The notes: generated from the sequence alone by a model not told the origin. Positions 1 to 64,000 are shown, counted from the first letter of the stretch. The stretch is 64,000 nt of DNA from an uncultured Pseudomonadales bacterium (GCA_947487765.1 CANKXO010000007.1:22180-86179); one strand, 5' to 3'. Numbers and translations: made by a program.

Positions 1-1
1 T

Positions 2-253
2 GCAACTGGAATCGAAGAATCTAAGAAAATAGGTGACCTTACTGAAGGTCAAATGGATGAGTTACGTGCTGAAGTTGGCAAAGTTACCGTTGAGGGTGAC
101 TTACGTCGTGAAGTATCCATGAACATTAAGCGTTTAATGGATTTAGGTTGCTTTCGTGGTATCCGTCATCGTCGTAATCTACCACTACGTGGTCAACGGA
201 CTAAAACTAATGCCCGTACCCGTAAAGGTCCTCGTAAACCCATCAAGAAATAA
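2..253 (+). CDS. rpsM: 30S ribosomal protein S13, C-terminal part (5' end lies outside the window)
   Basis: The frame is open from the window edge. The tail ...[54 protein letters not shown] is the canonical S13 C-terminus. It is followed by rpsK-rpsD-rpoA-rplQ. Confidence 0.95.
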
Positions 254-301
254 TCTCTCTTGAATTTCTACTTTCACAGTAAAAAAGGTTAGGTATTTGC
301 T

Positions 302-694
302 ATGGCTAAGCCAGGTAAACAAACAACAAAGAAAAAAGTTAAAAAGACGGTGGTCGATGGCGTTGCCCATGTCCATGCATCTTTCAACAACACAATTGTA
401 ACAATCACTGATCGCCAAGGTAATGCTCTTTCTTGGGCAACTGCAGGTGGCTCTGGCTTCCGTGGTTCTCGTAAAAGCACACCATTTGCTGCACAGGTTG
501 CTGCTGAGCGCGCTGGTCAAGCTGCGCTAGATTATGGTTTGAAAAACTTAGACGTTGAGGTTAAAGGTCCAGGACCTGGCCGTGAATCAGCTGTTCGTGC
601 ACTGAACAATGTCGGTTACACTATTACTAATATCACTGATGTGACGCCCATTCCTCATAATGGCTGCCGTCCACCTAAAAGACGCAGGGTATAG
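302..694 (+). CDS. rpsK: 30S ribosomal protein S11
   Basis: 130 aa. Contains ...[43 protein letters not shown]..., typical of S11. Sits at the conserved alpha-operon position. Confidence 0.97.
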
Positions 695-704
695 GGGAAT
701 ATAA

Positions 705-1322
705 ATGGCTCGTTATCTTGGACCTACTTGTAAATTAGCTCGCCGTGAAGGTACAGATCTGTATCTGAAAAGCGGTGTTCGTCCTTTGGACTCAAAATGT
801 AAAATTGAAACAGCGCCTGGTATGCATGGTGTTCGTCGTGGTCGCTTATCTGACTATGGTGTTCAGTTACGTGAAAAGCAAAAAGTACGTCGTATGTACG
901 GTGTTCTTGAAAAGCAATTCCGTGGCTACTATAAAGAAGCTGCTCGTCGTAAAGGCGCAACAGGTGAAAACTTGTTACAACTTCTAGAATCTCGTCTTGA
1001 TAATGTTGTTTATCGCATGGGCTTCGGCGCTACACGTGCTGAATCTCGTCAATTGGTATCTCATAAAGCAATATTGATTAATGGTAGCACCGTTAATATT
1101 CCTTCTTATCAGGTACAAGTTAACGATGTTATCTCTATTCGTGAGAAAGCTAAAAATCAATTGCGTATTAAAAGTGCATTAGATTTGTCCGCTCAGCGCG
1201 AAGTAGAATGGGTAGAAGTTAATAATGGCAAGCTTGAAGGTACATTTAAACGTGTTCCTGATCGCGCTGATTTGCCAGCCGAAATTAACGAAAACTTAAT
1301 TGTTGAACTTTACTCAAAATAA
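705..1322 (+). CDS. rpsD: 30S ribosomal protein S4
   Basis: 205 aa. The [19 protein letters not shown]... N-terminus and an S4 RNA-binding domain are present. Operon context fits. Confidence 0.97.
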
Positions 1323-1403
1323 TTAGCTATATTTTTATATTCGCTATTATTTATGTAAGTTTTTATAAAAGTTAAAACTAAACTATTACCGGAAAAAGTA
1401 GGT

Positions 1404-2402
1404 ATGTCTATGCAAGCTGTGAACGAATTTTTGACACCACGTCATATTGATGTAACTGAAAATTCACCCACGCACGCCAAGGTTGTGTTGGAGCCTTTAG
1501 AACGAGGCTTCGGGCATACCTTAGGTAATGCATTACGCCGTATTTTATTGTCCTCAATGCCTGGTTGCGCCATTATCGAAGTAGAGATCGATGGTGTAGA
1601 GCATGAGTACAGTGCGATAGAAGGTGTACAAGAAGATGTTATTGAGATATTGCTAAACTTAAAAGGTGTAGCAGTAGTCATGAATGACGAAGAGAAGGTT
1701 CAAGCAACTGTTTCTCTAAGCAAAAGTGGCCCTGGTGTTGTGACGGCTGGCGATATTATTGTTGATCATGGTGTTGAAATTAAAAACCCTGATCATGTTA
1801 TCGCTACTATCACAGGCAAGGTTGATCTTAACATGCATATTACCATTGCTCGTGGGCGTGGTTATCAGCCAGCTGATGCACGAGTGAGTGATGAAGAAGA
1901 AACTCGTACAATTGGTCGTTTGCAGTTAGATGCATCATTTAGTCCAGTTAAACGATTAGCTTATTCTGTTGAGAGTGCACGTGTTGAGCAACGTACGGAC
2001 TTGGATAAATTGGTACTTGATCTAGAAACTGACGGTACAATTGATCCTGAAGAAGCTATTCGTCGTTCTGCTACTATCCTGCAGCAGCAGCTTGCAGTGT
2101 TTGTTGATCTTGAGCATGAGAAGTCATCTGAGCCAGAAACGAAAGAAGTCGAAATCGATCCAATTCTTTTGCGACCTGTTGATGACTTAGAGCTAACAGT
2201 TCGTTCGGCGAATTGCTTGAAAGCAGAAAATATTTATTACATTGGTGATCTAGTTCAGCGCACAGAAGTTGAATTGTTGAAAACACCAAACTTAGGTAAA
2301 AAATCTCTTACAGAGATTAAAGATGTTCTAGCCTCTCGTGGATTATCACTAGGCTTGCGTCTAGAAAATTGGCCACCAGCCAGTTTACGTAACGAAGATT
2401 AA
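1404..2402 (+). CDS. rpoA: DNA-directed RNA polymerase alpha subunit
   Basis: 332 aa. Contains ...[27 protein letters not shown]... and the C-terminal domain ...[23 protein letters not shown]... The true start could be the second ATG at 1410. Confidence 0.96.
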
Positions 2403-2486
2403 TATTGTTAAAATTGAATGTGCTAACGATTAGTTAGCCTTTATAAATTATTGCTGTGAAGCAGGAAATACGGAAGGGTTAAAGTC

Positions 2487-2882
2487 ATGCGTCATCGTCA
2501 AAGCGGACGTCAGCTGAATCGTAACAGTTCTCATCGTAAAGCTATGTTTAAAAACATGAGTATATCTCTTGTTGAACATGAATTGATTAAGACAACTGTA
2601 CCTAAAGCTAAAGAATTACGTCGTCATATTGAGCCATTAATTACTTTGGCTAAAAAAGATAATGTAGCTAACCGTCGTTTAGCGTTTAGTCGCTTAAACT
2701 CTAAAGAAGCTGTTGGTAAACTATTTAGTGACTTAGGGCCTCGTTACGAGTCACGCCCAGGTGGTTACGTACGTATTTTGAAGTGTGGTTACCGCACGGG
2801 TGATAAAGCACCAATGGCTTATGTTGAGTTGGTGGATCGTCAAACTGATGTTGCTGAAGATGAAGTGGCAACTGAAGAGTAA
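2487..2882 (+). CDS. rplQ: 50S ribosomal protein L17
   Basis: 131 aa starting [24 protein letters not shown]... It is the last gene of the alpha operon. Confidence 0.96.
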
Positions 2883-2898
2883 AAATTATCAAGTATCA

Positions 2899-2927
2899 AA
2901 AAGCCAGCATTAGCTGGCTTTTTTTTG
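2899..2927 (+). terminator. Rho-independent terminator after rplQ (possibly bidirectional)
   Basis: Stem AAGCCAGC (2901-2908), loop ATTA, stem GCTGGCTT (2913-2920), followed by a T-run. An A-run lies on the other side, and the convergent gene ends at 2929. Confidence 0.8.
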
Positions 2928-2928
2928 C

Positions 2929-4791
2929 CTACAATTTATAGGATCTTTGTGAATTGTAGTTCTTGTTGTAGTTTATAAAATTATCCGCCGGTAGAGGTTT
3001 ACTGAAATAGAACCCTTGTATTATTTTGCAGCCTAAGTCTTCTAATAAATTTAATTTTTCTTGGCTATCTACACCCTCTGCGATCAAGTTAACTCCGATT
3101 TTATTGCATAGCTCAATCATGGCTTCTGCAATGGCCGCGTCTTTTGGTGAATCAATAATATCTTTCACAAATATTCTGTCGAGTTTTAAACAATCGATGG
3201 GAAATGCTTTCAAATACCCTAGTGATGAATAGCCGCTACCAAAGTCATCGATGGCTAACCGAAATCCATCTTCTTTAAGGTTTTTTAAGGCCTCTAAATT
3301 TTTAGGTGTTATATCGATAAAAGCATCTTCTGTTAATTCAAATTCTATTTGGTGTTTCTGAAGAGAGAAATTGCTACAAATTTCAGAAATGGTTTCATAA
3401 GCTTTTTGCTGACGAATAAATTTGGGCGGGATGTTGATAGAAACATGCATGTCTTCATTAACGATTCCTTGCTTCAGCCATTGTTCCCAAAGCCCTAGTG
3501 CGTTAGCGATGATCCACTCTGTTGCGGGTATGATTAAGCCTGTATCGTCGAGTGCAGGGATAAAACCATTTGGCGGTATGATACCGTAATCGGGGTGGCT
3601 CCAGCGTACTAACGCTTCAGCTCCATATAGTTTACCTGTTTGGATATCTATTTGTGGTTGAAAATAGAGTTCTAATTGGTCTTCTTCGATTGCTACTCGT
3701 AAATTCTTTTCTAAATTATTTCGAATCTGAGCGGTTACTTGTAACTCGCGGGTAAAGAAGCCAACTTGGTTACCTCCTTTTTTCTTCGCAGCGTACATGA
3801 CAATATCAGAGTTTTTCAGAATGCTTTCGGCATTAACATCTTTTTCATCGTTGGAGCTGGATACTCCGATGCTGCATGTAGTGAAAATAGGCCTGTTATC
3901 GATAATAAATGGTTCGGCAAGCGTATTGATAATTTTATTTGCAATGGCATTGACAGTACTTAAATCTTTGACGTTTTCGTAGAGAATAGTGAACTCATCG
4001 CCGCCCAATCTTGCAACAGTGTCAGTATCTCTCACACAATTTTTTAGCCTATTAGCAACCTGTATTAAAAGAGCATCACCAACAGCATGCCCCATGGTGT
4101 CATTAATTGTTTTGAAGTTATCAAGGTCAAGCAGCATGACAACAACGTGATTCTCTATGACTTGGCGTTTGGTATTTTCGAGAGCATGTTTTAATCGATC
4201 CATAAAAATGGGACGATTAGATAGCTTAGTCAGTGCATCATGATGTGCTAATAGCTGTAATTCCTTTTCTGTTTTTTTACGCTCAATAGCATAACGAATG
4301 GTGCGATCTATAATTTTTAGACTGAATTCGTCTTTATGAATATAGTCTTGTGCACCATAGTGAATGACTTCATTGATAATGGTTTCATCATGACTTCCAG
4401 TAAGGACAATAATCGGTGTGTCGCGGTTGCAACGGCGGACTTTTTCTAAGGTGTCAATGCCTGTGCTATCAGGAAGTGAAAGGTCTAAGAAGATAATGTC
4501 ATAACTATGATCTTTTAGCTTTTCAATTGCTGTAGATAGAGTACTGCTATTTTCAATTTTATAGTTTGTACGGCTTTTTCTGTGGAGTTGCTCGGTAACA
4601 AGGTGGATGTCTGCCTCGCTATCTTCAATATGTAAAATTGAGATGTGCTGGGCTGGGTCTGGTCCTTTGACCATATTTATATCGCGTGTTTCTGCCGTCA
4701 TAACTGCTCTTGATAGCTTTTTACGTATAGGTAATGCTAGAAGTATCCCTGACGAGATAGATACAGTTAAGTATAGATGAGGTTTCGACAA
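2929..4791 (-). CDS. Response-regulator receiver + GGDEF + EAL protein (c-di-GMP turnover)
   Basis: A REC-like region (...ILHIEDSEADIHL...DIIFLDLSLPDSTG...), an intact GGDEF motif (ARLGGDEFTILY) and an EAL motif (GAEALVRW) are present. The real start may be an internal Met (MTAETRD or MVKGPD). Confidence 0.85.
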   Translation of the reverse strand: MSKPHLYLTVSISSGILLALPIRKKLSRAVMTAETRDINMVKGPDPAQHISILHIEDSEADIHLVTEQLHRKSRTNYKIENSSTLSTAIEKLKDHSYDIIFLDLSLPDSTGIDTLEKVRRCNRDTPIIVLTGSHDETIINEVIHYGAQDYIHKDEFSLKIIDRTIRYAIERKKTEKELQLLAHHDALTKLSNRPIFMDRLKHALENTKRQVIENHVVVMLLDLDNFKTINDTMGHAVGDALLIQVANRLKNCVRDTDTVARLGGDEFTILYENVKDLSTVNAIANKIINTLAEPFIIDNRPIFTTCSIGVSSSNDEKDVNAESILKNSDIVMYAAKKKGGNQVGFFTRELQVTAQIRNNLEKNLRVAIEEDQLELYFQPQIDIQTGKLYGAEALVRWSHPDYGIIPPNGFIPALDDTGLIIPATEWIIANALGLWEQWLKQGIVNEDMHVSINIPPKFIRQQKAYETISEICSNFSLQKHQIEFELTEDAFIDITPKNLEALKNLKEDGFRLAIDDFGSGYSSLGYLKAFPIDCLKLDRIFVKDIIDSPKDAAIAEAMIELCNKIGVNLIAEGVDSQEKLNLLEDLGCKIIQGFYFSKPLPADNFINYNKNYNSQRSYKL

Positions 4792-4846
4792 TTTCAGGGA
4801 AATTGCCGAGATTGTAGAAAGGAGCTTTTATAGACCTAAATGTTAT

Positions 4847-7666
4847 TTATAGTAACTTTTTTAAAAACGCTCCAGTATGAGACAGTTTAACTTCACAAAT
4901 GGCTTCTGGAGTACCTTCGGCGATGATTTGGCCGCCACCACTGCCACCTTCGGGGCCTAGGTCAATAATCCAATCAGCTGTTTTAACAACGTCTAAATTG
5001 TGCTCGATGACGACAATAGTATTGCCGTGGTCGCGCAATCGATGCAGAACAGTTAAGAGTTGTTGGATATCATGGAAGTGGAGCCCTGTTGTGGGTTCGT
5101 CCAATATATAGAGCGTCTGGCCAGTATCTCTTTTAGAGAGTTCTTTTGATAACTTAACACGTTGAGCTTCACCACCCGAAAGGGTCGTTGCAGACTGCCC
5201 TAAACGAATATAAGAGAGGCCAACATCAATCAAGGTTTGCAGTTTGCGTGCAATCGCGGGTATGGCATCAAAAAACTCACGAGCATCCTCAATCGTCATA
5301 TCTAAGACTTGATGGATATTTTTCCCTTTGTAAAGAATCTCTAATGTCTCGCGGTTATAGCGTTTACCATGACAAACATCGCAAGCCACATAGACATCCG
5401 GTAGAAAATGCATTTCTACTTTAACAACACCGTCGCCTTGGCAGGCTTCGCAGCGTCCGCCTTTAACATTGAAGCTAAACCTCCCCGGCTTATAACCACG
5501 AGAGCGTGCTTCCTGTGTGCCAGAAAATAGCTCCCTGATGGGAGTAAAGATACCTGTATAGGTCGCTGGGTTTGATCGTGGCGTTCGGCCAATTGGGCTT
5601 TGGTCAATATCGACACACTTGTCAGCATGTTCCAGCCCTGTTATCTCTTTATAAGGAGCTGGCTTTAGAGTAGTTGCGCCATTCAATTCTGTTGCGACAA
5701 TGGGGTAAAGAGTCCCGTTAATCAATGTTGATTTTCCTGAGCCTGAAACACCGGTGATACACGTCATTAAGCCAAAAGGAATCGTCAGCGTTACATCTTG
5801 TAGATTATTGCCTGTGGCTCCACTTAAGACGAGCTGCTTTTCTGGATCCGCTTGGTGGCGCTTTTCAGGAACAATAATTTTCTTCTTTCCTGATAAATAC
5901 TGGCCAGTAAGCGAATGCTTACTTTTTGTAATATCCTTCAATTTACCTTGGGCGATAATCTCGCCACCGTGAACGCCCGCTCCCGGACCGATATCGATCA
6001 CGTGGTCTGCTTCACGAATAGCATCTTCATCATGTTCTACAACGATTACGGTATTGCCTAGGTCGCGTAAATGAATCAGTGTTTTCAATAGCCGCTCGTT
6101 ATCGCGCTGATGTAAGCCAATGGATGGTTCATCGAGAATATACATAACCCCAACTAAGCCCGCACCAATTTGGCTAGCTAAACGAATACGTTGTGCCTCG
6201 CCACCAGATAACGTCTCTGCACTGCGGTTCAATGTTAAATAGTTCAGGCCAACATCGTTAAGAAATCGAAACCGATCGCCAATTTCTTTCAATATTTTGT
6301 CAGCAATTTCGCCTTTGGCGCCCGTTAGTGTTAATTGCTGAAAATAATCATAGGCTTCGCCAATAGGGTAGGTGCAGATGTCGGGTAGTATTTTATTATC
6401 GATAAATACATTGCGTGCTTCTTCTCGTAATCGAGTCCCATTACAGCTGGGGCAATGTTGAGTTGACAATAGTTTGGCTAGATCTTCTCGTACTGTCTGG
6501 GATTCGGTATCCCTGTAGCGTCTCTCTAAGTTAGGAATTACACCTTCGAATGTATGTTTGCGCTTATAAGTATCGCCACGGTCATTAACATACGTAAAAT
6601 TGATTTCAGTGTCTCCAGAACCGAAGAGAATCACGTCTCTTTGTGCTTTTTTTAATTTTTCCCATGGAGTATCGGTATTAAATTTAAAATGTTTGGCTAG
6701 AGATTCCAGCATATGGAAATAATAGATATTACGTTTATCCCAGCCTCTTATAGCTCCTTCGGAGAGTGACGACTCAGGGAATTGGACAATTTTGCTTTCG
6801 TCGAAGTATTGTTTGACGCCGAGACCATCACAGGCAGGGCACGCACCTGCTGGATTGTTGAACGAGAATAATCTGGGCTCTAGTTCTGTAAGTGAATAGT
6901 CACAAACTGGGCAGGCATGTTTTGTCGAGAATATCTGATCTTCTCGCTCACCATCCATATAGCTAATTGCGATCAGGCCGCTCGATAACGTAACGCCTGT
7001 TTCAATGGATTCGGCCAGCCTGAGTTGTAAGTCATCGCGGACTTTAAATCGATCAACAACCGCATCGATTGTGTGCTTTTTCTTTTTGTCGAGTTCGGGT
7101 ACTTCATCTAAATCAACAACAAGACCATCAACTCTGACTCGAACAAAACCATCACGTCGTAACTGTTCAAAGACATGAACATGCTCACCTTTACGGTCAC
7201 GGACTATCGGTGCTAAGAGCATTAGTTTCGTGCCTTCAGGTAAGGCCAAAATAGAATCAACAATTTCACTTACAGTTTGTGCGGCAAGTGGAACGCCATG
7301 AGTAGGGCAGCGGGCTTCGCCAACGCGAGCGAAGAGCAAGCGCAAATAGTCGTATATTTCTGTAATAGTTCCTACGGTTGATCGGGGGTTGTGAGAGGTT
7401 GATTTCTGTTCGATTGAAATTGCCGGGCTTAGTCCTTCAATATGATCGACATCGGGTTTTTCCATCATCGACAGAAATTGTCGTGCGTAAGTAGAAAGTG
7501 ATTCGACGTAGCGTCGTTGCCCTTCAGCATAAAGTGTATCAAATGCTAACGATGATTTTCCTGAGCCGGATAGTCCAGTGATAACAATAAATTTATCGCG
7601 AGGAATGTTGAGATCAATGTTTTTTAAATTATGGGTGCGTGCACCCCGAACAGTAATAGTATCCAC
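4847..7666 (-). CDS. uvrA: Excinuclease ABC subunit A
   Basis: 939 aa starting [58 protein letters not shown]... It has two ABC modules and zinc-finger cysteines. Confidence 0.97.
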
Positions 7667-7945
7667 AAAAACGACTCAGTGACGGAATAAACAGCGAAGT
7701 ATAATTCATTAGGGTGAATGGGGGCAGGTTGTTTCCCTCAAAAAACTACTTTTAGATTCAGTATGAACAATATATTTCAGTATTGATTATTTCTCAGTCA
7801 TTTGAATGTATAAAGCAAAGTGATCCATTATTTTGAAACAACATTAAGCAGGTTCGCTATCCTATTATTTTTCGAGGGCTGATATTCCTTAACAGCGATG
7901 CACTCGCTTGATAGAATGCCGTGTTACTCATTATTTTAGGTCGTC

Positions 7946-9145
7946 ATGTCCGCAGTAAAAACCTCAGAATCTCGTGCCGTCTTCTCTCTTGCTTCTCTTT
8001 ATATAGTCCGGATGCTGGGCTTATTTATGGTTTTGCCTGTATTGACGTTATCAGGTGGGGAATATGCAGGAAGCAATGTGTTTTTATTGGGCGTCGCTTT
8101 AGGGGTTTATGGCTTGACGCAAGCTTGTTTGCAAATCCCCTATGGCATCCTCTCAGATCGATATGGCCGTAAACCCTTAGTTGTTATTGGGTTAATCGTG
8201 TTTGCACTTGGCTCAGTAGTAGCGGCATCAGCAGAGACCATTGAAGGATTAATTATCGGGCGTGCTCTGCAAGGTGCTGGTGCGATTGCAGGCGTCATTA
8301 TGGCAATGGTGGGTGACCTCACAACCGATACCAGTCGAACCAAAGCAATGGCGACCATTGGCGCTTCAATTGGTGTTGCCTTTGCTTTATCTCTCGTGAT
8401 TGGGCCGGTGATTACGGGCTTAGGCGGGATTCGTTGGGTATTCTGGATAACACTGATTTTGTCATTTATTGGTATTGTTATTTTGGTGTGGGGAGTGCCA
8501 GCAGTGCCAGAAGGCAAATCTCGCCGACTCCTTTCTATTACAGATTTGAAAGAGGTTGCCAGTGATTTCAACTTATTCCGGCTCAATGTTGGTATCTTTA
8601 TATTGCATGCTGTACTGATGGCTTTGTTTGTGGCTATTCCTTTATTGCTTGAGTTAGTAGGTATTGCTCAACGTCAGCATGCTTGGGTTTATTTAGGTGT
8701 AATGGGCATCGCTTTTGTATTGATGGTCCCTCTGATTATTATTGGCGAACGCCAGCAAAAACTGAAATCCATCTTTTTAGGTATGTTAGTTGTAGCCGCA
8801 GTGGCATTGATAGGGTTATTCCTTGTTGCCAGTCATATGATGCTAGTACTACTGTGCATCTTATTATTCTTTATCAGCTTTAATTATTTAGAAGCAACAT
8901 TACCGTCTCTGATGAGTAAAATCGTTCCGGAGCATGCCCGAGGCGCAGGTTCTGGTTTATTTTCAACCTGTCAATTTTTGGGTGCTGCGACAGGCGGCAT
9001 TCTGGGTGGCTGGCTATTTACCCACTTTGGCCTTTCGGGCCTGATGGTGGTTTGTGCGAGTGCATTTGTGGTTTGGTGGTTGTTAGCCCTTAAGATGATT
9101 GTGCCAAAACGAACCGCTATATCTGCCGAAAATGTGGTAGCATAA
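7946..9145 (+). CDS. MFS transporter
   Basis: 399 aa with about 12 hydrophobic segments. An MFS loop motif is present (GILSDRYGRKP). Confidence 0.8.
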   Translation: MSAVKTSESRAVFSLASLYIVRMLGLFMVLPVLTLSGGEYAGSNVFLLGVALGVYGLTQACLQIPYGILSDRYGRKPLVVIGLIVFALGSVVAASAETIEGLIIGRALQGAGAIAGVIMAMVGDLTTDTSRTKAMATIGASIGVAFALSLVIGPVITGLGGIRWVFWITLILSFIGIVILVWGVPAVPEGKSRRLLSITDLKEVASDFNLFRLNVGIFILHAVLMALFVAIPLLLELVGIAQRQHAWVYLGVMGIAFVLMVPLIIIGERQQKLKSIFLGMLVVAAVALIGLFLVASHMMLVLLCILLFFISFNYLEATLPSLMSKIVPEHARGAGSGLFSTCQFLGAATGGILGGWLFTHFGLSGLMVVCASAFVVWWLLALKMIVPKRTAISAENVVA

Positions 9146-9181
9146 CGCCCTTGTAACATTAAAAAAATAGAGGAAAATCTA

Positions 9182-9712
9182 ATGGCTCGCGGAATCAATA
9201 AAGTCATTCTTGTCGGTAATTTAGGACAAGATCCAGAGGTACGTTATATGCCTTCTGGCGGTGCTGTCACTAACGTCAGCATTGCTACCTCCGAGAGCTG
9301 GAAAGATAAGCAAACCGGTCAGCCGGTTGATCGTACTGAATGGCATCGCGTTGTATTTTTCAACCGCTTGGCTGAGATTGCAGGCGAGTACCTTAAAAAA
9401 GGCTCTCAGATCTATATTGAAGGCAAGCTGCAGACTCGTAAATGGCAAGATCAATCGGGTTCAGATCGCTACACGACAGAAATTGTTGCGAATGAATTGC
9501 AAATGCTCGGTGGTCGTCAAGGTAGCGATATGAGCGGCGGTATGGGTGGTGATCCCGGTTACGGTGCAGACCAAAGCTATGGTGGTGCCCCAATGGGCGG
9601 TGCTCCAGCGCAAAAACCACAAGCAGCGCCTCGGCCTCAGGCTCCTCAACAAGCTCCAGCACCTGCTGCACCTCAAGGAATGGATAGCTTCGATGATGAT
9701 ATACCGTTCTAG
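9182..9712 (+). CDS. ssb: Single-stranded DNA-binding protein
   Basis: Starts [40 protein letters not shown]... It has a Gly/Pro/Gln-rich linker and the acidic tail DDDIPF. Confidence 0.97.
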
Positions 9713-9752
9713 GATTTTCCTAGTGCTAGTATTGTAAAATTTTTATTCTTAA

Positions 9753-9778
9753 GGCCCTGTTTTTACAGGGCTTTTTTG
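9753..9778 (+). terminator. Rho-independent terminator after ssb
   Basis: GCCCTG (9754-9759) pairs with CAGGGC (9766-9771), followed by TTTTTT. Confidence 0.75.
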
Positions 9779-9817
9779 TATTTTTTAGGGTTGCTTGTTT
9801 AGCCTCACAGAAAATGT

Positions 9818-11203
9818 TTACCAATGCCCCCCTAAGGCTAAATAAAGGTCTGTTCGTTGATCTAGTATTAAGCGTTTTATTGTCGTTAAGTTAGATTTAG
9901 CGCCAATTAATCGTTGCTGGATGGCAAGTACATCTAGCAGATTAATTTCACCCTCTTTATAACGTAAGCTGGAAATGCGATAAGCTTCTCGAGCCTGTTG
10001 TTCAACAATGACCAGTTCTTCTTTACGTTTGTCCAATACGACACCTTGATCAAGGGACGTTTCCACTTCGTTGAAAGCGTTGAGAGCCATTTGCCCATAA
10101 GTAAATAGGGTTTGTTTCTGCTCTGCCGTTGCAGCGTCTATTTGGGCTTGTTTGGCACCGCCATCAAAAATAGAGGCGAGCAGGTTTGCACCTAGACGCC
10201 AAGTCGTATTGGCGGGGTCTAGAACGCTTGATAGTGAATTAGACGCTCCCCCTAAATTGCCGGTTAAGCTCAGAGACGGCAATCGAGCAGCTTTGGCAAC
10301 TTCCCGTTTATTAAAGGCAGCGGCAACACGGCGTTCAGCAGCAACTAAATCGGGTCGTCGTTCCAATAGTTCAGAGGGAATACCTGCGGGTGGCGCCAGT
10401 GGTGTTTTGGGTAATGATGCTCGTACTTGTAACTCCGCATTGGGGTAACGACCGAGTAGCACTTCTAAGGCCCTGGTAGCACTTCGCTGTGCGCCTTCTA
10501 GGGTAATTAACTGTTCGCGAGCACTGGCTATATCCGAGCGAGTCAATGCAAGGTCTTGAGCAGAGACAATCCCATTTTTGTACTGCACATCGACGATACG
10601 CAAGGTTTCTTCCAGTATCTCTAAACGCTCCATCGCTACGGCAATCTGACTATTGGCATCAATCAATGCAAAATAAGCTTTGGCCGTTGTGGCAGCCAAT
10701 GAGTGTTGGGTATAGCGAAAATCTGCTTGTGCAGCTCGTGCACTATTTGCGGCGGCTTGTTCGTTACTGCGAATACGTCCCCACAAATCTACCTCCCAGC
10801 TGACTTGTAAACCAATGCTTCGACTGTCGATGGGGGCAGTCGAAGCATCACGGCTTCCGGTTCGACTCCCTTCTGTTGATAATCCCGCATTCGGTAATAA
10901 TGCAGCACCTGCTTGCTTTGCTAGCGCTTGTGCACTTTCTACACCTGCGGAAGCGGCCAGTAAATTACGATTATTCGCTTGTGCTTCGCTCACCAGTGCT
11001 GTTAATACATCATCATTGAATGACTCTAACCAATTAACTGTAATGTCATTGCGATTTGCTTGGCTACTCCATTCTGAAGCAGTGAACGTCGTTTGTCCCG
11101 CAAGCTTTTCTTTAACTGCTTGTTCCGTTTGCTTTGTTGAAGCCGTACCACAACTGAGTAAGGTCACCGCAATCATAGGTATTAATACTATTTTAATCGC
11201 CAT
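9818..11203 (-). CDS. RND efflux outer-membrane lipoprotein (NodT/OprM family)
   Basis: 461 aa. It has a signal peptide with a lipobox (LLSCG) and a duplicated OEP-type alpha-helical repeat. It sits immediately downstream of the RND permease. Confidence 0.88.
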   Translation of the reverse strand: MAIKIVLIPMIAVTLLSCGTASTKQTEQAVKEKLAGQTTFTASEWSSQANRNDITVNWLESFNDDVLTALVSEAQANNRNLLAASAGVESAQALAKQAGAALLPNAGLSTEGSRTGSRDASTAPIDSRSIGLQVSWEVDLWGRIRSNEQAAANSARAAQADFRYTQHSLAATTAKAYFALIDANSQIAVAMERLEILEETLRIVDVQYKNGIVSAQDLALTRSDIASAREQLITLEGAQRSATRALEVLLGRYPNAELQVRASLPKTPLAPPAGIPSELLERRPDLVAAERRVAAAFNKREVAKAARLPSLSLTGNLGGASNSLSSVLDPANTTWRLGANLLASIFDGGAKQAQIDAATAEQKQTLFTYGQMALNAFNEVETSLDQGVVLDKRKEELVIVEQQAREAYRISSLRYKEGEINLLDVLAIQQRLIGAKSNLTTIKRLILDQRTDLYLALGGHW

Positions 11204-14200
11204 CTATATTTCCTCAGCTCTGATATTAAAGAAAATACTATAGAGTACGGGCACAACAATCAGTGTTAATACCGTGGCAAACAATAGACCAAAAATTAAC
11301 ACAATCGACATGGACTTAAAAAAGGCATCCAAGTAGAGGGGAAGGACACCAAGTACGGTCGTTAGTGTACCCATCATCACAGGGCGAACACGACTCGCAG
11401 CAGAATCAATAATCGCTGCATAGCGCGCTTTCCCCCGATTGATTTCAAAATCAATTTGATCCACTAATACAATGGCATTTTTAATGAGCAAGCCAGATAA
11501 CGACAATACGCCCAATATGGCCATAAATTCCATTGGCAACCCCATAACCAGTAAACCAATAACAACGCCAATGATTGCTAACGGTACAACCAGCCAAATA
11601 ATAAGCGGTTGTCTAACTTTACCAAATAAAACAAACACCACTAACACCATAGCGAGTAAGCCCAGTGGCAAAGTAGAGGCTAAATTGTCATTAGACTCTT
11701 TAGAGTCTCCATATTCGCCATCCCATTCCAAAGTGTACCCATCAGGAAGCGAGATCGACTCAATAGCAGGCCGTAAGCGTTGATGTAAGCTGGAAGCCAG
11801 TTCACCAGGGAAAGGGTCAGATTGCGCTTTAATGGTCCAGAGTCGATCTTCTCGACGTAGTACACCATCACGCCACACAGTATTAAAGCCATCGACGACT
11901 TGTAGGATGGGTACAAATTTCCCTGTTGCTGAACTTAATACTTGAATGCTACGAATATCATCAATGCCCACGCGTTCATCTGCCGGCGCACGCGAAATGA
12001 TCGGGATTAGCTCATCACCTTCACGGTACACCCCAACTGAGCGTCCGGAAAAATTGGTTTGTAAGGCAGCCGCTAAATCTTCTCGTGAGATACCAGCCCT
12101 TCGACCTTTTACCTCTGAATATAAAGGCTCAATGATACTGACTTGTTGACGCCAATCATCTTTAACGGATAAGGCTTTACCATCTTCAATCATAATGGCT
12201 TTGGCTTGATTGGCTAATTGTCGCAGTATCACCGGATCAGGCCCCTTAAATGTGGCTTCAATTTTTGAACCGCCACCAGGGCCTAATTGAAAGCGCCATA
12301 CTTTCGCTTGTGCATTCGCGTAGTTGCTGTCGAGATACGATTGAATTTTTGGAATCAGAGCATCAATCTTTTTGTAGTCATCGACTTTAATCAGTAACTG
12401 TCCGTAGGCTTCGTTACCAGACTCAGGAGAATAAACCAACATAAAGCGAATGCCACCGGCGCCGATACTGGTTTGTATATCTGCTACCCCATCTAATTGA
12501 CTAACAAACTGTTCAACCTTCTCAATATCGTTTTGGGTGGTTGCAATATTAGCTCCTTCCGGTAGCCAATAGTCGATAACGACTTGCGGTGTTGTCGATG
12601 CGGGGAAAAAACCTTCTTTAACAAACTGAAAGCCCCACGCAGATACGAAAAATACACCAATAACGGTTGCAACCGTTAACCAGCGTACCGCAATCGCTTT
12701 TTTAACACACTGCTTATAGAGTCGAATAAAATGACTTTCGGTTTTAGTTTTATTAGATGTGCTATCCACCTCTTTAAATAGCCAGTAACAAAATAACGGC
12801 GTCAAGGTGATCGCAAACAGCCAACTATATAACAATGAAATAAGAATCACCCAAAAGAGGTGCCCCGTAAACTCTGCTGTTGAACCTGGCGCAAAACCAA
12901 TCGGTGCAAAGGCGATAATGCCCACTAGGGTACCGCCCAATAAAGGCCACTTGGTTTGTGTCACAATATCTTTGGCAATGTTTAATTTTTTTCGACCCTG
13001 TTGAACACCGATTAAAATCCCTTCTGTGACCACAATGGCATTATCCACCATCATGCCCAGTGCGATTATTAACGCGCCGAGAGAAATGCGGTGCATAGGA
13101 ATATCAGTAATACTCATGGTTGCCAGCGTTGCTGCAATAGTGAGTAATAAAATTGCCCCAATAACAACGGCAGATTTAAGCCCCATGAAAATTAATAAAG
13201 TTGCGATTACAATAATTAGAGCAACCACAACATTGACGACAAAGTCTTGTACGGCAACATCAACGATATTGCCTTGGTGATAATATTCTTGTAACTCAAT
13301 GCCTAAGGGGCGACGGCTTTCAGATGCTTGTATTTTTTTATCAACAGCTTCACTAATGGCAACAATATTACCGCCTGATTGCCCTGCTATGCCGATTCCA
13401 ATCGCCGTTTTACCATTATACCGATGGAGTAAACGGGGTGGCGTTTGGTAACCACGCCAGACATAAGCGATATCCTTTAAATAAATCAATTGTGATGAAG
13501 TGTTTTGATTACTTGTAGAAACAACAACATTTTTAATGGCTTCGACAGAATCAATACCGCCAGAAGGATCAATAGTAATACGTTGTTCATCAATAACCAC
13601 ATTACCTGCAGCTGCAATGGTATTTTGCTGCTGCAACATTTGGTAAACACTGTTGAGTGACACACCTAAACTTTTTGCATCTTCTCGTGATATTTCTACA
13701 AAGATAGCTTCTTGTTGAGCACCGCTAAGAACAACCTTGGCAACACCATCGACTTGTAATAATTCGTCTTGTAAGGATTTGGCATAACGCTTTAATTCAG
13801 CCGGGGTATAACCTTCACCTGTAATAAAATAATACAGACCATACACATCGCCAAAATCATCATTCACGATTGGCGTTTGTACTCCAGGTGGCAACGATGA
13901 TTCGGCATCTTTAATTTTATTGCGTAGCTTTGTCCAAATTAGTTGTAAATCCGCTTTGGATGGTGAAAATTCATATTTAATATCGACGGTAATTTCGGAA
14001 ACGCCAGCACGGGATTTTGACGTAATAACATCGACTTCTTGCAACTGTTTAATGGATCGTTCTAAAGGCGATGTGACTTCTTCAGCAACTTGCTTGGGGC
14101 TTGCGCCGGGATACTGGGTAATGACCAAAGCACTACGTATGGTAAATTCCGGGTCTTCAAAGCGTGGCATACTTTGGTAAGCCGTCCATCCACCCATTAA

Positions 14201-14263
14201 CATAAGTAGAATAGCGATGACACTGATCACGGTATTTTTAATTGTAAATTCTGCAATATTCAT
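11204..14263 (-). CDS. RND efflux permease (AcrB/HAE family)
   Basis: 1019 aa starting MNIAEFTIKNTVISVIAILLML... It shows the 12-TM architecture with two large periplasmic loops. Its stop abuts the start of the OMF gene. Confidence 0.92.
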   Translation of the reverse strand: MNIAEFTIKNTVISVIAILLMLMGGWTAYQSMPRFEDPEFTIRSALVITQYPGASPKQVAEEVTSPLERSIKQLQEVDVITSKSRAGVSEITVDIKYEFSPSKADLQLIWTKLRNKIKDAESSLPPGVQTPIVNDDFGDVYGLYYFITGEGYTPAELKRYAKSLQDELLQVDGVAKVVLSGAQQEAIFVEISREDAKSLGVSLNSVYQMLQQQNTIAAAGNVVIDEQRITIDPSGGIDSVEAIKNVVVSTSNQNTSSQLIYLKDIAYVWRGYQTPPRLLHRYNGKTAIGIGIAGQSGGNIVAISEAVDKKIQASESRRPLGIELQEYYHQGNIVDVAVQDFVVNVVVALIIVIATLLIFMGLKSAVVIGAILLLTIAATLATMSITDIPMHRISLGALIIALGMMVDNAIVVTEGILIGVQQGRKKLNIAKDIVTQTKWPLLGGTLVGIIAFAPIGFAPGSTAEFTGHLFWVILISLLYSWLFAITLTPLFCYWLFKEVDSTSNKTKTESHFIRLYKQCVKKAIAVRWLTVATVIGVFFVSAWGFQFVKEGFFPASTTPQVVIDYWLPEGANIATTQNDIEKVEQFVSQLDGVADIQTSIGAGGIRFMLVYSPESGNEAYGQLLIKVDDYKKIDALIPKIQSYLDSNYANAQAKVWRFQLGPGGGSKIEATFKGPDPVILRQLANQAKAIMIEDGKALSVKDDWRQQVSIIEPLYSEVKGRRAGISREDLAAALQTNFSGRSVGVYREGDELIPIISRAPADERVGIDDIRSIQVLSSATGKFVPILQVVDGFNTVWRDGVLRREDRLWTIKAQSDPFPGELASSLHQRLRPAIESISLPDGYTLEWDGEYGDSKESNDNLASTLPLGLLAMVLVVFVLFGKVRQPLIIWLVVPLAIIGVVIGLLVMGLPMEFMAILGVLSLSGLLIKNAIVLVDQIDFEINRGKARYAAIIDSAASRVRPVMMGTLTTVLGVLPLYLDAFFKSMSIVLIFGLLFATVLTLIVVPVLYSIFFNIRAEEI

Positions 14264-14317
14264 AATGCGCCTTGTGGAATATAGTCATATCGTAGCGAGT
14301 TAAATACGGTGGGACAT

Positions 14318-15379
14318 TCACTCCCAAGGTCGGATTGTCATACCTTCGGCAAGGTAAGCTGCTCCAGCACCAGCGATGACATCACCGGGCGACAAACCAT
14401 TTTTGACAACGAGCGTATTACCAATTCCTGACTCTAGTTCCACGGCTCGTTTGGATACGGTCATTGATTGTTGGTTAACAAGCCAAACGAATTGCTGATC
14501 GCCATCGGATAAAATCGCCGCCAAAGGTAGCGCTACACTCGCGGTCTCAACCGTGCCCGATGATTCAAGAATCATAGTGGCATTCATGCCGGGAAGAATG
14601 AGTAAGTCTTCTGGTGCAGCAAATGAAAAGGTTACTTTATAGGTTTGAGAAAGTGCATCTGCGAGTAGTGTTGCTTCTTTGAACGTCGCTTCTACTCTAG
14701 TATCCGGTGCTGCATCTAACACAACAGAGGCTTGTTTATTCTGGCGCTGCTCCACCGTGGCAATAACACTGGCGGGCAAATCGATAGACGCTTCCAATGT
14801 CGTTAAATCGATAACCGACGCAACCACTGTACCCGGTTGTACGGTTTGTAATTTTTTAACGGGAAGTTCAGCAATAGCCCCATCGAAAGGTGCACGTAAG
14901 ACAGTGTCTTCTAACGCTTTTTTAGCCGAATCCAAACTGGATTTGGCAACATCTCGCTGAGCTTTACGTTGGTCCAGTACATTTTTGGCAATGGCGTTTT
15001 CTTTGGCGAGTCGGAGTGCTCGTTGGTATTCCGTATCTGCATTCTTAAACTGTGCCTGAGCTGAATCCAAATTGTTACGGAAATCTCGTTGACGCAATTT
15101 TGCAATAATTGCACCCTTTTTAATATCCTGAGACTCGGTCACAGGAACATCTTCAATCAAGCCACCGACTTCAAACGTGAGGTTGGACGATTGAGCGGCA
15201 TCAATCACAGCGGGGTAACGATTAGATAGTCGTGAACTCGCTTCTGCCACGGTAATGAGCTTAACTGGGCGAACCACAGTTTCTGTTGTTTGATCAGCGG
15301 TTTCATTCCCGCCACAAGCTGTTAATAATGCTGCGAGCGATAGAATGGGGACATAACGGGTAAAGACTTCGATAGGCAT
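14318..15379 (-). CDS. RND efflux periplasmic adaptor (membrane fusion protein)
   Basis: 353 aa. A lipobox (LTACGG) and a coiled-coil hairpin region are present. It is the first gene of the MFP-RND-OMF operon. Confidence 0.88.
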   Translation of the reverse strand: MPIEVFTRYVPILSLAALLTACGGNETADQTTETVVRPVKLITVAEASSRLSNRYPAVIDAAQSSNLTFEVGGLIEDVPVTESQDIKKGAIIAKLRQRDFRNNLDSAQAQFKNADTEYQRALRLAKENAIAKNVLDQRKAQRDVAKSSLDSAKKALEDTVLRAPFDGAIAELPVKKLQTVQPGTVVASVIDLTTLEASIDLPASVIATVEQRQNKQASVVLDAAPDTRVEATFKEATLLADALSQTYKVTFSFAAPEDLLILPGMNATMILESSGTVETASVALPLAAILSDGDQQFVWLVNQQSMTVSKRAVELESGIGNTLVVKNGLSPGDVIAGAGAAYLAEGMTIRPWE

Positions 15380-15521
15380 AAGAAAAGACCTTTGTTACCA
15401 TTGTTCGAATTAAGTGTGCCGAAATTGAAAAGTTGTAATAGAACGACGGAGAGTATTTAATCAAACTATTGTTCCAAATAACTAGTACCAATTATGCTTT
15501 TAATGTCAGTCAATTGCCACC

Positions 15522-15959
15522 ATGATTAATCAACTACTGCTAGGCTCTACCATTATTGTGATCACTGTGATTGTACAGGTGGTCTTTTTTAATATCGCCA
15601 TTGACCGATTAACACGTATTGGCCGATGGTTAAGCGATTCTGCCTCTTTTTTAAAAACCTCATTTATCATGGTGATTGTCGTATTATGGACATTATTGGG
15701 TATTACTGTGAGCACGTGGATATGGGCGGTTCTTTTTAAGGTAATCGGTGCACTAGCGACATTAGATGAGGCGATTTATTTTGCCACAGTCACATTTACC
15801 ACGTTAGGTTACGGTGATATTACACTGACGACAGAATGGCGTTTGCTTTCAAGTCTTGCAGCGGTTAATGGTTTAATTATCTTTGGTTTAAATACCGCAT
15901 TTTTAGTCCAGTTTGTGGAGAAAACCAGAGGCCTACATATGAAAAAAGACAAGCACTAA
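15522..15959 (+). CDS. Small two-TM potassium channel family protein
   Basis: 145 aa. A K+ selectivity filter TTLGYGD lies between hydrophobic helices. Confidence 0.8.
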   Translation: MINQLLLGSTIIVITVIVQVVFFNIAIDRLTRIGRWLSDSASFLKTSFIMVIVVLWTLLGITVSTWIWAVLFKVIGALATLDEAIYFATVTFTTLGYGDITLTTEWRLLSSLAAVNGLIIFGLNTAFLVQFVEKTRGLHMKKDKH

Positions 15960-15974
15960 CTAGAGAAAAACAGA

Positions 15975-17180
15975 ATGAACAGCTATGTAGTGGATGACTT
16001 TTTAACGTATACACTCGGCATATTAGTGTTCTTTATTGGGGTGCACGTTAATCGACGAGTTGCCTTTCTACGTAACTACAATATTCCTGAACCTGTCACA
16101 GGTGGCCTGCTCGCAACGACGTTTACGTTTCTTATTTTCTTAACTACCAATACAGAAATTCAATTTCAACTCGATACCCGCGATACATTATTGGTCTATT
16201 TTTTTACAGCTATTGGTATTAATGCGCGTTTATCCGACTTGATCAGTGGCGGTAAGCCCCTACTGATTATGCTGGTACTAACGCTCTCGTATATATTTCT
16301 GCAAAATATCGTTGGCATTGCTGGTGCGACATTGGTTGATAGCCCTTCTGCGGTCGGTGTGTTAGCAGGGTCAGCATCATTGATTGGCGGTCACGGTACG
16401 ACGATTGCTTGGGCACCCGACATTGCGGGATTGGGTGTCGATAATGCTTTAGAAATTGGTATTGCCTGTGCGACCCTAGGGTTGATTATTGCTAGCTTAA
16501 TCGGCGGGCCTATTGCGAAGTTTTTACTGTCAAAACATAAGCTGAGTGGGCAAACAGGTGAGCAACCGATGGTGGGCATTGCTTATAAAGAGGCAGATAC
16601 TGACCAAGGCTCCATTAATCACATGAACCTAATGGCCGTTGTTTTAAGTTTGCATATAGCTATTATTATTGGCTATGTGCTTAATGAACAAATTACCGCG
16701 TTAGGATTTAAACTACCGCTGTTTGTTACTTGCTTGCTGACGGGTATTGTTCTATCCAATAGCATCCCTTACGTGCTTCCCCAGCTACATTGGCCTGCTC
16801 GAACACGAGCATTAGCATTAGTCTCTGATTTTTCGTTAGGTTTATTCTTGGCAATGTCCCTCATGAGTATGCAATTATGGACTATCGCTGGTCTTGCCGG
16901 TCCATTGTTAGTTATTCTGTTATTGCAAACCATTGCAGCAGTACTCTTTATTATTTTTATTCTTTTCCCGCTAATGGGAAAAAATTATCAAGCAGCGGTT
17001 CTGAGTGCTGGATTTGGCGGTTTTGCATTAGGTGCAACACCCACTGCGATTGCCAATATGACTGCTGTTACTAAATCACATGGACCAGCGCCTACGGCTT
17101 TTCTTATACTGCCCTTAGTCGCTGCTTTTTTTGTGGATATTGCCAATGCTTTTGTGATTCGATTTGCTCTTCAGTTGTGA
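15975..17180 (+). CDS. gltS: Sodium/glutamate symporter
   Basis: 401 aa polytopic membrane protein. Length and sequence character are GltS-like (...GIACATLGLIIASLIGGPIAKFL...). Confidence 0.8.
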   Translation: MNSYVVDDFLTYTLGILVFFIGVHVNRRVAFLRNYNIPEPVTGGLLATTFTFLIFLTTNTEIQFQLDTRDTLLVYFFTAIGINARLSDLISGGKPLLIMLVLTLSYIFLQNIVGIAGATLVDSPSAVGVLAGSASLIGGHGTTIAWAPDIAGLGVDNALEIGIACATLGLIIASLIGGPIAKFLLSKHKLSGQTGEQPMVGIAYKEADTDQGSINHMNLMAVVLSLHIAIIIGYVLNEQITALGFKLPLFVTCLLTGIVLSNSIPYVLPQLHWPARTRALALVSDFSLGLFLAMSLMSMQLWTIAGLAGPLLVILLLQTIAAVLFIIFILFPLMGKNYQAAVLSAGFGGFALGATPTAIANMTAVTKSHGPAPTAFLILPLVAAFFVDIANAFVIRFALQL

Positions 17181-17361
17181 ATAGAAAATCAGCGTTGAAT
17201 GATTAAATTTTTATGTGTTGGATAGTAATTATTAAAAGGCTTCAAGCATTGCCAAAAGTATGTTTGTTAATGCGGGTGCAAGGCCAAGAGAGCAAGAACT
17301 TATTTTTGACTATCTTAGTAAGAATGCGAAAGATGCTGTGAAGTAAATCAAGGTTTTTATT

Positions 17362-18609
17362 ATGAAATTAGTTTTTTATATTTTTTTCACGGTGCTATGT
17401 GTTTCTGGTTGCACATCCTACAGTAGTATTTCGCAAATCACAGCGATGCCAGAGCCGATAATTTATCAGCAGCAAGTGCTGCGTGATCGTCTTTATACTG
17501 ATGGAATAAGTGAAAATAATACCATCTTTTATGCTACTGATAGAGAATCATCAAGTGATCAAGATGACGGACTGTTTTATACAAATCAAAGAGGCAGCTT
17601 TATACGGGTAGGCTTAGGGAATATTTCCCCCTCTACCTTTAATGATAAAAATAAAATTAAAGTATCAGACGTTAATGAATATGGATACTTATCAACAGCT
17701 TTACCTTATGGAAAACTTAGCTCACCGGAAGAGGCAAATGAACCTGGTCTGAAAATCGCAAATCAACAATTTTCTGAAGCGGTTGATGAAAAATTAGCAG
17801 CATCAAGGCAAAAAGATATTTTTATCTATGTTCATGGATATAAGACAGTTTTTGAAAACCCATTATTAGTATCCTCAGAGTTTTGGCAATACATGAATAA
17901 CGACGGAGTATTTATTGCCTATGCTTGGCCTGCAACCCCTAAACGACTTGCTTACTTTAAAGATGTTGAAACTGCACAACTCTCTGGCCACAACTTACGC
18001 TTGTTTATTGAATACTTAGCAAAAAATACAGAGGCTGAACGTATACACATTATTGGCTATAGCGCAGGCACTCGTGTTGTGATCACTGCCACACAACAGC
18101 TTGCTTTAAAATATTATGATCAGCCTCAGCAAAAGATTAAACAAGAATTACGTATCGGAAATATTATACTTGCTGCTAGTGATTATGATCCTAGAGTCTT
18201 TGCGGCTGCTATTGGTCACGAACTGCTTAATATTCCAGAAATGATGACAGTGTATATGTCAGCATCGGATGACGCTCTGGGCTTATCACGTTTTTTATTC
18301 GGCGAAGGGCGCCTCGGCCAATTCATTGATAAATCAGCTAGTATGGCAGATCACACAAAATCTTTTTTTAATAAAAATAAAAAGCTGTATTTTATCAATG
18401 CCAGTACCGCTAAAAAAGCGGCCATTGGAAATGGTCATGGATATTACTTCAGCAGTCCTTGGGTCAGTAGCGATTTGTTACTTATTCTGAGATACGGTTT
18501 AAAGCCTGGTCTTCGTGGCTTAATTAAGCCCGAAGGGAAGCTGCATTGGATATTTACCGACAATCATCCAAATACGTTGCAAGATAAGCTTTCATGGCTT
18601 GCTGAGTGA
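17362..18609 (+). CDS. Lipoprotein, alpha/beta-hydrolase fold (DUF900-like esterase)
   Basis: A lipobox (VSGCTS) and a nucleophile-elbow-like motif GYSAGTRV are present. 415 aa. Confidence 0.65.
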   Translation: MKLVFYIFFTVLCVSGCTSYSSISQITAMPEPIIYQQQVLRDRLYTDGISENNTIFYATDRESSSDQDDGLFYTNQRGSFIRVGLGNISPSTFNDKNKIKVSDVNEYGYLSTALPYGKLSSPEEANEPGLKIANQQFSEAVDEKLAASRQKDIFIYVHGYKTVFENPLLVSSEFWQYMNNDGVFIAYAWPATPKRLAYFKDVETAQLSGHNLRLFIEYLAKNTEAERIHIIGYSAGTRVVITATQQLALKYYDQPQQKIKQELRIGNIILAASDYDPRVFAAAIGHELLNIPEMMTVYMSASDDALGLSRFLFGEGRLGQFIDKSASMADHTKSFFNKNKKLYFINASTAKKAAIGNGHGYYFSSPWVSSDLLLILRYGLKPGLRGLIKPEGKLHWIFTDNHPNTLQDKLSWLAE

Positions 18610-18944
18610 GATGGTAAAGCGAATATACTGATCTGACGTAGCCTCTATTGAAATATGAGGTGAAAATGATCGTAATTAAGGTGGTCATTTCCAGTGGGGA
18701 TAATCGGGTGTGGATAAAAATGCAACGTTGCTTTTTTGTTAACACTTAACGTTCCCAAGGCTCCAAATTAAAATTTACATTAACCTCGTTCTCCTCTGCA
18801 AAAATCTCACAATGTGCCTGCTTAATTCTTCTTGGTAGTTCTGTTGCCTTAATTCGAACAATAAATGCTATATTTGTTATTTTTTAAAACACAAAAACAA
18901 GTGAGAATAGCAAAAACAGTAAACATGGTGATTCCGGAGAAAGT

Positions 18945-19826
18945 ATGACCCAGAAAACAATAGGTATAGTTGGTCTAGGTAGTATGGGCAGTGGTATGGC
19001 TCAGACCTTATTGCGTGAAGGCTTTGAGGTTGTGGGTACAGACGTGAATAAGGCTCAACAACAAGTAGCTCGGGACCTCGGCGTTGAGGTTGTCCCTGAT
19101 ATTCAAACATTGTGTGGTAAAACCAATACCCTTTTATTATCGCTACCTATGGCAAAGCATGTACAGACGGTGATCAAGGGCAGTGGTGGCATTATTGAGC
19201 ATGCACAAATAGATACTTTAATCATTGATACCTCGACCTCTGAGCCAGAGGTAACCCGTATGTTAGCGGCTGAGCTTACTGAACAAGGCCATCACTTATT
19301 AGATGCTCCTGTCAGTGGGGGCCCGTCTGGTGCGGCAGCAGGCACAATGGTTATGGTCGTTGGTGGGGAAAAGCATGTACTGAACCGTGCCCAACCATAC
19401 CTTAATGCCTTGAGTGCAAAAGTGGTTCATTTGGGTCCGTCAGGTAATGGTCATGTGGCAAAGCTGATTAATAACTTATTGTGTGCGGCGCACTTAGTCA
19501 CGACAGCAGAAGCCGTTGCTTTGGGCAAAAAAGCAGGTTTAGATCCTGAGATGCTTATCGCAGGGTTAAACGCAGGGTCGGGGCGTAGTGCTGTCAGTGA
19601 AGTAAATTTCCCTCGCTGGGTTTTAAATGAAGCGTTTGATTCTGGTTTTACAATGCAATTAATGCGTAAAGATATTCGTTTGGCAAAAAACCTGATGAGC
19701 GAAATGGGGTTAGAGCTACCGATGTCAGAGCAAGTGGCTGCTATCTGGGCGCAGAGTGAGGAAAACTTGCCTGACCAAGATGACTTTAATTGTATCGTAA
19801 AAAATGCTGGCTTAGAGGAAAAGTAA
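18945..19826 (+). CDS. NAD(P)-dependent oxidoreductase, 3-hydroxyisobutyrate dehydrogenase family
   Basis: An N-terminal Rossmann motif IGIVGLGSMGSGMA is present. 293 aa, with a beta-hydroxyacid dehydrogenase layout. Confidence 0.85.
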   Translation: MTQKTIGIVGLGSMGSGMAQTLLREGFEVVGTDVNKAQQQVARDLGVEVVPDIQTLCGKTNTLLLSLPMAKHVQTVIKGSGGIIEHAQIDTLIIDTSTSEPEVTRMLAAELTEQGHHLLDAPVSGGPSGAAAGTMVMVVGGEKHVLNRAQPYLNALSAKVVHLGPSGNGHVAKLINNLLCAAHLVTTAEAVALGKKAGLDPEMLIAGLNAGSGRSAVSEVNFPRWVLNEAFDSGFTMQLMRKDIRLAKNLMSEMGLELPMSEQVAAIWAQSEENLPDQDDFNCIVKNAGLEEK

Positions 19827-19827
19827 C

Positions 19828-21366
19828 ATGACGTTTACCGTTGAAAATAATGGCGAGAAGCAAGTTGAGCAATTGCTGAATGGTTTACTAGGTGACAGTC
19901 AATTTGGTAGTTGGATTGCAGGAAAAATAGTGGTTGGTGAAGGGGAAGAAATAAAACTAACAAACCCTGCAACTGGCCACACATTTATGACGTATTGTGA
20001 TGCAGGCAGCTCAGTTGTTGATAGTGCTGCCGAAGCAGCCGTTATTGCACAGAAGCAGTGGTGGGGAATGACAGCTACTGCCCGTGGACAGCTAATGTGG
20101 AAATGCGGTTTTTTAATTCGAGAAAATTTAGAACCTCTTGCCCGATTAGAATCTGTTTCGGCTGGTAAGCCTGTTAGAGACTGTCGCATTGAAGTGACAA
20201 AAGTGGCAGAGATGTTTGAATACTATGCGGGCTGGTGCGATAAAATAATAGGGCAGGTCATTCCTGTGCCGACAAGCCACCTCAATTATACGAGGCATGA
20301 ACCTTACGGTGTTGTGACACAAATTACGCCATGGAATGCGCCCATATTTACAGCTGGTTGGCAGATTGCTCCCGCTATTTGTGCGGGCAATGCAGTGTTA
20401 CTAAAACCGTCTGAATTAACACCGTTAAGTTCTACCGTGTTAGCTAAATTAATTGAAGAGGCAGGTATCCCTAAAAGCTTGGTCAATATTGTTAATGGGC
20501 TAGGGCATACAACGGGCGCATCAGCGATTGCCCATTCAGCAACTAAAAAAGTGGTCTTTGTCGGGTCACCAAAAACCGGAGGTCTTATTGCTGCAGCTGC
20601 TGCTCAACGTGTGATTCCCTGTGTTTTGGAGTTGGGCGGTAAGTCAGCCAATATTGTCTTTGATGATGCGGATTTAGACCGAGCTGTTGTGGGTGCGCAA
20701 GCAGCTGTATTTGCAGCGGCAGGTCAGAGCTGTGTATCTGGGTCGCGTTTACTGGTTCATCGCAACGTGTATGAACAAGTTGTAGAGCGAGTGGCGTCAG
20801 CAGCCAATAAAATTCCAGTAGGTATGCCATGGTTAGAGGATACAATGGTTGGGCCTATTAATAATCTACCACAATTTACTCATGTGAATAATTTAGTGTC
20901 TGGGGGTGTTGCTGAAGGTGCAGTCATTGCCTGTGGAGGATCCCGTGCAGATATTAAAGGCGGTGAGCAGGGATATTTCTTCCGCCCGACGGTACTGGCT
21001 GAGGTTAACAATAGGATGCAAGTGGCTCAGGAAGAAATCTTTGGTCCCGTCGTTTCTGTGATTCCATTTGAGGATGAAGAAGAAGCTGTTGCCATTGCTA
21101 ACGATAGCCGTTTTGGTTTGGCTGGTGCCGTATGGACGGCAGATGTGGGGCGAGCTCACCGCATGGCCGCGCAAATTAACGCAGGTACTTTCTGGATCAA
21201 TAGCTATAAAGCGATTAACGTTATGTCACCCTTTGGCGGCTTCGGCGAAAGTGGTTACGGTCGCTCTAGTGGTTATGATGGTTTGCTGGAGTATACGCAG
21301 GTAAAAAGTGTTTGGGTCGAAACCGCAAAAGATGCCGCTATTCAGTTTGGTTATTCAGTCGAGTGA
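19828..21366 (+). CDS. Aldehyde dehydrogenase family protein
   Basis: The ALDH motifs ELGGKSANIV and catalytic-Cys region GQSCVSGSR are present. Translationally coupled: its ATG lies 2 nt after the upstream stop. Confidence 0.9.
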   Translation: MTFTVENNGEKQVEQLLNGLLGDSQFGSWIAGKIVVGEGEEIKLTNPATGHTFMTYCDAGSSVVDSAAEAAVIAQKQWWGMTATARGQLMWKCGFLIRENLEPLARLESVSAGKPVRDCRIEVTKVAEMFEYYAGWCDKIIGQVIPVPTSHLNYTRHEPYGVVTQITPWNAPIFTAGWQIAPAICAGNAVLLKPSELTPLSSTVLAKLIEEAGIPKSLVNIVNGLGHTTGASAIAHSATKKVVFVGSPKTGGLIAAAAAQRVIPCVLELGGKSANIVFDDADLDRAVVGAQAAVFAAAGQSCVSGSRLLVHRNVYEQVVERVASAANKIPVGMPWLEDTMVGPINNLPQFTHVNNLVSGGVAEGAVIACGGSRADIKGGEQGYFFRPTVLAEVNNRMQVAQEEIFGPVVSVIPFEDEEEAVAIANDSRFGLAGAVWTADVGRAHRMAAQINAGTFWINSYKAINVMSPFGGFGESGYGRSSGYDGLLEYTQVKSVWVETAKDAAIQFGYSVE

Positions 21367-21419
21367 TTAATTTTTTGATGATATAAAAATGAAATATTTT
21401 GTAATAAAGGTTACATTAC

Positions 21420-22223
21420 ATGGCTGATTATGAACGTGAAATAGATATTGAAAACGTATGGGAAATAATTTTACAAGAAGCTGAGGCGGTTGCTAATGCA
21501 TTCCCTTTGGTTGCTGACTTTTACCAGCGTAGTATCCTTCAGCATAATAGTTATGATGCGGCGCTGGCATATGTGTTGGCAGAAAAATTAAGTGACCCTA
21601 TTTCGCAATCTAATTTGTCTCAAACAAATTCTTCCAAAACTAATGCCTCAACAATCAAAGATTGGCAAGATTTTTTGTTAGCCATTATGTCTGAAGCTCC
21701 TGCTATTGGAAAAGCAGCAGTGAAAGACTTAGTTTGTCAGCTAAAAAGTAATGCATCTATTAAGGACCACTATACGCCATTGCTTTATTTTGGTGGTTAT
21801 CAAGCATTGCAAAGTTATCGTTTTTCGCATTACTGCTGGAACAATAATCAACACGCTATTGCAAATTATATACAGGCGAGAGTTGTTACTTTGCATGGTG
21901 TCGATATTCATCCGGGAGCAAAAATTGGCGAAGGTATTTTTATCGACCATGCTGTCGGTATTGTCATTGGAGAAACGGCAGTTGTTGAAAATGATGTGAC
22001 GCTATTTCAAAGTGTTACTTTAGGTGGCACAGGAAAAGGCGTTGGTGACAGGCACCCCAAAGTGCGCAAGGGCGCTTTTATTGGTTCTGGCGCAGTTATA
22101 TTTGGCAATATTGAAATTGGTAAAAACGCAAAAGTTGCCGGCGGCGCTGTCGTTGTTAAACCTGTCGCTGCAAATACAACGGTTGTTGGGCCTGCTGCGA
22201 AGGTAGTGGTCCCCCCCTCATAA
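21420..22223 (+). CDS. Serine O-acetyltransferase-like hexapeptide transferase
   Basis: A CysE-type C-terminal half is present (DIHPGAKIGEGIFIDHAVGIVIGETAVVENDVTLFQSVTLGGTG). The N-terminal SATase helical domain carries an S/N/T-rich insertion. Confidence 0.8.
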   Translation: MADYEREIDIENVWEIILQEAEAVANAFPLVADFYQRSILQHNSYDAALAYVLAEKLSDPISQSNLSQTNSSKTNASTIKDWQDFLLAIMSEAPAIGKAAVKDLVCQLKSNASIKDHYTPLLYFGGYQALQSYRFSHYCWNNNQHAIANYIQARVVTLHGVDIHPGAKIGEGIFIDHAVGIVIGETAVVENDVTLFQSVTLGGTGKGVGDRHPKVRKGAFIGSGAVIFGNIEIGKNAKVAGGAVVVKPVAANTTVVGPAAKVVVPPS

Positions 22224-22261
22224 ATAAATGAAAAGTTCATTGGGAGAGGTTATTAATAAAA

Positions 22262-23152
22262 ATGAAAAAAAATCATCTTGGTATTGATCATCCGCTTGTG
22301 GCTGTACGAGATATGGATAAAGCGAGTGAAGACTTCGCTCGCATAGGTTTTTTTATTAATCCACGCCATCATCATCCATGGGGTACTGATAATCACTTGT
22401 TGATGTTTCCTGAAAATTTTATTGAATTAATCAGTATTTATGATGACAGTAAGTTAGATTTAAAAAATGAGAAAGGCTTCGCGTTTGGACGCTTTATCAG
22501 TGATTCTATTGAGCGGCGAGAAGGCATTTCTCTCGTGGCGTTACACAGTGAAGATGCCCGTCAAGATCACCAGCTTATGAATGAGCGAGGCGTTGAAAAC
22601 CAAGGCATTGTCGATTTTCGTCGTGTGGCACATCGGCCTGATGGGACTGAAGAAGAAGCCGTTGTGTCTTTAGTCATGTTAGTGAACTCTAGTTGCCCGC
22701 CAGTCTCGAACTTTTTCTGCCATCAACATAAGCCGCATCTTGTTTGGGTTAAAGAATGGATGAATCACCCTAACGGTGCTAATGGTATTGCTGCTGTGAG
22801 TTATATTGCAGACAATCCAGCTGATTTTTTACCAAGGTTTGCAGGTATCTATGGTGAGGAAGCTGTCACTCTCGATAGCGATATATTGATAGCAAAAACT
22901 GACCGAGGTGTATTCGAAGTGTTAAGCCCTGATCGGGCTAATGATCGTTTCGCTGGTGTTGGTATTCCTGTAAGTGGAGCACAGCGTCCCAGTGGGGTCG
23001 CGATTAGAGTCAGTACACATTCAATGGCACAAGCTAAATCTCATTTAGATAAAAATCAGGTTATCTATATCGAGACTGATGATGGTGGCTTGCGTATTCC
23101 TGCTCATTACGCAGGCAATACAATTTTTGAAATTTACCCTGAGTCACTGTAG
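22262..23152 (+). CDS. VOC (glyoxalase-like) family protein
   Basis: 296 aa. The N-terminus LGIDHPLVAVRDMDKA... is typical of glyoxalase-like domain proteins. Function unknown. Confidence 0.6.
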   Translation: MKKNHLGIDHPLVAVRDMDKASEDFARIGFFINPRHHHPWGTDNHLLMFPENFIELISIYDDSKLDLKNEKGFAFGRFISDSIERREGISLVALHSEDARQDHQLMNERGVENQGIVDFRRVAHRPDGTEEEAVVSLVMLVNSSCPPVSNFFCHQHKPHLVWVKEWMNHPNGANGIAAVSYIADNPADFLPRFAGIYGEEAVTLDSDILIAKTDRGVFEVLSPDRANDRFAGVGIPVSGAQRPSGVAIRVSTHSMAQAKSHLDKNQVIYIETDDGGLRIPAHYAGNTIFEIYPESL

Positions 23153-23160
23153 GAGCGACT

Positions 23161-24333
23161 ATGTTGCCAATTTCCCAGGAAGATACGTTACACCAATTAA
23201 TGCGCGAGTGGCGACGTGATCTTCATGCTCACCCTGAAACCGCTTTTGAAGAGCATCGAACCTCTGCCAAAGTCATTGAATTGCTCAAGAGTTTTGGGCT
23301 GAATGTGAGTACAGGTTTGGCCACGACAGGTGTTGTGGCAACGCTTGAAGGCAAGCAGAAAAGTAATAAAGCTATTGGCTTAAGGGCAGATATGGATGCA
23401 CTTAATTTGCAGGAGTTAAATACCTTTTCACATTGTTCGAAACATAAAGGCAAGATGCACGGTTGCGGTCACGATGGCCATACAGCCATGTTATTAGGAG
23501 CTGCTAAATATCTTTCAGAGAATAGAGATTTTGCAGGTACTGTCGTTTTTATTTTCCAGCCTGCTGAAGAAGGGGGGGCTGGCGCTAAGGTCATGTGTGA
23601 ACAGGGGCTGTTTGAACAATTTCCTGTCGATGCTGTTTATGGCATGCATAATTGGCCAGGACTTGATGCCGGCTGTTTTGCTGTTAATTCAGGGCCAGTG
23701 ATGGCAGCTACCGACATATTTGATATTACAATTACGGGTAAAGGCTGTCATGCGGGTATGCCAAACATGGGGGTGGACCCTGTGGTAGTGGCAGCACAAT
23801 TAATCAGTGCTTTGCAAAGTATCATTAGTCGTACCCTCGACCCCCTTGAATCCGGTGTCGTCAGTGTGACTCAAATGCGCGGCGGCAACGCTTATAATGT
23901 TGTACCTGATAGCGTGACGTTATCAGGCACTTGCAGAACATTTTCTGACGATGTGCAAAAACTGATTGAAGAAAAAATACGAAGGCAAGTTCAAAGTCTA
24001 TGTCATGCCTTTGATGCAGAAGGCGTATTAGATTATCGACGTGTTTATCCTTCTACGGTTAATGATAAAACGCATGCGGGCATATGTGCTGATGTGGCAG
24101 ACTCGTTAGTTGGTAGTGATTATGTCAAGCGCGATTTACCTCCTAGTATGGGTGCGGAAGATTTTTCATTTATGTTACAGCAACGGCCAGGCGCATATCT
24201 CTGGCTTGGTAACGGCTCTAGGGATGACGGTAAAGGTTTGCATAATCCTTATTATGATTTTAATGACGAAGTGCTTTCTTTAGGTGCAAACTTTTGGATT
24301 AAGCTTGTGCAATCACAATTAATGTCAGGCTAG
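23161..24333 (+). CDS. M20 family amidohydrolase (hippurate hydrolase / N-acyl-amino-acid amidohydrolase type)
   Basis: A metal-site region MHGCGHDGHTAMLLGAA and ...FIFQPAEEGGAGA... are present. 390 aa. Confidence 0.88.
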   Translation: MLPISQEDTLHQLMREWRRDLHAHPETAFEEHRTSAKVIELLKSFGLNVSTGLATTGVVATLEGKQKSNKAIGLRADMDALNLQELNTFSHCSKHKGKMHGCGHDGHTAMLLGAAKYLSENRDFAGTVVFIFQPAEEGGAGAKVMCEQGLFEQFPVDAVYGMHNWPGLDAGCFAVNSGPVMAATDIFDITITGKGCHAGMPNMGVDPVVVAAQLISALQSIISRTLDPLESGVVSVTQMRGGNAYNVVPDSVTLSGTCRTFSDDVQKLIEEKIRRQVQSLCHAFDAEGVLDYRRVYPSTVNDKTHAGICADVADSLVGSDYVKRDLPPSMGAEDFSFMLQQRPGAYLWLGNGSRDDGKGLHNPYYDFNDEVLSLGANFWIKLVQSQLMSG

Positions 24334-24356
24334 TGATAGCTTAGGCGCTAAAAAAT

Positions 24357-25265
24357 ATGAAAGAAATTAATGAGAAGCGAGTCGCTTATCTTTACGAAGC
24401 CGTGACAATGGGGACTATTCGTGCCGCAGCAGATAAGCTAAATGTTGCGCCTTCAGCTGTCAGTCGTCAAATAACATTATTGGAAGAAGAGCTCGCCAGT
24501 ACCTTGATTGAGCGTCACCGTAAGGGTGTCACAGCAACGGAGGCGGGTGAAGTCATTTTACGTTTTTATCGCGAAGCACTTTCCAGCGAAGAAACCTGCA
24601 TTTCTAAACTACAAGCATTACAAGGCCTGCAAAGCGGTCACATTAAATTAGCGATAGGCGAAGGCTTTGTGGGTGATTTAATGTCGGGCCCTCTACCTGA
24701 ATTTTCTCGACGGTATCCCTCGCTAACCTTATCGATTAGTATGGCGGGATCGAATGAAGTGATCCGCAAAGTAGAAGAGGATGAAGCTCATATCGGTTTA
24801 TTGTTTCATCCTGCATCACATCCGAATATTCGTTCTCAAGTTATCAGCTCTCAACCCATTTGTGCGATTGTCTCTCCAGAGCATGTATTGGCAAATAGGG
24901 CTAGTGCAATTACATTGGAAGAGCTGCTGGAATATCCCGTTGCATTACTCGAATCTCAATATGGTGTACGGCAATTACTAGGCATGGCCGAATTTAAGGA
25001 ACGTATTCGTTTCCGACCAATAGTAACTTCAGATTCAATTGCTGTTTTAAAATTTTTTGTGCGTTCTAATATGGGATTCGCCTTTCTTCCTGAATTTGTG
25101 GTGGCAAAAGAAATTGAAGATCAACAGTTAGTTGCAATTAAAATAGATCAAGAAATATTGGCTGGTGGCGAGGCGCATATGATTACTCGTTTAGGTCGTC
25201 AGCTTTCGGAAGGGCCACATTGTTTATTAGAGCATTTGAGAGCTTGGATGAAGGCATTTAGTTGA
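24357..25265 (+). CDS. LysR family transcriptional regulator
   Basis: An N-terminal wHTH (...GTIRAAADKLNVAPSAVSRQITLLEEEL...) is followed by a LysR substrate-binding domain. 302 aa. Confidence 0.9.
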   Translation: MKEINEKRVAYLYEAVTMGTIRAAADKLNVAPSAVSRQITLLEEELASTLIERHRKGVTATEAGEVILRFYREALSSEETCISKLQALQGLQSGHIKLAIGEGFVGDLMSGPLPEFSRRYPSLTLSISMAGSNEVIRKVEEDEAHIGLLFHPASHPNIRSQVISSQPICAIVSPEHVLANRASAITLEELLEYPVALLESQYGVRQLLGMAEFKERIRFRPIVTSDSIAVLKFFVRSNMGFAFLPEFVVAKEIEDQQLVAIKIDQEILAGGEAHMITRLGRQLSEGPHCLLEHLRAWMKAFS

Positions 25266-25518
25266 GGCTTTCAAAAATATATCGCTATATTTTGTATAAA
25301 TAATAAAAATAAGCTTGAAATTTATCGTTACAAGCCTAGAATGCACATCAAATTAATTAATGCAGAGACTTTATCTTTGAAGCATTTACTCATATTTACA
25401 AATTACAGCATCGCTTCTGGGGCCGATAGTGCCCAAGAGATACGCTGTGCGTCAATATAACCTGTCTAAGTAAATATAGCTGGCAGGTTTAGCCTTCCAG
25501 TTTTAAAAAGTTATTAAA

Positions 25519-25553
25519 AACCCGGAAGGCATAACTGCTTTTCGGGTTTTTTT
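25519..25553 (+). terminator. Terminator-like hairpin + T7 run (copy 1 of a repeated module)
   Basis: AACCCG (25519-25524) pairs with CGGGTT (25543-25548), followed by a run of 7 T. The string CGGGTTTTTTTATGCCC recurs at 26150-26166. Confidence 0.55.
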
Positions 25554-26128
25554 ATGCCCGAGTTTTAAAAGTAAATGATGAGAGTAATTAGAACTTTGCT
25601 CTTATAAAGTTGTTGGTAGTTGCAATTTTGACAAATGCATAAAAATAGGAGAGTTATTATTGAAAGTTAATCAGAGGCTTAGATCGTTTATTTATAGATG
25701 AATAGTGTCATTCCACGAGTAGGGAAAATTTATTTTACAGATAAGTTTTCCTCGCTAAATTATTGTCGAATTTTTGTGAATATAGCCGCAATGGCATCGC
25801 TCGCCTATTGATTGCTAATACAATATAACTTATTGATATATAGATATTATTTCAAAAAATACTATGCCTTGTTTTAATTTTTATTACGGGCTATTGTTTA
25901 AAAAGATTTACGAAACAACACATCCAAGTGTTAACAAAAAAGAGATTTAACCATGAACCGATTACTCGGAATAAATAACCATCATACAGCTTCAGAGTGG
26001 CCATTAAAGAGTCAGCTGCTGCCGTTTAGTAATTGTTATCGTCAAAATCAAGGCGATATGAGTTTAGAGATGTAATTTGCACTTTCCTTACCGGAAGGCT
26101 GCAAGGCCAACCGGATACGTTTTTTTGA

Positions 26129-26160
26129 AACCCGATTGGCTTTGCTTATCGGGTTTTTTT
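26129..26160 (+). terminator. Terminator-like hairpin + T7 run (copy 2)
   Basis: AACCCGAT (26129-26136) pairs with ATCGGGTT (26148-26155), followed by a run of 7 T. Confidence 0.55.
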
Positions 26161-26193
26161 ATGCCCTTCATGGATGAAGGGTACATCGAAAAT

Positions 26194-26243
26194 GCAGGTC
26201 GGCTTTTGCTCCTGCAAAACCGACATTCACGCCATCCATGGCG
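26194..26243 (+). repeat. Conserved ~50-nt two-hairpin module, copy A (loops GCTCCTGC and ATCCAT)
   Basis: GCAGGTCGGCTTTTGCTCCTGCAAAACCGACATTCACGCCATCCATGGCG aligns with 27383-27429. Shared blocks are GCAGGT, GCTCCTGCAAAACC, CATTC and CCATCCATGG. The stems differ but stay paired. Confidence 0.7.
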
Positions 26244-26498
26244 CTTGAGCAATTTTTTGAGTGCCCAAAGATGGAAGATGAACCCATAACGCTCGAGAAC
26301 CTTTCGAGTATTAAAGGATTAATTTTACATGGCAGTATTTTAGGAAGTTACTCCACAAGGATGTTTTTTAATAGTGCAATGCCCACTTACACGGCATTAG
26401 TTTTTTAACAATTTGGTCGCTTTTTCCGGCATATAAGAAAGGTAAATACATTCTCGGTAATCTCGATGAGTCGTATTTTTTACTTATATGCCAAGTAT

Positions 26499-26653
26499 GC
26501 CCCTATCGTCTAGTTGGATAGGACGCTGGGTTTTCAATTCAGTAACGTCGGTTCGCCGCAAGCGGACCGGTCCAAAGTTATAAACTTTGGCCGTTCAAGA
26601 AACGCAAAGCATGCTTTGCTTAACATGTTTCTTTCACCCATCTAGGGGCACCA
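26499..26653 (+). tRNA. tRNA-Glu(UUC)-like gene interrupted by an ~85-nt structured insert in or after the T arm
   Basis: The 5' part is canonical: GCCCCTA-TC-GTCT-AGTTGGATA-GGAC-G-CTGGG-TTTTCAA-TTCAG-TAAC-GTCGG-TTCG. The 3' end TAGGGGC-A-CCA pairs perfectly with the 5' acceptor strand. The intervening sequence forms hairpins CCGC/GCGG, CCAAAGTT/AACTTTGG, and AAGAAAC..GCAAAGC/GCTTTGC..GTTTCTT. Confidence 0.6.
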
Positions 26654-26663
26654 ATAATTTGTT

Positions 26664-26740
26664 ACGTCGATAGCTTAACTGGCAAAAGCTCTGGCCTCCA
26701 AAACCAGGCGATGTAGGTTCGAACCCTACTCGGCGTGCCA
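26664..26740 (+). tRNA. tRNA-Trp (anticodon CCA)
   Basis: Hand-folded cloverleaf. Acceptor ACGTCGA/TCGGCGT, D stem GCTT/AAGC, anticodon loop CTCCAAA, T arm GTAGG-TTCGAAC-CCTAC, then G-CCA encoded. Confidence 0.85.
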
Positions 26741-26749
26741 AACATAAAT

Positions 26750-26909
26750 GCAGTGATAGCCCCAATAGATCGGCAGATTTTTGTTTCATTGAAGATCAGG
26801 AGAGTGCTGGTTCGACAGCTTTGTAGGAGCAAAAGTTGGACGCTTGTATAGGCGGTCGAGAAGCGATTATGCACAAGGATGTGTATAACAATTCCGGCTC
26901 ACTGCACCA
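26750..26909 (+). tRNA. tRNA-like gene, anticodon undetermined, with a ~72-nt four-hairpin insert in the T loop
   Basis: The acceptor GCAGTGA/TCACTGC is perfect, followed by A-CCA. T stem GCTGG (26806-26810)/CCGGC (26894-26898), with TTCGA then the insert from 26816. The anticodon arm is a 7-bp stem (GATTTTT/GAAGATC) with an 8-nt loop GTTTCATT. Confidence 0.55.
26819..26888 (+). repeat. Four-hairpin insert module, copy 1 (inside the T loop of the 26750 gene)
   Basis: P1 CTTT-GTAGGAGC-AAAG; P2 CGCTT-GTAT-AGGCG; P3 GTCG-AGAAG-CGAT; P4 TATGCACA-AGGA-TGTGTATA. Order and spacing match 29484-29551, with compensatory stem changes. Confidence 0.75.
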
Positions 26910-26916
26910 GTTTTAT

Positions 26917-26993
26917 TTCGGTGTGAAGCAGAGTGGTAATGCGCCTGACTGTTAATCAGGAGTTCGTTGGTTCGACCCTAGCCGCCGGAGCCA
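26917..26993 (+). tRNA. tRNA-Asn (anticodon GUU)
   Basis: Acceptor TTCGGTG/CGCCGGA (with G-U pairs), anticodon arm CCTGA-CTGTTAA-TCAGG, T arm GTTGG-TTCGACC-CTAGC, then G-CCA. Confidence 0.8.
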
Positions 26994-27001
26994 ATTTTAT
27001 T

Positions 27002-27083
27002 GAGGGTGTTGAGCAGGTGGTGAGCTCAGCGGACTGTAAATTCGCCGGAAACTATGTAGGTTCGATTCCTTCCACCCTCACCA
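27002..27083 (+). tRNA. tRNA-Tyr (anticodon GUA)
   Basis: Acceptor GAGGGTG/CACCCTC, D stem GAGC/GCTC, anticodon arm GCGGA-CTGTAAA-TTCGC, a 10-nt variable region, T loop TTCGATT, then A-CCA. Confidence 0.85.
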
Positions 27084-27090
27084 AATTTCC

Positions 27091-27168
27091 GGGCCAATAG
27101 CATAATCGGTAAATGCCCCGGCCTCATAAGCCGGAGAAGGAGCGGTTCGAATCCGCCTTGGCCTACCA
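27091..27168 (+). tRNA. tRNA with CAU anticodon (elongator Met or lysidine-dependent Ile2)
   Basis: Acceptor GGGCCAA/TTGGCCT, D stem GCAT/ATGC, anticodon arm CCGGC-CTCATAA-GCCGG, T loop TTCGAAT, then A-CCA. Confidence 0.8.
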
Positions 27169-27186
27169 ATTAAATGATTAGTTAAT

Positions 27187-27261
27187 AGCGGTGTTGAGCA
27201 ATGGCTGCTTTCGGGTTTCATATGCCCGAGCTTGTTGGTTCGATTCCAACCACCGCAACCA
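27187..27261 (+). tRNA. tRNA with CAU anticodon, initiator-like features
   Basis: Positions 1-72 are unpaired (A.A) above the 6-bp stem GCGGTG/CACCGC. The 3' end CACCGCAACCA resembles the fMet end CCCCGCAACCA. The anticodon stem CGGGT/GCCCG carries three consecutive G-C pairs, and the loop is TTCATAT. Confidence 0.75.
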
Positions 27262-27265
27262 AATT

Positions 27266-27356
27266 GGAAGTGTGGCCGAGTGGTAAGGCAGCGGATTGCT
27301 AATCCGTACAGTGATAAATCGTTGCTGCATGAGTTCGAATCTCATCACTTCCTCCA
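27266..27356 (+). tRNA. tRNA-Ser (anticodon GCU), type II
   Basis: Acceptor GGAAGTG/CACTTCC, anticodon arm GCGGA-TTGCTAA-TCCGT, a long variable arm, T arm ATGAG-TTCGAAT-CTCAT, then T-CCA. Confidence 0.85.
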
Positions 27357-27382
27357 AAATACTCCGGTGATGCAATTGGAAG

Positions 27383-27483
27383 GCAGGTTAAGGCTCCTGC
27401 AAAACCTGCATTCCCACCATCCATGGTGGTCACATAGCCCACTTAAAATCGGTTTGTTGCGAGTTCGACTCTCGCCGTCTGCA
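27383..27483 (+). tRNA. tRNA-like gene (anticodon loop CTTAAAA = UAA, Leu-type) carrying the two-hairpin module in its 5' (D-arm) region
   Basis: The T arm GCGAG-TTCGACT-CTCGC is canonical. The 3' acceptor strand CGTCTGC-A pairs with GCAGGT at 27383. The anticodon arm is GCCCA-CTTAAAA-TCGGT (4 of 5 bp), and there is no encoded CCA (TCA instead). An alternative outer pairing is TGATGCA (27368-27374)/TGCATCA (27480-27486). Confidence 0.4.
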
Positions 27484-27492
27484 TCAGTTTTT

Positions 27493-27565
27493 CGTGAGGT
27501 AATTCAATTAGCAGAATGCGATTTTCATAAAATCGGCGATAGTGGTGCAAGTCCACTCTTCACGA
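27493..27565 (+). tRNA. tRNA with CAU anticodon, non-consensus T loop
   Basis: Acceptor CGTGAGG/CTTCACG, D stem ATTC/GAAT, anticodon arm CGATT-TTCATAA-AATCG. The T arm AGTGG-TGCAAGT-CCACT has G instead of T at position 55. The 3' end is A-CCG, so CCA is incomplete. Confidence 0.7.
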
Positions 27566-27574
27566 CCGGTTAAT

Positions 27575-27648
27575 AGCAGCGTGGTGTAACGGTAACACAC
27601 CGGACTTTGACTTCGGTATTTCAGGTTCGAATCCTGGCGCTGTTGCCA
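27575..27648 (+). tRNA. tRNA-Gln (anticodon UUG)
   Basis: Acceptor AGCAGCG/CGCTGTT, D stem GTGT/ACAC, anticodon arm CCGGA-CTTTGAC-TTCGG, T arm TCAGG-TTCGAAT-CCTGG, then G-CCA. Confidence 0.85.
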
Positions 27649-27688
27649 AATAGTATGTTGAGTAGGGTTCTAAAAATATTTAATTTTT

Positions 27689-27763
27689 GTGCGAGTGGCA
27701 GAATGATGATGCGCGGAACTGCAACTTCCGTTTACGCCGGTTTGATTCCGGCCTCGCACTCCA
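27689..27763 (+). tRNA. tRNA-Cys (anticodon GCA)
   Basis: Acceptor GTGCGAG/CTCGCAC, anticodon arm CGGAA-CTGCAAC-TTCCG. The T arm GCCGG-TTTGATT-CCGGC has T rather than C at position 56. Ends T-CCA. Confidence 0.8.
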
Positions 27764-27769
27764 AATTTT

Positions 27770-27914
27770 CTGGATATAGCACAGCCTAGTAGCGTGTTGG
27801 GTTTAACTAAAATACATCCAAGTATTTTGCCCTTCGGGTTCTTCGAAGTTCAAAACGTTCCAGACGTTTTGTGGAGCTCAAAGTTTGTGGGTTCAAACCC
27901 TGCTATCCAGACCA
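27770..27914 (+). tRNA. tRNA-like gene, anticodon undetermined, with ~70 extra nt between the anticodon region and the T arm
   Basis: The acceptor CTGGATA/TATCCAG is perfect, followed by A-CCA. D stem GCAC/GTGT and T arm GTGGG-TTCAAAC-CCTGC are present. The interior holds hairpins AAAACGT-TCCAG-ACGTTTT and TTTG-TGGAGCT-CAAA, the latter resembling the GYAGGAGC hairpin. Confidence 0.5.
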
Positions 27915-27926
27915 ATTAATTTAAAC

Positions 27927-28000
27927 GCGGTGTTGACCGAATGGTTAGGTACCTGCCTTCCAAGCAGAGGAAATGGGTTCGATTCCCATACACCGCTCCA
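27927..28000 (+). tRNA. tRNA-Gly (anticodon UCC)
   Basis: Acceptor GCGGTGT/ACACCGC, anticodon stem CTGC/GCAG with loop CTTCCAA, T arm ATGGG-TTCGATT-CCCAT, then T-CCA. Confidence 0.85.
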
Positions 28001-28008
28001 AAATTTAA

Positions 28009-28082
28009 TGAAGGTTGGCTTAGTGGCTGAGCACCGGACTTTTAATCCGGCTAGATGGGTTCGATCCCCATACCTTCAACCA
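28009..28082 (+). tRNA. tRNA-Lys (anticodon UUU)
   Basis: Acceptor TGAAGGT/ACCTTCA, D stem GCTT/GAGC, anticodon arm CCGGA-CTTTTAA-TCCGG, T arm ATGGG-TTCGATC-CCCAT, then A-CCA. Confidence 0.88.
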
Positions 28083-28115
28083 ATTACAATAAAACAACTA
28101 AAAGGAGATCGTATT

Positions 28116-29312
28116 ATGGCGATTAAAAAAGTATTGGCGCCGCATAAAGATCAGCGGTTGCCTGTAAAAATTTGGACGGATGATATTGATTACAGCACGC
28201 AGGCTCAGTTGAGTCGTGTAGCGAACTTACCATTCGTTTATAAGCATGTAGCAGCGATGCCTGATGTACATCTCGGAAAAGGCGCCACTGTTGGTTCAGT
28301 GATTGCAACCGATAAAGCTATTATCCCTGCAGCTGTGGGTGTGGATATTGGATGTGGAATGAATGCAGTGAGATTATCTATTAAAGCAAAAGATTTGCCT
28401 GATAGCCTAAAATTGATTCGAAACGGAATTGAATCAGTTGTACCTTTAGGTCCCGGAGGTCAACATCGTGACCCCAAAATTGCTGGTGGTCATGATATAT
28501 CAATGCGTCTATGTACTATTTTTGAAAAACACCCGAAGTTAAGTAAGCGCGTTAAAGTGAATGGGTTTGCGAAACAATTAGGAACGCTGGGCTCAGGAAA
28601 TCATTTCATTGAATTATGTTTAGATGAAAATGATGACGTGTGGATTATGTTGCATTCAGGGAGTCGTGGAGTTGGCAATAAAATCGGTATGTACTTTATC
28701 GAAATTGCTAAACGAGAAATGGAAAAATGGATGATTCACTTACCTGATAAAGACTTGGCTTATCTATCTGAAGGGTCAGAATATTATGATGACTATATTG
28801 AAGCAGTTTCTTGGGGGCAAGATTATGCGGCATTGAATCGCACGCATATGATGAATGCAGTAATGCTAGAACTACGTAAGTATTTACCTGCGTTTACAAT
28901 CACACAAGAGGCTATCAATTGCCACCATAATTATGTTGAAAAGGAAAATCATTACGGCAAAAACGTATGGGTAACGCGTAAAGGCGCAATCCGTGCGAGA
29001 AAGGATGATCTTGGTATTATTCCCGGGTCCATGGGTGATAAAAGTTTTATTGTTCGTGGTAAAGGTGAATCTGAATCATTTTGTTCTTGTTCCCATGGTG
29101 CGGGTCGACGATTGAGTCGTACTGCAGCTGCAAAAACTTTTTCCGTTGCTGATCTCGTATCAGCTACTGAAGGAATAGAATGTCGTAAAGACAGGGGTGT
29201 CATTGATGAAATTCCAATGGCATATAAGCCTATCGATAGCGTGATGGATAACCAAACTGATCTAGTGGATATAGTTCATACACTTCGACAAGTCGTCAAT
29301 GTAAAAGGCTAG
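28116..29312 (+). CDS. rtcB: RNA-splicing ligase RtcB (copy 1)
   Basis: The start was moved to the ATG at 28116, which has the RBS AAGGAG 8 nt upstream. The track ORF start at 27885 runs through three tRNA genes. RtcB motifs are present: GVDIGCGMN, GSGNHFIE, HSGSRGVGN, CHHNY, PGSMGDKS, SCSHGAGR. Confidence 0.93.
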   Translation: MAIKKVLAPHKDQRLPVKIWTDDIDYSTQAQLSRVANLPFVYKHVAAMPDVHLGKGATVGSVIATDKAIIPAAVGVDIGCGMNAVRLSIKAKDLPDSLKLIRNGIESVVPLGPGGQHRDPKIAGGHDISMRLCTIFEKHPKLSKRVKVNGFAKQLGTLGSGNHFIELCLDENDDVWIMLHSGSRGVGNKIGMYFIEIAKREMEKWMIHLPDKDLAYLSEGSEYYDDYIEAVSWGQDYAALNRTHMMNAVMLELRKYLPAFTITQEAINCHHNYVEKENHYGKNVWVTRKGAIRARKDDLGIIPGSMGDKSFIVRGKGESESFCSCSHGAGRRLSRTAAAKTFSVADLVSATEGIECRKDRGVIDEIPMAYKPIDSVMDNQTDLVDIVHTLRQVVNVKG

Positions 29313-29358
29313 AAAGGACTTAGCCTTTTCTTTCACCTCTTTCCTCATTTTTAATTTA

Positions 29359-29432
29359 GCCCAATTGGCATAGTGGTCGTGCAGCTGCTTTGTAAGCAGC
29401 AGAGACAGGTTCAATTCCTGTATTGGGCTCCA
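29359..29432 (+). tRNA. tRNA-Thr (anticodon UGU)
   Basis: Acceptor GCCCAAT/ATTGGGC, D stem GCAT/GTGC, anticodon arm GCTGC-TTTGTAA-GCAGC, T arm ACAGG-TTCAATT-CCTGT, then T-CCA. Confidence 0.85.
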
Positions 29433-29441
29433 GTTTACATC

Positions 29442-29593
29442 GCCTGATTAGTTCAATTGGACTTAGAGCATCCGCCTACGACAATTTTGCAGGAGCAAAA
29501 ATTGGGCGTCTATAGAGGCGATCGTGAAACGATAATGTGCAGGACGCATATTACAAACGGGAAGATGCGGGTTCGAATCCTATTCAGGTGCCA
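29442..29593 (+). tRNA. tRNA-Arg(ACG)-like gene with the four-hairpin insert in the anticodon loop
   Basis: The 5' half is canonical: GCCTGAT-TA-GTTC-AATTGGACTTA-GAGC-A-TCCGC-CTACGA. The insert follows from about 29482. The 3' part GCGGG-TTCGAAT-CCTAT-TCAGGTG-CCA has a weak T stem, and no clean 3' anticodon-stem strand was found. Confidence 0.45.
29484..29551 (+). repeat. Four-hairpin insert module, copy 2 (inside the anticodon loop of the 29442 gene)
   Basis: P1 ATTTT-GCAGGAGC-AAAAT; P2 CGTCT-ATAG-AGGCG; P3 ATCG-TGAAA-CGAT; P4 ATGTGC-AGGAC-GCATAT. Collinear with 26819-26888. Confidence 0.75.
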
Positions 29594-29601
29594 AATTTAT
29601 T

Positions 29602-29678
29602 ACTCTCGTAGCTTAATTGGATAGAGCGTCTGTCTTCGAAACAGAACGGTGTTGGTTTGATTCCAACCGAGAGTGCCA
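29602..29678 (+). tRNA. tRNA-Arg (anticodon UCG)
   Basis: Acceptor ACTCTCG/CGAGAGT, D stem GCTT/GAGC, anticodon arm TCTGT-CTTCGAA-ACAGA, T arm GTTGG-TTTGATT-CCAAC (T at position 56), then G-CCA. Confidence 0.82.
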
Positions 29679-29917
29679 ATAATTATTATTAATAAACCCG
29701 AGAATCTTTAGGTGTGGCCGTGGCAGATTGATAAATTTACCGGGAGTAAATTTAGACGCGGGAGAGAAGCGACGGCGCCCGTAGGGGTTGTAACATGGAT
29801 GTTACAAACCAATGTGCGCTTAACTTTGGCTTAAGTGCCCTTGGTTTTTGGAAAGGGGAGTTCAGGTCGCATCGGTCACCCCTAAAGGTTTTTACTAATA
29901 GAAAAGGAGGTCAAGCA

Positions 29918-30211
29918 ATGAGACTTGCTATAACGCGATCAGGTTTTTATAACGCTGATCTTTATTGCGCTGATACTCGTACAGCTAAAAGAGTGTTGCG
30001 TGAAAAAAATATTTCCATATTGGCTATCGACTATTATCTAGTTGGCCAGGGAAATGGTTGCGATATTATTGATTGGGCTAAAAGAAATGCAGTTTTGCCT
30101 AATTTTATCGTTGTTATTGAACGTAATCGCAACAAACGAGCCTTATTATCGAATACATTACGAAATATAGGTTATCGCTCTGGTGATGATACTACCTTTA
30201 TAAGGCATTAA
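29918..30211 (+). CDS. Small receiver-fold-like protein, possibly a degenerate 'cyclic-phosphate processing receiver' (cREC)-type domain
   Basis: The start was moved to the ATG at 29918, which has a strong RBS AAGGAGG. The upstream part of track ORF 29795.. overlaps a structured RNA region. The 97-aa protein contains ...ILAIDYYLVGQGNGCDIIDWAK...PNFIVVIERNRNKRA... This resembles from memory the hhhDhDLG...G.dhh.Wh...hhhHS.N layout of small REC-like proteins that accompany RtcB, but the catalytic-type residues are replaced. Confidence 0.45.
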   Translation: MRLAITRSGFYNADLYCADTRTAKRVLREKNISILAIDYYLVGQGNGCDIIDWAKRNAVLPNFIVVIERNRNKRALLSNTLRNIGYRSGDDTTFIRH

Positions 30212-30250
30212 ATTTAGTTAAAGCGACCACTATGATTAATTGAGAATAGG

Positions 30251-30814
30251 ATGATGAATATTCAAATTTTGCAGCTATCGAAGTCAGGTCACCCAATGTC
30301 TTGGGTGAACCGTGAAGAAGCCGCAACACTGTATGCAAAAAATAGGGTGTTATGGGAGCTGGGTGACGAAGTTATTCCAATTGTCGGCGGTATTAATCGC
30401 TTGGGCATTCAAAGTCGCTTCGATATGGCACCAATTATTGCTTGTGATGGTGATGTGAAACAACCTCGTTTACGACCATCGTTAAGTAATCGTATGCTGT
30501 TTCGCCGAGACGATTACCGATGCTTGTATTGTGGTGTTCAGTTTAATCACGACGGATTAACGCGGGACCATATTGTGCCGCGTATTCAAGGTGGTTTAGA
30601 TCGTTGGGAAAATGTGGTTGCTGCTTGTAAACGCTGTAATCACAGTAAGGGTGGTCGAACGCCAGAGCAGGCAGGGATCAAGCTATTGGCCATTCCATTT
30701 GTGCCGAATCCGTTTGAGTTTCTGTTTTTGGCAAATCGACATATTCTGGCTGACCAGATGGATTATCTTGCGACAAGCTTTTCGTCAAAGCGAGACTGGA
30801 AAAAAGTGGCTTAA
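30251..30814 (+). CDS. HNH endonuclease
   Basis: The HNH core is present: CLYCGVQFNHDGLTRDHIVPRIQGGLDRWENVVAACKRCNHSKGG. 187 aa. Two hairpins follow (30806-30826 and 30837-30862). Confidence 0.85.
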   Translation: MMNIQILQLSKSGHPMSWVNREEAATLYAKNRVLWELGDEVIPIVGGINRLGIQSRFDMAPIIACDGDVKQPRLRPSLSNRMLFRRDDYRCLYCGVQFNHDGLTRDHIVPRIQGGLDRWENVVAACKRCNHSKGGRTPEQAGIKLLAIPFVPNPFEFLFLANRHILADQMDYLATSFSSKRDWKKVA

Positions 30815-30991
30815 CTATTAAGCCACCCACATATTTGGAATACAGGTATTAACCTGTATTCCATACCGATGTTTATACGTATGTTGGCGAAACAGCGGCT
30901 CTGGTTCTGAATGCCAGGCTGGCACAGTCATGTTTTATGTCCTGTGTACCGATTCACTAACACGTTAAACAGTATGCTCTGAAAAAGCATA

Positions 30992-31064
30992 GTTTTTGTA
31001 GCTCATAGGGTAGAGCAATCGACTCATAATCGATGGGTAGCAGGTTCGATTCCTGCCTCAAACA
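30992..31064 (+). tRNA. tRNA with CAU anticodon (fourth CAU gene), weak acceptor stem, no encoded CCA
   Basis: D stem GCTC/GAGC, anticodon arm ATCGA-CTCATAA-TCGAT (perfect), T arm GCAGG-TTCGATT-CCTGC. The acceptor GTTTTTG/CTCAAAC pairs at only 5 of 7 positions. The 3' end is A-CAG. Confidence 0.65.
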
Positions 31065-31424
31065 CAGTCAGTTTTAATAAACTGAAGGAAAAGCCGAGAG
31101 GCTGAGGTTCGAATCCTCATTTGGTCTACTAAACCAAATATAAAACAAGAGGCTCATAGCAACGTAATGCTGTTATAGATTATGTTGCGTTGACATTAAT
31201 ACCGTTAATGATGGGTTAAGGTATTGCGTAGTAAATAATAAGTTTACCTCACTATCAACAGCTAAGGATGGTGTCCTAGGGATGGGGATAATCAAGAGTG
31301 ATTAGGTTAGTGTGGAGCAACCGCTGTATTTGTCTACCCATTACATTTAAGTTATTTACCGTACTCATGGCAAATGGGCCTCGCCATTATAGTCATTGGA
31401 AGAAATAAATAAGGGAGAATAATA

Positions 31425-32576
31425 ATGATTCTTTGGAAAACAATCGATATTGCGGAACATGAACGTGTATTACTTTATGTCCGTGATCAATTTAAACAAG
31501 TGCTAGGCCCAGGTCGGCATCGTGTCTCGACCTTGAAGGGAAAAGTTCGCCAGGAAACCTATGATATTACCGAAGTAGTATTCAGGCATCCTAAAGAAAA
31601 ATTTTTGCTGTCACACTACCCAGAAAAACTGGCAATGCACCTTGAGCAGTTTGACTTAAAAGATACTGAAGTGGGCTTGTTATATCGAAATGGCCATTTA
31701 ATGAATGTGTTGGCACCTGGTAGTTTATTTACAGTTTGGAAAGGTGTTGAGGATATTCGTGTTGACGTTATCGATATTAATAACCACTATCAGATAGAAG
31801 AGTCTTTAATTGGCTTATTGGGGCGAGGCATTAAAATTGGTCAAAGCCGAGAAGTCGTTAATGCGATTGCTTATGCAGAGGTAGTTGATGAGCATGTAGG
31901 TTTATTGCTGGTTAACGGTAAGCTAGAAAAGATCTTGCAACCGGGTAGTTACGGCTTCTGGAAATATAACCGTTCAATTGCGGTTAAAATGCTTGATCTT
32001 CGTTTACAAGCAATGGAGGTTAGTGGCCAAGAGATTCTGACCAAAGATCGCGTGAGTTTGCGTATTAACTTAACTGGTAGTTATAAAATTAAAGATCCTC
32101 AAATTGTTGCCTCTAAGGTGAATGATTACGCAGGTTTTATCTATCGTGAGTTGCAATTAAGTTTGCGAGAAATTGTAGGCACACAATCATTAGATGGATT
32201 GTTAGAAGATAAAGATGCTTTAAATTCTGTAATTACTCAGAGTACACGAGAAAAATTAGCGGAATACGGTATTCAGTTAATGAGTGTCGGGGTTAAAGAT
32301 ATTATTTTACCTGGTGAAATGAAGCAGATTCTGAATCGAGTAGTAGAGGCGCAAAAAGAGGCTGAAGCTAATTTGATTAAGCGTCGTGAGGAAACTCAGG
32401 CAATGCGTTCATTACATAATGCTGCCAAGATGATGGAAAACAACCCTGTGTTGTTACGTTTAAAGGAATTAGAAGCATTAGAAAGAGTGACTGGGAAAAT
32501 CGATAAGATTTCTGTCTATGGTGGCCTTGATAGTGTTCTTAATGACTTGGTAAAACTGGCGCCGGTCAAAACCTAA
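31425..32576 (+). CDS. SPFH/Band-7 (slipin-like) domain protein
   Basis: 383 aa. The C-terminal half is SPFH-like (...VSLRINLTGSYKIKDPQIVA...GIQLMSVGVKDIILPGEMKQILNRVVEAQKEAEANLIKRREE...). No clear N-terminal TM helix was seen. Confidence 0.8.
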   Translation: MILWKTIDIAEHERVLLYVRDQFKQVLGPGRHRVSTLKGKVRQETYDITEVVFRHPKEKFLLSHYPEKLAMHLEQFDLKDTEVGLLYRNGHLMNVLAPGSLFTVWKGVEDIRVDVIDINNHYQIEESLIGLLGRGIKIGQSREVVNAIAYAEVVDEHVGLLLVNGKLEKILQPGSYGFWKYNRSIAVKMLDLRLQAMEVSGQEILTKDRVSLRINLTGSYKIKDPQIVASKVNDYAGFIYRELQLSLREIVGTQSLDGLLEDKDALNSVITQSTREKLAEYGIQLMSVGVKDIILPGEMKQILNRVVEAQKEAEANLIKRREETQAMRSLHNAAKMMENNPVLLRLKELEALERVTGKIDKISVYGGLDSVLNDLVKLAPVKT

Positions 32577-32609
32577 AGAAAGCTGCTAGGTTATTTAGCA
32601 GCTTTCTTT
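32575..32609. terminator. Bidirectional terminator hairpin between the convergent SPFH and RT genes
   Basis: The 14-bp stem AAAGAAAGCTGCTA (32575-32588)/TAGCAGCTTTCTTT (32596-32609) is perfect, with loop GGTTATT. Confidence 0.7.
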
Positions 32610-32749
32610 GATGAGAAGTTTACCTTTTAAATGACTGTTTCATGCAATGATGAAACAATAGCAATATCGAACATCATTTGTTATTAATGAGTTAATTTTT
32701 TTATAATTGAATGCTAGGGTTGAAGTTCATAAGATGTTTTTATTGAGCG

Positions 32750-34531
32750 CTAGCGAAAAGATACAATCAAAAATATAAGTACAGCAATTGCCGCAAAAAT
32801 CATTACGCGAGCGAAGGGTTGCATAGAATCTGTATTAGATGCATCCGATAGCCATGGTGATTGAGATTCTTTCTGTTGTTGTGACTTAGTTTCTTCCTTT
32901 TTTGTTTGTTTTTTTGCGGTCGCTATTTGTTTAAGCTCTTCTGTAGTATTCTCTTTAACAGGTGGTGCTGGTGGCTCAGCTTGCCACCAGTTTTCGCGTG
33001 GTGCTTCACCGGCAGCGGCCTTTAAGCGTAAAAGTTTATTATTTAATTTGCCAATGCGACTTGGATTAACTTGATAACTGTATTTTTGTTTTAGTTGTAC
33101 TATTTGCTTTTGTAAAGGAATGCCCTTGCTAGGGTTAACCATTGCGACAAAGTTGGCGTAACCTTCTATGGAGCACAATAAATTGCTACTGCTATTGTGA
33201 GAACGATGAGCCCAGTGCTTACCCTCTAGCCCGCTTTTGTCAATTTGATGTAGTAAGGCTCTGAAGCGCTTTAAGGTCTTGCGATCAACGCTAAGGTTAT
33301 TATTCACTACCACGCCGGTCACTTCTTGTTTTTTATGCTTGCGCATAATGCGTGTTTTTTCGGGGTGAACAATAAAACCTTCATCCTTAATAATACTATG
33401 ACAACGCCACAATAGTTTTTTTACAATGCTGTCGTCAATATTCTGTGGATTAATATCATCGCCCTTGTTGGAGCTTGCCGAAAAAGTAACATCGTCAGCA
33501 TATCGCGTATAAGTAAAGCCTAATTTTTTAGCCATCCCTTGTAAGCGAGCATCCAATTTTCTACAGATGATATTGCTAATATTAGGGCTAGTTGGCGCTC
33601 CTTGCGGTAAAAAGCGCTCTCCGTTACTAACAAACCAAGACTGACTATCTAGTTCAACCTCCTGTGTATTCGCTTCGGTGCAAAGTAAGGCTAGTACTGT
33701 TGCAATGTGTTCACTGTAACCTAGAGCTTTAAACATCCCCTTAACTCTTGGATAGCTAATTGTTGGAAAGAAGTTTTTAAGGTCGAGGTTAATAACAATA
33801 TCTTTGCCTACATGAGGCGCAGCATTGGTTACGATAGAGCGCGTGCGTACAAAGCCATGAGCGGCATCATGTAATGCCAGCGGCTCTAAAATATTGGATA
33901 AAACCCAATACTGGGCAAGTTTCAACCGTGGCATAGGGGCAGATATTAGGCGAGTTCCACCGGTTTTCTTGGTCATTTGGAAGCGTTGATAATGACTAAT
34001 CGTGCAGACATCTTTTTGGTAGACTAAAAAACGTAGCTCATTAACGGTAATGCCCATGGCTCTGGCCAACATTTGGCTGTCGTGCAGTAGTGGTAACTGT
34101 TGGGCTTGGAGTTTGTCTTCATCGCTGTTAACTTTTGATAGCCCTATCGATAAACCTTCCCCTACGAAGGTAATAAATTTCTTTTGGATGTCGTACCAAT
34201 TCTTTGCTCGTTGGTATCGTGTTTCATTGCGTTCTTTACGCTTTTCTTCTCTACGAATAAGTGCTTCTTTTTTACGCTGTTTGTGTAACTCCTTTAGTGC
34301 TTGCTCTGGGTCTTGATACAATTGCTGTTGCTTTCCTAATTCACGCAGTTGCTTTTGTAACTGCCCGCGCTTTTCAATAAAGGTTTCTGTTAGTGTTGGC
34401 TGTTCACTATTTTTTGGCCAAAACCCAAGACGTTTCATCTCTGCTAAAATATAAACTTCTTTACCACCTGTTTCGCGTACGCGCTGGTAGAGTTCTTGGC
34501 GGCTTAATTTTTTAGTGCTTTCGTCAGACAT
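32750..34531 (-). CDS. Reverse transcriptase, retron/Abi-DRT-like, with N-terminal extension and C-terminal TM anchor
   Basis: RT motifs are present: NAAPH (NAxxH), INLDLKNFFPTI, LPQGAPTSP, YTRYADDVTFS, and QEVTGVVVNN (VTG). There is a ~190-aa charged N-terminal extension, a K/E/Q-rich tail, and a terminal hydrophobic helix MIFAAIAVLIFLIVSF. The RBS GGGAGA lies upstream. Confidence 0.9.
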   Translation of the reverse strand: MSDESTKKLSRQELYQRVRETGGKEVYILAEMKRLGFWPKNSEQPTLTETFIEKRGQLQKQLRELGKQQQLYQDPEQALKELHKQRKKEALIRREEKRKERNETRYQRAKNWYDIQKKFITFVGEGLSIGLSKVNSDEDKLQAQQLPLLHDSQMLARAMGITVNELRFLVYQKDVCTISHYQRFQMTKKTGGTRLISAPMPRLKLAQYWVLSNILEPLALHDAAHGFVRTRSIVTNAAPHVGKDIVINLDLKNFFPTISYPRVKGMFKALGYSEHIATVLALLCTEANTQEVELDSQSWFVSNGERFLPQGAPTSPNISNIICRKLDARLQGMAKKLGFTYTRYADDVTFSASSNKGDDINPQNIDDSIVKKLLWRCHSIIKDEGFIVHPEKTRIMRKHKKQEVTGVVVNNNLSVDRKTLKRFRALLHQIDKSGLEGKHWAHRSHNSSSNLLCSIEGYANFVAMVNPSKGIPLQKQIVQLKQKYSYQVNPSRIGKLNNKLLRLKAAAGEAPRENWWQAEPPAPPVKENTTEELKQIATAKKQTKKEETKSQQQKESQSPWLSDASNTDSMQPFARVMIFAAIAVLIFLIVSFR

Positions 34532-34689
34532 CTGCCTGTCTCCCTAATATAAATAAGGATAAATGTTGAGTGTTAAAAAAATGGATAATGATAGTTGTTA
34601 CAAGAACAAATAAAGAAGAGAAGTGCGCAAGATAAAAGGGTGCCAGCGTGCTCAATGTTTCCTTCGTAGAGCTCTTAGTACTGGATTGA

Positions 34690-34785
34690 TCAACTCGACG
34701 CGGCACGCCCCTACTATCGCTCATTGACTTCATGGAAGTCATACCGCAATAGCGATAGTAGGGGCTGTGCCGCCCTATGAAGATC
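34690..34785 (-). ncRNA. Highly structured non-coding element immediately upstream of the RT (candidate RT template or msr-msd-like RNA)
   Basis: A 22-bp interrupted inverted repeat joins GCGGCACGCCCCTACTATCGCT (34700-34721) to AGCGATAGTAGGGGCTGTGCCGC (34751-34773). It encloses a second hairpin TGACTTC-ATG-GAAGTCA (34725-34741). It lies in the 400-nt gap between the SWIM gene and the RT. Strand and ends are not determined. Confidence 0.45.
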
Positions 34786-34931
34786 AGGCCAGTGACGCGT
34801 GTGTAGTCTATAAACCAGAACGGCGATGCACCGCTCAAATTGCAAGGTAGATAAGTCACGCTGACACCTGTGCTAGTATAGCAGTGTTGTTAGGTTTTAA
34901 AAGAGCGCTATTAAAATTCTTCATGATCTCT

Positions 34932-36572
34932 TTAACCGTTTGCTAAGGAATATTGTTTTCTGATCGCTAATATATGTTCGCATGGCCCCATGCGCAGTAA
35001 ATTCGTTCGATAAAAATAACAGTCGCAGCTAGCCTCTTTTAAACGTTGATCGCCGTCAATTTTAATCTCAGTGTTCAAATGGTGTCCGTCATCAATGACT
35101 GTTCCTTGAATTTGAGCACCTCTTTCATTTTCTAGCTTATGATGAATTGTCACCAAGTTGGCGGCCACAAATCGAGCAGACTTTTCATCGCGCTCATTAG
35201 CAAAACGCAATGAGTCCATCGGTAAAGGTTGTTGGCTAAGTTCACGGATACGATAAACACTTCCGGCTAAATCATAAAGCACTTGCCCCTGTTGGCTATA
35301 GGCAGCCAATGCAGATTTCACTACTGACTCATCTAAATGCAGTCGTCGTGCCAGTGAGTCACTGGATTCTTGCCATGTCTCTGATAGTGCTTGGTAAACA
35401 CGTTTAAGTGTTACTTCGTCAACATCACCTCTAGGCGCTAATAGATCAAAGTTACCCATTCGTGACCAATCATTTGCTGACCAGCCCGACAAACCTAAGG
35501 TAAATGTCATATCGCCTAAATCGGCAACGTAAAAACTAGGTAAGCCATTACCTAATAGATGTACCGTAAATTTTTTGGCGATAGGGATTAAACGCTCCAA
35601 TATATGCAGGCGACGGCGCCCCCATATACGAATTGATCTAGCGTCATTTCCTGTATAAATGCTTCTGGCTAATATTAATTCTGTGCCCCATGGCTCTAAG
35701 ATAATTTTAATAGGCTCATCTGATGCCAGTTCAAATCGTATTGCCCGAGGGCCTACGCGCTCTCTTTTACGCCGCAACATATAACAAATATTGTGAATAT
35801 CCATTGGGTGCAATGTTAATGTGGTCATGGGTAAGGTCATAGCTGAGCTTACCTGTAAAAAACCACGCACCCAGCTTTCAGGAAGATCAATTTTCTTTTC
35901 GTCAAATTGTTCCTCATGGCTGGTTTGCATACTGAAACCATCGGGGTCAATTGCCAATGCTGTTTGGCGATACTCTCTTATTTTTTGAAATTCGTTGTAT
36001 AAACCTTCCGAGTAATCAATATTTGTGGTGCCGTAAGAAGTATCGGTTATATTATCAAATACGTCATAGCTACAGCTAAGTTTTCCGTAACTTGATTCAT
36101 CTTCAGAAAAACATTCAAAAAAAACTTCGTCGGGATGGACGGTAATTACTGGGTCAAGTACATACCAAGCATCCATATCGGTTTTATAAAGATGTTTGAA
36201 ATATTTGTTCTGAGCTGTATAAAAAGGCCCCATTAATGCTTGGCTTTGCTTGCTAAGTTCAGATAGTTCTTTGCGCACAAGCTCAATTTCGCCTTCCACC
36301 TGTGACTTGCGACCAATAAATTCTGCCAATAGCCGCTCTTCTTCTTCAGCTAGCCAGCGCTCGTATTCGCTGCGATCTTTTGGCTGAAAGCGCATATCAG
36401 AAATCACAACATTGTGTAGTGCCGATATCGCCTCACGAAAAGCTATTTTCTGCTTAAGCTGTCCTACAAAATAAGTAGGTAGGCGCAAACTGTCAGGCAC
36501 AAAAGATACATCTGTACTCGCTGCATTGCTCGCAACATGGCTCTGCCCATGATATCGATAACGAAATTCCAT
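34932..36572 (-). CDS. SWIM zinc-finger domain protein
   Basis: 546 aa. A C-terminal SWIM CxC...CxH signature is present (ASCDCYFYRTNLLRMGPCEHILAIR). It lies directly downstream of the WGR protein on the same strand. Confidence 0.8.
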   Translation of the reverse strand: MEFRYRYHGQSHVASNAASTDVSFVPDSLRLPTYFVGQLKQKIAFREAISALHNVVISDMRFQPKDRSEYERWLAEEEERLLAEFIGRKSQVEGEIELVRKELSELSKQSQALMGPFYTAQNKYFKHLYKTDMDAWYVLDPVITVHPDEVFFECFSEDESSYGKLSCSYDVFDNITDTSYGTTNIDYSEGLYNEFQKIREYRQTALAIDPDGFSMQTSHEEQFDEKKIDLPESWVRGFLQVSSAMTLPMTTLTLHPMDIHNICYMLRRKRERVGPRAIRFELASDEPIKIILEPWGTELILARSIYTGNDARSIRIWGRRRLHILERLIPIAKKFTVHLLGNGLPSFYVADLGDMTFTLGLSGWSANDWSRMGNFDLLAPRGDVDEVTLKRVYQALSETWQESSDSLARRLHLDESVVKSALAAYSQQGQVLYDLAGSVYRIRELSQQPLPMDSLRFANERDEKSARFVAANLVTIHHKLENERGAQIQGTVIDDGHHLNTEIKIDGDQRLKEASCDCYFYRTNLLRMGPCEHILAIRKQYSLANG

Positions 36573-36643
36573 ATTTTTGCCTGAGAAATTTTTCTGAAAA
36601 TTATGAATCTAATGCGTTTTTGTATAATTTTTATATAGCGTTT

Positions 36644-39600
36644 TTAAACACCCAGCGATGCAGGTTGTTTAATGGGTACCTTTTTGGCTGTTAAGGGTGA
36701 TGCTATATCTGGATACAATGATTGTAATTTAAGCATAGCTTTTATCAAAGCGGCTTTATCTTTATGTACCATAGTTAACGAAATTCGTTCCAATAAAGGC
36801 ATTACCATAGTGGCAACACTTATATCTTTTTCTGCTTCTCTTAATAAAAACAGTAGAATCCTATCTTTACAAACGCGACCCTTATTAATTTGTGATAACG
36901 CTGTTGTAAAATAAGCTTGTAATGAAAGTATATGGCTAGGAATACCCGCCGCGTATTCTTCTAAAAAACTGCTGACAAAAAGCTGTACATTATTTGACGG
37001 ATGCTGGCTTAACTTAAGCAAGTATTCTGGGCCATACTCAGCTTTAAAAAAAGATTGTAGTATTTCGCGTCCAAAGCTTTGTACGTCATCTCTGATGCTG
37101 TCGCAAATAAAAATAACAATTTCAGGGCTCCAATCTTCTTGGCTGTATTGTTGTCGAAAAAAATCAAAGCCAAAGGTTCTTGCATCGTCCCAGTTGCTAT
37201 TTAGAATTCGAAGAGCATCACGACTGTATTGTTTAATTTCATCTACATTTTTCTCGTAAGCCTGAAATGCAAACTGCCTGACAGATACATCGCTATGCTG
37301 GCCTAATATTGCCCATTGTTTGACTGAAAATATATCTGCATTACGTTCAGTTAAGGTTATGGCGCCCACTCGTTGAGCACAGATAGATTGTGCCTGTAAT
37401 AAGCGCCATAGCATATCATTGTCTAGTTTCGTTAAATGTGATTGTGCCAATGAAGTAAAAAAGGCAATTAATTCTTCATGTTGCCCAGGCTGCTCTTCAG
37501 ACTTAAATGTCAGCGCTAATAATGTATTTTCAATCTGCTCGGATCCCTGTTGAGAGTTGGTCATTAGGCGGGAAAAAATAGAAAGTAGGGAGGCGCGCTC
37601 TTGAGTATCGCCCTTGCAATACAAGCCGACTAATAAGTCTAATTGTTTGATTAAGTCTTTATCGGCTTGTTTGCCTAGTAATGCAGCACCTATCCCTCTA
37701 ACTTCGGCTGAGGATGAATCATGAATTGCCTGTAATAAGCTGTCGGGAATATCTCCATAAGATATTTTGTGTCCAAGCAATAATTTTGCACCTAATATTT
37801 TTCTGGGTACTTTCTCGTCATGAATTAAACGTTGCAAACTAGTAAGAGGGAAGTGTTTAATTGCATCATTTAGGTTCTCAAGTGCAAAATCGGCCAAATA
37901 CTCTGCATGCTTTTCGCTTAAGTTGCTGTTCTCTAAAAAGATAGAATCAACTATAGCTTGCAATAGTTTCTCAGCATTTCTACCAGAAATCTTTTGCTGG
38001 CAAACAGCCGTTTTAATGTCACTTTGTACATCACTATGAAGAATCAATAGTAGTGATGTTAATAGTGAAATATCATCATTAATTTTGAACCTTAGTAAAG
38101 ATTGCTTACCTAATACTCTAGCCTCAGTCAGCGAGCTACTTAGTAGAGCGATTAATAATTCACTACTTAAATCGTCTTGTTTAATGCGTTCGCGAACAAT
38201 TGCTAGTGCAAATTCACAAGTACTCGCATAGTTGCTGTTCAGTAAAAGAGCTAAATCTACAGGGCTGATTTTCTGGCAAAAACTCGGTTGATTTTCTAAT
38301 ATCCGACGAGCGAAAGGATGAACCAGCTCGCATCGACTTGTTTTTAATAAGCGTAGTGCATGGCTAGGCTTTTGATCCCAAAGTTCAGCAAAGCATTCGG
38401 TACGAGATCCATTTATCAAGGAAGTACCGTCGGTATTCGACTCATCACTTTTTATCCAGACGCGGCCACTAGGTGCAAGTTGATACCCTGGATGATGTTC
38501 GAAGAGGATATGATTTAAGCTTAAGAAGCTGGCAAAAGGGCCATATTCATTGCTGGATATCAACTGGCGTTGCCAATTGTCGCCACTATTATCCCAGCGA
38601 TAAACCTCTGATGTTCGAGGCTTGCTACCATGCTCATCATTAATCGCAAGCAATGATTCTGTTGCCATATCAACATAACGGAGATCACCGGCCTGTCCTA
38701 TACGCCTGAGTACTCGCCAGCTACGACGGCGAAAGTAATCTCGTGTACGATGCGAGAAGGTCAATTTTGCATTGGCCTTTTTCAGTTCTTTAGATGGTTT
38801 AATACTGCCTTCACCGGGAAGCCATGCCCAATCCCAATCATTACGAAAAAATGCGGGTGCTGTTTCTATACGCTGCGCTAATAAGCCAAATACAGACCCG
38901 TCAAGACGTAGCTCGGATGCTTTATAAATTGATCTAATGCCCCGAAAATATCCTGGGGTTAGGGGAATAATAGCCAGTTGACTTAATAATGCTTGATGCA
39001 ATATGGGGTAAGCTAGCGATAGCTGATAACAAAGTACCAATAGCTGATTAGTATTGTTAACGTTGTCACTAGCCCCATGACTGAGCAACGCGCCAAGTTG
39101 CTGATGAGCAGTGCTACTATTTCCTTCCATAACAGCAGATTTAAACTGTGCAGGAAAGTGCTGCCAATGGCTGCCTAACAAGGCTTTGCGCGATGTTTGG
39201 TCGCTGATTAATAGTTGCGATTCAAAGGCTATATGACAAACTTGTGCTTGTTTGTGTTGCCTCAAGGTTTCTAAAACCGCCTTGTGTTGCGTGGCAACCA
39301 TCCGCCCCAAGGCCCAAGCAATAGAGTAATCCTCTAACCAATGGCCTTTCTTAATATAGGGCACAATTGCATTGGCAATAGGTTCACAATCTCGGTGCCC
39401 TAATTCCCCGAGTCGCCATATCATGCGGCTGCGAGATTTAGTCTCTTTTTCATTGGGTAAATGATTGAGTATCTGTTCAATTAGTTTAAAAGGAAAGTCA
39501 TCGGAGGCAAGATTGCTAGAAGGGACGCCTGCAAGTGTAGGCGAGGTAGTAGTAGGGGACTGTTTTGCTTGTTCTCTATCCCAATAGCCTTTATTGACTT

Positions 39601-39820
39601 TGGATACAACAACACTATCAAATAGCTTCTCTGCTTTGCTAAGCTCAACAGCTTCAGGGGTTTTAGTGCCTTCTCTTAATTGATTGCCGCGACGCCCGTA
39701 TCGAAAATTAACGAGATAACGTTCATCTTTTCGGCTTGCTAACTCACATAAATCAACTTCATAAACTTTGTCGGAATTGCCTTCCTGATACACCAATCGA
39801 GATTGCTTGATTAGTCGCAT
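36644..39820 (-). CDS. WGR-domain protein with long helical (HEAT/ARM-like) repeat region
   Basis: 1058 aa. An N-terminal WGR domain is present (LVYQEGNSDKVYEVDL...YLVNFRYGRRGNQLREGTK...AEKLFDSVVVSKVNKGYW). The remainder is leucine-rich and alpha-helical in character. Confidence 0.8.
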   Translation of the reverse strand: MRLIKQSRLVYQEGNSDKVYEVDLCELASRKDERYLVNFRYGRRGNQLREGTKTPEAVELSKAEKLFDSVVVSKVNKGYWDREQAKQSPTTTSPTLAGVPSSNLASDDFPFKLIEQILNHLPNEKETKSRSRMIWRLGELGHRDCEPIANAIVPYIKKGHWLEDYSIAWALGRMVATQHKAVLETLRQHKQAQVCHIAFESQLLISDQTSRKALLGSHWQHFPAQFKSAVMEGNSSTAHQQLGALLSHGASDNVNNTNQLLVLCYQLSLAYPILHQALLSQLAIIPLTPGYFRGIRSIYKASELRLDGSVFGLLAQRIETAPAFFRNDWDWAWLPGEGSIKPSKELKKANAKLTFSHRTRDYFRRRSWRVLRRIGQAGDLRYVDMATESLLAINDEHGSKPRTSEVYRWDNSGDNWQRQLISSNEYGPFASFLSLNHILFEHHPGYQLAPSGRVWIKSDESNTDGTSLINGSRTECFAELWDQKPSHALRLLKTSRCELVHPFARRILENQPSFCQKISPVDLALLLNSNYASTCEFALAIVRERIKQDDLSSELLIALLSSSLTEARVLGKQSLLRFKINDDISLLTSLLLILHSDVQSDIKTAVCQQKISGRNAEKLLQAIVDSIFLENSNLSEKHAEYLADFALENLNDAIKHFPLTSLQRLIHDEKVPRKILGAKLLLGHKISYGDIPDSLLQAIHDSSSAEVRGIGAALLGKQADKDLIKQLDLLVGLYCKGDTQERASLLSIFSRLMTNSQQGSEQIENTLLALTFKSEEQPGQHEELIAFFTSLAQSHLTKLDNDMLWRLLQAQSICAQRVGAITLTERNADIFSVKQWAILGQHSDVSVRQFAFQAYEKNVDEIKQYSRDALRILNSNWDDARTFGFDFFRQQYSQEDWSPEIVIFICDSIRDDVQSFGREILQSFFKAEYGPEYLLKLSQHPSNNVQLFVSSFLEEYAAGIPSHILSLQAYFTTALSQINKGRVCKDRILLFLLREAEKDISVATMVMPLLERISLTMVHKDKAALIKAMLKLQSLYPDIASPLTAKKVPIKQPASLGV

Positions 39821-40200
39821 AGCTTCCTTAAACTCTTTTATTTTTTGATAAACTTATTTTTTTGAGTATAGCATTATCCTAATAATGGACAAGACTACAT
39901 GGCTATATTATATCTAGAGTTTACACTCGCTCTATCGTAAAGACTATGCTTCTATATACTTCATTCACGTTTTATTAGATAGCAATTATAACCTTTACCC
40001 CTTTCCCTGACGTGATTGTAAAGTGTTAATTTCATATTTGGGTTTACGGCGGTGCTATAATTTTGGTTGCTGTGTCAGGAAGTGTCGCGTTATTTTCAAT
40101 TCTAAAGGTTATCTTGATGAATGTGTTACCTAGCCCGATGACAAATATGTAATTACTATATTTTAAACAATTTTTAAATGCTTAACTGGTAGTAAAGTAT

Positions 40201-41460
40201 ATGCAATTAAATAATAAAAAAGTTTACTTAGTTGGCGGAGCTGTCCGTGACGAACTATTGAATCGCCCAGTTTCAGATCGAGACTGGGTGGTGATTGGTG
40301 TGACTCCAGAAATGTTGATTAAGCAAGGCTATCGGCAAATCGGTAGTGACTTTCCTTGCTTTTTGCATCCTGAAACCAAAGATGAATATGCACTGGCACG
40401 TACGGAGAAAAAATCAGGAAGCGGCCATACAGGGTTTGTGTGTGATTTTAGTCCTGAGGTAACTCTCGAAGAAGATTTATCTCGGCGCGACCTCACCATC
40501 AATGCCATTGCTAAAACAGTAGAGGGTGAATATGTTGATCCTTATGGAGGCAGAGAAGATTTAGAGAATCGAATATTGCGCCATGTATCAGATGCATTTG
40601 CTGAAGACCCATTGCGTGTGTTACGCGTTGCTCGTTTTGCCGCTCGCTACGCAGAGTTAGGTTTTACGGTACACCCAAGTACATTAGCCTTAATGGCTCA
40701 GTTAGTCAGTTCTGGTGAACTATCAGAATTAACACCAGAGCGAGTCTGGAAAGAAATGTCTCGTGCATTAACAGAGCCTCGTCCTAGTGAGTTCTTTCGT
40801 GTGCTTCGTGCCTGTGGTGCTTTGTCGGTACTATTACCCGAAGTAGATTGCTTATTCGGTGTTCCTCAGCCACCCCAACATCATCCTGAAATTGATACCG
40901 GCGATCATGTAATGATGGTGGTTGATATCGCTAAAGAGCGCTTTGATTCTATTAATATCACTTGGGCTGCCTTAATGCATGATTTAGGAAAAGGGCTGAC
41001 GCCTGAAGAGGAGTGGCCCAAGCATATCCGTCATGAAATTAAAGGTGTGCCATTAGTTGAGGCTGTTTGCGAGCGTTATAAAGTTCCGCGTGATTTTAAA
41101 ACATTAGCAATGTTAGTTTCTGAGCACCATTTGCGTTGCCATAAATTATTAGAGATGAGACCAAAATCCATTATGCGCTTATTAGAAGCGCTGGATGCTT
41201 TTAGGCGGCCAGAGAGGGTTAAATATTTTGCGCAAGCCTGCGAAGCCGACGCCAGAGGTCGCTTAGGTTTAGAAGATAGAGATTACCCACAATCGTCACT
41301 ATTAATAAAATGCGGTGAAGTGGGGAAGGATATAGATATTAAGCCTTTACTGGATGAAGGCTACCAAGGCTTGAAGCTGGCGGAACAGATTCGCCGTTTA
41401 CGACTAGGGGCGATTAAGAGGTTTATGGCAAATTATCGAAAAGAAATATTAGGGAAATAA
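40201..41460 (+). CDS. cca: Multifunctional CCA-adding tRNA nucleotidyltransferase with HD domain
   Basis: Starts VYLVGGAVRDELLNRPVSDRDWVV. The class-II NTase head is followed by an HD region (HHPEIDTGDHVMMV...HDLGK). 419 aa, like gammaproteobacterial Cca. Confidence 0.92.
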   Translation: MQLNNKKVYLVGGAVRDELLNRPVSDRDWVVIGVTPEMLIKQGYRQIGSDFPCFLHPETKDEYALARTEKKSGSGHTGFVCDFSPEVTLEEDLSRRDLTINAIAKTVEGEYVDPYGGREDLENRILRHVSDAFAEDPLRVLRVARFAARYAELGFTVHPSTLALMAQLVSSGELSELTPERVWKEMSRALTEPRPSEFFRVLRACGALSVLLPEVDCLFGVPQPPQHHPEIDTGDHVMMVVDIAKERFDSINITWAALMHDLGKGLTPEEEWPKHIRHEIKGVPLVEAVCERYKVPRDFKTLAMLVSEHHLRCHKLLEMRPKSIMRLLEALDAFRRPERVKYFAQACEADARGRLGLEDRDYPQSSLLIKCGEVGKDIDIKPLLDEGYQGLKLAEQIRRLRLGAIKRFMANYRKEILGK

Positions 41461-41464
41461 TAAG

Positions 41465-42367
41465 ATGAGCAGTAAAACTCAGCATTTAATTAAACAAGGT
41501 TTACTCAAGTCTCCGCCTAAGTTTTTGGAAACCGGGGTACAGTATGAAGTGGTTATGGGCTCTATTGCCTATGGTGTTGCTGAAGATCACTCTGATATGG
41601 ATATTTATGGTTTTGCCATTCCACCACGAGACTGGGTATTTCCTCACTTAAGAGGAGAAATTTCAGGTTTTGATGAATCTGGCCCTCAATTTGAGCAAGT
41701 GCAGCAACATCATATGTTGGATAAGTCTGCACGTGGAGGTAAAGGCAAGGAGTATGATTTGGTCATCTATTCGATTATTAAATACTTTCGCTTACTGATG
41801 GATAATAACCCTAATATTATTGATTCTTTATTTGTGCCGCGCAATTGTGTGCTTTATAGCACTGCTGTTGGTGAGATGGTCCGCGAAAACCGTCATCTAT
41901 TCTTGCATAAAGGTTGTTGGGCAAAGTTCAAAGGTTATGCTTATTCACAAGTACATAAAATGCGAACAAAGGTTCCAGAAGGTGGCCGTCAAGCGATCAT
42001 TGATGAATATGGTTATGATGTAAAATTTGCCTATCATGTTGTTCGGTTACTGAATGAAGTCGAGCAAATATTAATTGAAAAAGACCTTGATTTGGCACGA
42101 AATAAAGAGCAATTAAAATCGATACGCCGTGGCGAATGGACACAGCAAGCCATTGAAGAATATTTTACTAATAAAGAAAAACAACTTGAGCAAACTTATC
42201 TGGACAGTGCCTTGCCTGCGTTACCGGATAAAGCAGCTATTAAAAAGTTATTGTTGGAATGCTTGGAGCATCATTACGGCTCATTATCTGAATGTATTGT
42301 TCAGGAAGATGAGGCTTTGATCGCTATTCGAGAAATTGAAACGATAGTGCAACGCTTGAAAAAGTAA
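41465..42367 (+). CDS. Pol-beta-superfamily nucleotidyltransferase (RNA-repair-associated 'RlaP'-like family, from memory)
   Basis: The NTase signature GSIAYGVAEDHSDMDIYGF (GS...DxD) is present. 300 aa. It starts 4 nt after the cca stop. Confidence 0.65.
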   Translation: MSSKTQHLIKQGLLKSPPKFLETGVQYEVVMGSIAYGVAEDHSDMDIYGFAIPPRDWVFPHLRGEISGFDESGPQFEQVQQHHMLDKSARGGKGKEYDLVIYSIIKYFRLLMDNNPNIIDSLFVPRNCVLYSTAVGEMVRENRHLFLHKGCWAKFKGYAYSQVHKMRTKVPEGGRQAIIDEYGYDVKFAYHVVRLLNEVEQILIEKDLDLARNKEQLKSIRRGEWTQQAIEEYFTNKEKQLEQTYLDSALPALPDKAAIKKLLLECLEHHYGSLSECIVQEDEALIAIREIETIVQRLKK

Positions 42368-42864
42368 GCCTTTATTTTTTAATTGAACCACTTTGTATTT
42401 GTTAACCTATAAAAATACTCATTAATATAGTTGTAGTTAATTTTTGTAAGGAAATGTTATAAAAATTATGAATAAAGATATTGATATATAATTTTAATAT
42501 GACTATAGTGCGCGCAGTTTTTACAAATCACCTTTAATCAATACTCTACAGGAGGCTCAAGTATGTTGTATCTAAATAATCAAATCGCATTGTTGGGTTT
42601 GTCTGTATCTTGTTCTTATAGCTAACATTTTTGTTAACGCTATAGCTATCTTTCAGATAAATCCTCTTAGCTAAACGTCTTAACTGTACGTTATAGGTAG
42701 TTTTGCGTAATTTTTTAAGCTAATTCTTGTTGGTCAAATTCTATCGACCATACATTTGCATTTTTTTATGCGGTTAGCGATTAATCTGTATCGCCTTTTG
42801 TTTCAACTCGAAAATATTTTTTGAGGGGGCAATGTCGTGCCTAAAAACATGAGTAGAAATTTTA

Positions 42865-44091
42865 ATGGACACTTATATTAAAAAAATTAATACGCTGGTT
42901 GATCGGCAGGCGAGAGTTGTTATCTTTGATGATAATTGGCTTGAAGATTCTGCTGTTGAGCAGTTGAAAAGAACAATGGAATTAGACGGCATGTTGAGAG
43001 GTATCGGTATGCTTGACCTGCACCCAGGTAAGGGGCAACCAATTGGTGCAGCGTTTGTAACGTGTAATGCCATCTATCCTCACCTTGTCGGGAGTGATAT
43101 CGGTTGTGGTATGGGATTATGGGATTTAGATATTCCAGTCCGAAAAGTTAAATTGGATAAATGGGAGAAGCAATTAGTTGGCCTTGATGAATTTTGGGAT
43201 GGATATCCAAATGATCGGTTACAGAAAAAAGATATTGATACAACTGATACTTTTTTATTATCTGAAAACGGTAAGTTAGGAACCATCGGTGGTGGTAATC
43301 ATTTTGCAGAGCTACAGAAAATTGACAGTATTATTGATTCTGTTGCGTTTAAGCAGTCAGGTCTCAATCATCAGTCTGTTAAATTACTAGTGCATAGTGG
43401 TTCGAGAGGTCTGGGCCAAAAAATTCTCAGGCGCTATGTTGATGATTTTGGCTCAAGCGCTATTTCGACAAATGAACAACCTGAACTTGGTCAACATTAT
43501 ATTCAGCAACATAACTACGCTATCAGATGGGCTGAAGTGAATCGTGATGTCATTGCAGACCGGTTCTGTGAACAGCTCAAAGCGCAGCGGAGATTGGTAT
43601 TGGATGTTGCTCACAACAGGGTTGACCCATTGGCTGAGGAATACGCTGAAGCGATGGGGTTATTAACAAAGAGGCTGCCAGGAAATGGCAACAAAAAATA
43701 CTGGATACACCGTAAAGGCGCAAGCCCAACTAATGAAGGGTTGGTCATGATACCGGGGTCTCGTGGTAGCTTGAGCTACCTTGTTAAGCCTCGTTTGTCG
43801 AATATTCATAGTCTTTCTCAAGGTGGTTTTTCATTGGCCCATGGTGCAGGACGTAAATGGAAGCGAAGTGATGTTCGAGGACGATTAGAAAGCCGCTATA
43901 AAGTAAAAGATTTGGAAAAAACAGCCTTGGGTAGTCGAGTTATTTGTAAGCAACGCGACTTACTGTATGAGGAAGCACCTCAGGCTTACAAAAATATAAG
44001 TCATGTAATAAGTGATTTGGTTGGCGCTGGTCTTGTCGATATTGTTGCAACATTTAAACCGTTACTGACTTATAAGACACGGAGGGTATAA
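42865..44091 (+). CDS. rtcB: RNA ligase RtcB, PrfH-associated paralog (copy 2)
   Basis: RtcB motifs are present: GSDIGCGMG, GGGNHFAEL, HSGSRGLG, AHNRV, PGSRGSLSY, LAHGAGRKW. prfH begins 2 nt after its stop. Confidence 0.9.
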   Translation: MDTYIKKINTLVDRQARVVIFDDNWLEDSAVEQLKRTMELDGMLRGIGMLDLHPGKGQPIGAAFVTCNAIYPHLVGSDIGCGMGLWDLDIPVRKVKLDKWEKQLVGLDEFWDGYPNDRLQKKDIDTTDTFLLSENGKLGTIGGGNHFAELQKIDSIIDSVAFKQSGLNHQSVKLLVHSGSRGLGQKILRRYVDDFGSSAISTNEQPELGQHYIQQHNYAIRWAEVNRDVIADRFCEQLKAQRRLVLDVAHNRVDPLAEEYAEAMGLLTKRLPGNGNKKYWIHRKGASPTNEGLVMIPGSRGSLSYLVKPRLSNIHSLSQGGFSLAHGAGRKWKRSDVRGRLESRYKVKDLEKTALGSRVICKQRDLLYEEAPQAYKNISHVISDLVGAGLVDIVATFKPLLTYKTRRV

Positions 44092-44093
44092 AT

Positions 44094-44789
44094 ATGAAAA
44101 TAGTGAAAGGAGAAAATGAAAAAAATATTGCATGGTTGCAAGTAACCTCTGGTCAAGGGCCGAAAGAATGCGCTTGGGTTGTCGCACGATTAGAGCCGAT
44201 CATTTTGCAAGAGGCTAAAAAGGCTGATCTGTCTGCTGAGCGCATTGAAGCTTTGGCTTTTGATAAATTGCTACGGAAGCAAAATCTTATCGAGACTGAT
44301 GCTTATTTATCGATATTAATCCGCTTGCAAGGGAGGGGAGTCGACGAGTTTGTTCAATCTTGGCAGGGAACGATTAAATGGCAAGGCGAAAGCCCCTATC
44401 GTCCCAAGCATAAGCGATTTAACTGGTTTGTCGGTGTTGCAACACTTGCTATACCAGAGAAGCAAAACGTTGAGTTAAGTAGTTTATCTAAAGATATTGA
44501 TTTTGAATCAATGCGAACAAAGGGGCCAGGTGGGCAACATGTAAATAAAACGAATAGCGCGATTCGTGCGACGCATCGACCAACAGGTTTGCAAGTACGG
44601 GTTGAAACGGACCGTTCTCAGCATAGGAACAAGCAAATAGCATTGGAGCGTTTGCAAATGTTGCTAGCTCAAAGAGGTAGTAATGAGAAAAAATCAATAG
44701 AGCATGCACGCTGGCTGCAACACTATGATGTGAAAAGGGGCAGTCCTACACGCATATTTTATGGGAAAGGATTTACCGAAAACCATTGA
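44094..44789 (+). CDS. prfH: Peptide chain release factor H
   Basis: The GGQ motif region RTKGPGGQHVNKTNSAIRATHRPTG and the N-terminal LQVTSGQGPKECAWVV are typical of PrfH. It is tightly coupled to rtcB. Confidence 0.88.
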   Translation: MKIVKGENEKNIAWLQVTSGQGPKECAWVVARLEPIILQEAKKADLSAERIEALAFDKLLRKQNLIETDAYLSILIRLQGRGVDEFVQSWQGTIKWQGESPYRPKHKRFNWFVGVATLAIPEKQNVELSSLSKDIDFESMRTKGPGGQHVNKTNSAIRATHRPTGLQVRVETDRSQHRNKQIALERLQMLLAQRGSNEKKSIEHARWLQHYDVKRGSPTRIFYGKGFTENH

Positions 44790-44917
44790 TCTATTAAAAA
44801 ACTGGAGTAATGAAATGAATAATCAACAAACCCCGTTGGGCATTTATCGAAATAAGAAGCGAATTTTTACGCCTTCCAAATGGCAGGTTGCTGTAATGAA
44901 CGAAAGAGAATACGAAG

Positions 44918-45874
44918 ATGAAACAGGAAGAGTTAAGCGAGGTGTTGGATTGCCTAGGGAATGAAAGAACACTTTTTTACTACTTTAAAGATCGCTATTG
45001 CTTAGATTTAATTGGCTGGTATATGGATAAAACAAAAAGTCGGTCATTGTTGATTAGGGATTTAAATAAAAGCGGCTTGAAAAATATTCTTCAGAAACCA
45101 GTCATGAGAGAGATTATTAAAAATTGCGGCCATGGTTTTTTGACAAAAGAAATCATAAAAGCCTTCTGGTTCCATGACTTTTTAACGTTCACTTTAACAT
45201 TGGATCATTGGGGAGAAGGGGATAGAGGTTATGACCAAACCTCCAGAAACCAAAAGAATTTAGTGTTGCAGCTGAATTTTGACAATAAACATACGAGTGA
45301 ATATCAGCGTTTATTAAAGCCTGACGACCACTATGGGCCTTTTGAGTGCTGGTGTCACCCTGTTAGGCAGGATGCTAAAAAGACGATGTCGTGGGTAAGA
45401 ATGGATTTCGACTTTACAACCAATGAAGCGCTAATCGAAGAGGTTCAAAATGATTGGTTGCGACAGGCAAATGGAGGATTAACTCGTGTTAAAAAAAGTT
45501 TATCGAGAAAATCAACGCTTAAGCCAGGTGATATTGTTAGCGGCATTCATTGTGAATATAAAGACTTGGAATATTATGTTGAAGAAGTACTGAAGCCTTA
45601 TCGAAAGCTATGGGCAGAAGCTTCTATGCTGGCAGCCATACAATTTATACGTAATGAGTTAGGTATTAATACGATTTACTATCATAGCTTCAGTACAGGT
45701 AATAAGTTGAAGAAGGTTTATGGTTTGCCACCTAGATCAATGTATACACAATTGCCTAAAAAATTTGGTTTTGAATTGACTGAAGAAGCACCTGAGTTTT
45801 TAGCAAGAGATAAACATGCTAAGCGTTACATTAAGGCCATTGAAAACCCGCGATGGTATCGTATGGCGTTATAA
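44918..45874 (+). CDS. Hypothetical protein, 318 aa, downstream of rtcB-prfH
   Basis: A long ORF on the same strand as rtcB-prfH. No family was recognised. The segment ...WVRMDFDFTTNEALIEEVQNDW... could be a D...ExQ/K nuclease-like motif, but this is speculative. Confidence 0.6.
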   Translation: MKQEELSEVLDCLGNERTLFYYFKDRYCLDLIGWYMDKTKSRSLLIRDLNKSGLKNILQKPVMREIIKNCGHGFLTKEIIKAFWFHDFLTFTLTLDHWGEGDRGYDQTSRNQKNLVLQLNFDNKHTSEYQRLLKPDDHYGPFECWCHPVRQDAKKTMSWVRMDFDFTTNEALIEEVQNDWLRQANGGLTRVKKSLSRKSTLKPGDIVSGIHCEYKDLEYYVEEVLKPYRKLWAEASMLAAIQFIRNELGINTIYYHSFSTGNKLKKVYGLPPRSMYTQLPKKFGFELTEEAPEFLARDKHAKRYIKAIENPRWYRMAL

Positions 45875-45920
45875 GTGCATTAAACAACCTAATTAAGGAG
45901 AAATGCTATGAATACTTACA

Positions 45921-46116
45921 ATGAAAATCAAAAGAGCTTTCGAGGTCACTAGCAAACGACGTAAAGGTTACCCTTCAGAAACACAGGTTATGAAGGGAGA
46001 CCGCGTGGTTCACGGAGACAAAGAGCTCATCGAAAAGCTGGGCAGGAATGACCCTTGCCCTTGTGGCTCCAGGAGGTTATTTTAAAAAGTGCTGTCTTAA
46101 ATCAGGTTGCTTTTGA
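45921..46116 (+). pseudogene. Small SEC-C-motif metal-binding protein, apparently frameshifted in a T-run
   Basis: The ORF 45921-46085 ends ...[14 protein letters not shown]. The +1 frame continues KKCCLKSGCF* (to 46116). Removing one T from TTTT (46080-46083) restores the canonical SEC-C pattern CPCGSxxxFKKCC. Confidence 0.5.
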
Positions 46117-46251
46117 CGGTGCCAATCGTGATTACTACTACCGTTAGCGAATACTCTCCGCCTCCATTTTCGTGGAAGTGGAGAGTGAATAAAAGTTTGA
46201 GATGAGAGTAACAAGGTATACTTTGTCAACATGTTCCTAATTGATAAAATG

Positions 46252-47946
46252 CTAGACCGCTATAGAACTATCCAGTATTTCTTGTGGCAGTGTAAACCAG
46301 CGCAGTTTTTCAGCTGCATCTGATAGCTCTAAACAGTATGTGTTTTCAGTGCGATTTTTTTTAGATATTTCTTTTTCAGCAGCAACAATATATTGTTCAA
46401 GTAATGCTGTATCTTGCGATGGTAATTGTGTTTCCTCTTGATCTTTTAGCGATAAAAAATTAATAAATTTCAAATGGCCATTTAATTCCATGGCTGAGTT
46501 TTGATAGCGCCATACACCATTGACGAAGTTATAATAAGGTAAAAGTTGCCATCCATGCTCTGCTACTAATTCTATTGCCCGTACGATGTATTCAAACGTT
46601 GGTTCATCAATAAAGTAATTGAAATTAACTCGTACCCAGCCTGGGCGTAAAATTATTTCTCCTTTTAGTAACTGTTTTTCCAGTGCGCGACTATATTCCA
46701 TCGTCATTCCTAGTAGTGTGTGCCCGTAAGGGCCAGCACAGGAGCAACCTCCTCTTGCTTGAATGCCAAAAAAATCATTCAGTAACGCGACGACAAAACC
46801 ATAGTGAAGGTCTTTCCTTTGATGCTTTATGCGAAGAGAGGCGATGGATAAACGAGGTAACTCAGGGTTGCCGAGAATTTCTATGTTGTCGCAACTTGAC
46901 CAGCGAGCTATAGCTCTTTCAATAAAATCCTTCTCACGATGCTCAATATTTCCTGTGCCAACCTGTTGTTGTAATTTGAAAACAAGCCCTGCTCGAATGG
47001 ACTCAACAATTGCTGGAGTGCCACCTTCTTCACGTCGTTCAGAGTCATTAATATATTGATGATCTTCTGGTGTGACATACATTACTGTGCCGCCTCCTGG
47101 CATAGCGGGTACGCGGTTTTTTAGCAGCTGTTTTTTTACCGCCAATATACCAGGTGTGCCCGGACCTCCTATAAATTTATGAGGGGAGATAAATACAGCA
47201 TCTTTGCTGGTCTCTTTTGATGTTGACATAGTAATGTTTACATAAGGCGCTGCTGCTGCATAATCCCAAAAAGCAAATGCGCCATAGCGATGCAGTAATT
47301 GAGAAACACTATTCGTATCTGTTTTAATGCCTGTCACGTTTGAGGCAGCTGAAAAACTGCCTATTTTAAAAGGTCTATCTTGATAGCGTTGTAACTGTGC
47401 TTCCAGTGCATTGATATCCAAAGTACCCTCTTTATCAAGAGGGATGCTCACCAGTGTTGCGATAGTTTCTCTCCAAGGTAATTCATTGGAATGGTGCTCA
47501 TAAGGTCCAATAAATATTACGGGGCGACCCTCTAAAGGGATATGTTGCTCGAGTTGATAGCGGTCGTTTAAGTCGGCCGGCAGGCGTAAGTTGAGGATAT
47601 CGATAAGCTTGTTAATCGCGGCTGTGGCACCGGAGCCACAGAAAATAATATCGTAATCCTCATAGGCATTAATGGCTTTGCGAATTTCCTGTCTAGCCTC
47701 TTCTCGATATGTAGACGTTTGAGCACCGGTATAAGAGGTCTCCGTATGAGTGTTGGCATAATAAGGCAGTACGTTTTTCTGAATAAAATCTTCTATCATT
47801 TTCAGGGAACGACCCGAAGCAGTGTAGTCAGCATAGACTAAGGGTTTGTTTCCAAAAGGGGTTTTAATTAGTTGATTATTGCCAATAACATCTTCTCGAA
47901 TAGATTGGACGAGTTGTTCATTACACATAAGCTTGCACCACTTCAA
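46252..47946 (-). CDS. Class-V-fold PLP-dependent aminotransferase / cysteine-desulfurase-like protein
   Basis: 564 aa. The N-terminal region (...YADYTASGRSLKMIEDFIQKNVLPYYANTHTE...) and the ...ISPHKFIGGPGTPG... lysine region are typical of this family. Confidence 0.8.
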   Translation of the reverse strand: MKWCKLMCNEQLVQSIREDVIGNNQLIKTPFGNKPLVYADYTASGRSLKMIEDFIQKNVLPYYANTHTETSYTGAQTSTYREEARQEIRKAINAYEDYDIIFCGSGATAAINKLIDILNLRLPADLNDRYQLEQHIPLEGRPVIFIGPYEHHSNELPWRETIATLVSIPLDKEGTLDINALEAQLQRYQDRPFKIGSFSAASNVTGIKTDTNSVSQLLHRYGAFAFWDYAAAAPYVNITMSTSKETSKDAVFISPHKFIGGPGTPGILAVKKQLLKNRVPAMPGGGTVMYVTPEDHQYINDSERREEGGTPAIVESIRAGLVFKLQQQVGTGNIEHREKDFIERAIARWSSCDNIEILGNPELPRLSIASLRIKHQRKDLHYGFVVALLNDFFGIQARGGCSCAGPYGHTLLGMTMEYSRALEKQLLKGEIILRPGWVRVNFNYFIDEPTFEYIVRAIELVAEHGWQLLPYYNFVNGVWRYQNSAMELNGHLKFINFLSLKDQEETQLPSQDTALLEQYIVAAEKEISKKNRTENTYCLELSDAAEKLRWFTLPQEILDSSIAV

Positions 47947-48105
47947 TACGGTTACTAATGTGGAATAGTGTAGGTTAAGGCGTGGAAAACAATGTGCCTA
48001 TTTTTATGATTTTTGGTTTTATGTTGGCATTTTGTTCCTTAATTTGTTTAAATTTTGAGAAATTATTTCTATTTTGGTGTTTTTAACTATTTTTTTGTTT
48101 TTTAG

Positions 48106-48588
48106 GTGGGTGCTATGTCTACACGTTGGGGAAAATATGATCGACAAATTCTAGAGCTTCTACAGCGGGATGCATCGCTATCAGTGGGTGAGGTGGCTGA
48201 GCGAATTGGTGTATCAAAATCTGCCTGTTGGCGACGAATACAAAAGTTAGAGCAAGAGAATGTCATTAGAGAAAAAGTGGCATTGCTAGATCAAGAACAA
48301 CTTAACTTACCCCTTACCGTTTATATTGTTGTGCGGACAAACCAGCACAATGATCAATGGTCACAGCAATTCCAAGAGGTTATAGATTCTCTCCCTGAAA
48401 TCCTTGAAGCATACCGTATGAGTGGTGATCTCGATTACCTGATTAAGGCGGTGGTGACTGATATGCCTGGATATGACAGGCTCTATAAAAAAATTATTAA
48501 AGCCAATTTGTTTGATGTAAGTTCTAGCTTTGTGATGGAAACGATGAAAAGTACTACACAACTTCCTTTAAATTATCTTAAAACTTAA
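48106..48588 (+). CDS. Lrp/AsnC family transcriptional regulator
   Basis: An HTH (DRQILELLQRDASLSVGEVAERIGVSKSACWRRIQKLE) is followed by an AsnC-type ligand domain. It is divergent from the aminotransferase gene. Confidence 0.9.
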   Translation: MGAMSTRWGKYDRQILELLQRDASLSVGEVAERIGVSKSACWRRIQKLEQENVIREKVALLDQEQLNLPLTVYIVVRTNQHNDQWSQQFQEVIDSLPEILEAYRMSGDLDYLIKAVVTDMPGYDRLYKKIIKANLFDVSSSFVMETMKSTTQLPLNYLKT

Positions 48589-48754
48589 ATAAAAAAATAT
48601 ACCCTCTCTCAATATCACCTTTCTAATATCCTGCTTTTTACACGATTGTTATTGACATCTTTTTTTTGTTGTGAAACTATTTAAACATTAAATAGTTTAA
48701 TGAAAAAATAATTACAAAAAATTCTCGATACACTTTACTGATAGTGGGTGACCT

Positions 48755-49540
48755 ATGAGCCTTCAGGCTGAAGTTTCTCCTGTATCACGATTTAATGATG
48801 CTGGCCGTGCCCCGCTTTTATTAGTATGTGAGCATGCATCAAACTTTATTCCGGCGGAATTGGATAACTTACAACTTTCTGATGAAGTGCTGCATAGCCA
48901 TGTAGCGCTTGATCTTGGCGCATTCGATCTTGCGAAAAAAATAAGTGATTTATTAGATGCTCCATTAATCACAAGCGCTATATCCCGGTTAGTGTATGAC
49001 TGTAATCGTTCGTATGGTCTGGCTGATACGATTCCAGAGCGTAGCGAAGCGTTTCAGATCCCAGGCAATCGACACTTGAATAGCACTGACTCTAGAGATA
49101 GATACAATAAATATTATGTGCCATTTGAGGAAGCAATTTCTAGTCGCTTATTGGTATTTTCTAAGCCACCTATATTACTGACTATTCATAGTTTTACTCC
49201 AGTATATTTAGGTGAAGAAAGAGCAGTGGATATAGGGATTATTGACGACGAGGATGAGCGCTTTAGCTTTGAAATGATTAATGTGGCTCGAAAGCAGCCC
49301 CATTTTTGTATAGAGCATAATCAACCCTACGGTAATGGAGATAACACAACCTACACGTTGTCATTGCACGGTGTTAAAAATGGTTTTTTGAATGCCATGA
49401 TTGAAGTAAAAAATAATTTACTAGAAACAATGGATCAACGTAAAGAAATGGCTTTGTTGCTTGCAAAAATAATATCCGAGACTGCCGAAAAATTCGATTA
49501 CGTTATACCAATAAAGGTCGATGATGCTAGCGATCATTAG
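48755..49540 (+). CDS. N-formylglutamate amidohydrolase family protein
   Basis: The FGase-type N-terminus ...PLLLVCEHASNFIP... is present. 261 aa. Confidence 0.75.
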   Translation: MSLQAEVSPVSRFNDAGRAPLLLVCEHASNFIPAELDNLQLSDEVLHSHVALDLGAFDLAKKISDLLDAPLITSAISRLVYDCNRSYGLADTIPERSEAFQIPGNRHLNSTDSRDRYNKYYVPFEEAISSRLLVFSKPPILLTIHSFTPVYLGEERAVDIGIIDDEDERFSFEMINVARKQPHFCIEHNQPYGNGDNTTYTLSLHGVKNGFLNAMIEVKNNLLETMDQRKEMALLLAKIISETAEKFDYVIPIKVDDASDH

Positions 49541-50030
49541 AAAGTATGTTTTATTTGTCGAAGCGATTAACTATCGTGTTGGTCGCATTGTTATGTACGG
49601 TATTTTTGTCATGGTTGGTGTTCTTTTGTGGTCATCAATATCGAAAACATTTTTCCTACCTTCACTTTGGACATTGGAAACCGCTCAGTTTCTAATGGTT
49701 GGGTACTATATGTTAGGTGGTGCCTATTCTCTTCAGCTGGGCTCAAATGTTCGAATGGATCTCTTTTATTCAAATTGGTCTGTAAAGAAAAAAGCATGGT
49801 TTGATGCAATTACTATCTTATTCCTTATTTATTTTCTCGGAGTTTTACTGTGGGGAGCGATTGATAGTACTCAATATGCAATTCAATATGGAGAGCGAAG
49901 TTATTCCAGTTGGCGCCCTTATATGTGGCCGATAAAAGTGACTATGTGCACTGGTATCATTTTAATGCTACTGCAATCAACCTGTGAACTGATTAAAGAT
50001 ATTGCAACCATTCGTGGAGTGGAACTTTAA
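49521..50030 (+). CDS. TRAP transporter small permease (DctQ-like)
   Basis: About 165 aa with 4 hydrophobic helices. It sits directly upstream of, and overlaps, the DctM-like gene. Confidence 0.85.
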   Translation: MMLAIIRKYVLFVEAINYRVGRIVMYGIFVMVGVLLWSSISKTFFLPSLWTLETAQFLMVGYYMLGGAYSLQLGSNVRMDLFYSNWSVKKKAWFDAITILFLIYFLGVLLWGAIDSTQYAIQYGERSYSSWRPYMWPIKVTMCTGIILMLLQSTCELIKDIATIRGVEL

Positions 50031-51352
50031 TGCCGTATGAAATGATTGCACTACTGATGTTTTCTTCAATGATGTTGATGTTGCTGACAGGACAAAGAGT
50101 ATTTGGTGCTATCGGTGCCGTTGCTGCAATAGCGGGTGTGACTCTCTGGGGAACTGGTGGGTCAGATATCCCATTCGCATCCGCTATGAAATTAATGAAG
50201 TGGTATCCATTGCTGACTTTGCCGATGTTTATTTTTATGGGGTACATTTTATCGGAGTCAAAAATTGCAGATGACCTCTATAAAATGTTCCATGTTTGGA
50301 TGGGAAATGTTCGCGGCGGTTTAGCAATTGGCACCATTGGTTTGATGGTGCTTGTATCTGCTATGAATGGTTTGTCTGTTGCGGGAATGGCCATTGGAGC
50401 CACTATTGCGCTGCCAGAATTACTTCGCAGAAATTACGACAAGCGTATGGTAACGGGGGTGATTCAGGCGGGCTCTTCTCTCGGTATTTTAGTGCCGCCT
50501 TCAGTTGTCTTAGTGCTGTATGCCATGATTGCTAGACAACCTGTAGGGCAGTTATGGTTGGCAGGTATTGTGCCTGGTCTAATGATGGCAGGATTATTCA
50601 TTGCGTATATTGCGATTCGATGTCACTTGCAGCCTGAGTTAGGCCCAACGCTGTCAAAAGAAGAGCGCGACGTCCCTCTGTCAGAAAAAATTCGCTTACT
50701 CGGCGCAGGCTTTTTGCCGATATTGATCTTCGCTGCGATGATGGTGCCCTTTGTTAATGGTTGGACAAGTTTAGTTGAGAGCTCTGCTATTGGAGCGATG
50801 ACCGCTTTTTTGGTGGCGGTAATAAAAGGGCGCATGACACGCCTTGTTTTTGAAACATCCGTGCGCCAGACGTTAGCGATTTCTTGCATGTTTATGTGGA
50901 TTATTCTGGCCGCACTAGGTTTTGGTGCAGTGTTTGATGGTTTAGGTGCAGTTAAAGCAATCGAAGAATTGTTTACCGGTCAACTTGGCCTAGATCCTTG
51001 GACGATTTTAATTCTAATGCAATTGTCGTTTATTTTAATGGGTACTTTTTTAGATGATACGGCAATGTTGGTGATTGTTGCTCCATTGTATGTACCATTG
51101 GTTGACTCGTTAGGCTTTGATCTGATTTGGTATGGTGTGCTCTATACCATTACGACACAAATTGCTTATATGACCCCACCTTTTGGTTACAACTTATTTT
51201 TGATGCGGGCTATGGCGCCCCCTGAAATAAATATGAAAGATATTTACAGCTCAGTTTTTCCCTTTGTTATAGCCATGATCTTCGCGCTAATGTTGGTAAT
51301 GATATTTCCGCAGATCGCTCTATGGCTACCCGAATCTATTTACGCACGTTAA
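50030..51352 (+). CDS. TRAP transporter large permease (DctM-like)
   Basis: 440-aa polytopic membrane protein in the DctQ-DctM-DctP arrangement. Confidence 0.9.
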   Translation: MPYEMIALLMFSSMMLMLLTGQRVFGAIGAVAAIAGVTLWGTGGSDIPFASAMKLMKWYPLLTLPMFIFMGYILSESKIADDLYKMFHVWMGNVRGGLAIGTIGLMVLVSAMNGLSVAGMAIGATIALPELLRRNYDKRMVTGVIQAGSSLGILVPPSVVLVLYAMIARQPVGQLWLAGIVPGLMMAGLFIAYIAIRCHLQPELGPTLSKEERDVPLSEKIRLLGAGFLPILIFAAMMVPFVNGWTSLVESSAIGAMTAFLVAVIKGRMTRLVFETSVRQTLAISCMFMWIILAALGFGAVFDGLGAVKAIEELFTGQLGLDPWTILILMQLSFILMGTFLDDTAMLVIVAPLYVPLVDSLGFDLIWYGVLYTITTQIAYMTPPFGYNLFLMRAMAPPEINMKDIYSSVFPFVIAMIFALMLVMIFPQIALWLPESIYAR

Positions 51353-51414
51353 TTAAAATTGGCGGTGAGTAGAGTAGTAGTAGCGATTTATGAATAAACC
51401 AAGCGGAGTAATTT

Positions 51415-52476
51415 ATGACTATCAATGAAAAGAGTACGAGAAGAAAGTTTTTAAAAACAGCGGGCGCTGGTCTTGCGGGTGCTGCAATAATGGGGGCGCC
51501 AGCGGTACATGCAGCAAAAAAATCAACGATTAAATGGAGAATGCAAACTTACGCAGGAGCATCTTTAGCCGCGCATGTAATTAAACCTGCTATTGAGTCT
51601 TTTAACAAAGTTGCTGGTGGAGAGATGCAAATTGAATTGTATTACGGTGATCAATTAGTGCCTACTGGTGAGTTGTTCCGCGCCATGCAAAAAAGCACCA
51701 TTGATGCAGTTCAATCAGATGATGATTCTATGGCATCGCCAACAGAAGTGACTGTATTTGGTGGGTATTTTCCTTTTGGTAGTCGTTATTCTCTTGATGT
51801 CCCTGTTTTATTTAATCAATATGGTTTGAATGAAATTTGGGATGCGGAGTATTCTAAAGTAGGCATTAAACATATTTCTGCCGGTGCGTGGGACCCTTGC
51901 CATTTTGCAACCAAAGATCCTATTCGCAGCCTTGCTGATATGAAAGGCAAGCGAGTGTTTACCTTTCCAACTGCTGGCCGTTTTCTTAAACAATTTGGTG
52001 TGGTGCCCGTAACATTGCCTTGGGAAGATATTGAAGTAGCCGTGCAAACGGGCGAGCTGGACGGTGTTGCCTGGTCAGGCATTACTGAAGACTATACTGT
52101 TGGTTGGGCAGATGTGACTAATTACTTTTTGACAAATAATATATCGGGGGCATGGGCTGGCTCTTTCTTTGCAAATATGGATCGTTGGAATTCGTTGCCT
52201 GATAGAATGCAAGAGTTATTGAAAATAACGATGGATAGCTCGCATTATTACCGTCAATGGTGGTATTGGGGTGGAGAAGCATCCTTACGTGTCAACGGAA
52301 CAAAAATGGAGTTGACAACGATACCTGATGAAGAGTGGGCAACTGTTGAAAATGCAGCGGTTAAATTCTGGGATGAAATTGCTAAAGAATCCAAAACAAA
52401 AGAAAAAATTGTTAATATCTTTAAAAAATATAACGAAGATATGAATAAGGCTGGGCGGCCATATCGGTACAGTTAA
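51415..52476 (+). CDS. TRAP transporter substrate-binding protein (DctP-type) with twin-arginine signal
   Basis: A Tat-like signal STRRKFLKTAGAGLAGAAIMGAPAVHA is present. 353 aa. Adjacent to DctQM. Confidence 0.85.
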   Translation: MTINEKSTRRKFLKTAGAGLAGAAIMGAPAVHAAKKSTIKWRMQTYAGASLAAHVIKPAIESFNKVAGGEMQIELYYGDQLVPTGELFRAMQKSTIDAVQSDDDSMASPTEVTVFGGYFPFGSRYSLDVPVLFNQYGLNEIWDAEYSKVGIKHISAGAWDPCHFATKDPIRSLADMKGKRVFTFPTAGRFLKQFGVVPVTLPWEDIEVAVQTGELDGVAWSGITEDYTVGWADVTNYFLTNNISGAWAGSFFANMDRWNSLPDRMQELLKITMDSSHYYRQWWYWGGEASLRVNGTKMELTTIPDEEWATVENAAVKFWDEIAKESKTKEKIVNIFKKYNEDMNKAGRPYRYS

Positions 52477-52568
52477 TTACCTTTTAATCCGTAAAAAGGC
52501 GCATTTTGCGCCTGCTTTTGGGCACTATTGGCTATGTTGCATGGTAGAAATAAATAACAGAGAAAATA

Positions 52569-53939
52569 ATGATGACTGGTTTACTTTCGTTTGAAGAATT
52601 AAAACAACAGGTTAAACAAGGCGCTATCGATACTGTTATTGTCGCTTGCCCAGATATGCAAGGAAGGCTTATGGGTAAGCGTATGCAAGCGGAGTTTTTT
52701 GTTGAGACTGCATGGGAAGAAACGCATTGCTGTAATTATTTGCTCGCAACGGATTTAGAAATGAATACAGTAGATGGATATGTTTCCACAAGCTGGTCTG
52801 CTGGTTATGGCGATTATGTGATGCGCCCAGATATGGGGACGTTACGTAGGCTGCCATGGCTAGAGGGAACGGCAATGGTTCTGTGTGATTTTCTGGATCA
52901 TCATGACCATTCTTTTATTCCTCATTCCCCGAGAGCTATCTTAAAGCGCCAAGTTGAGCGGCTTGAAAAGTTAGGCTTTCGATCTGCTGTGGCGACTGAA
53001 TTGGAGTTTTTTGTTTTTGACGAAACCTATAGCCAAATGCGACATGGCAATTATCAAAAAATGACAACGATCAGCCCTTATAATGAGGACTACCACATCT
53101 TTCAGACAACCAGAGAAGAAGGATTAATGCGGCAGATTCGTAATGGGCTGCAGGGAGCGGGTATTCAAGTAGAAAATACTAAAGGCGAAGCGGCTGCCGG
53201 GCAGGCTGAAGTTAATGTGCGTTATAGCGATGCGATTAATATGGCCGACTCACACAGTATTATAAAAAATGCGGTGAAGGAAATCGCCTTCTTAAATGAT
53301 AAATCAGTAACTTTTCTAGCCAAGTGGAGCCATAACACGGCAGGTTCGTCGAGCCATATTCACCAATCTTTAGTATCTCTAAAGGGGGATTCCGTTTTTC
53401 AAGATAGCAATGGTCAGTATGGTATGTCCGATACTATGAAGCATTATTTAGCGGGGTTATTAAAATATGCTGATGACAATACATATTTTCTAGCACCTTA
53501 TGTTAATTCCTATAAGCGATTTTCAGAGAGTACATTTGCGCCAACAAAAGCAATCTGGTCGCTCGATAATCGAACGGCAGGATTTCGTATTGTAGGGGAA
53601 GGTACATCCGCTGTGCGTATTGAGTGTCGTATTGGGGGTAGTGACCTTAACCCTTATCTGGCAATTGCTGCACAACTGGCAGCTGGTATTGCGGGTATAG
53701 AACAAAAGCTCGAATTAGAAGATGAATTTGTCGGTGATGCTTATCAATCTGAACAGGCTCGCAGTATTCCTATTAATTTAGTAGCGGCAACCAAGGCATT
53801 AAAATCGTCATCGATGTTACGTGATGCGTTTGGCTCTGAAGTAATTGATCATTATGTTAATGCTGCAGAGTGGGAGCAAAAAAGCTTTGAGCAAGTGGTT
53901 ACTGACTATGAAGTGAAGCATGGGTTTGATCAGGCATAA
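52569..53939 (+). CDS. Glutamine synthetase family protein (gamma-glutamyl-amine synthetase-like, PuuA type)
   Basis: 456 aa. The GS catalytic-domain character is present (...EVNVRYSDAINMAD..., ...NSYKRF..., ...RIECRIGGSDLNPYL...). The context of ALDH, ADH and an amidohydrolase fits. Confidence 0.8.
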   Translation: MMTGLLSFEELKQQVKQGAIDTVIVACPDMQGRLMGKRMQAEFFVETAWEETHCCNYLLATDLEMNTVDGYVSTSWSAGYGDYVMRPDMGTLRRLPWLEGTAMVLCDFLDHHDHSFIPHSPRAILKRQVERLEKLGFRSAVATELEFFVFDETYSQMRHGNYQKMTTISPYNEDYHIFQTTREEGLMRQIRNGLQGAGIQVENTKGEAAAGQAEVNVRYSDAINMADSHSIIKNAVKEIAFLNDKSVTFLAKWSHNTAGSSSHIHQSLVSLKGDSVFQDSNGQYGMSDTMKHYLAGLLKYADDNTYFLAPYVNSYKRFSESTFAPTKAIWSLDNRTAGFRIVGEGTSAVRIECRIGGSDLNPYLAIAAQLAAGIAGIEQKLELEDEFVGDAYQSEQARSIPINLVAATKALKSSSMLRDAFGSEVIDHYVNAAEWEQKSFEQVVTDYEVKHGFDQA

Positions 53940-54022
53940 GCTTGAGAGGCCGTTTAGCTGCCAAATTAATTGTTATGATGAAATATGTGAATAAAAGAGA
54001 AATAAAGGCATGAAAGAGAGTA

Positions 54023-54907
54023 ATGAAAGATAAATCAATTTCTGATAACGATAGTGTTTTCAATGCACTCAAACAAGTTTCTGATTCCTTAACTCGTTCA
54101 GAACGAAAAGTAGCGAATGCTATTTTAGAAAACTACCCAATATCAGGTTTGGGATCCATTACCCAGATCGCAGATAAGTCTGGAGTGTCTTCGCCAACGA
54201 TTGTGCGATTGGTAAAAAAAATTGGTTTCAATGGTTTTTCAGAATTTCAGAATTCACTACGAAATGAATTAGAAGCTAAAGGTACAGGGCCTATAGCAAA
54301 GCACGATGTGTGGGCGCAAAAAGCACCAGAAAGTCATATTTTAAATCGCTTTACCGAAGTGGTTATTGACAATATTCATAAATCATTAAGGCAAATAGAA
54401 ACAGAAAGTTTTGATGCCAGTTGTAAGCTGTTATCTGATACGAATCATTCTTTATATATTATTGGTGGTCGAATTACCCGTTCTTTAGCGGATTATCTCT
54501 ATCTGCATATGCAGGTTATTCGTAAAGGGGTAACTCATATCAGGCCGATTTCTAATTCCTGGCCACATTATATGCTCGATATTGATGAGGGCGATGTGGT
54601 TGTTATTTTTGATATTCGCCGTTATGAGAATAGTACCTTGAGGCTTGCTGAAATTGCTCATGAAAGAGGCGCAAATATTATTCTTTTTACTGATCAATGG
54701 CGCTCGCCGGTAGAAAAATATTGTCACTATTGTTTTAGTGCAAAAACGGAAGTGCCATCAGCGTGGGACTCAACGGTAGAAATAATGTTGTTGATAGAAA
54801 TATTTGTTGCCGCTGTTCAAGAACTTATCTGGCCAGAGACACGTAGACGGATGGAAGATCTTGAAGATCTATTTGATCGTACACGTTTTTTTCAAAAGTT
54901 CAGTTAG
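54023..54907 (+). CDS. MurR/RpiR family transcriptional regulator
   Basis: An N-terminal HTH_6 (LTRSERKVANAILENYP...SITQIADKSGVSSPTIVRLVKKIGFNGFSEF) is followed by a SIS domain. Confidence 0.88.
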   Translation: MKDKSISDNDSVFNALKQVSDSLTRSERKVANAILENYPISGLGSITQIADKSGVSSPTIVRLVKKIGFNGFSEFQNSLRNELEAKGTGPIAKHDVWAQKAPESHILNRFTEVVIDNIHKSLRQIETESFDASCKLLSDTNHSLYIIGGRITRSLADYLYLHMQVIRKGVTHIRPISNSWPHYMLDIDEGDVVVIFDIRRYENSTLRLAEIAHERGANIILFTDQWRSPVEKYCHYCFSAKTEVPSAWDSTVEIMLLIEIFVAAVQELIWPETRRRMEDLEDLFDRTRFFQKFS

Positions 54908-54922
54908 TTTTAGTGAGTTGTT

Positions 54923-56332
54923 TTGCATTATGGAAAATTATTAATTATGACAATTATTCAATGTATATCACCGGTCGATAATAGTCTCTATGTAGAACGT
55001 CAAACAGCTAGCGCTGAAGAGATTGAAAAAGTTCTAGATGCTGCTGTTCTGGCGCAAAAAAAATGGAAAAATATGCCCATTAAGGAGCGTCAAGCTCTAT
55101 GCAATAAAGCTGTCGATGCTTTTGTGAGTATGAAAGAGGATATTTCTGAAGAATTAACATGGCAAATGGGGCGGCCTATCTCTCAAGCAGCAGGTGAAGT
55201 CAGCGGCTTTGAAGAGCGGGCTCGTTATATGATTGATATCGCAGAGGATTCGCTTGCTGATATCAGACCTTCCGAAAAAGAAGGCTTCAATCGTTATATT
55301 AAGCGCGAGGCATTGGGCGTTGCTTTTATCATTGCGCCTTGGAATTTCCCTTATTTAACATCGGTAAATGCCATTATACCTGCATTGTTAGCGGGTAATA
55401 CTGTGATACTTAAACATTCGGCACAAACTCCATTATGTGCAGAACGGTTAGAGCAAGCCTTTGTGACCGCAGGGTTTCCCCTAGGTGTTTTTCAATATTT
55501 ACATTTAAGCCATGTTGATACTGAAGCTGTTATTCAGTCTCCTAAAATAAATTTTGTTGCGTTTACCGGATCGGTTCCTGGGGGGAAAATGGTTGAACGC
55601 GCAGCAGTTGGTCGTTTTATTGGTGTTGGTCTTGAATTAGGCGGGAAAGACCCTGCTTATGTAAGAAAGGATGCTGATCTGCAATATGCGATAGAAACAA
55701 TTACGGATGGAGCAATATTTAATACGGGGCAATCTTGCTGTGGTATCGAACGTGTTTACGTTGATCAATCAATTTATCAGGTATTTGTTGATGGCGTCGT
55801 TTCTCTGGTTAAGCAGTACAAATTTGGCAGGCCGGAAAATCCATCGACTAACCTTGGACCGATGGTCAAAGCGAGTTCAGCTGAATTTGTACGTAGTCAA
55901 ATAGATGAAGCAATTGTAGCCGGTGCAAAATCGTTGGTTGATGCAAACAGTTTTGATGCGGATCAGCTTGGTTTGCAATATCTTGCTCCTCACGTGTTGA
56001 TTGATGTTGATCACTCTATGCGTATTATGAATGAAGAGACCTTTGGCCCAGTGATTGCCATTATGTCTGTTAGTAGTGATGATGAAGCTATTCGTTTAAT
56101 GAATGATAGTGAGTTTGGTCTAACTGCTGCCGTGTTTACACAAGATGAGCAAGCGGCTATTGAGATTGGTAATCAAATTGAAACAGGTACGTTGTTTATG
56201 AATCGTTGTGATTACCTTGACCCTGCTTTGGCATGGACCGGCGTTAAAAATTCGGGGCGCGGTTGTACACTATCGTCAGTTGGCTTTGAAAGTATGACAA
56301 GACCTAAGTCATATCACTTGAAGAGAGTATGA
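54923..56332 (+). CDS. Aldehyde dehydrogenase family protein
   Basis: The motifs ELGGKDPAYV and GQSCCGIERVYV are present. The true start is probably the internal Met at 54947 (MTIIQC...). Confidence 0.88.
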   Translation: MHYGKLLIMTIIQCISPVDNSLYVERQTASAEEIEKVLDAAVLAQKKWKNMPIKERQALCNKAVDAFVSMKEDISEELTWQMGRPISQAAGEVSGFEERARYMIDIAEDSLADIRPSEKEGFNRYIKREALGVAFIIAPWNFPYLTSVNAIIPALLAGNTVILKHSAQTPLCAERLEQAFVTAGFPLGVFQYLHLSHVDTEAVIQSPKINFVAFTGSVPGGKMVERAAVGRFIGVGLELGGKDPAYVRKDADLQYAIETITDGAIFNTGQSCCGIERVYVDQSIYQVFVDGVVSLVKQYKFGRPENPSTNLGPMVKASSAEFVRSQIDEAIVAGAKSLVDANSFDADQLGLQYLAPHVLIDVDHSMRIMNEETFGPVIAIMSVSSDDEAIRLMNDSEFGLTAAVFTQDEQAAIEIGNQIETGTLFMNRCDYLDPALAWTGVKNSGRGCTLSSVGFESMTRPKSYHLKRV

Positions 56333-56335
56333 AAA

Positions 56336-57487
56336 ATGAATGCAAATTGGAATTACCCAACGAACGTTCGTGCCGGCGCTGGCAGAATTAATGAATTAGT
56401 CAATATTTGTCAGGAGCTAAACATACAAGCCCCTCTGTTTGTGACAGACCCTGGCCTGGCTATAATGCCAATGGTGATGAATATTATTCGTGACTGCGAA
56501 GAAGCTAATTTAGCGATTGGAATGTTCAGTGATATTAAACCAAACCCAACGGGGCAAAATATTAATGATGGCATTGCTGCTTATCGTGCAGGAAAGCATG
56601 ATGGTGTTATTGCATTTGGGGGTGGTAGCGGAATAGATGCGGGTAAAGCGATTGCGGTTGTTGTTAATCAAACGTGTTCAGTTTGGGATTTAGAGGATAT
56701 TGGTGATAATTGGTTGAATGCAGACCCGGATAGAATCCCACCGATTATTGGTATTCCAACCACAGCAGGAACCGGTTCAGAAGTTGGGCGAGCATCGCTT
56801 ATCATTAATGAAGATGAGCGCAAAAAAGCAATTATTTTTCATCCCAAAATGTTGCCCACTTGCGTTATTTTAGATCCAGAGTTAACCATTGGTTTGCCTC
56901 CTGTTTTGACAGCGGCAACAGGAATGGATGCTCTCTCTCATAATTTAGAAGCCTACTGCTCGCCAAGTTATCACCCGATGGCTAAAGGCATTGCGATTGA
57001 AGGTATTCGTCTGGTGAAAGACTATTTGCCCACCGCTGTTGCAGATGGTGTAAATATTGATGCACGGACACAAATGATTGTTGCGTCATCAATGGGTGCG
57101 ACTGCTTTTCAGAGAGGGTTGGGTGGAATGCATGCGCTTGCTCATCCCTTAGGTGCTATATACGATGCTCACCATGGCATGTTGAATGCTATTTTGATGC
57201 CTTATGTATTAAAAGCAAATTATAAAGCAATTGATTCAGACATTGCTAAACTAGCACAGTATCTTGATCTTGATGCAACTTTTGATGCCTTTCTTGAATG
57301 GATTTTATCGATAAGGCAAGAGATAAAAATTCCCCATGCGCTGTCTGCAATTATTCCTGAGGACTCTCGCCTTGCTGAAATTGGTGAAATGGCTGTGCTC
57401 GATCCTTCCGCTGGCACCAACCCGATTGCGCACGATGTCGCTACGTATACCCGCATTGCTCAAAATGCTTATAATGGAAGCTTGTAG
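56336..57487 (+). CDS. Iron-containing alcohol dehydrogenase
   Basis: The GGGSGIDAGKA motif and His-rich metal site (...HALAHPLGAIYDAHHG...) are present. 383 aa. Confidence 0.9.
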   Translation: MNANWNYPTNVRAGAGRINELVNICQELNIQAPLFVTDPGLAIMPMVMNIIRDCEEANLAIGMFSDIKPNPTGQNINDGIAAYRAGKHDGVIAFGGGSGIDAGKAIAVVVNQTCSVWDLEDIGDNWLNADPDRIPPIIGIPTTAGTGSEVGRASLIINEDERKKAIIFHPKMLPTCVILDPELTIGLPPVLTAATGMDALSHNLEAYCSPSYHPMAKGIAIEGIRLVKDYLPTAVADGVNIDARTQMIVASSMGATAFQRGLGGMHALAHPLGAIYDAHHGMLNAILMPYVLKANYKAIDSDIAKLAQYLDLDATFDAFLEWILSIRQEIKIPHALSAIIPEDSRLAEIGEMAVLDPSAGTNPIAHDVATYTRIAQNAYNGSL

Positions 57488-57509
57488 AATAATTTAACGG
57501 CTCCAGCTA

Positions 57510-57998
57510 ATGACTCCAGTATTTGTGTACGGAACCTTGAAACAAGGGTTCCCTAATTTTCATGTTAATAAAGGCACGCGGGTTGCCGGTATTTTCTATA
57601 CTAAAAATTGTTACCTGTTTTATTTGGTTGGTGAGCGTCATACACCGTGGTTAATCTTTGATGAAAATAAAGGTTATCAGGTGAGGGGGCAGCTATATAT
57701 GGTTGATGATGAGACGTTGGCTGGTATGGATATCTTGGAAGGGATTGGTCAACCTGATGGTTATCAAAAGATACAGATTCCTATCATCCCTGAAAAAAAC
57801 AGTTCAAAAGAAAAAATTTCACAAAAAAGCGTTTTGAACAACGGTGTTGTAGCTGAGACAAAGAGCGAAATTTTTGCAACGGTGTATGTGAAATCAATAG
57901 AGCAATTAAAAAATGCGGATATTCAGCTAGGGCCACTTAAAGAATATGAAGTTAAGCATACATTGCTCTATAAGCCTCGTAGTACCTTAGTTGGATGA
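57510..57998 (+). CDS. Gamma-glutamylcyclotransferase (AIG2/GGACT-like) family protein
   Basis: The N-terminus VFVYGTLKQGFPN and ...YMVDDETLAGMDILEG... are typical of the GGCT fold. Confidence 0.75.
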   Translation: MTPVFVYGTLKQGFPNFHVNKGTRVAGIFYTKNCYLFYLVGERHTPWLIFDENKGYQVRGQLYMVDDETLAGMDILEGIGQPDGYQKIQIPIIPEKNSSKEKISQKSVLNNGVVAETKSEIFATVYVKSIEQLKNADIQLGPLKEYEVKHTLLYKPRSTLVG

Positions 57999-58883
57999 GT
58001 TGTCTAAGGCGTTAAAAATTTCTAAAACGGCAGGGTGCTTCAATCGCCTTTCTGGTGAAATAGCGTAATAATTATCTTTTATTGTTTCGGTATTTCCGAT
58101 GGCGATAACATTGTATTGGCTAACAATGTTTTTTTCGATAATCGTTGGGCCTATAAAGATCCCATAACCTGCTTGTGCAAAGGATTTGAGCATGGCACTG
58201 TCATCAAACTCGGCAACAATCTGCGGTATAATATTGTGCTGCTCAAACCATGCCAGCAAACTTTGCCGAATAACAGAACGTTTCCCTTGTAGTAAAAAGG
58301 GTTGACCTGATAAGCTTTCGGGGAAATTTTTTTTACATGATTTAGCTAATGACGGCGGAGCAAAAAAGGTAAATCCACTCTCTGTGAGGTTGTGATTATA
58401 GGCTTTAACTTGGCTGCTCGGAGGAAGTGGTTGATCTGAGATAATCATATCTAGTTTGTCGATGGCAAGGTCGGCTAACAAACTCTCTTGTTCGCCTTCG
58501 TGGCAAATTAACTTAATTGGGCCTGCCATCGCCAGAACAGGTTGTAATAATTGGCAGGTTAAAATTTTAGGAATAACATCAGTGATGCCAACATGAAATT
58601 TTTGCCATGTCGAGTGTTGCTGTGTTTTGAGTACATTTTTTAGTTCATCTCCTAGTTGAAATATCTCGTCCGCATATTCGTAAATTAATCGCCCCATTTC
58701 TGATAAGTACAATCGCTTACCTTTTCGCTCAAATAACTCTGAACCTATTTGTGTTTCAAAACTACTGATTTGGCCGCTAATGGTTTGTGGTGTCAAATGC
58801 AGTCGATCGCTTGCCTTGCTAATACTGCCATCTTTGGCGACAGCATAAAAATAATATAAGTGGTTGTAATTAAGCTTTGACAT
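57987..58883 (-). CDS. LysR family transcriptional regulator, NhaR-like
   Basis: The N-terminus LNYNHLYYFYAVAKDGSISKASDRLHLTPQTISGQISSFE closely resembles the NhaR N-terminus. Confidence 0.8.
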   Translation of the reverse strand: MSKLNYNHLYYFYAVAKDGSISKASDRLHLTPQTISGQISSFETQIGSELFERKGKRLYLSEMGRLIYEYADEIFQLGDELKNVLKTQQHSTWQKFHVGITDVIPKILTCQLLQPVLAMAGPIKLICHEGEQESLLADLAIDKLDMIISDQPLPPSSQVKAYNHNLTESGFTFFAPPSLAKSCKKNFPESLSGQPFLLQGKRSVIRQSLLAWFEQHNIIPQIVAEFDDSAMLKSFAQAGYGIFIGPTIIEKNIVSQYNVIAIGNTETIKDNYYAISPERRLKHPAVLEIFNALDNSSN

Positions 58884-59049
58884 AGCATTTTCTCAGTTAT
58901 TCGATTTTTTCGATGTATAAGGCAATATTATTCGAATTTACTTGATTTATGCAAATGGTATATAAAGGTGATCGTAAATAAAAGTGAGCTCCAACCAATA
59001 GTCGTTTCATCACATTCTAAGCATGAACTTAACTAGAGAGGTCAATATT

Positions 59050-59544
59050 ATGCAGATAGCTATTTATTCAAACGATTTTGCCATTACAGAGGGTATTAGA
59101 GAGCATATTAACCGTAAATTACGTTTTGCTCTGGCGCGAGTGAGGTCTCATATTAAATCAGTCTCTATAAGGCTGGGCGATATTAATGGCCCTAAAGGCG
59201 GAAGAGATAAGCGCTGCCTCCTAACGGTATCTATCAGTAATACTCAGGAATTAGTGATTTATGATGTTCAAGTCGATATGTACCACGCCATCGATAATGC
59301 GCTAAGTCGATTAAGCCGCGTCGCGGTGAGAAAAATCGATCGTCTACAAAAACGAAAAAGGCAAGCAATGAAAATGATTCGATCAAGAGAACCTCAAGAA
59401 GATGATATGCAGCTCAATCATAACGATATTGAACCCTATTACTATGACCGGCTACAGGGGGAAGAAGGCTTGCTGCAGCATGACAGCTATGGGCAGGCTC
59501 TAGAGGAAATGGATCAAGTCACTGATAAAAAAACGCAACAATAA
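59050..59544 (+). CDS. HPF/RaiA-family ribosome-associated protein with acidic C-terminal extension
   Basis: The start was chosen at MQIAIYSNDFAITEGIREHINRKL (RBS AGAGAGG). An S30AE-type fold signature is followed by a Q/E/D-rich tail. Confidence 0.7.
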   Translation: MQIAIYSNDFAITEGIREHINRKLRFALARVRSHIKSVSIRLGDINGPKGGRDKRCLLTVSISNTQELVIYDVQVDMYHAIDNALSRLSRVAVRKIDRLQKRKRQAMKMIRSREPQEDDMQLNHNDIEPYYYDRLQGEEGLLQHDSYGQALEEMDQVTDKKTQQ

Positions 59545-59580
59545 ACGAAAGTTTATATAAATACTGTAGAGAGGTTTACT

Positions 59581-60267
59581 ATGTTGAATTCTAATTCTCA
59601 TCAAGAGACTCAGATAAAAAGTGCTGTTTATGATGTTTCTTATGAGCCCGCATCGAAAGTGTTGCGTAATACCTACGCTTTGTTATCGATGACATTGTTG
59701 TTTAGTGCTGTTGTGGCAGGCATCACGGCTTCACTTAACTTACCGCATCCAGGCTTGATTATTACTTTAGTTGGGTATTTCGGATTGCTGTTTTTAACCA
59801 CTAAATTCCGCAATAGCGCAAAAGGCATACTCTGTATTTTTGCTCTAACAGGTTTTATGGGGTACACCATCGGCCCTATTGTTAATGCTTATCTCAGTAT
59901 GAGTCATGGTCCACAGTTAGTGATGATGGCAATGGCATCAACTGGGCTCATCTTCTTGTCTCTCTCAGCCTATGCTCTCATGAGTAAAAAAGATTTCAGT
60001 TTTATGGGGTCTTTTTTAATGGTCGGTATTTTAGTTGCTTTCCTTTTGGGGCTGGGCGCATTGCTTTTTGATGTATCTGGGTTGTCTCTAGCTGTTTCGG
60101 CAATGTTTGTGTTATTGATGAGTGGGCTTATCCTGTACCAGACTAGCCAAATTATTCATGGTGGCGAGACGAATTACATCATGGCGACGACCACATTATT
60201 TGTCTCTATCTTTAATCTGTTTACCAGTCTTCTGCACTTGCTTGGTTTTATGGGGAGTAGCGAATAG
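59581..60267 (+). CDS. Bax inhibitor-1/YccA family membrane protein
   Basis: 228 aa with 7 hydrophobic segments. The ...NTYALLSMTLLFSA... start is typical of the family. Confidence 0.85.
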   Translation: MLNSNSHQETQIKSAVYDVSYEPASKVLRNTYALLSMTLLFSAVVAGITASLNLPHPGLIITLVGYFGLLFLTTKFRNSAKGILCIFALTGFMGYTIGPIVNAYLSMSHGPQLVMMAMASTGLIFLSLSAYALMSKKDFSFMGSFLMVGILVAFLLGLGALLFDVSGLSLAVSAMFVLLMSGLILYQTSQIIHGGETNYIMATTTLFVSIFNLFTSLLHLLGFMGSSE

Positions 60268-60369
60268 AAAGCATTAAATGATACCCTTTTGCCCATGTCA
60301 GATCCCTCTCGTCCTGACATGGGCTTTTTTACGCCTGAAAATTCATTATAGAAGTAGATAAAAGCAAAT

Positions 60370-61305
60370 ATGGATCCCATTATATTATTCTTCTTGTTCG
60401 GCATTCTTGCCGGAGTTGCCCGCTCTCCGCTACGTCTACCAAGCCAAGTGTACGACTTTATCACTCTAGTTTTATTAATATCTATTGGGTTAAAAGGCGG
60501 TGTAGAGCTTTCTAAGTTATCCTTTTCAGCTCTTCTTCCACAAATAACAACTGTCTTGTTAATGGGGTTTATCTTACCTCTAGTCGCTTTTCCCATCTTA
60601 TTTTCAATGGGGCGATTTAAGCGGGCAGATGCTGCATCAATTGCGGCGCATTATGGCTCTGTCAGTGTCGGTACTTTCGCCGTGGCGGTTGCGTATATGA
60701 GTTCCCAAGCAATACCTTTTGAGGAACATGTTGCATTATTTGTCGTCTTGCTTGAAATCCCCGCCATTCTTGTTGGTATTGTGTTAGCAAAAGGCTTAAA
60801 TAGTGAGACACATTGGGGAAAGATTGCCCACGAAGTTTTTTTGGGCAAAGGTGTTATTCTATTAGTTGGCGGGCTTATCATTGGTTGGATTGCCGGTCCT
60901 CAAGGTGTTGCTTCGATAGAACCTCTATTCTTTGATTTATTTAAAGGAATTCTGGCGCTATTTTTATTGGAGATGGGGCTGATAACTTCTAGCCATCTTA
61001 GTAGCTTAAAAAAGCATGGAGTATTTTTGGTGTGTTTTGGAATAATCATGCCAGTGGCTTCTTCAGTTGTTGGTGCCTTAGCTGGTGTGTTCCTCAATCT
61101 GTCGATAGGTGGCACGGCAATTCTAGCGACACTTGCCGCAAGTGCGTCTTATATCGCCGTGCCTGCGGCTATGCGCATTTCTGTTCCTGAAGCGAATCCT
61201 ACGCTGTCGTTAACCGCATCTTTAGGTATTACTTTTCCGTTTAATATCGTATTTGGCATACCGCTCTATTATTATTTGAGTGGATATCTTCATACTATCA
61301 TTTGA
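60370..61305 (+). CDS. Sodium-dependent bicarbonate transporter family permease (SbtA-like)
   Basis: 311-aa polytopic membrane protein starting MDPIILFFLFGILAGVARSPLRLP... It is followed by a small PII-like gene, as in SbtA/SbtB pairs. Confidence 0.7.
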   Translation: MDPIILFFLFGILAGVARSPLRLPSQVYDFITLVLLISIGLKGGVELSKLSFSALLPQITTVLLMGFILPLVAFPILFSMGRFKRADAASIAAHYGSVSVGTFAVAVAYMSSQAIPFEEHVALFVVLLEIPAILVGIVLAKGLNSETHWGKIAHEVFLGKGVILLVGGLIIGWIAGPQGVASIEPLFFDLFKGILALFLLEMGLITSSHLSSLKKHGVFLVCFGIIMPVASSVVGALAGVFLNLSIGGTAILATLAASASYIAVPAAMRISVPEANPTLSLTASLGITFPFNIVFGIPLYYYLSGYLHTII

Positions 61306-61342
61306 TCGCCATCGATAGCTTAATTTAGGAGGCAACTGTTCA

Positions 61343-61660
61343 ATGAATACGCTTAATCCACAATCATCCGATCATCAGTTACTCACGATTATTACGGAGG
61401 CTGTATTAGAAAGTACGCTTGTTGAAGAAATAGAGAAGCTGGGTGCGAATGGCTATACCATTATGGATGTGCGAGGCAAAGGCCATAAAGGCGTGCGCAA
61501 TGCTGGATGGGATGCCAATGCCAATATTCGTATTGAAGTCATTTGCGGTAGTGACGTTGCTGAGTCCATTTCTGTTTATTTAAAAGAAAAGTACTATAAC
61601 GATTATGCGATGGTCATTTTCACTGTTGATGTGAACGTTATGCGGCCCGAAAAATTCTAA
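61343..61660 (+). CDS. PII-like signalling protein (SbtB-like)
   Basis: 105 aa. The ferredoxin-like PII pattern ...LLTIITEAVLESTLVEEIEKLGANGYTIMDVRGKGHKG... is present. Confidence 0.7.
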   Translation: MNTLNPQSSDHQLLTIITEAVLESTLVEEIEKLGANGYTIMDVRGKGHKGVRNAGWDANANIRIEVICGSDVAESISVYLKEKYYNDYAMVIFTVDVNVMRPEKF

Positions 61661-61717
61661 GGTATACTTTTCTCCTCTATATCTTCATCTTAAATCACAT
61701 ACACCTAAACGGATCTA

Positions 61718-62563
61718 ATGAAAAAAACAATACTAGTCACCGGTTGTTCCAGCGGCATAGGCAAATGTGTCGCCTATGGTTTACGTGATAAAGGGTATGT
61801 TGTCTATCCTACCGCGAGAAGGGCAGACGATGTACAGCAACTAATTGACGATGGTTTTGACGCAATTCAACTGGATTATGCCGATAGCGAGAGTGTCCAA
61901 AGTGCTTTTGCATCATTAATGCAAAAAACAAACAACGAGCTATATGCTGTGTTTCATAACGGCGCTTATGGGCAGCCAGGTGCAGTAGAAGATCTCACAA
62001 GAGAAACCTTAGAAAAACAATTCTCTACCAATGTGTTTGGTTGGCATCAGCTAAATAATTTACTCTTGCCCATTATGAGAAAACAAAGCTATGGGCGAAT
62101 ACTGATAAACAGTTCTGTGCTGGGTATTATTGCGTTTCCTATGCGTGGTGCATACAACGCCTCTAAATTTGCCTTGGAGGGTTTGTTTGACACATTGCGT
62201 TTGGAGTTGAAAAACACGGGTATTTTTATTTCCTTAATTGAACCAGGTCCCATAACCAGTGATTTTAGAAAAAATGCTAAAAAGGCATTTGAAAACAATG
62301 TGTATACTAATAAGGCTGTAATGGAAAAAAGCGCTCATAAAAATCATTATCAGCAAGTGTTAGAGCGACTCAATAAAGAAGGTCATGTTGACCCTTTTAC
62401 CTTACCGCCCGAAGCTGTACTCAAAAGAGTCGAACATGCTCTTACTAGTTCGAGGCCAAGTATTCGGTATCCTGTGACTTTCCCTACTTATTTTTTAGGT
62501 TTTTTAAAAAGAATCTTGCCTCATCGTTGTTTGGATTGGGTACTGTTAAAAGCCTCTAAGTAA
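61718..62563 (+). CDS. Short-chain dehydrogenase/reductase (SDR)
   Basis: The cofactor motif TGCSSGIGK and catalytic motif YNASKFAL are present. Confidence 0.9.
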   Translation: MKKTILVTGCSSGIGKCVAYGLRDKGYVVYPTARRADDVQQLIDDGFDAIQLDYADSESVQSAFASLMQKTNNELYAVFHNGAYGQPGAVEDLTRETLEKQFSTNVFGWHQLNNLLLPIMRKQSYGRILINSSVLGIIAFPMRGAYNASKFALEGLFDTLRLELKNTGIFISLIEPGPITSDFRKNAKKAFENNVYTNKAVMEKSAHKNHYQQVLERLNKEGHVDPFTLPPEAVLKRVEHALTSSRPSIRYPVTFPTYFLGFLKRILPHRCLDWVLLKASK

Positions 62564-62963
62564 AATACCTAATAAAAAGCATAAGCGAATATAACGGATA
62601 GTTAATAAAACGGCTGTTGTGTTGTGCTCTATTGGTTTATCGCCTGTAAATGTTTGCCTATAACTATTTTTATAGGTGAATCCTTCTAGAAATTCCAAAT
62701 TGCTATTCCCTTGGTTATATCAAAGAACGTGCTCGTTGAGATGCTGTTTGGGGAGGTATAGACTACTCGCATATCAGATTGAATACGCGAAAGTGCCCAA
62801 CAAATTTTCTTTGTGTGTCAGGTTGCCAGAAAAATAATAGTACCTGACAGCACTCAATAACTTTGTTTGTATTCGTTGTTTGGTTAATGTCTATTCTATT
62901 AATAGTTTATAAAACATATTTATAACAATAGTAACGCTACATAAAATATTTAAGGAGTGAACG

Positions 62964-63965
62964 ATGAAATCACTAAAATTAATAGCTCTTGCATCTGCAA
63001 TAGCGCTTGTCGCATGCGGTAAGTCTCCAGAACCAAAAGCTGAACAAGCAGCAGCACCACAAGAATCCCAAGCGCGATTTGTCACAATTGGTACGGGTGG
63101 TGTCACAGGGGTTTACTATCCAACAGGTGGTGCCATTTGTCGCTTAGTTAATCAAAAACGCAGTGAACATGGTATTCGGTGTTCTGTAGAGAGTACGGGT
63201 GGTTCGGTTTATAACATTAATACGATTCGCGGTGGCGAGTTAGATATGGGTGTGGCCCAATCTGATTGGCAGTATCACGCTTATAATGGAACCAGCAAAT
63301 TTAAAGATGCAGGTGCGTTTAAAGACTTGCGCGCAGTCTTTTCTGTTCATGCTGAGCCATTCACCGTTGTTGCTAGAGCGGATGCAGGTGTGAAAACATT
63401 CGATGACCTAAAAGGTAAGCGTGTTAATGTTGGCAACCCTGGTTCTGGACAACGCGGAACAACTGAAGTGCTATTGGATGCACTAGGCTGGACATTAGAT
63501 GATTTTTCTCTGGCATCAGAATTGAAAGCCGCTGAGCAATCGAAAGCCTTATGTGATAACAAAATTGACGCCATGGTATATGTAGTAGGGCACCCAAGTG
63601 GCTCTATCAAAGAAGCAACCACATCATGTGATAGTGTACTTGTTGAAGTCTCGGGTTCTGCTGTTGACGGTTTAGTGAATGACAATAGCTTCTACCGTAA
63701 AGCAACCGTTCCTGGTGGCATGTATTCTGGTAATGCAAATGATGTAGCAACCTTTGGTGTTGGTGCAACCTTTGTGTCTTCTGCTGCTGTTCCAGACGAT
63801 GTTATCTATGAAGTAGTTAAAGCAGTCTTCGAAAACTTTGAAGCATTTACAAAGTTTCACCCTGCGTTTGCTAACTTGAAAAAACCAGAAATGATTAAAG
63901 ACAGTCTTTCTGCTCCATTACACCCTGGCGCTGCTAAATATTATAAAGAAGCCGGTTTAATGTAA
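62964..63965 (+). CDS. TAXI-family TRAP transporter solute receptor (lipoprotein)
   Basis: A lipobox LVACGK is present, and [25 protein letters not shown] is characteristic of TAXI receptors. Confidence 0.85.
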
Positions 63966-63979
63966 TCGTTGTTCAAAAC

Positions 63980-63999
63980 AAGCCAGCATTTGCTGGCTT
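63980..63999 (+). terminator. Probable terminator hairpin (T-run would lie beyond the window)
   Basis: AAGCCAGC-ATTT-GCTGGCTT lies 15 nt after the stop. It is nearly identical to the hairpin after rplQ. Confidence 0.5.
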
Positions 64000-64000
64000 G

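Follow-up and report, generated by a model that had tools for sequence, protein, structure and literature searches.

The window, a stretch of 64,000 nucleotides from an uncultured Pseudomonadales bacterium, carries on its minus strand a row of three genes in the order WGR/HEAT, SWIM and RT: an accessory protein of 1058 amino acids with a WGR domain and HEAT/ARM repeats (36644-39820; PADLOC WGR_XIII, Pfam WGR and HEAT_2), a SWIM-type accessory protein of 546 amino acids (34932-36572; PADLOC SWIM_XIII), and a retron reverse transcriptase (RT) of 593 amino acids with a hydrophobic C-terminal tail (32750-34531; PADLOC RT_XIII, Pfam RVT_1). The SWIM and RT genes are separated by a gap of 400 nucleotides (34532-34931), which contains the structured element analyzed here. 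Among the PADLOC models, RT_XIII matches the RT with E = 8.8e-188 and 623 bits, as compared to 323 bits for the next model, and all listed models that are matched by the RT describe retron RTs. Of the models for the accessory proteins, SWIM_XIII is matched with 1.3e-232 and WGR_XIII with E = 0, and a C-terminal CxC...CxH motif (CDCYF...CEH) can be seen in the translation of the SWIM protein. The same three proteins in the same order are found in type XIII retrons, which are defined by an RT of clade 10, a SWIM zinc-finger protein (cluster 114), a WGR-HEAT/ARM protein (cluster 216), and an ncRNA type of their own, and which include Mx162, Mx65, Ne144, and Sa163 (Mestre et al. 2020, PMC7736814). 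Because the three flanking genes match RT_XIII, SWIM_XIII, and WGR_XIII, the locus is, judged by its sequence, a type XIII retron of the family of Mx162 and Ne144. This is the family to which the first-discovered retrons, those of Myxococcus, belong.

The RT itself bears the features of its class. Residues N236, A237, and H240 (NAxxH), Y344-A345-D346-D347 (YADD), and V404-T405-G406 (VTG) are invariant in an alignment of 26 RTs, and the motifs NAxxH and VTG are a mark of retron RTs. Its best match in the PDB is the RT of retron Ec86 (9e-44), and the nearest database RT is merely 70% identical to it. For the SWIM and WGR/HEAT proteins, a sequence search of the PDB returned no solved relatives of either, and a literature search for a mechanism of type XIII retrons found none.

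Within the gap, the first-pass annotation had described a stem of about 22 bp with one bulge at 34700-34773 and had proposed the structure as the template or primer RNA of the RT. Inspection of the sequence and a repeat search demonstrated that this stem is real: Its arms at 34707-34721 and 34751-34765 (GCCCCTACTATCGCT and AGCGATAGTAGGGGC) are perfect over 15 nucleotides and run on past a single bulged T into GCGGCAC and GTGCCGC to give 22 bp. The enclosed apical hairpin TGACTTC-ATG-GAAGTCA with its 7 bp (34725-34741) is likewise present, and the whole stem forms the upper part of a minus-strand hairpin of 114 nucleotides, the long msd stem-loop (34680-34793), which comprises helices 3-8 of the consensus fold. 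Folding of the 400-nucleotide gap, which had been suggested as a check, yielded -127.3 kcal/mol, far more stable than shuffled sequences (z = -5.7). The corresponding values are -105.9 kcal/mol (z = -8.5) for the 230-nucleotide ncRNA delimited below and -38 kcal/mol (z = -7.1) for the predicted msDNA folded as DNA, and in none of the three tests did any shuffle reach the stability of the real sequence. Moreover, the single-sequence minimum free energy (MFE) fold of 34639-34868 agrees with the consensus fold.

This consensus was derived from a comparison of 80 loci with related RTs (45-61% identity), which span Gamma-, Beta-, Alpha-, and Deltaproteobacteria, Bacteroidota, Verrucomicrobia, and Chloroflexi; the ncRNA comparison covers these fetched loci as well as the census retrons introduced below, and myxobacterial sequences lie outside the fetched loci. 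The order WGR-SWIM-gap-RT is kept in most of the loci in which both genes were found, with gaps of mostly 274-723 nucleotides. Alignment of 21 gaps revealed an almost gapless core of about 230 nucleotides with 51 invariant positions, and RNAalifold, applied to 20 sequences aligned with MAFFT, found compensatory changes in 44 of 63 pairs. We then represented the core by a covariance model, R1, which was built from 20 type XIII loci including the window. In 77 of the 80 loci, R1 matches over its full length immediately before the RT; the comparison with RT homologues that the first-pass annotation had called for recovers the same element at the same place. In the 64-kb window R1 has a single match, at 34658-34849 on the minus strand, with a score of 200.6 bits that is partly circular given the membership of the window in the training set. 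In the R1 alignment, changes on both sides of the helix are seen in 47 of 55 pairs, and the covariation score is 0.589 versus 0.06-0.10 for partners slid out of register; 93.9% of the cells are paired as compared to 32-42% with partners slid by 1-3 columns, these percentages being somewhat inflated by the fitting of the alignment to the model and the independent MAFFT/RNAalifold result being in agreement.

The conserved near-gapless core, the fold, and the covariance model match delimit an ncRNA of 230 nucleotides that extends from a1 to a2 (34639-34868, minus strand, to which all RNA positions refer). Its ends are formed by the repeats a1, GGUGUCAGCGUG (34857-34868), and a2, CACGCUGGCACC (34639-34650), a long-range inverted repeat, overlooked in the first-pass annotation and brought out by the repeat search, that matches at 11 of 12 positions. 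Relatives have a1/a2 duplexes at the same place which are composed of unrelated sequences and have a median length of 12 bp; a duplex of at least 9 bp occurs in 75 of 84 copies as opposed to 19.5% of shuffles. Inside this outer duplex, the 5' arm CCUU (34844-34847) pairs with AAGG (34664-34661) to form an inner helix, whose first pair varies between C-G (48 sequences) and U-A (26). The unpaired G34665 and the 3' arm AAGG (together 34661-34665) are part of the nearly invariant CGAAGG. The first-pass annotation had called for a search for a1/a2 repeats and had noted CTTCATAG and CTACGAAG as flanking segments able to extend the pairing. The two segments are indeed complementary at 7 of 8 positions in the window, but their pairing is not kept in relatives, and covariation instead assigns AAGG of CGAAGG to CCUU 34847-34844 and the ATCTT segment to GTTGAT. 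The a1/a2 pair is not formed by CTTCATAG and CTACGAAG but by 34868-34857 with 34650-34639, supplemented by the inner CCUU/AAGG helix.

Downstream of the 5' arm follows the msr hairpin GAGCGGUG-CAU-CGCCGUUC (34818-34836), whose eight pairs are paired in 99.5% of the cells and show compensatory changes in five cases. A second msr hairpin at 34817-34804, present in the MFE fold, was rejected: The aligned sequences leave only one robust G-C pair, as read by eye from the 20-sequence alignment. The segment from 34794 to 34817 is a conserved unpaired linker which includes CACGCGUCACUG and holds template position A34807, the predicted stop site of the RT according to the 3' ends mapped from four sequenced type XIII RT-DNAs. 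In the adjoining msd stem-loop, helices 3-8 are 90-99% paired except for the one-pair helix 4 (60%), and nearly all pairs exhibit compensatory changes.

About 7 nucleotides upstream of a1 lies TGcTATACT (34875-34883), a candidate extended -10 promoter element. A TAnnnT hexamer is located 28-35 nucleotides upstream of the start of the covariance model match in 49 of 84 ncRNA copies, versus 8 of 84 in a control interval. A strict sigma-70 promoter scan did not call the TGcTATACT site because its -35 region is poor in the window. The "small hairpins" noted earlier at 34855-34895 resolve into this -10 box (34883-34875) and the a1 repeat and are not conserved hairpins. On the other side of the ncRNA, a pyrimidine-rich spacer (34545-34638; 72% pyrimidine, 4% G) connects a2 to the ribosome-binding site of the RT. 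Across 26 lineages this spacer has a mean pyrimidine content of 67%, and C exceeds G in 23 of the 26. The ribosome-binding site GGGAGA (34544-34539) precedes the RT ATG at 34531, as the first reading of the sequence had reported. A search of the gap against Rfam at permissive thresholds gave nothing beyond miRNA and sRNA families at chance level (E values of roughly 1 and higher, scores far below the gathering thresholds), and a scan of the whole 64-kb window gave tRNAs only.

We next consider where reverse transcription would begin and end. The G of TTGC at 34843 is shared by all 20 aligned sequences and is positioned directly 3' of the inner helix, opposite the unpaired G34665; in the search for a conserved priming-G context proposed in the first-pass annotation, it is the candidate that emerged. 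The same arrangement is known from Ec86 (Eco1, type II-A), in which the branching G comes right after the 5' arm CCCUUA, with GAC-G-UAAGGG on the 3' side (PMC10849725). The window has a G next to the arm CCUU, with UAC-G-AAGG on the 3' side, and the first DNA base is G in both systems, that of the window being predicted. Because the local geometry matches that of Ec86, G34843 is our candidate for the branching residue. The folds of the two RTs are also related (9e-44). In other respects the two retrons differ: The RT of the window is almost twice as long (593 versus 320 amino acids), being extended at both termini and bearing a hydrophobic tail, the closing stem is two-tiered, the predicted msDNA comprises 142 nucleotides as compared to 85 in Ec86 (PMC10849725), and the effectors are not the same.

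The ends of the msDNA can be deduced from four type XIII census retrons with sequenced RT-DNAs: 1673 (Chitinophaga eiseniae), 1687 (Tenacibaculum dicentrarchi), 1703 (Comamonas serinivorans), and 1710 (Comamonadaceae bacterium) (Khan et al., PMC10849725, supplement 3). Their RT-DNA yields range from 0.35 to 1.97 times that of Eco1, and the RT-DNAs are single msd copies with defined ends (Khan et al., PMC10849725). In our alignment, for which the census sequences were taken from the PDF and contain small typos, all four have the conserved ncRNA core in common with the window. The 5' ends of the three mappable RT-DNAs (of four) fall on the complement of C34666, the base before G-AAGG, which marks this C, just upstream of G34665, as the predicted first template base. 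The 3' ends correspond to A34807 in three retrons and to C34806 in one. Because the homologous RT-DNA ends map to these positions, we predict that the msDNA corresponds to plus-strand 34666-34807, 142 nucleotides (±1 at the 3' end), beginning with 5'-GTAGAGCTCTTAGTACTGG. The type XIII census retrons have the same predicted start and stop positions of reverse transcription as the window, and type XIII ncRNAs share its core and fold with CCUUGCA, the msr hairpin, CACGCGUCACUG, GCGUCGAGUUGAU, and CGAAGG; the window aligns almost gaplessly to the published type XIII ncRNAs, among them that of census retron 1718 (Hahella chejuensis), which is very close to it. The sequences of a1/a2 and of the stem, in contrast, occur in this locus alone.

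Based on the family assignment, the covarying structure in 77 of 80 loci, and the sequenced RT-DNAs of homologues, we are highly confident that the 400-nucleotide gap between SWIM and RT contains a type XIII msr-msd gene, which is predicted to make a branched msDNA. The same three lines of evidence bear out the initial proposal that the structure in the gap is the template and primer RNA of the RT. For this locus we infer the following course of events, RT-DNA synthesis with such ends having been measured in four other type XIII retrons. Synthesis would be initiated by transcription of the 230-nucleotide RNA from 34868 to 34639 on the minus strand, probably from the extended -10 element TGcTATACT just upstream of a1. 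The RNA ends would then pair via a1/a2 (12 bp), and the conserved 4-bp CCUU/AAGG helix would close the core. The msr part, consisting of the hairpin 34836-34818 and the conserved linker, would be bound by the RT, for which the 2'-OH of G34843 would serve as primer. In the next step, the msd would be copied from template C34666 through the 114-nucleotide hairpin with a stop at about A34807. Removal of most of the template by RNase H would finally leave a branched RNA-DNA whose DNA part, a hairpin of 142 nucleotides, has the sequence of plus-strand 34666-34807. If other retrons are a guide, the complex of msDNA and RT would hold or regulate the two accessory proteins, SWIM and WGR/HEAT.

A different view of the gap arises from an ORF of 111 amino acids (34524-34859, minus strand), which starts with a GTG inside a1 and ends with a TGA (34526-34524) that overlaps the RT start as ATGTCTGA. 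If this ORF were a genuine functional protein gene, the hairpin would be an incidental RNA structure within a coding sequence. Such a gene would be in line with tblastn searches, in which the 111-residue translation hit the corresponding gap of 28 loci (lowest E-value 1e-20), with a frame that is open in most proteobacterial relatives, and with a 175-amino acid gene that was placed at the equivalent position in locus L082 by a gene caller. However, the translated matches cover only the nucleotide-conserved span, that is the ncRNA, and the start position differs between loci. Among the codon positions, the third varies least (entropy 0.664 versus 0.733 and 0.768), the synonymous fraction is lowest in the ORF frame (0.13 versus 0.20 and 0.14 in the others), and the stem arms vary by compensatory pairs, which reflects selection on structure. 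Moreover, one-nucleotide indels in L006 and L017 alter the downstream reading of the frame, stop codons interrupt it inside the core in several loci with a retained ncRNA, including those of Undibacterium and Bacteroidota, and neither Pfam nor PADLOC has a family that matches the ORF. The codon-position and synonymous/non-synonymous tests rule out a conserved protein; by these criteria, all of them drawn from sequence comparison, the ORF is not one, and we consider a functional protein gene at this place highly unlikely. The first-pass annotation had gone further and dismissed the ORF as a probable artefact, unless it should prove conserved at the protein level in other genomes. Translated matches do exist in the 28 loci, yet they are confined to the nucleotide-conserved ncRNA, and the dismissal holds insofar as there is no selection on the amino acids. 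It does not hold for the reading frame, which is kept stop-free in relatives and whose two ends overlap the SWIM stop and the RT start. The locus also illustrates why gene callers put a spurious protein over retron templates.

Two further explanations concern the RNA itself. A terminator, an attenuator, or a REP-like separator of SWIM and RT, unrelated to reverse transcription, would fit the location of a strong hairpin in an intergenic gap, and a terminator scan flags the small msr hairpin (34836-34818) with a T-rich stretch after it. The long hairpin, however, is not followed by a U-run, and the element as a whole, with its 230 nucleotides, its multiple helices, its invariant loops, and the end repeats that close it, is present in only one copy in the 64-kb window, is tied to type XIII RTs in several phyla, and has homologues that are reverse transcribed experimentally, which leaves this explanation with very little credibility. 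The gap might also encode the RNA of another defence RT, either an ncRNA of the DRT type or a hybrid RNA like that of type VI, instead of that of a retron with branched msDNA: Further RT defence systems have structured ncRNAs upstream of the RT, and in type VI retrons a single transcript carries both the template and a small coding sequence (bioRxiv 10.1101/2025.10.22.683967). Against this stand the RT_XIII score far above those of the other PADLOC RT models, with retron models throughout the listed matches, the canonical retron layout of the ncRNA, and the RT-DNAs of the relatives, which are single msd copies with defined ends; we regard the probability of such an RNA as practically negligible.

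With the gap read as a type XIII msr-msd gene, the stop-free frame across it calls for an account of its own. From the SWIM stop to the RT start, the ORF frame lacks stop codons in 44 of 73 loci, whereas the other two frames do so in 7 and 5. We then focused on the unalignable flanks, i.e., the stretches from the SWIM stop to a1 and from a2 to the RT ATG, using one locus per genus-level lineage. In the ORF frame these flanks are stop-free in 25 of 28 lineages as compared to 7.4 expected from dinucleotide-preserving shuffles (Poisson-binomial P of about 1e-16, indicative only as the lineages are not fully independent), and in the other two frames in 4 and 5 of 28. Because of this excess, the open frame is not explained by chance. 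In about 19 of the 28 lineages the start codon of the frame overlaps the SWIM stop in an RTGA motif (ATGA, GTGA, or TTGA); the last SWIM codon in these lineages is GCA or GCG in most and never GCC, and GCA/GCG holds for all RTGA lineages with genomes of 57-74% G+C. At its other end, the frame terminates at +1 (ATGA) or +5 (ATGnnTRA) of the RT ATG in 24 of 28 lineages. In L082 (RT 63% identical), the flanks have a G+C content of about 33% and yet are part of 181 open codons from the SWIM stop to ATGTCTGA. The pattern is absent from the loci of Undibacterium, most Variovorax, Bacteroidota, Verrucomicrobia, and Chloroflexi. In the window, the ORF frame is broken upstream of a1 by three stop codons, which is unusual among the sampled lineages. 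An ORF of 22 codons (34856-34924, minus strand) is found there in the sequence, which starts 7 nucleotides after the SWIM stop and whose TGA overlaps the GTG of the 111-amino acid ORF as GTGA.

On the basis of these comparative stop-codon statistics, we tentatively suggest that in proteobacterial type XIII retrons selection keeps the frame free of stops as a ribosome bridge, which would lead from SWIM across the template to a restart at the RT and for which the encoded peptide would be irrelevant; we rate this as a real possibility that falls somewhat short of an even chance. On the operon mRNA, ribosomes that end SWIM would restart in frame, cross promoter and template, stop at the RT start, and restart once more. 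In the window, the 111-amino acid ORF would represent the 3' part of this frame and, more speculatively, would be reached via the 22-codon ORF as a relay, the ancestral frame being interrupted before a1. If the bridge exists, RT output would be tied to effector output, and ribosomes would keep the template unfolded on the long mRNA, so that only transcripts from the internal promoter act as template. The pyrimidine-rich spacer after a2 might then serve to load Rho, which would terminate template transcripts that are not translated. Operon translation versus template folding would thus constitute a new layer of control.

A literature search for retrons and translational coupling found no paper linking the two. 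The closest parallel is the type VI hyRNA of Retron-Vpa2, a transcript that, like that of the window, is both a template and a translated or translatable message (bioRxiv 10.1101/2025.10.22.683967). In type VI, however, a small toxin coding sequence lies beside the template and is translationally repressed (bioRxiv 10.1101/2025.10.22.683967), whereas in the window the open frame crosses the template itself, its product is without selection, and it appears to link the translation of the two flanking genes.

As far as sequence comparison can tell, what is new here is a further type XIII msr-msd of a kind that is itself known, together with the stop-free frame as an unexpected family-wide feature. 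The locus gains base-level coordinates for a previously unannotated ncRNA, including a1/a2 and the predicted priming G and msDNA ends. With its many invariant loop positions, the predicted 142-nucleotide msDNA represents a defined candidate ligand for the SWIM and WGR/HEAT proteins. Because several type XIII retrons already serve as editing donors (Khan et al., PMC10849725), exact template boundaries are also useful for engineering.

Finally, the surroundings of the retron merit a brief description. Downstream of the RT lie an array of 14 tRNA genes and an HNH endonuclease ORF, and upstream of the WGR gene an RNA-repair set composed of a CCA-adding enzyme, RlaP, RtcB, and an RF-1 domain protein. 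A tRNA array was present in one of 43 loci checked, and tRNA arrays were accordingly discarded as a conserved neighbour of type XIII retrons. The tRNA array and the RNA-repair genes had also raised the idea of a phage origin of the window. A nucleotide search of the window against 50,697 phage records gave no match, and phage retron RTs are only distantly related to that of the window (< 36% identity). The flanking genes are of chromosomal type, encoding UvrA, an RND efflux pump, and a GGDEF-EAL protein, and on these grounds the idea was rejected.

The RT of the type XIII retron ends in a hydrophobic stretch, VMIFAAIAVLIFLIVSF (residues ~571–593; window 32750–32820, minus strand), that resembles a transmembrane segment. 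A comparable C-terminal tail is present in 94 of the 119 homologous RT proteins (P0002–P0120), and this recurrence suggests that the retron RT is anchored in the membrane.

The ncRNA encoded upstream of the RT varies in copy number among relatives: At some type XIII loci, two or three full-length copies are arranged in tandem upstream of a single RT, each of them closed by its own a1/a2 end repeats. Such arrays occur in L055 (152–894), L060 (2950–3401), L064 (5383–5819), L071 (253–684), and L080 (5445–5899), loci with related RTs that originate from Aureispira, Saprospiraceae, Verrucomicrobiales, Bacteroidota, and Anaerolineales. For two further Bacteroidota loci with a related RT, L035 and L043, neither a SWIM nor a WGR gene was found upstream, and the covariance model of the ncRNA core gave no match within 6 kb; these loci may follow a different arrangement or carry a divergent RNA.

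Within the ncRNA of the window, two sequence elements are not accounted for by the consensus secondary structure: the palindrome ACGCGU, which lies within the linker motif CACGCGUCACUG (34795–34800, minus strand), and the recurrence of GCGUC within GCGUCGAGUUGAU, a conserved element of the msd stem's 3′ side (34690–34698, minus strand). Both could serve as protein contacts or engage in tertiary pairing. The spacer that connects a2 to the start of the RT (34545–34638, minus strand) contains 72% pyrimidine and 4% G. Equivalent spacers across the family average 67% pyrimidine, with more C than G in 23 of the 26 lineages. This pyrimidine-rich, G-poor spacer may be where Rho loads, or it may act as a polypyrimidine signal.

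Directly upstream of the retron operon, and divergently transcribed from it, lies an RNA-repair gene set (40201–44789, plus strand), which comprises an HD-domain CCA-adding/poly(A) polymerase, RlaP, an RtcB ligase, and a PrfH-like protein with an RF-1 domain. On the downstream side, at a distance of 1.7 kb from the RT, an array of 14 tRNA genes (26664–31065, plus strand) runs in the order Trp, Asn, Tyr, Met, Met, Ser, Met, Gln, Cys, Gly, Lys, Thr, Arg, Met. An ORF for an HNH endonuclease (30251–30814) is located within this array, and an SPFH/Band 7 gene (31425–32576) separates the array from the RT. Among 43 loci checked, a nearby tRNA array was found besides that of the window only in L067, a type XIII locus of Chitinimonas: Here, five predicted tRNAs (12075–13511), one of them with an abnormal anticodon loop, are situated ~4.5 kb downstream of the RT.
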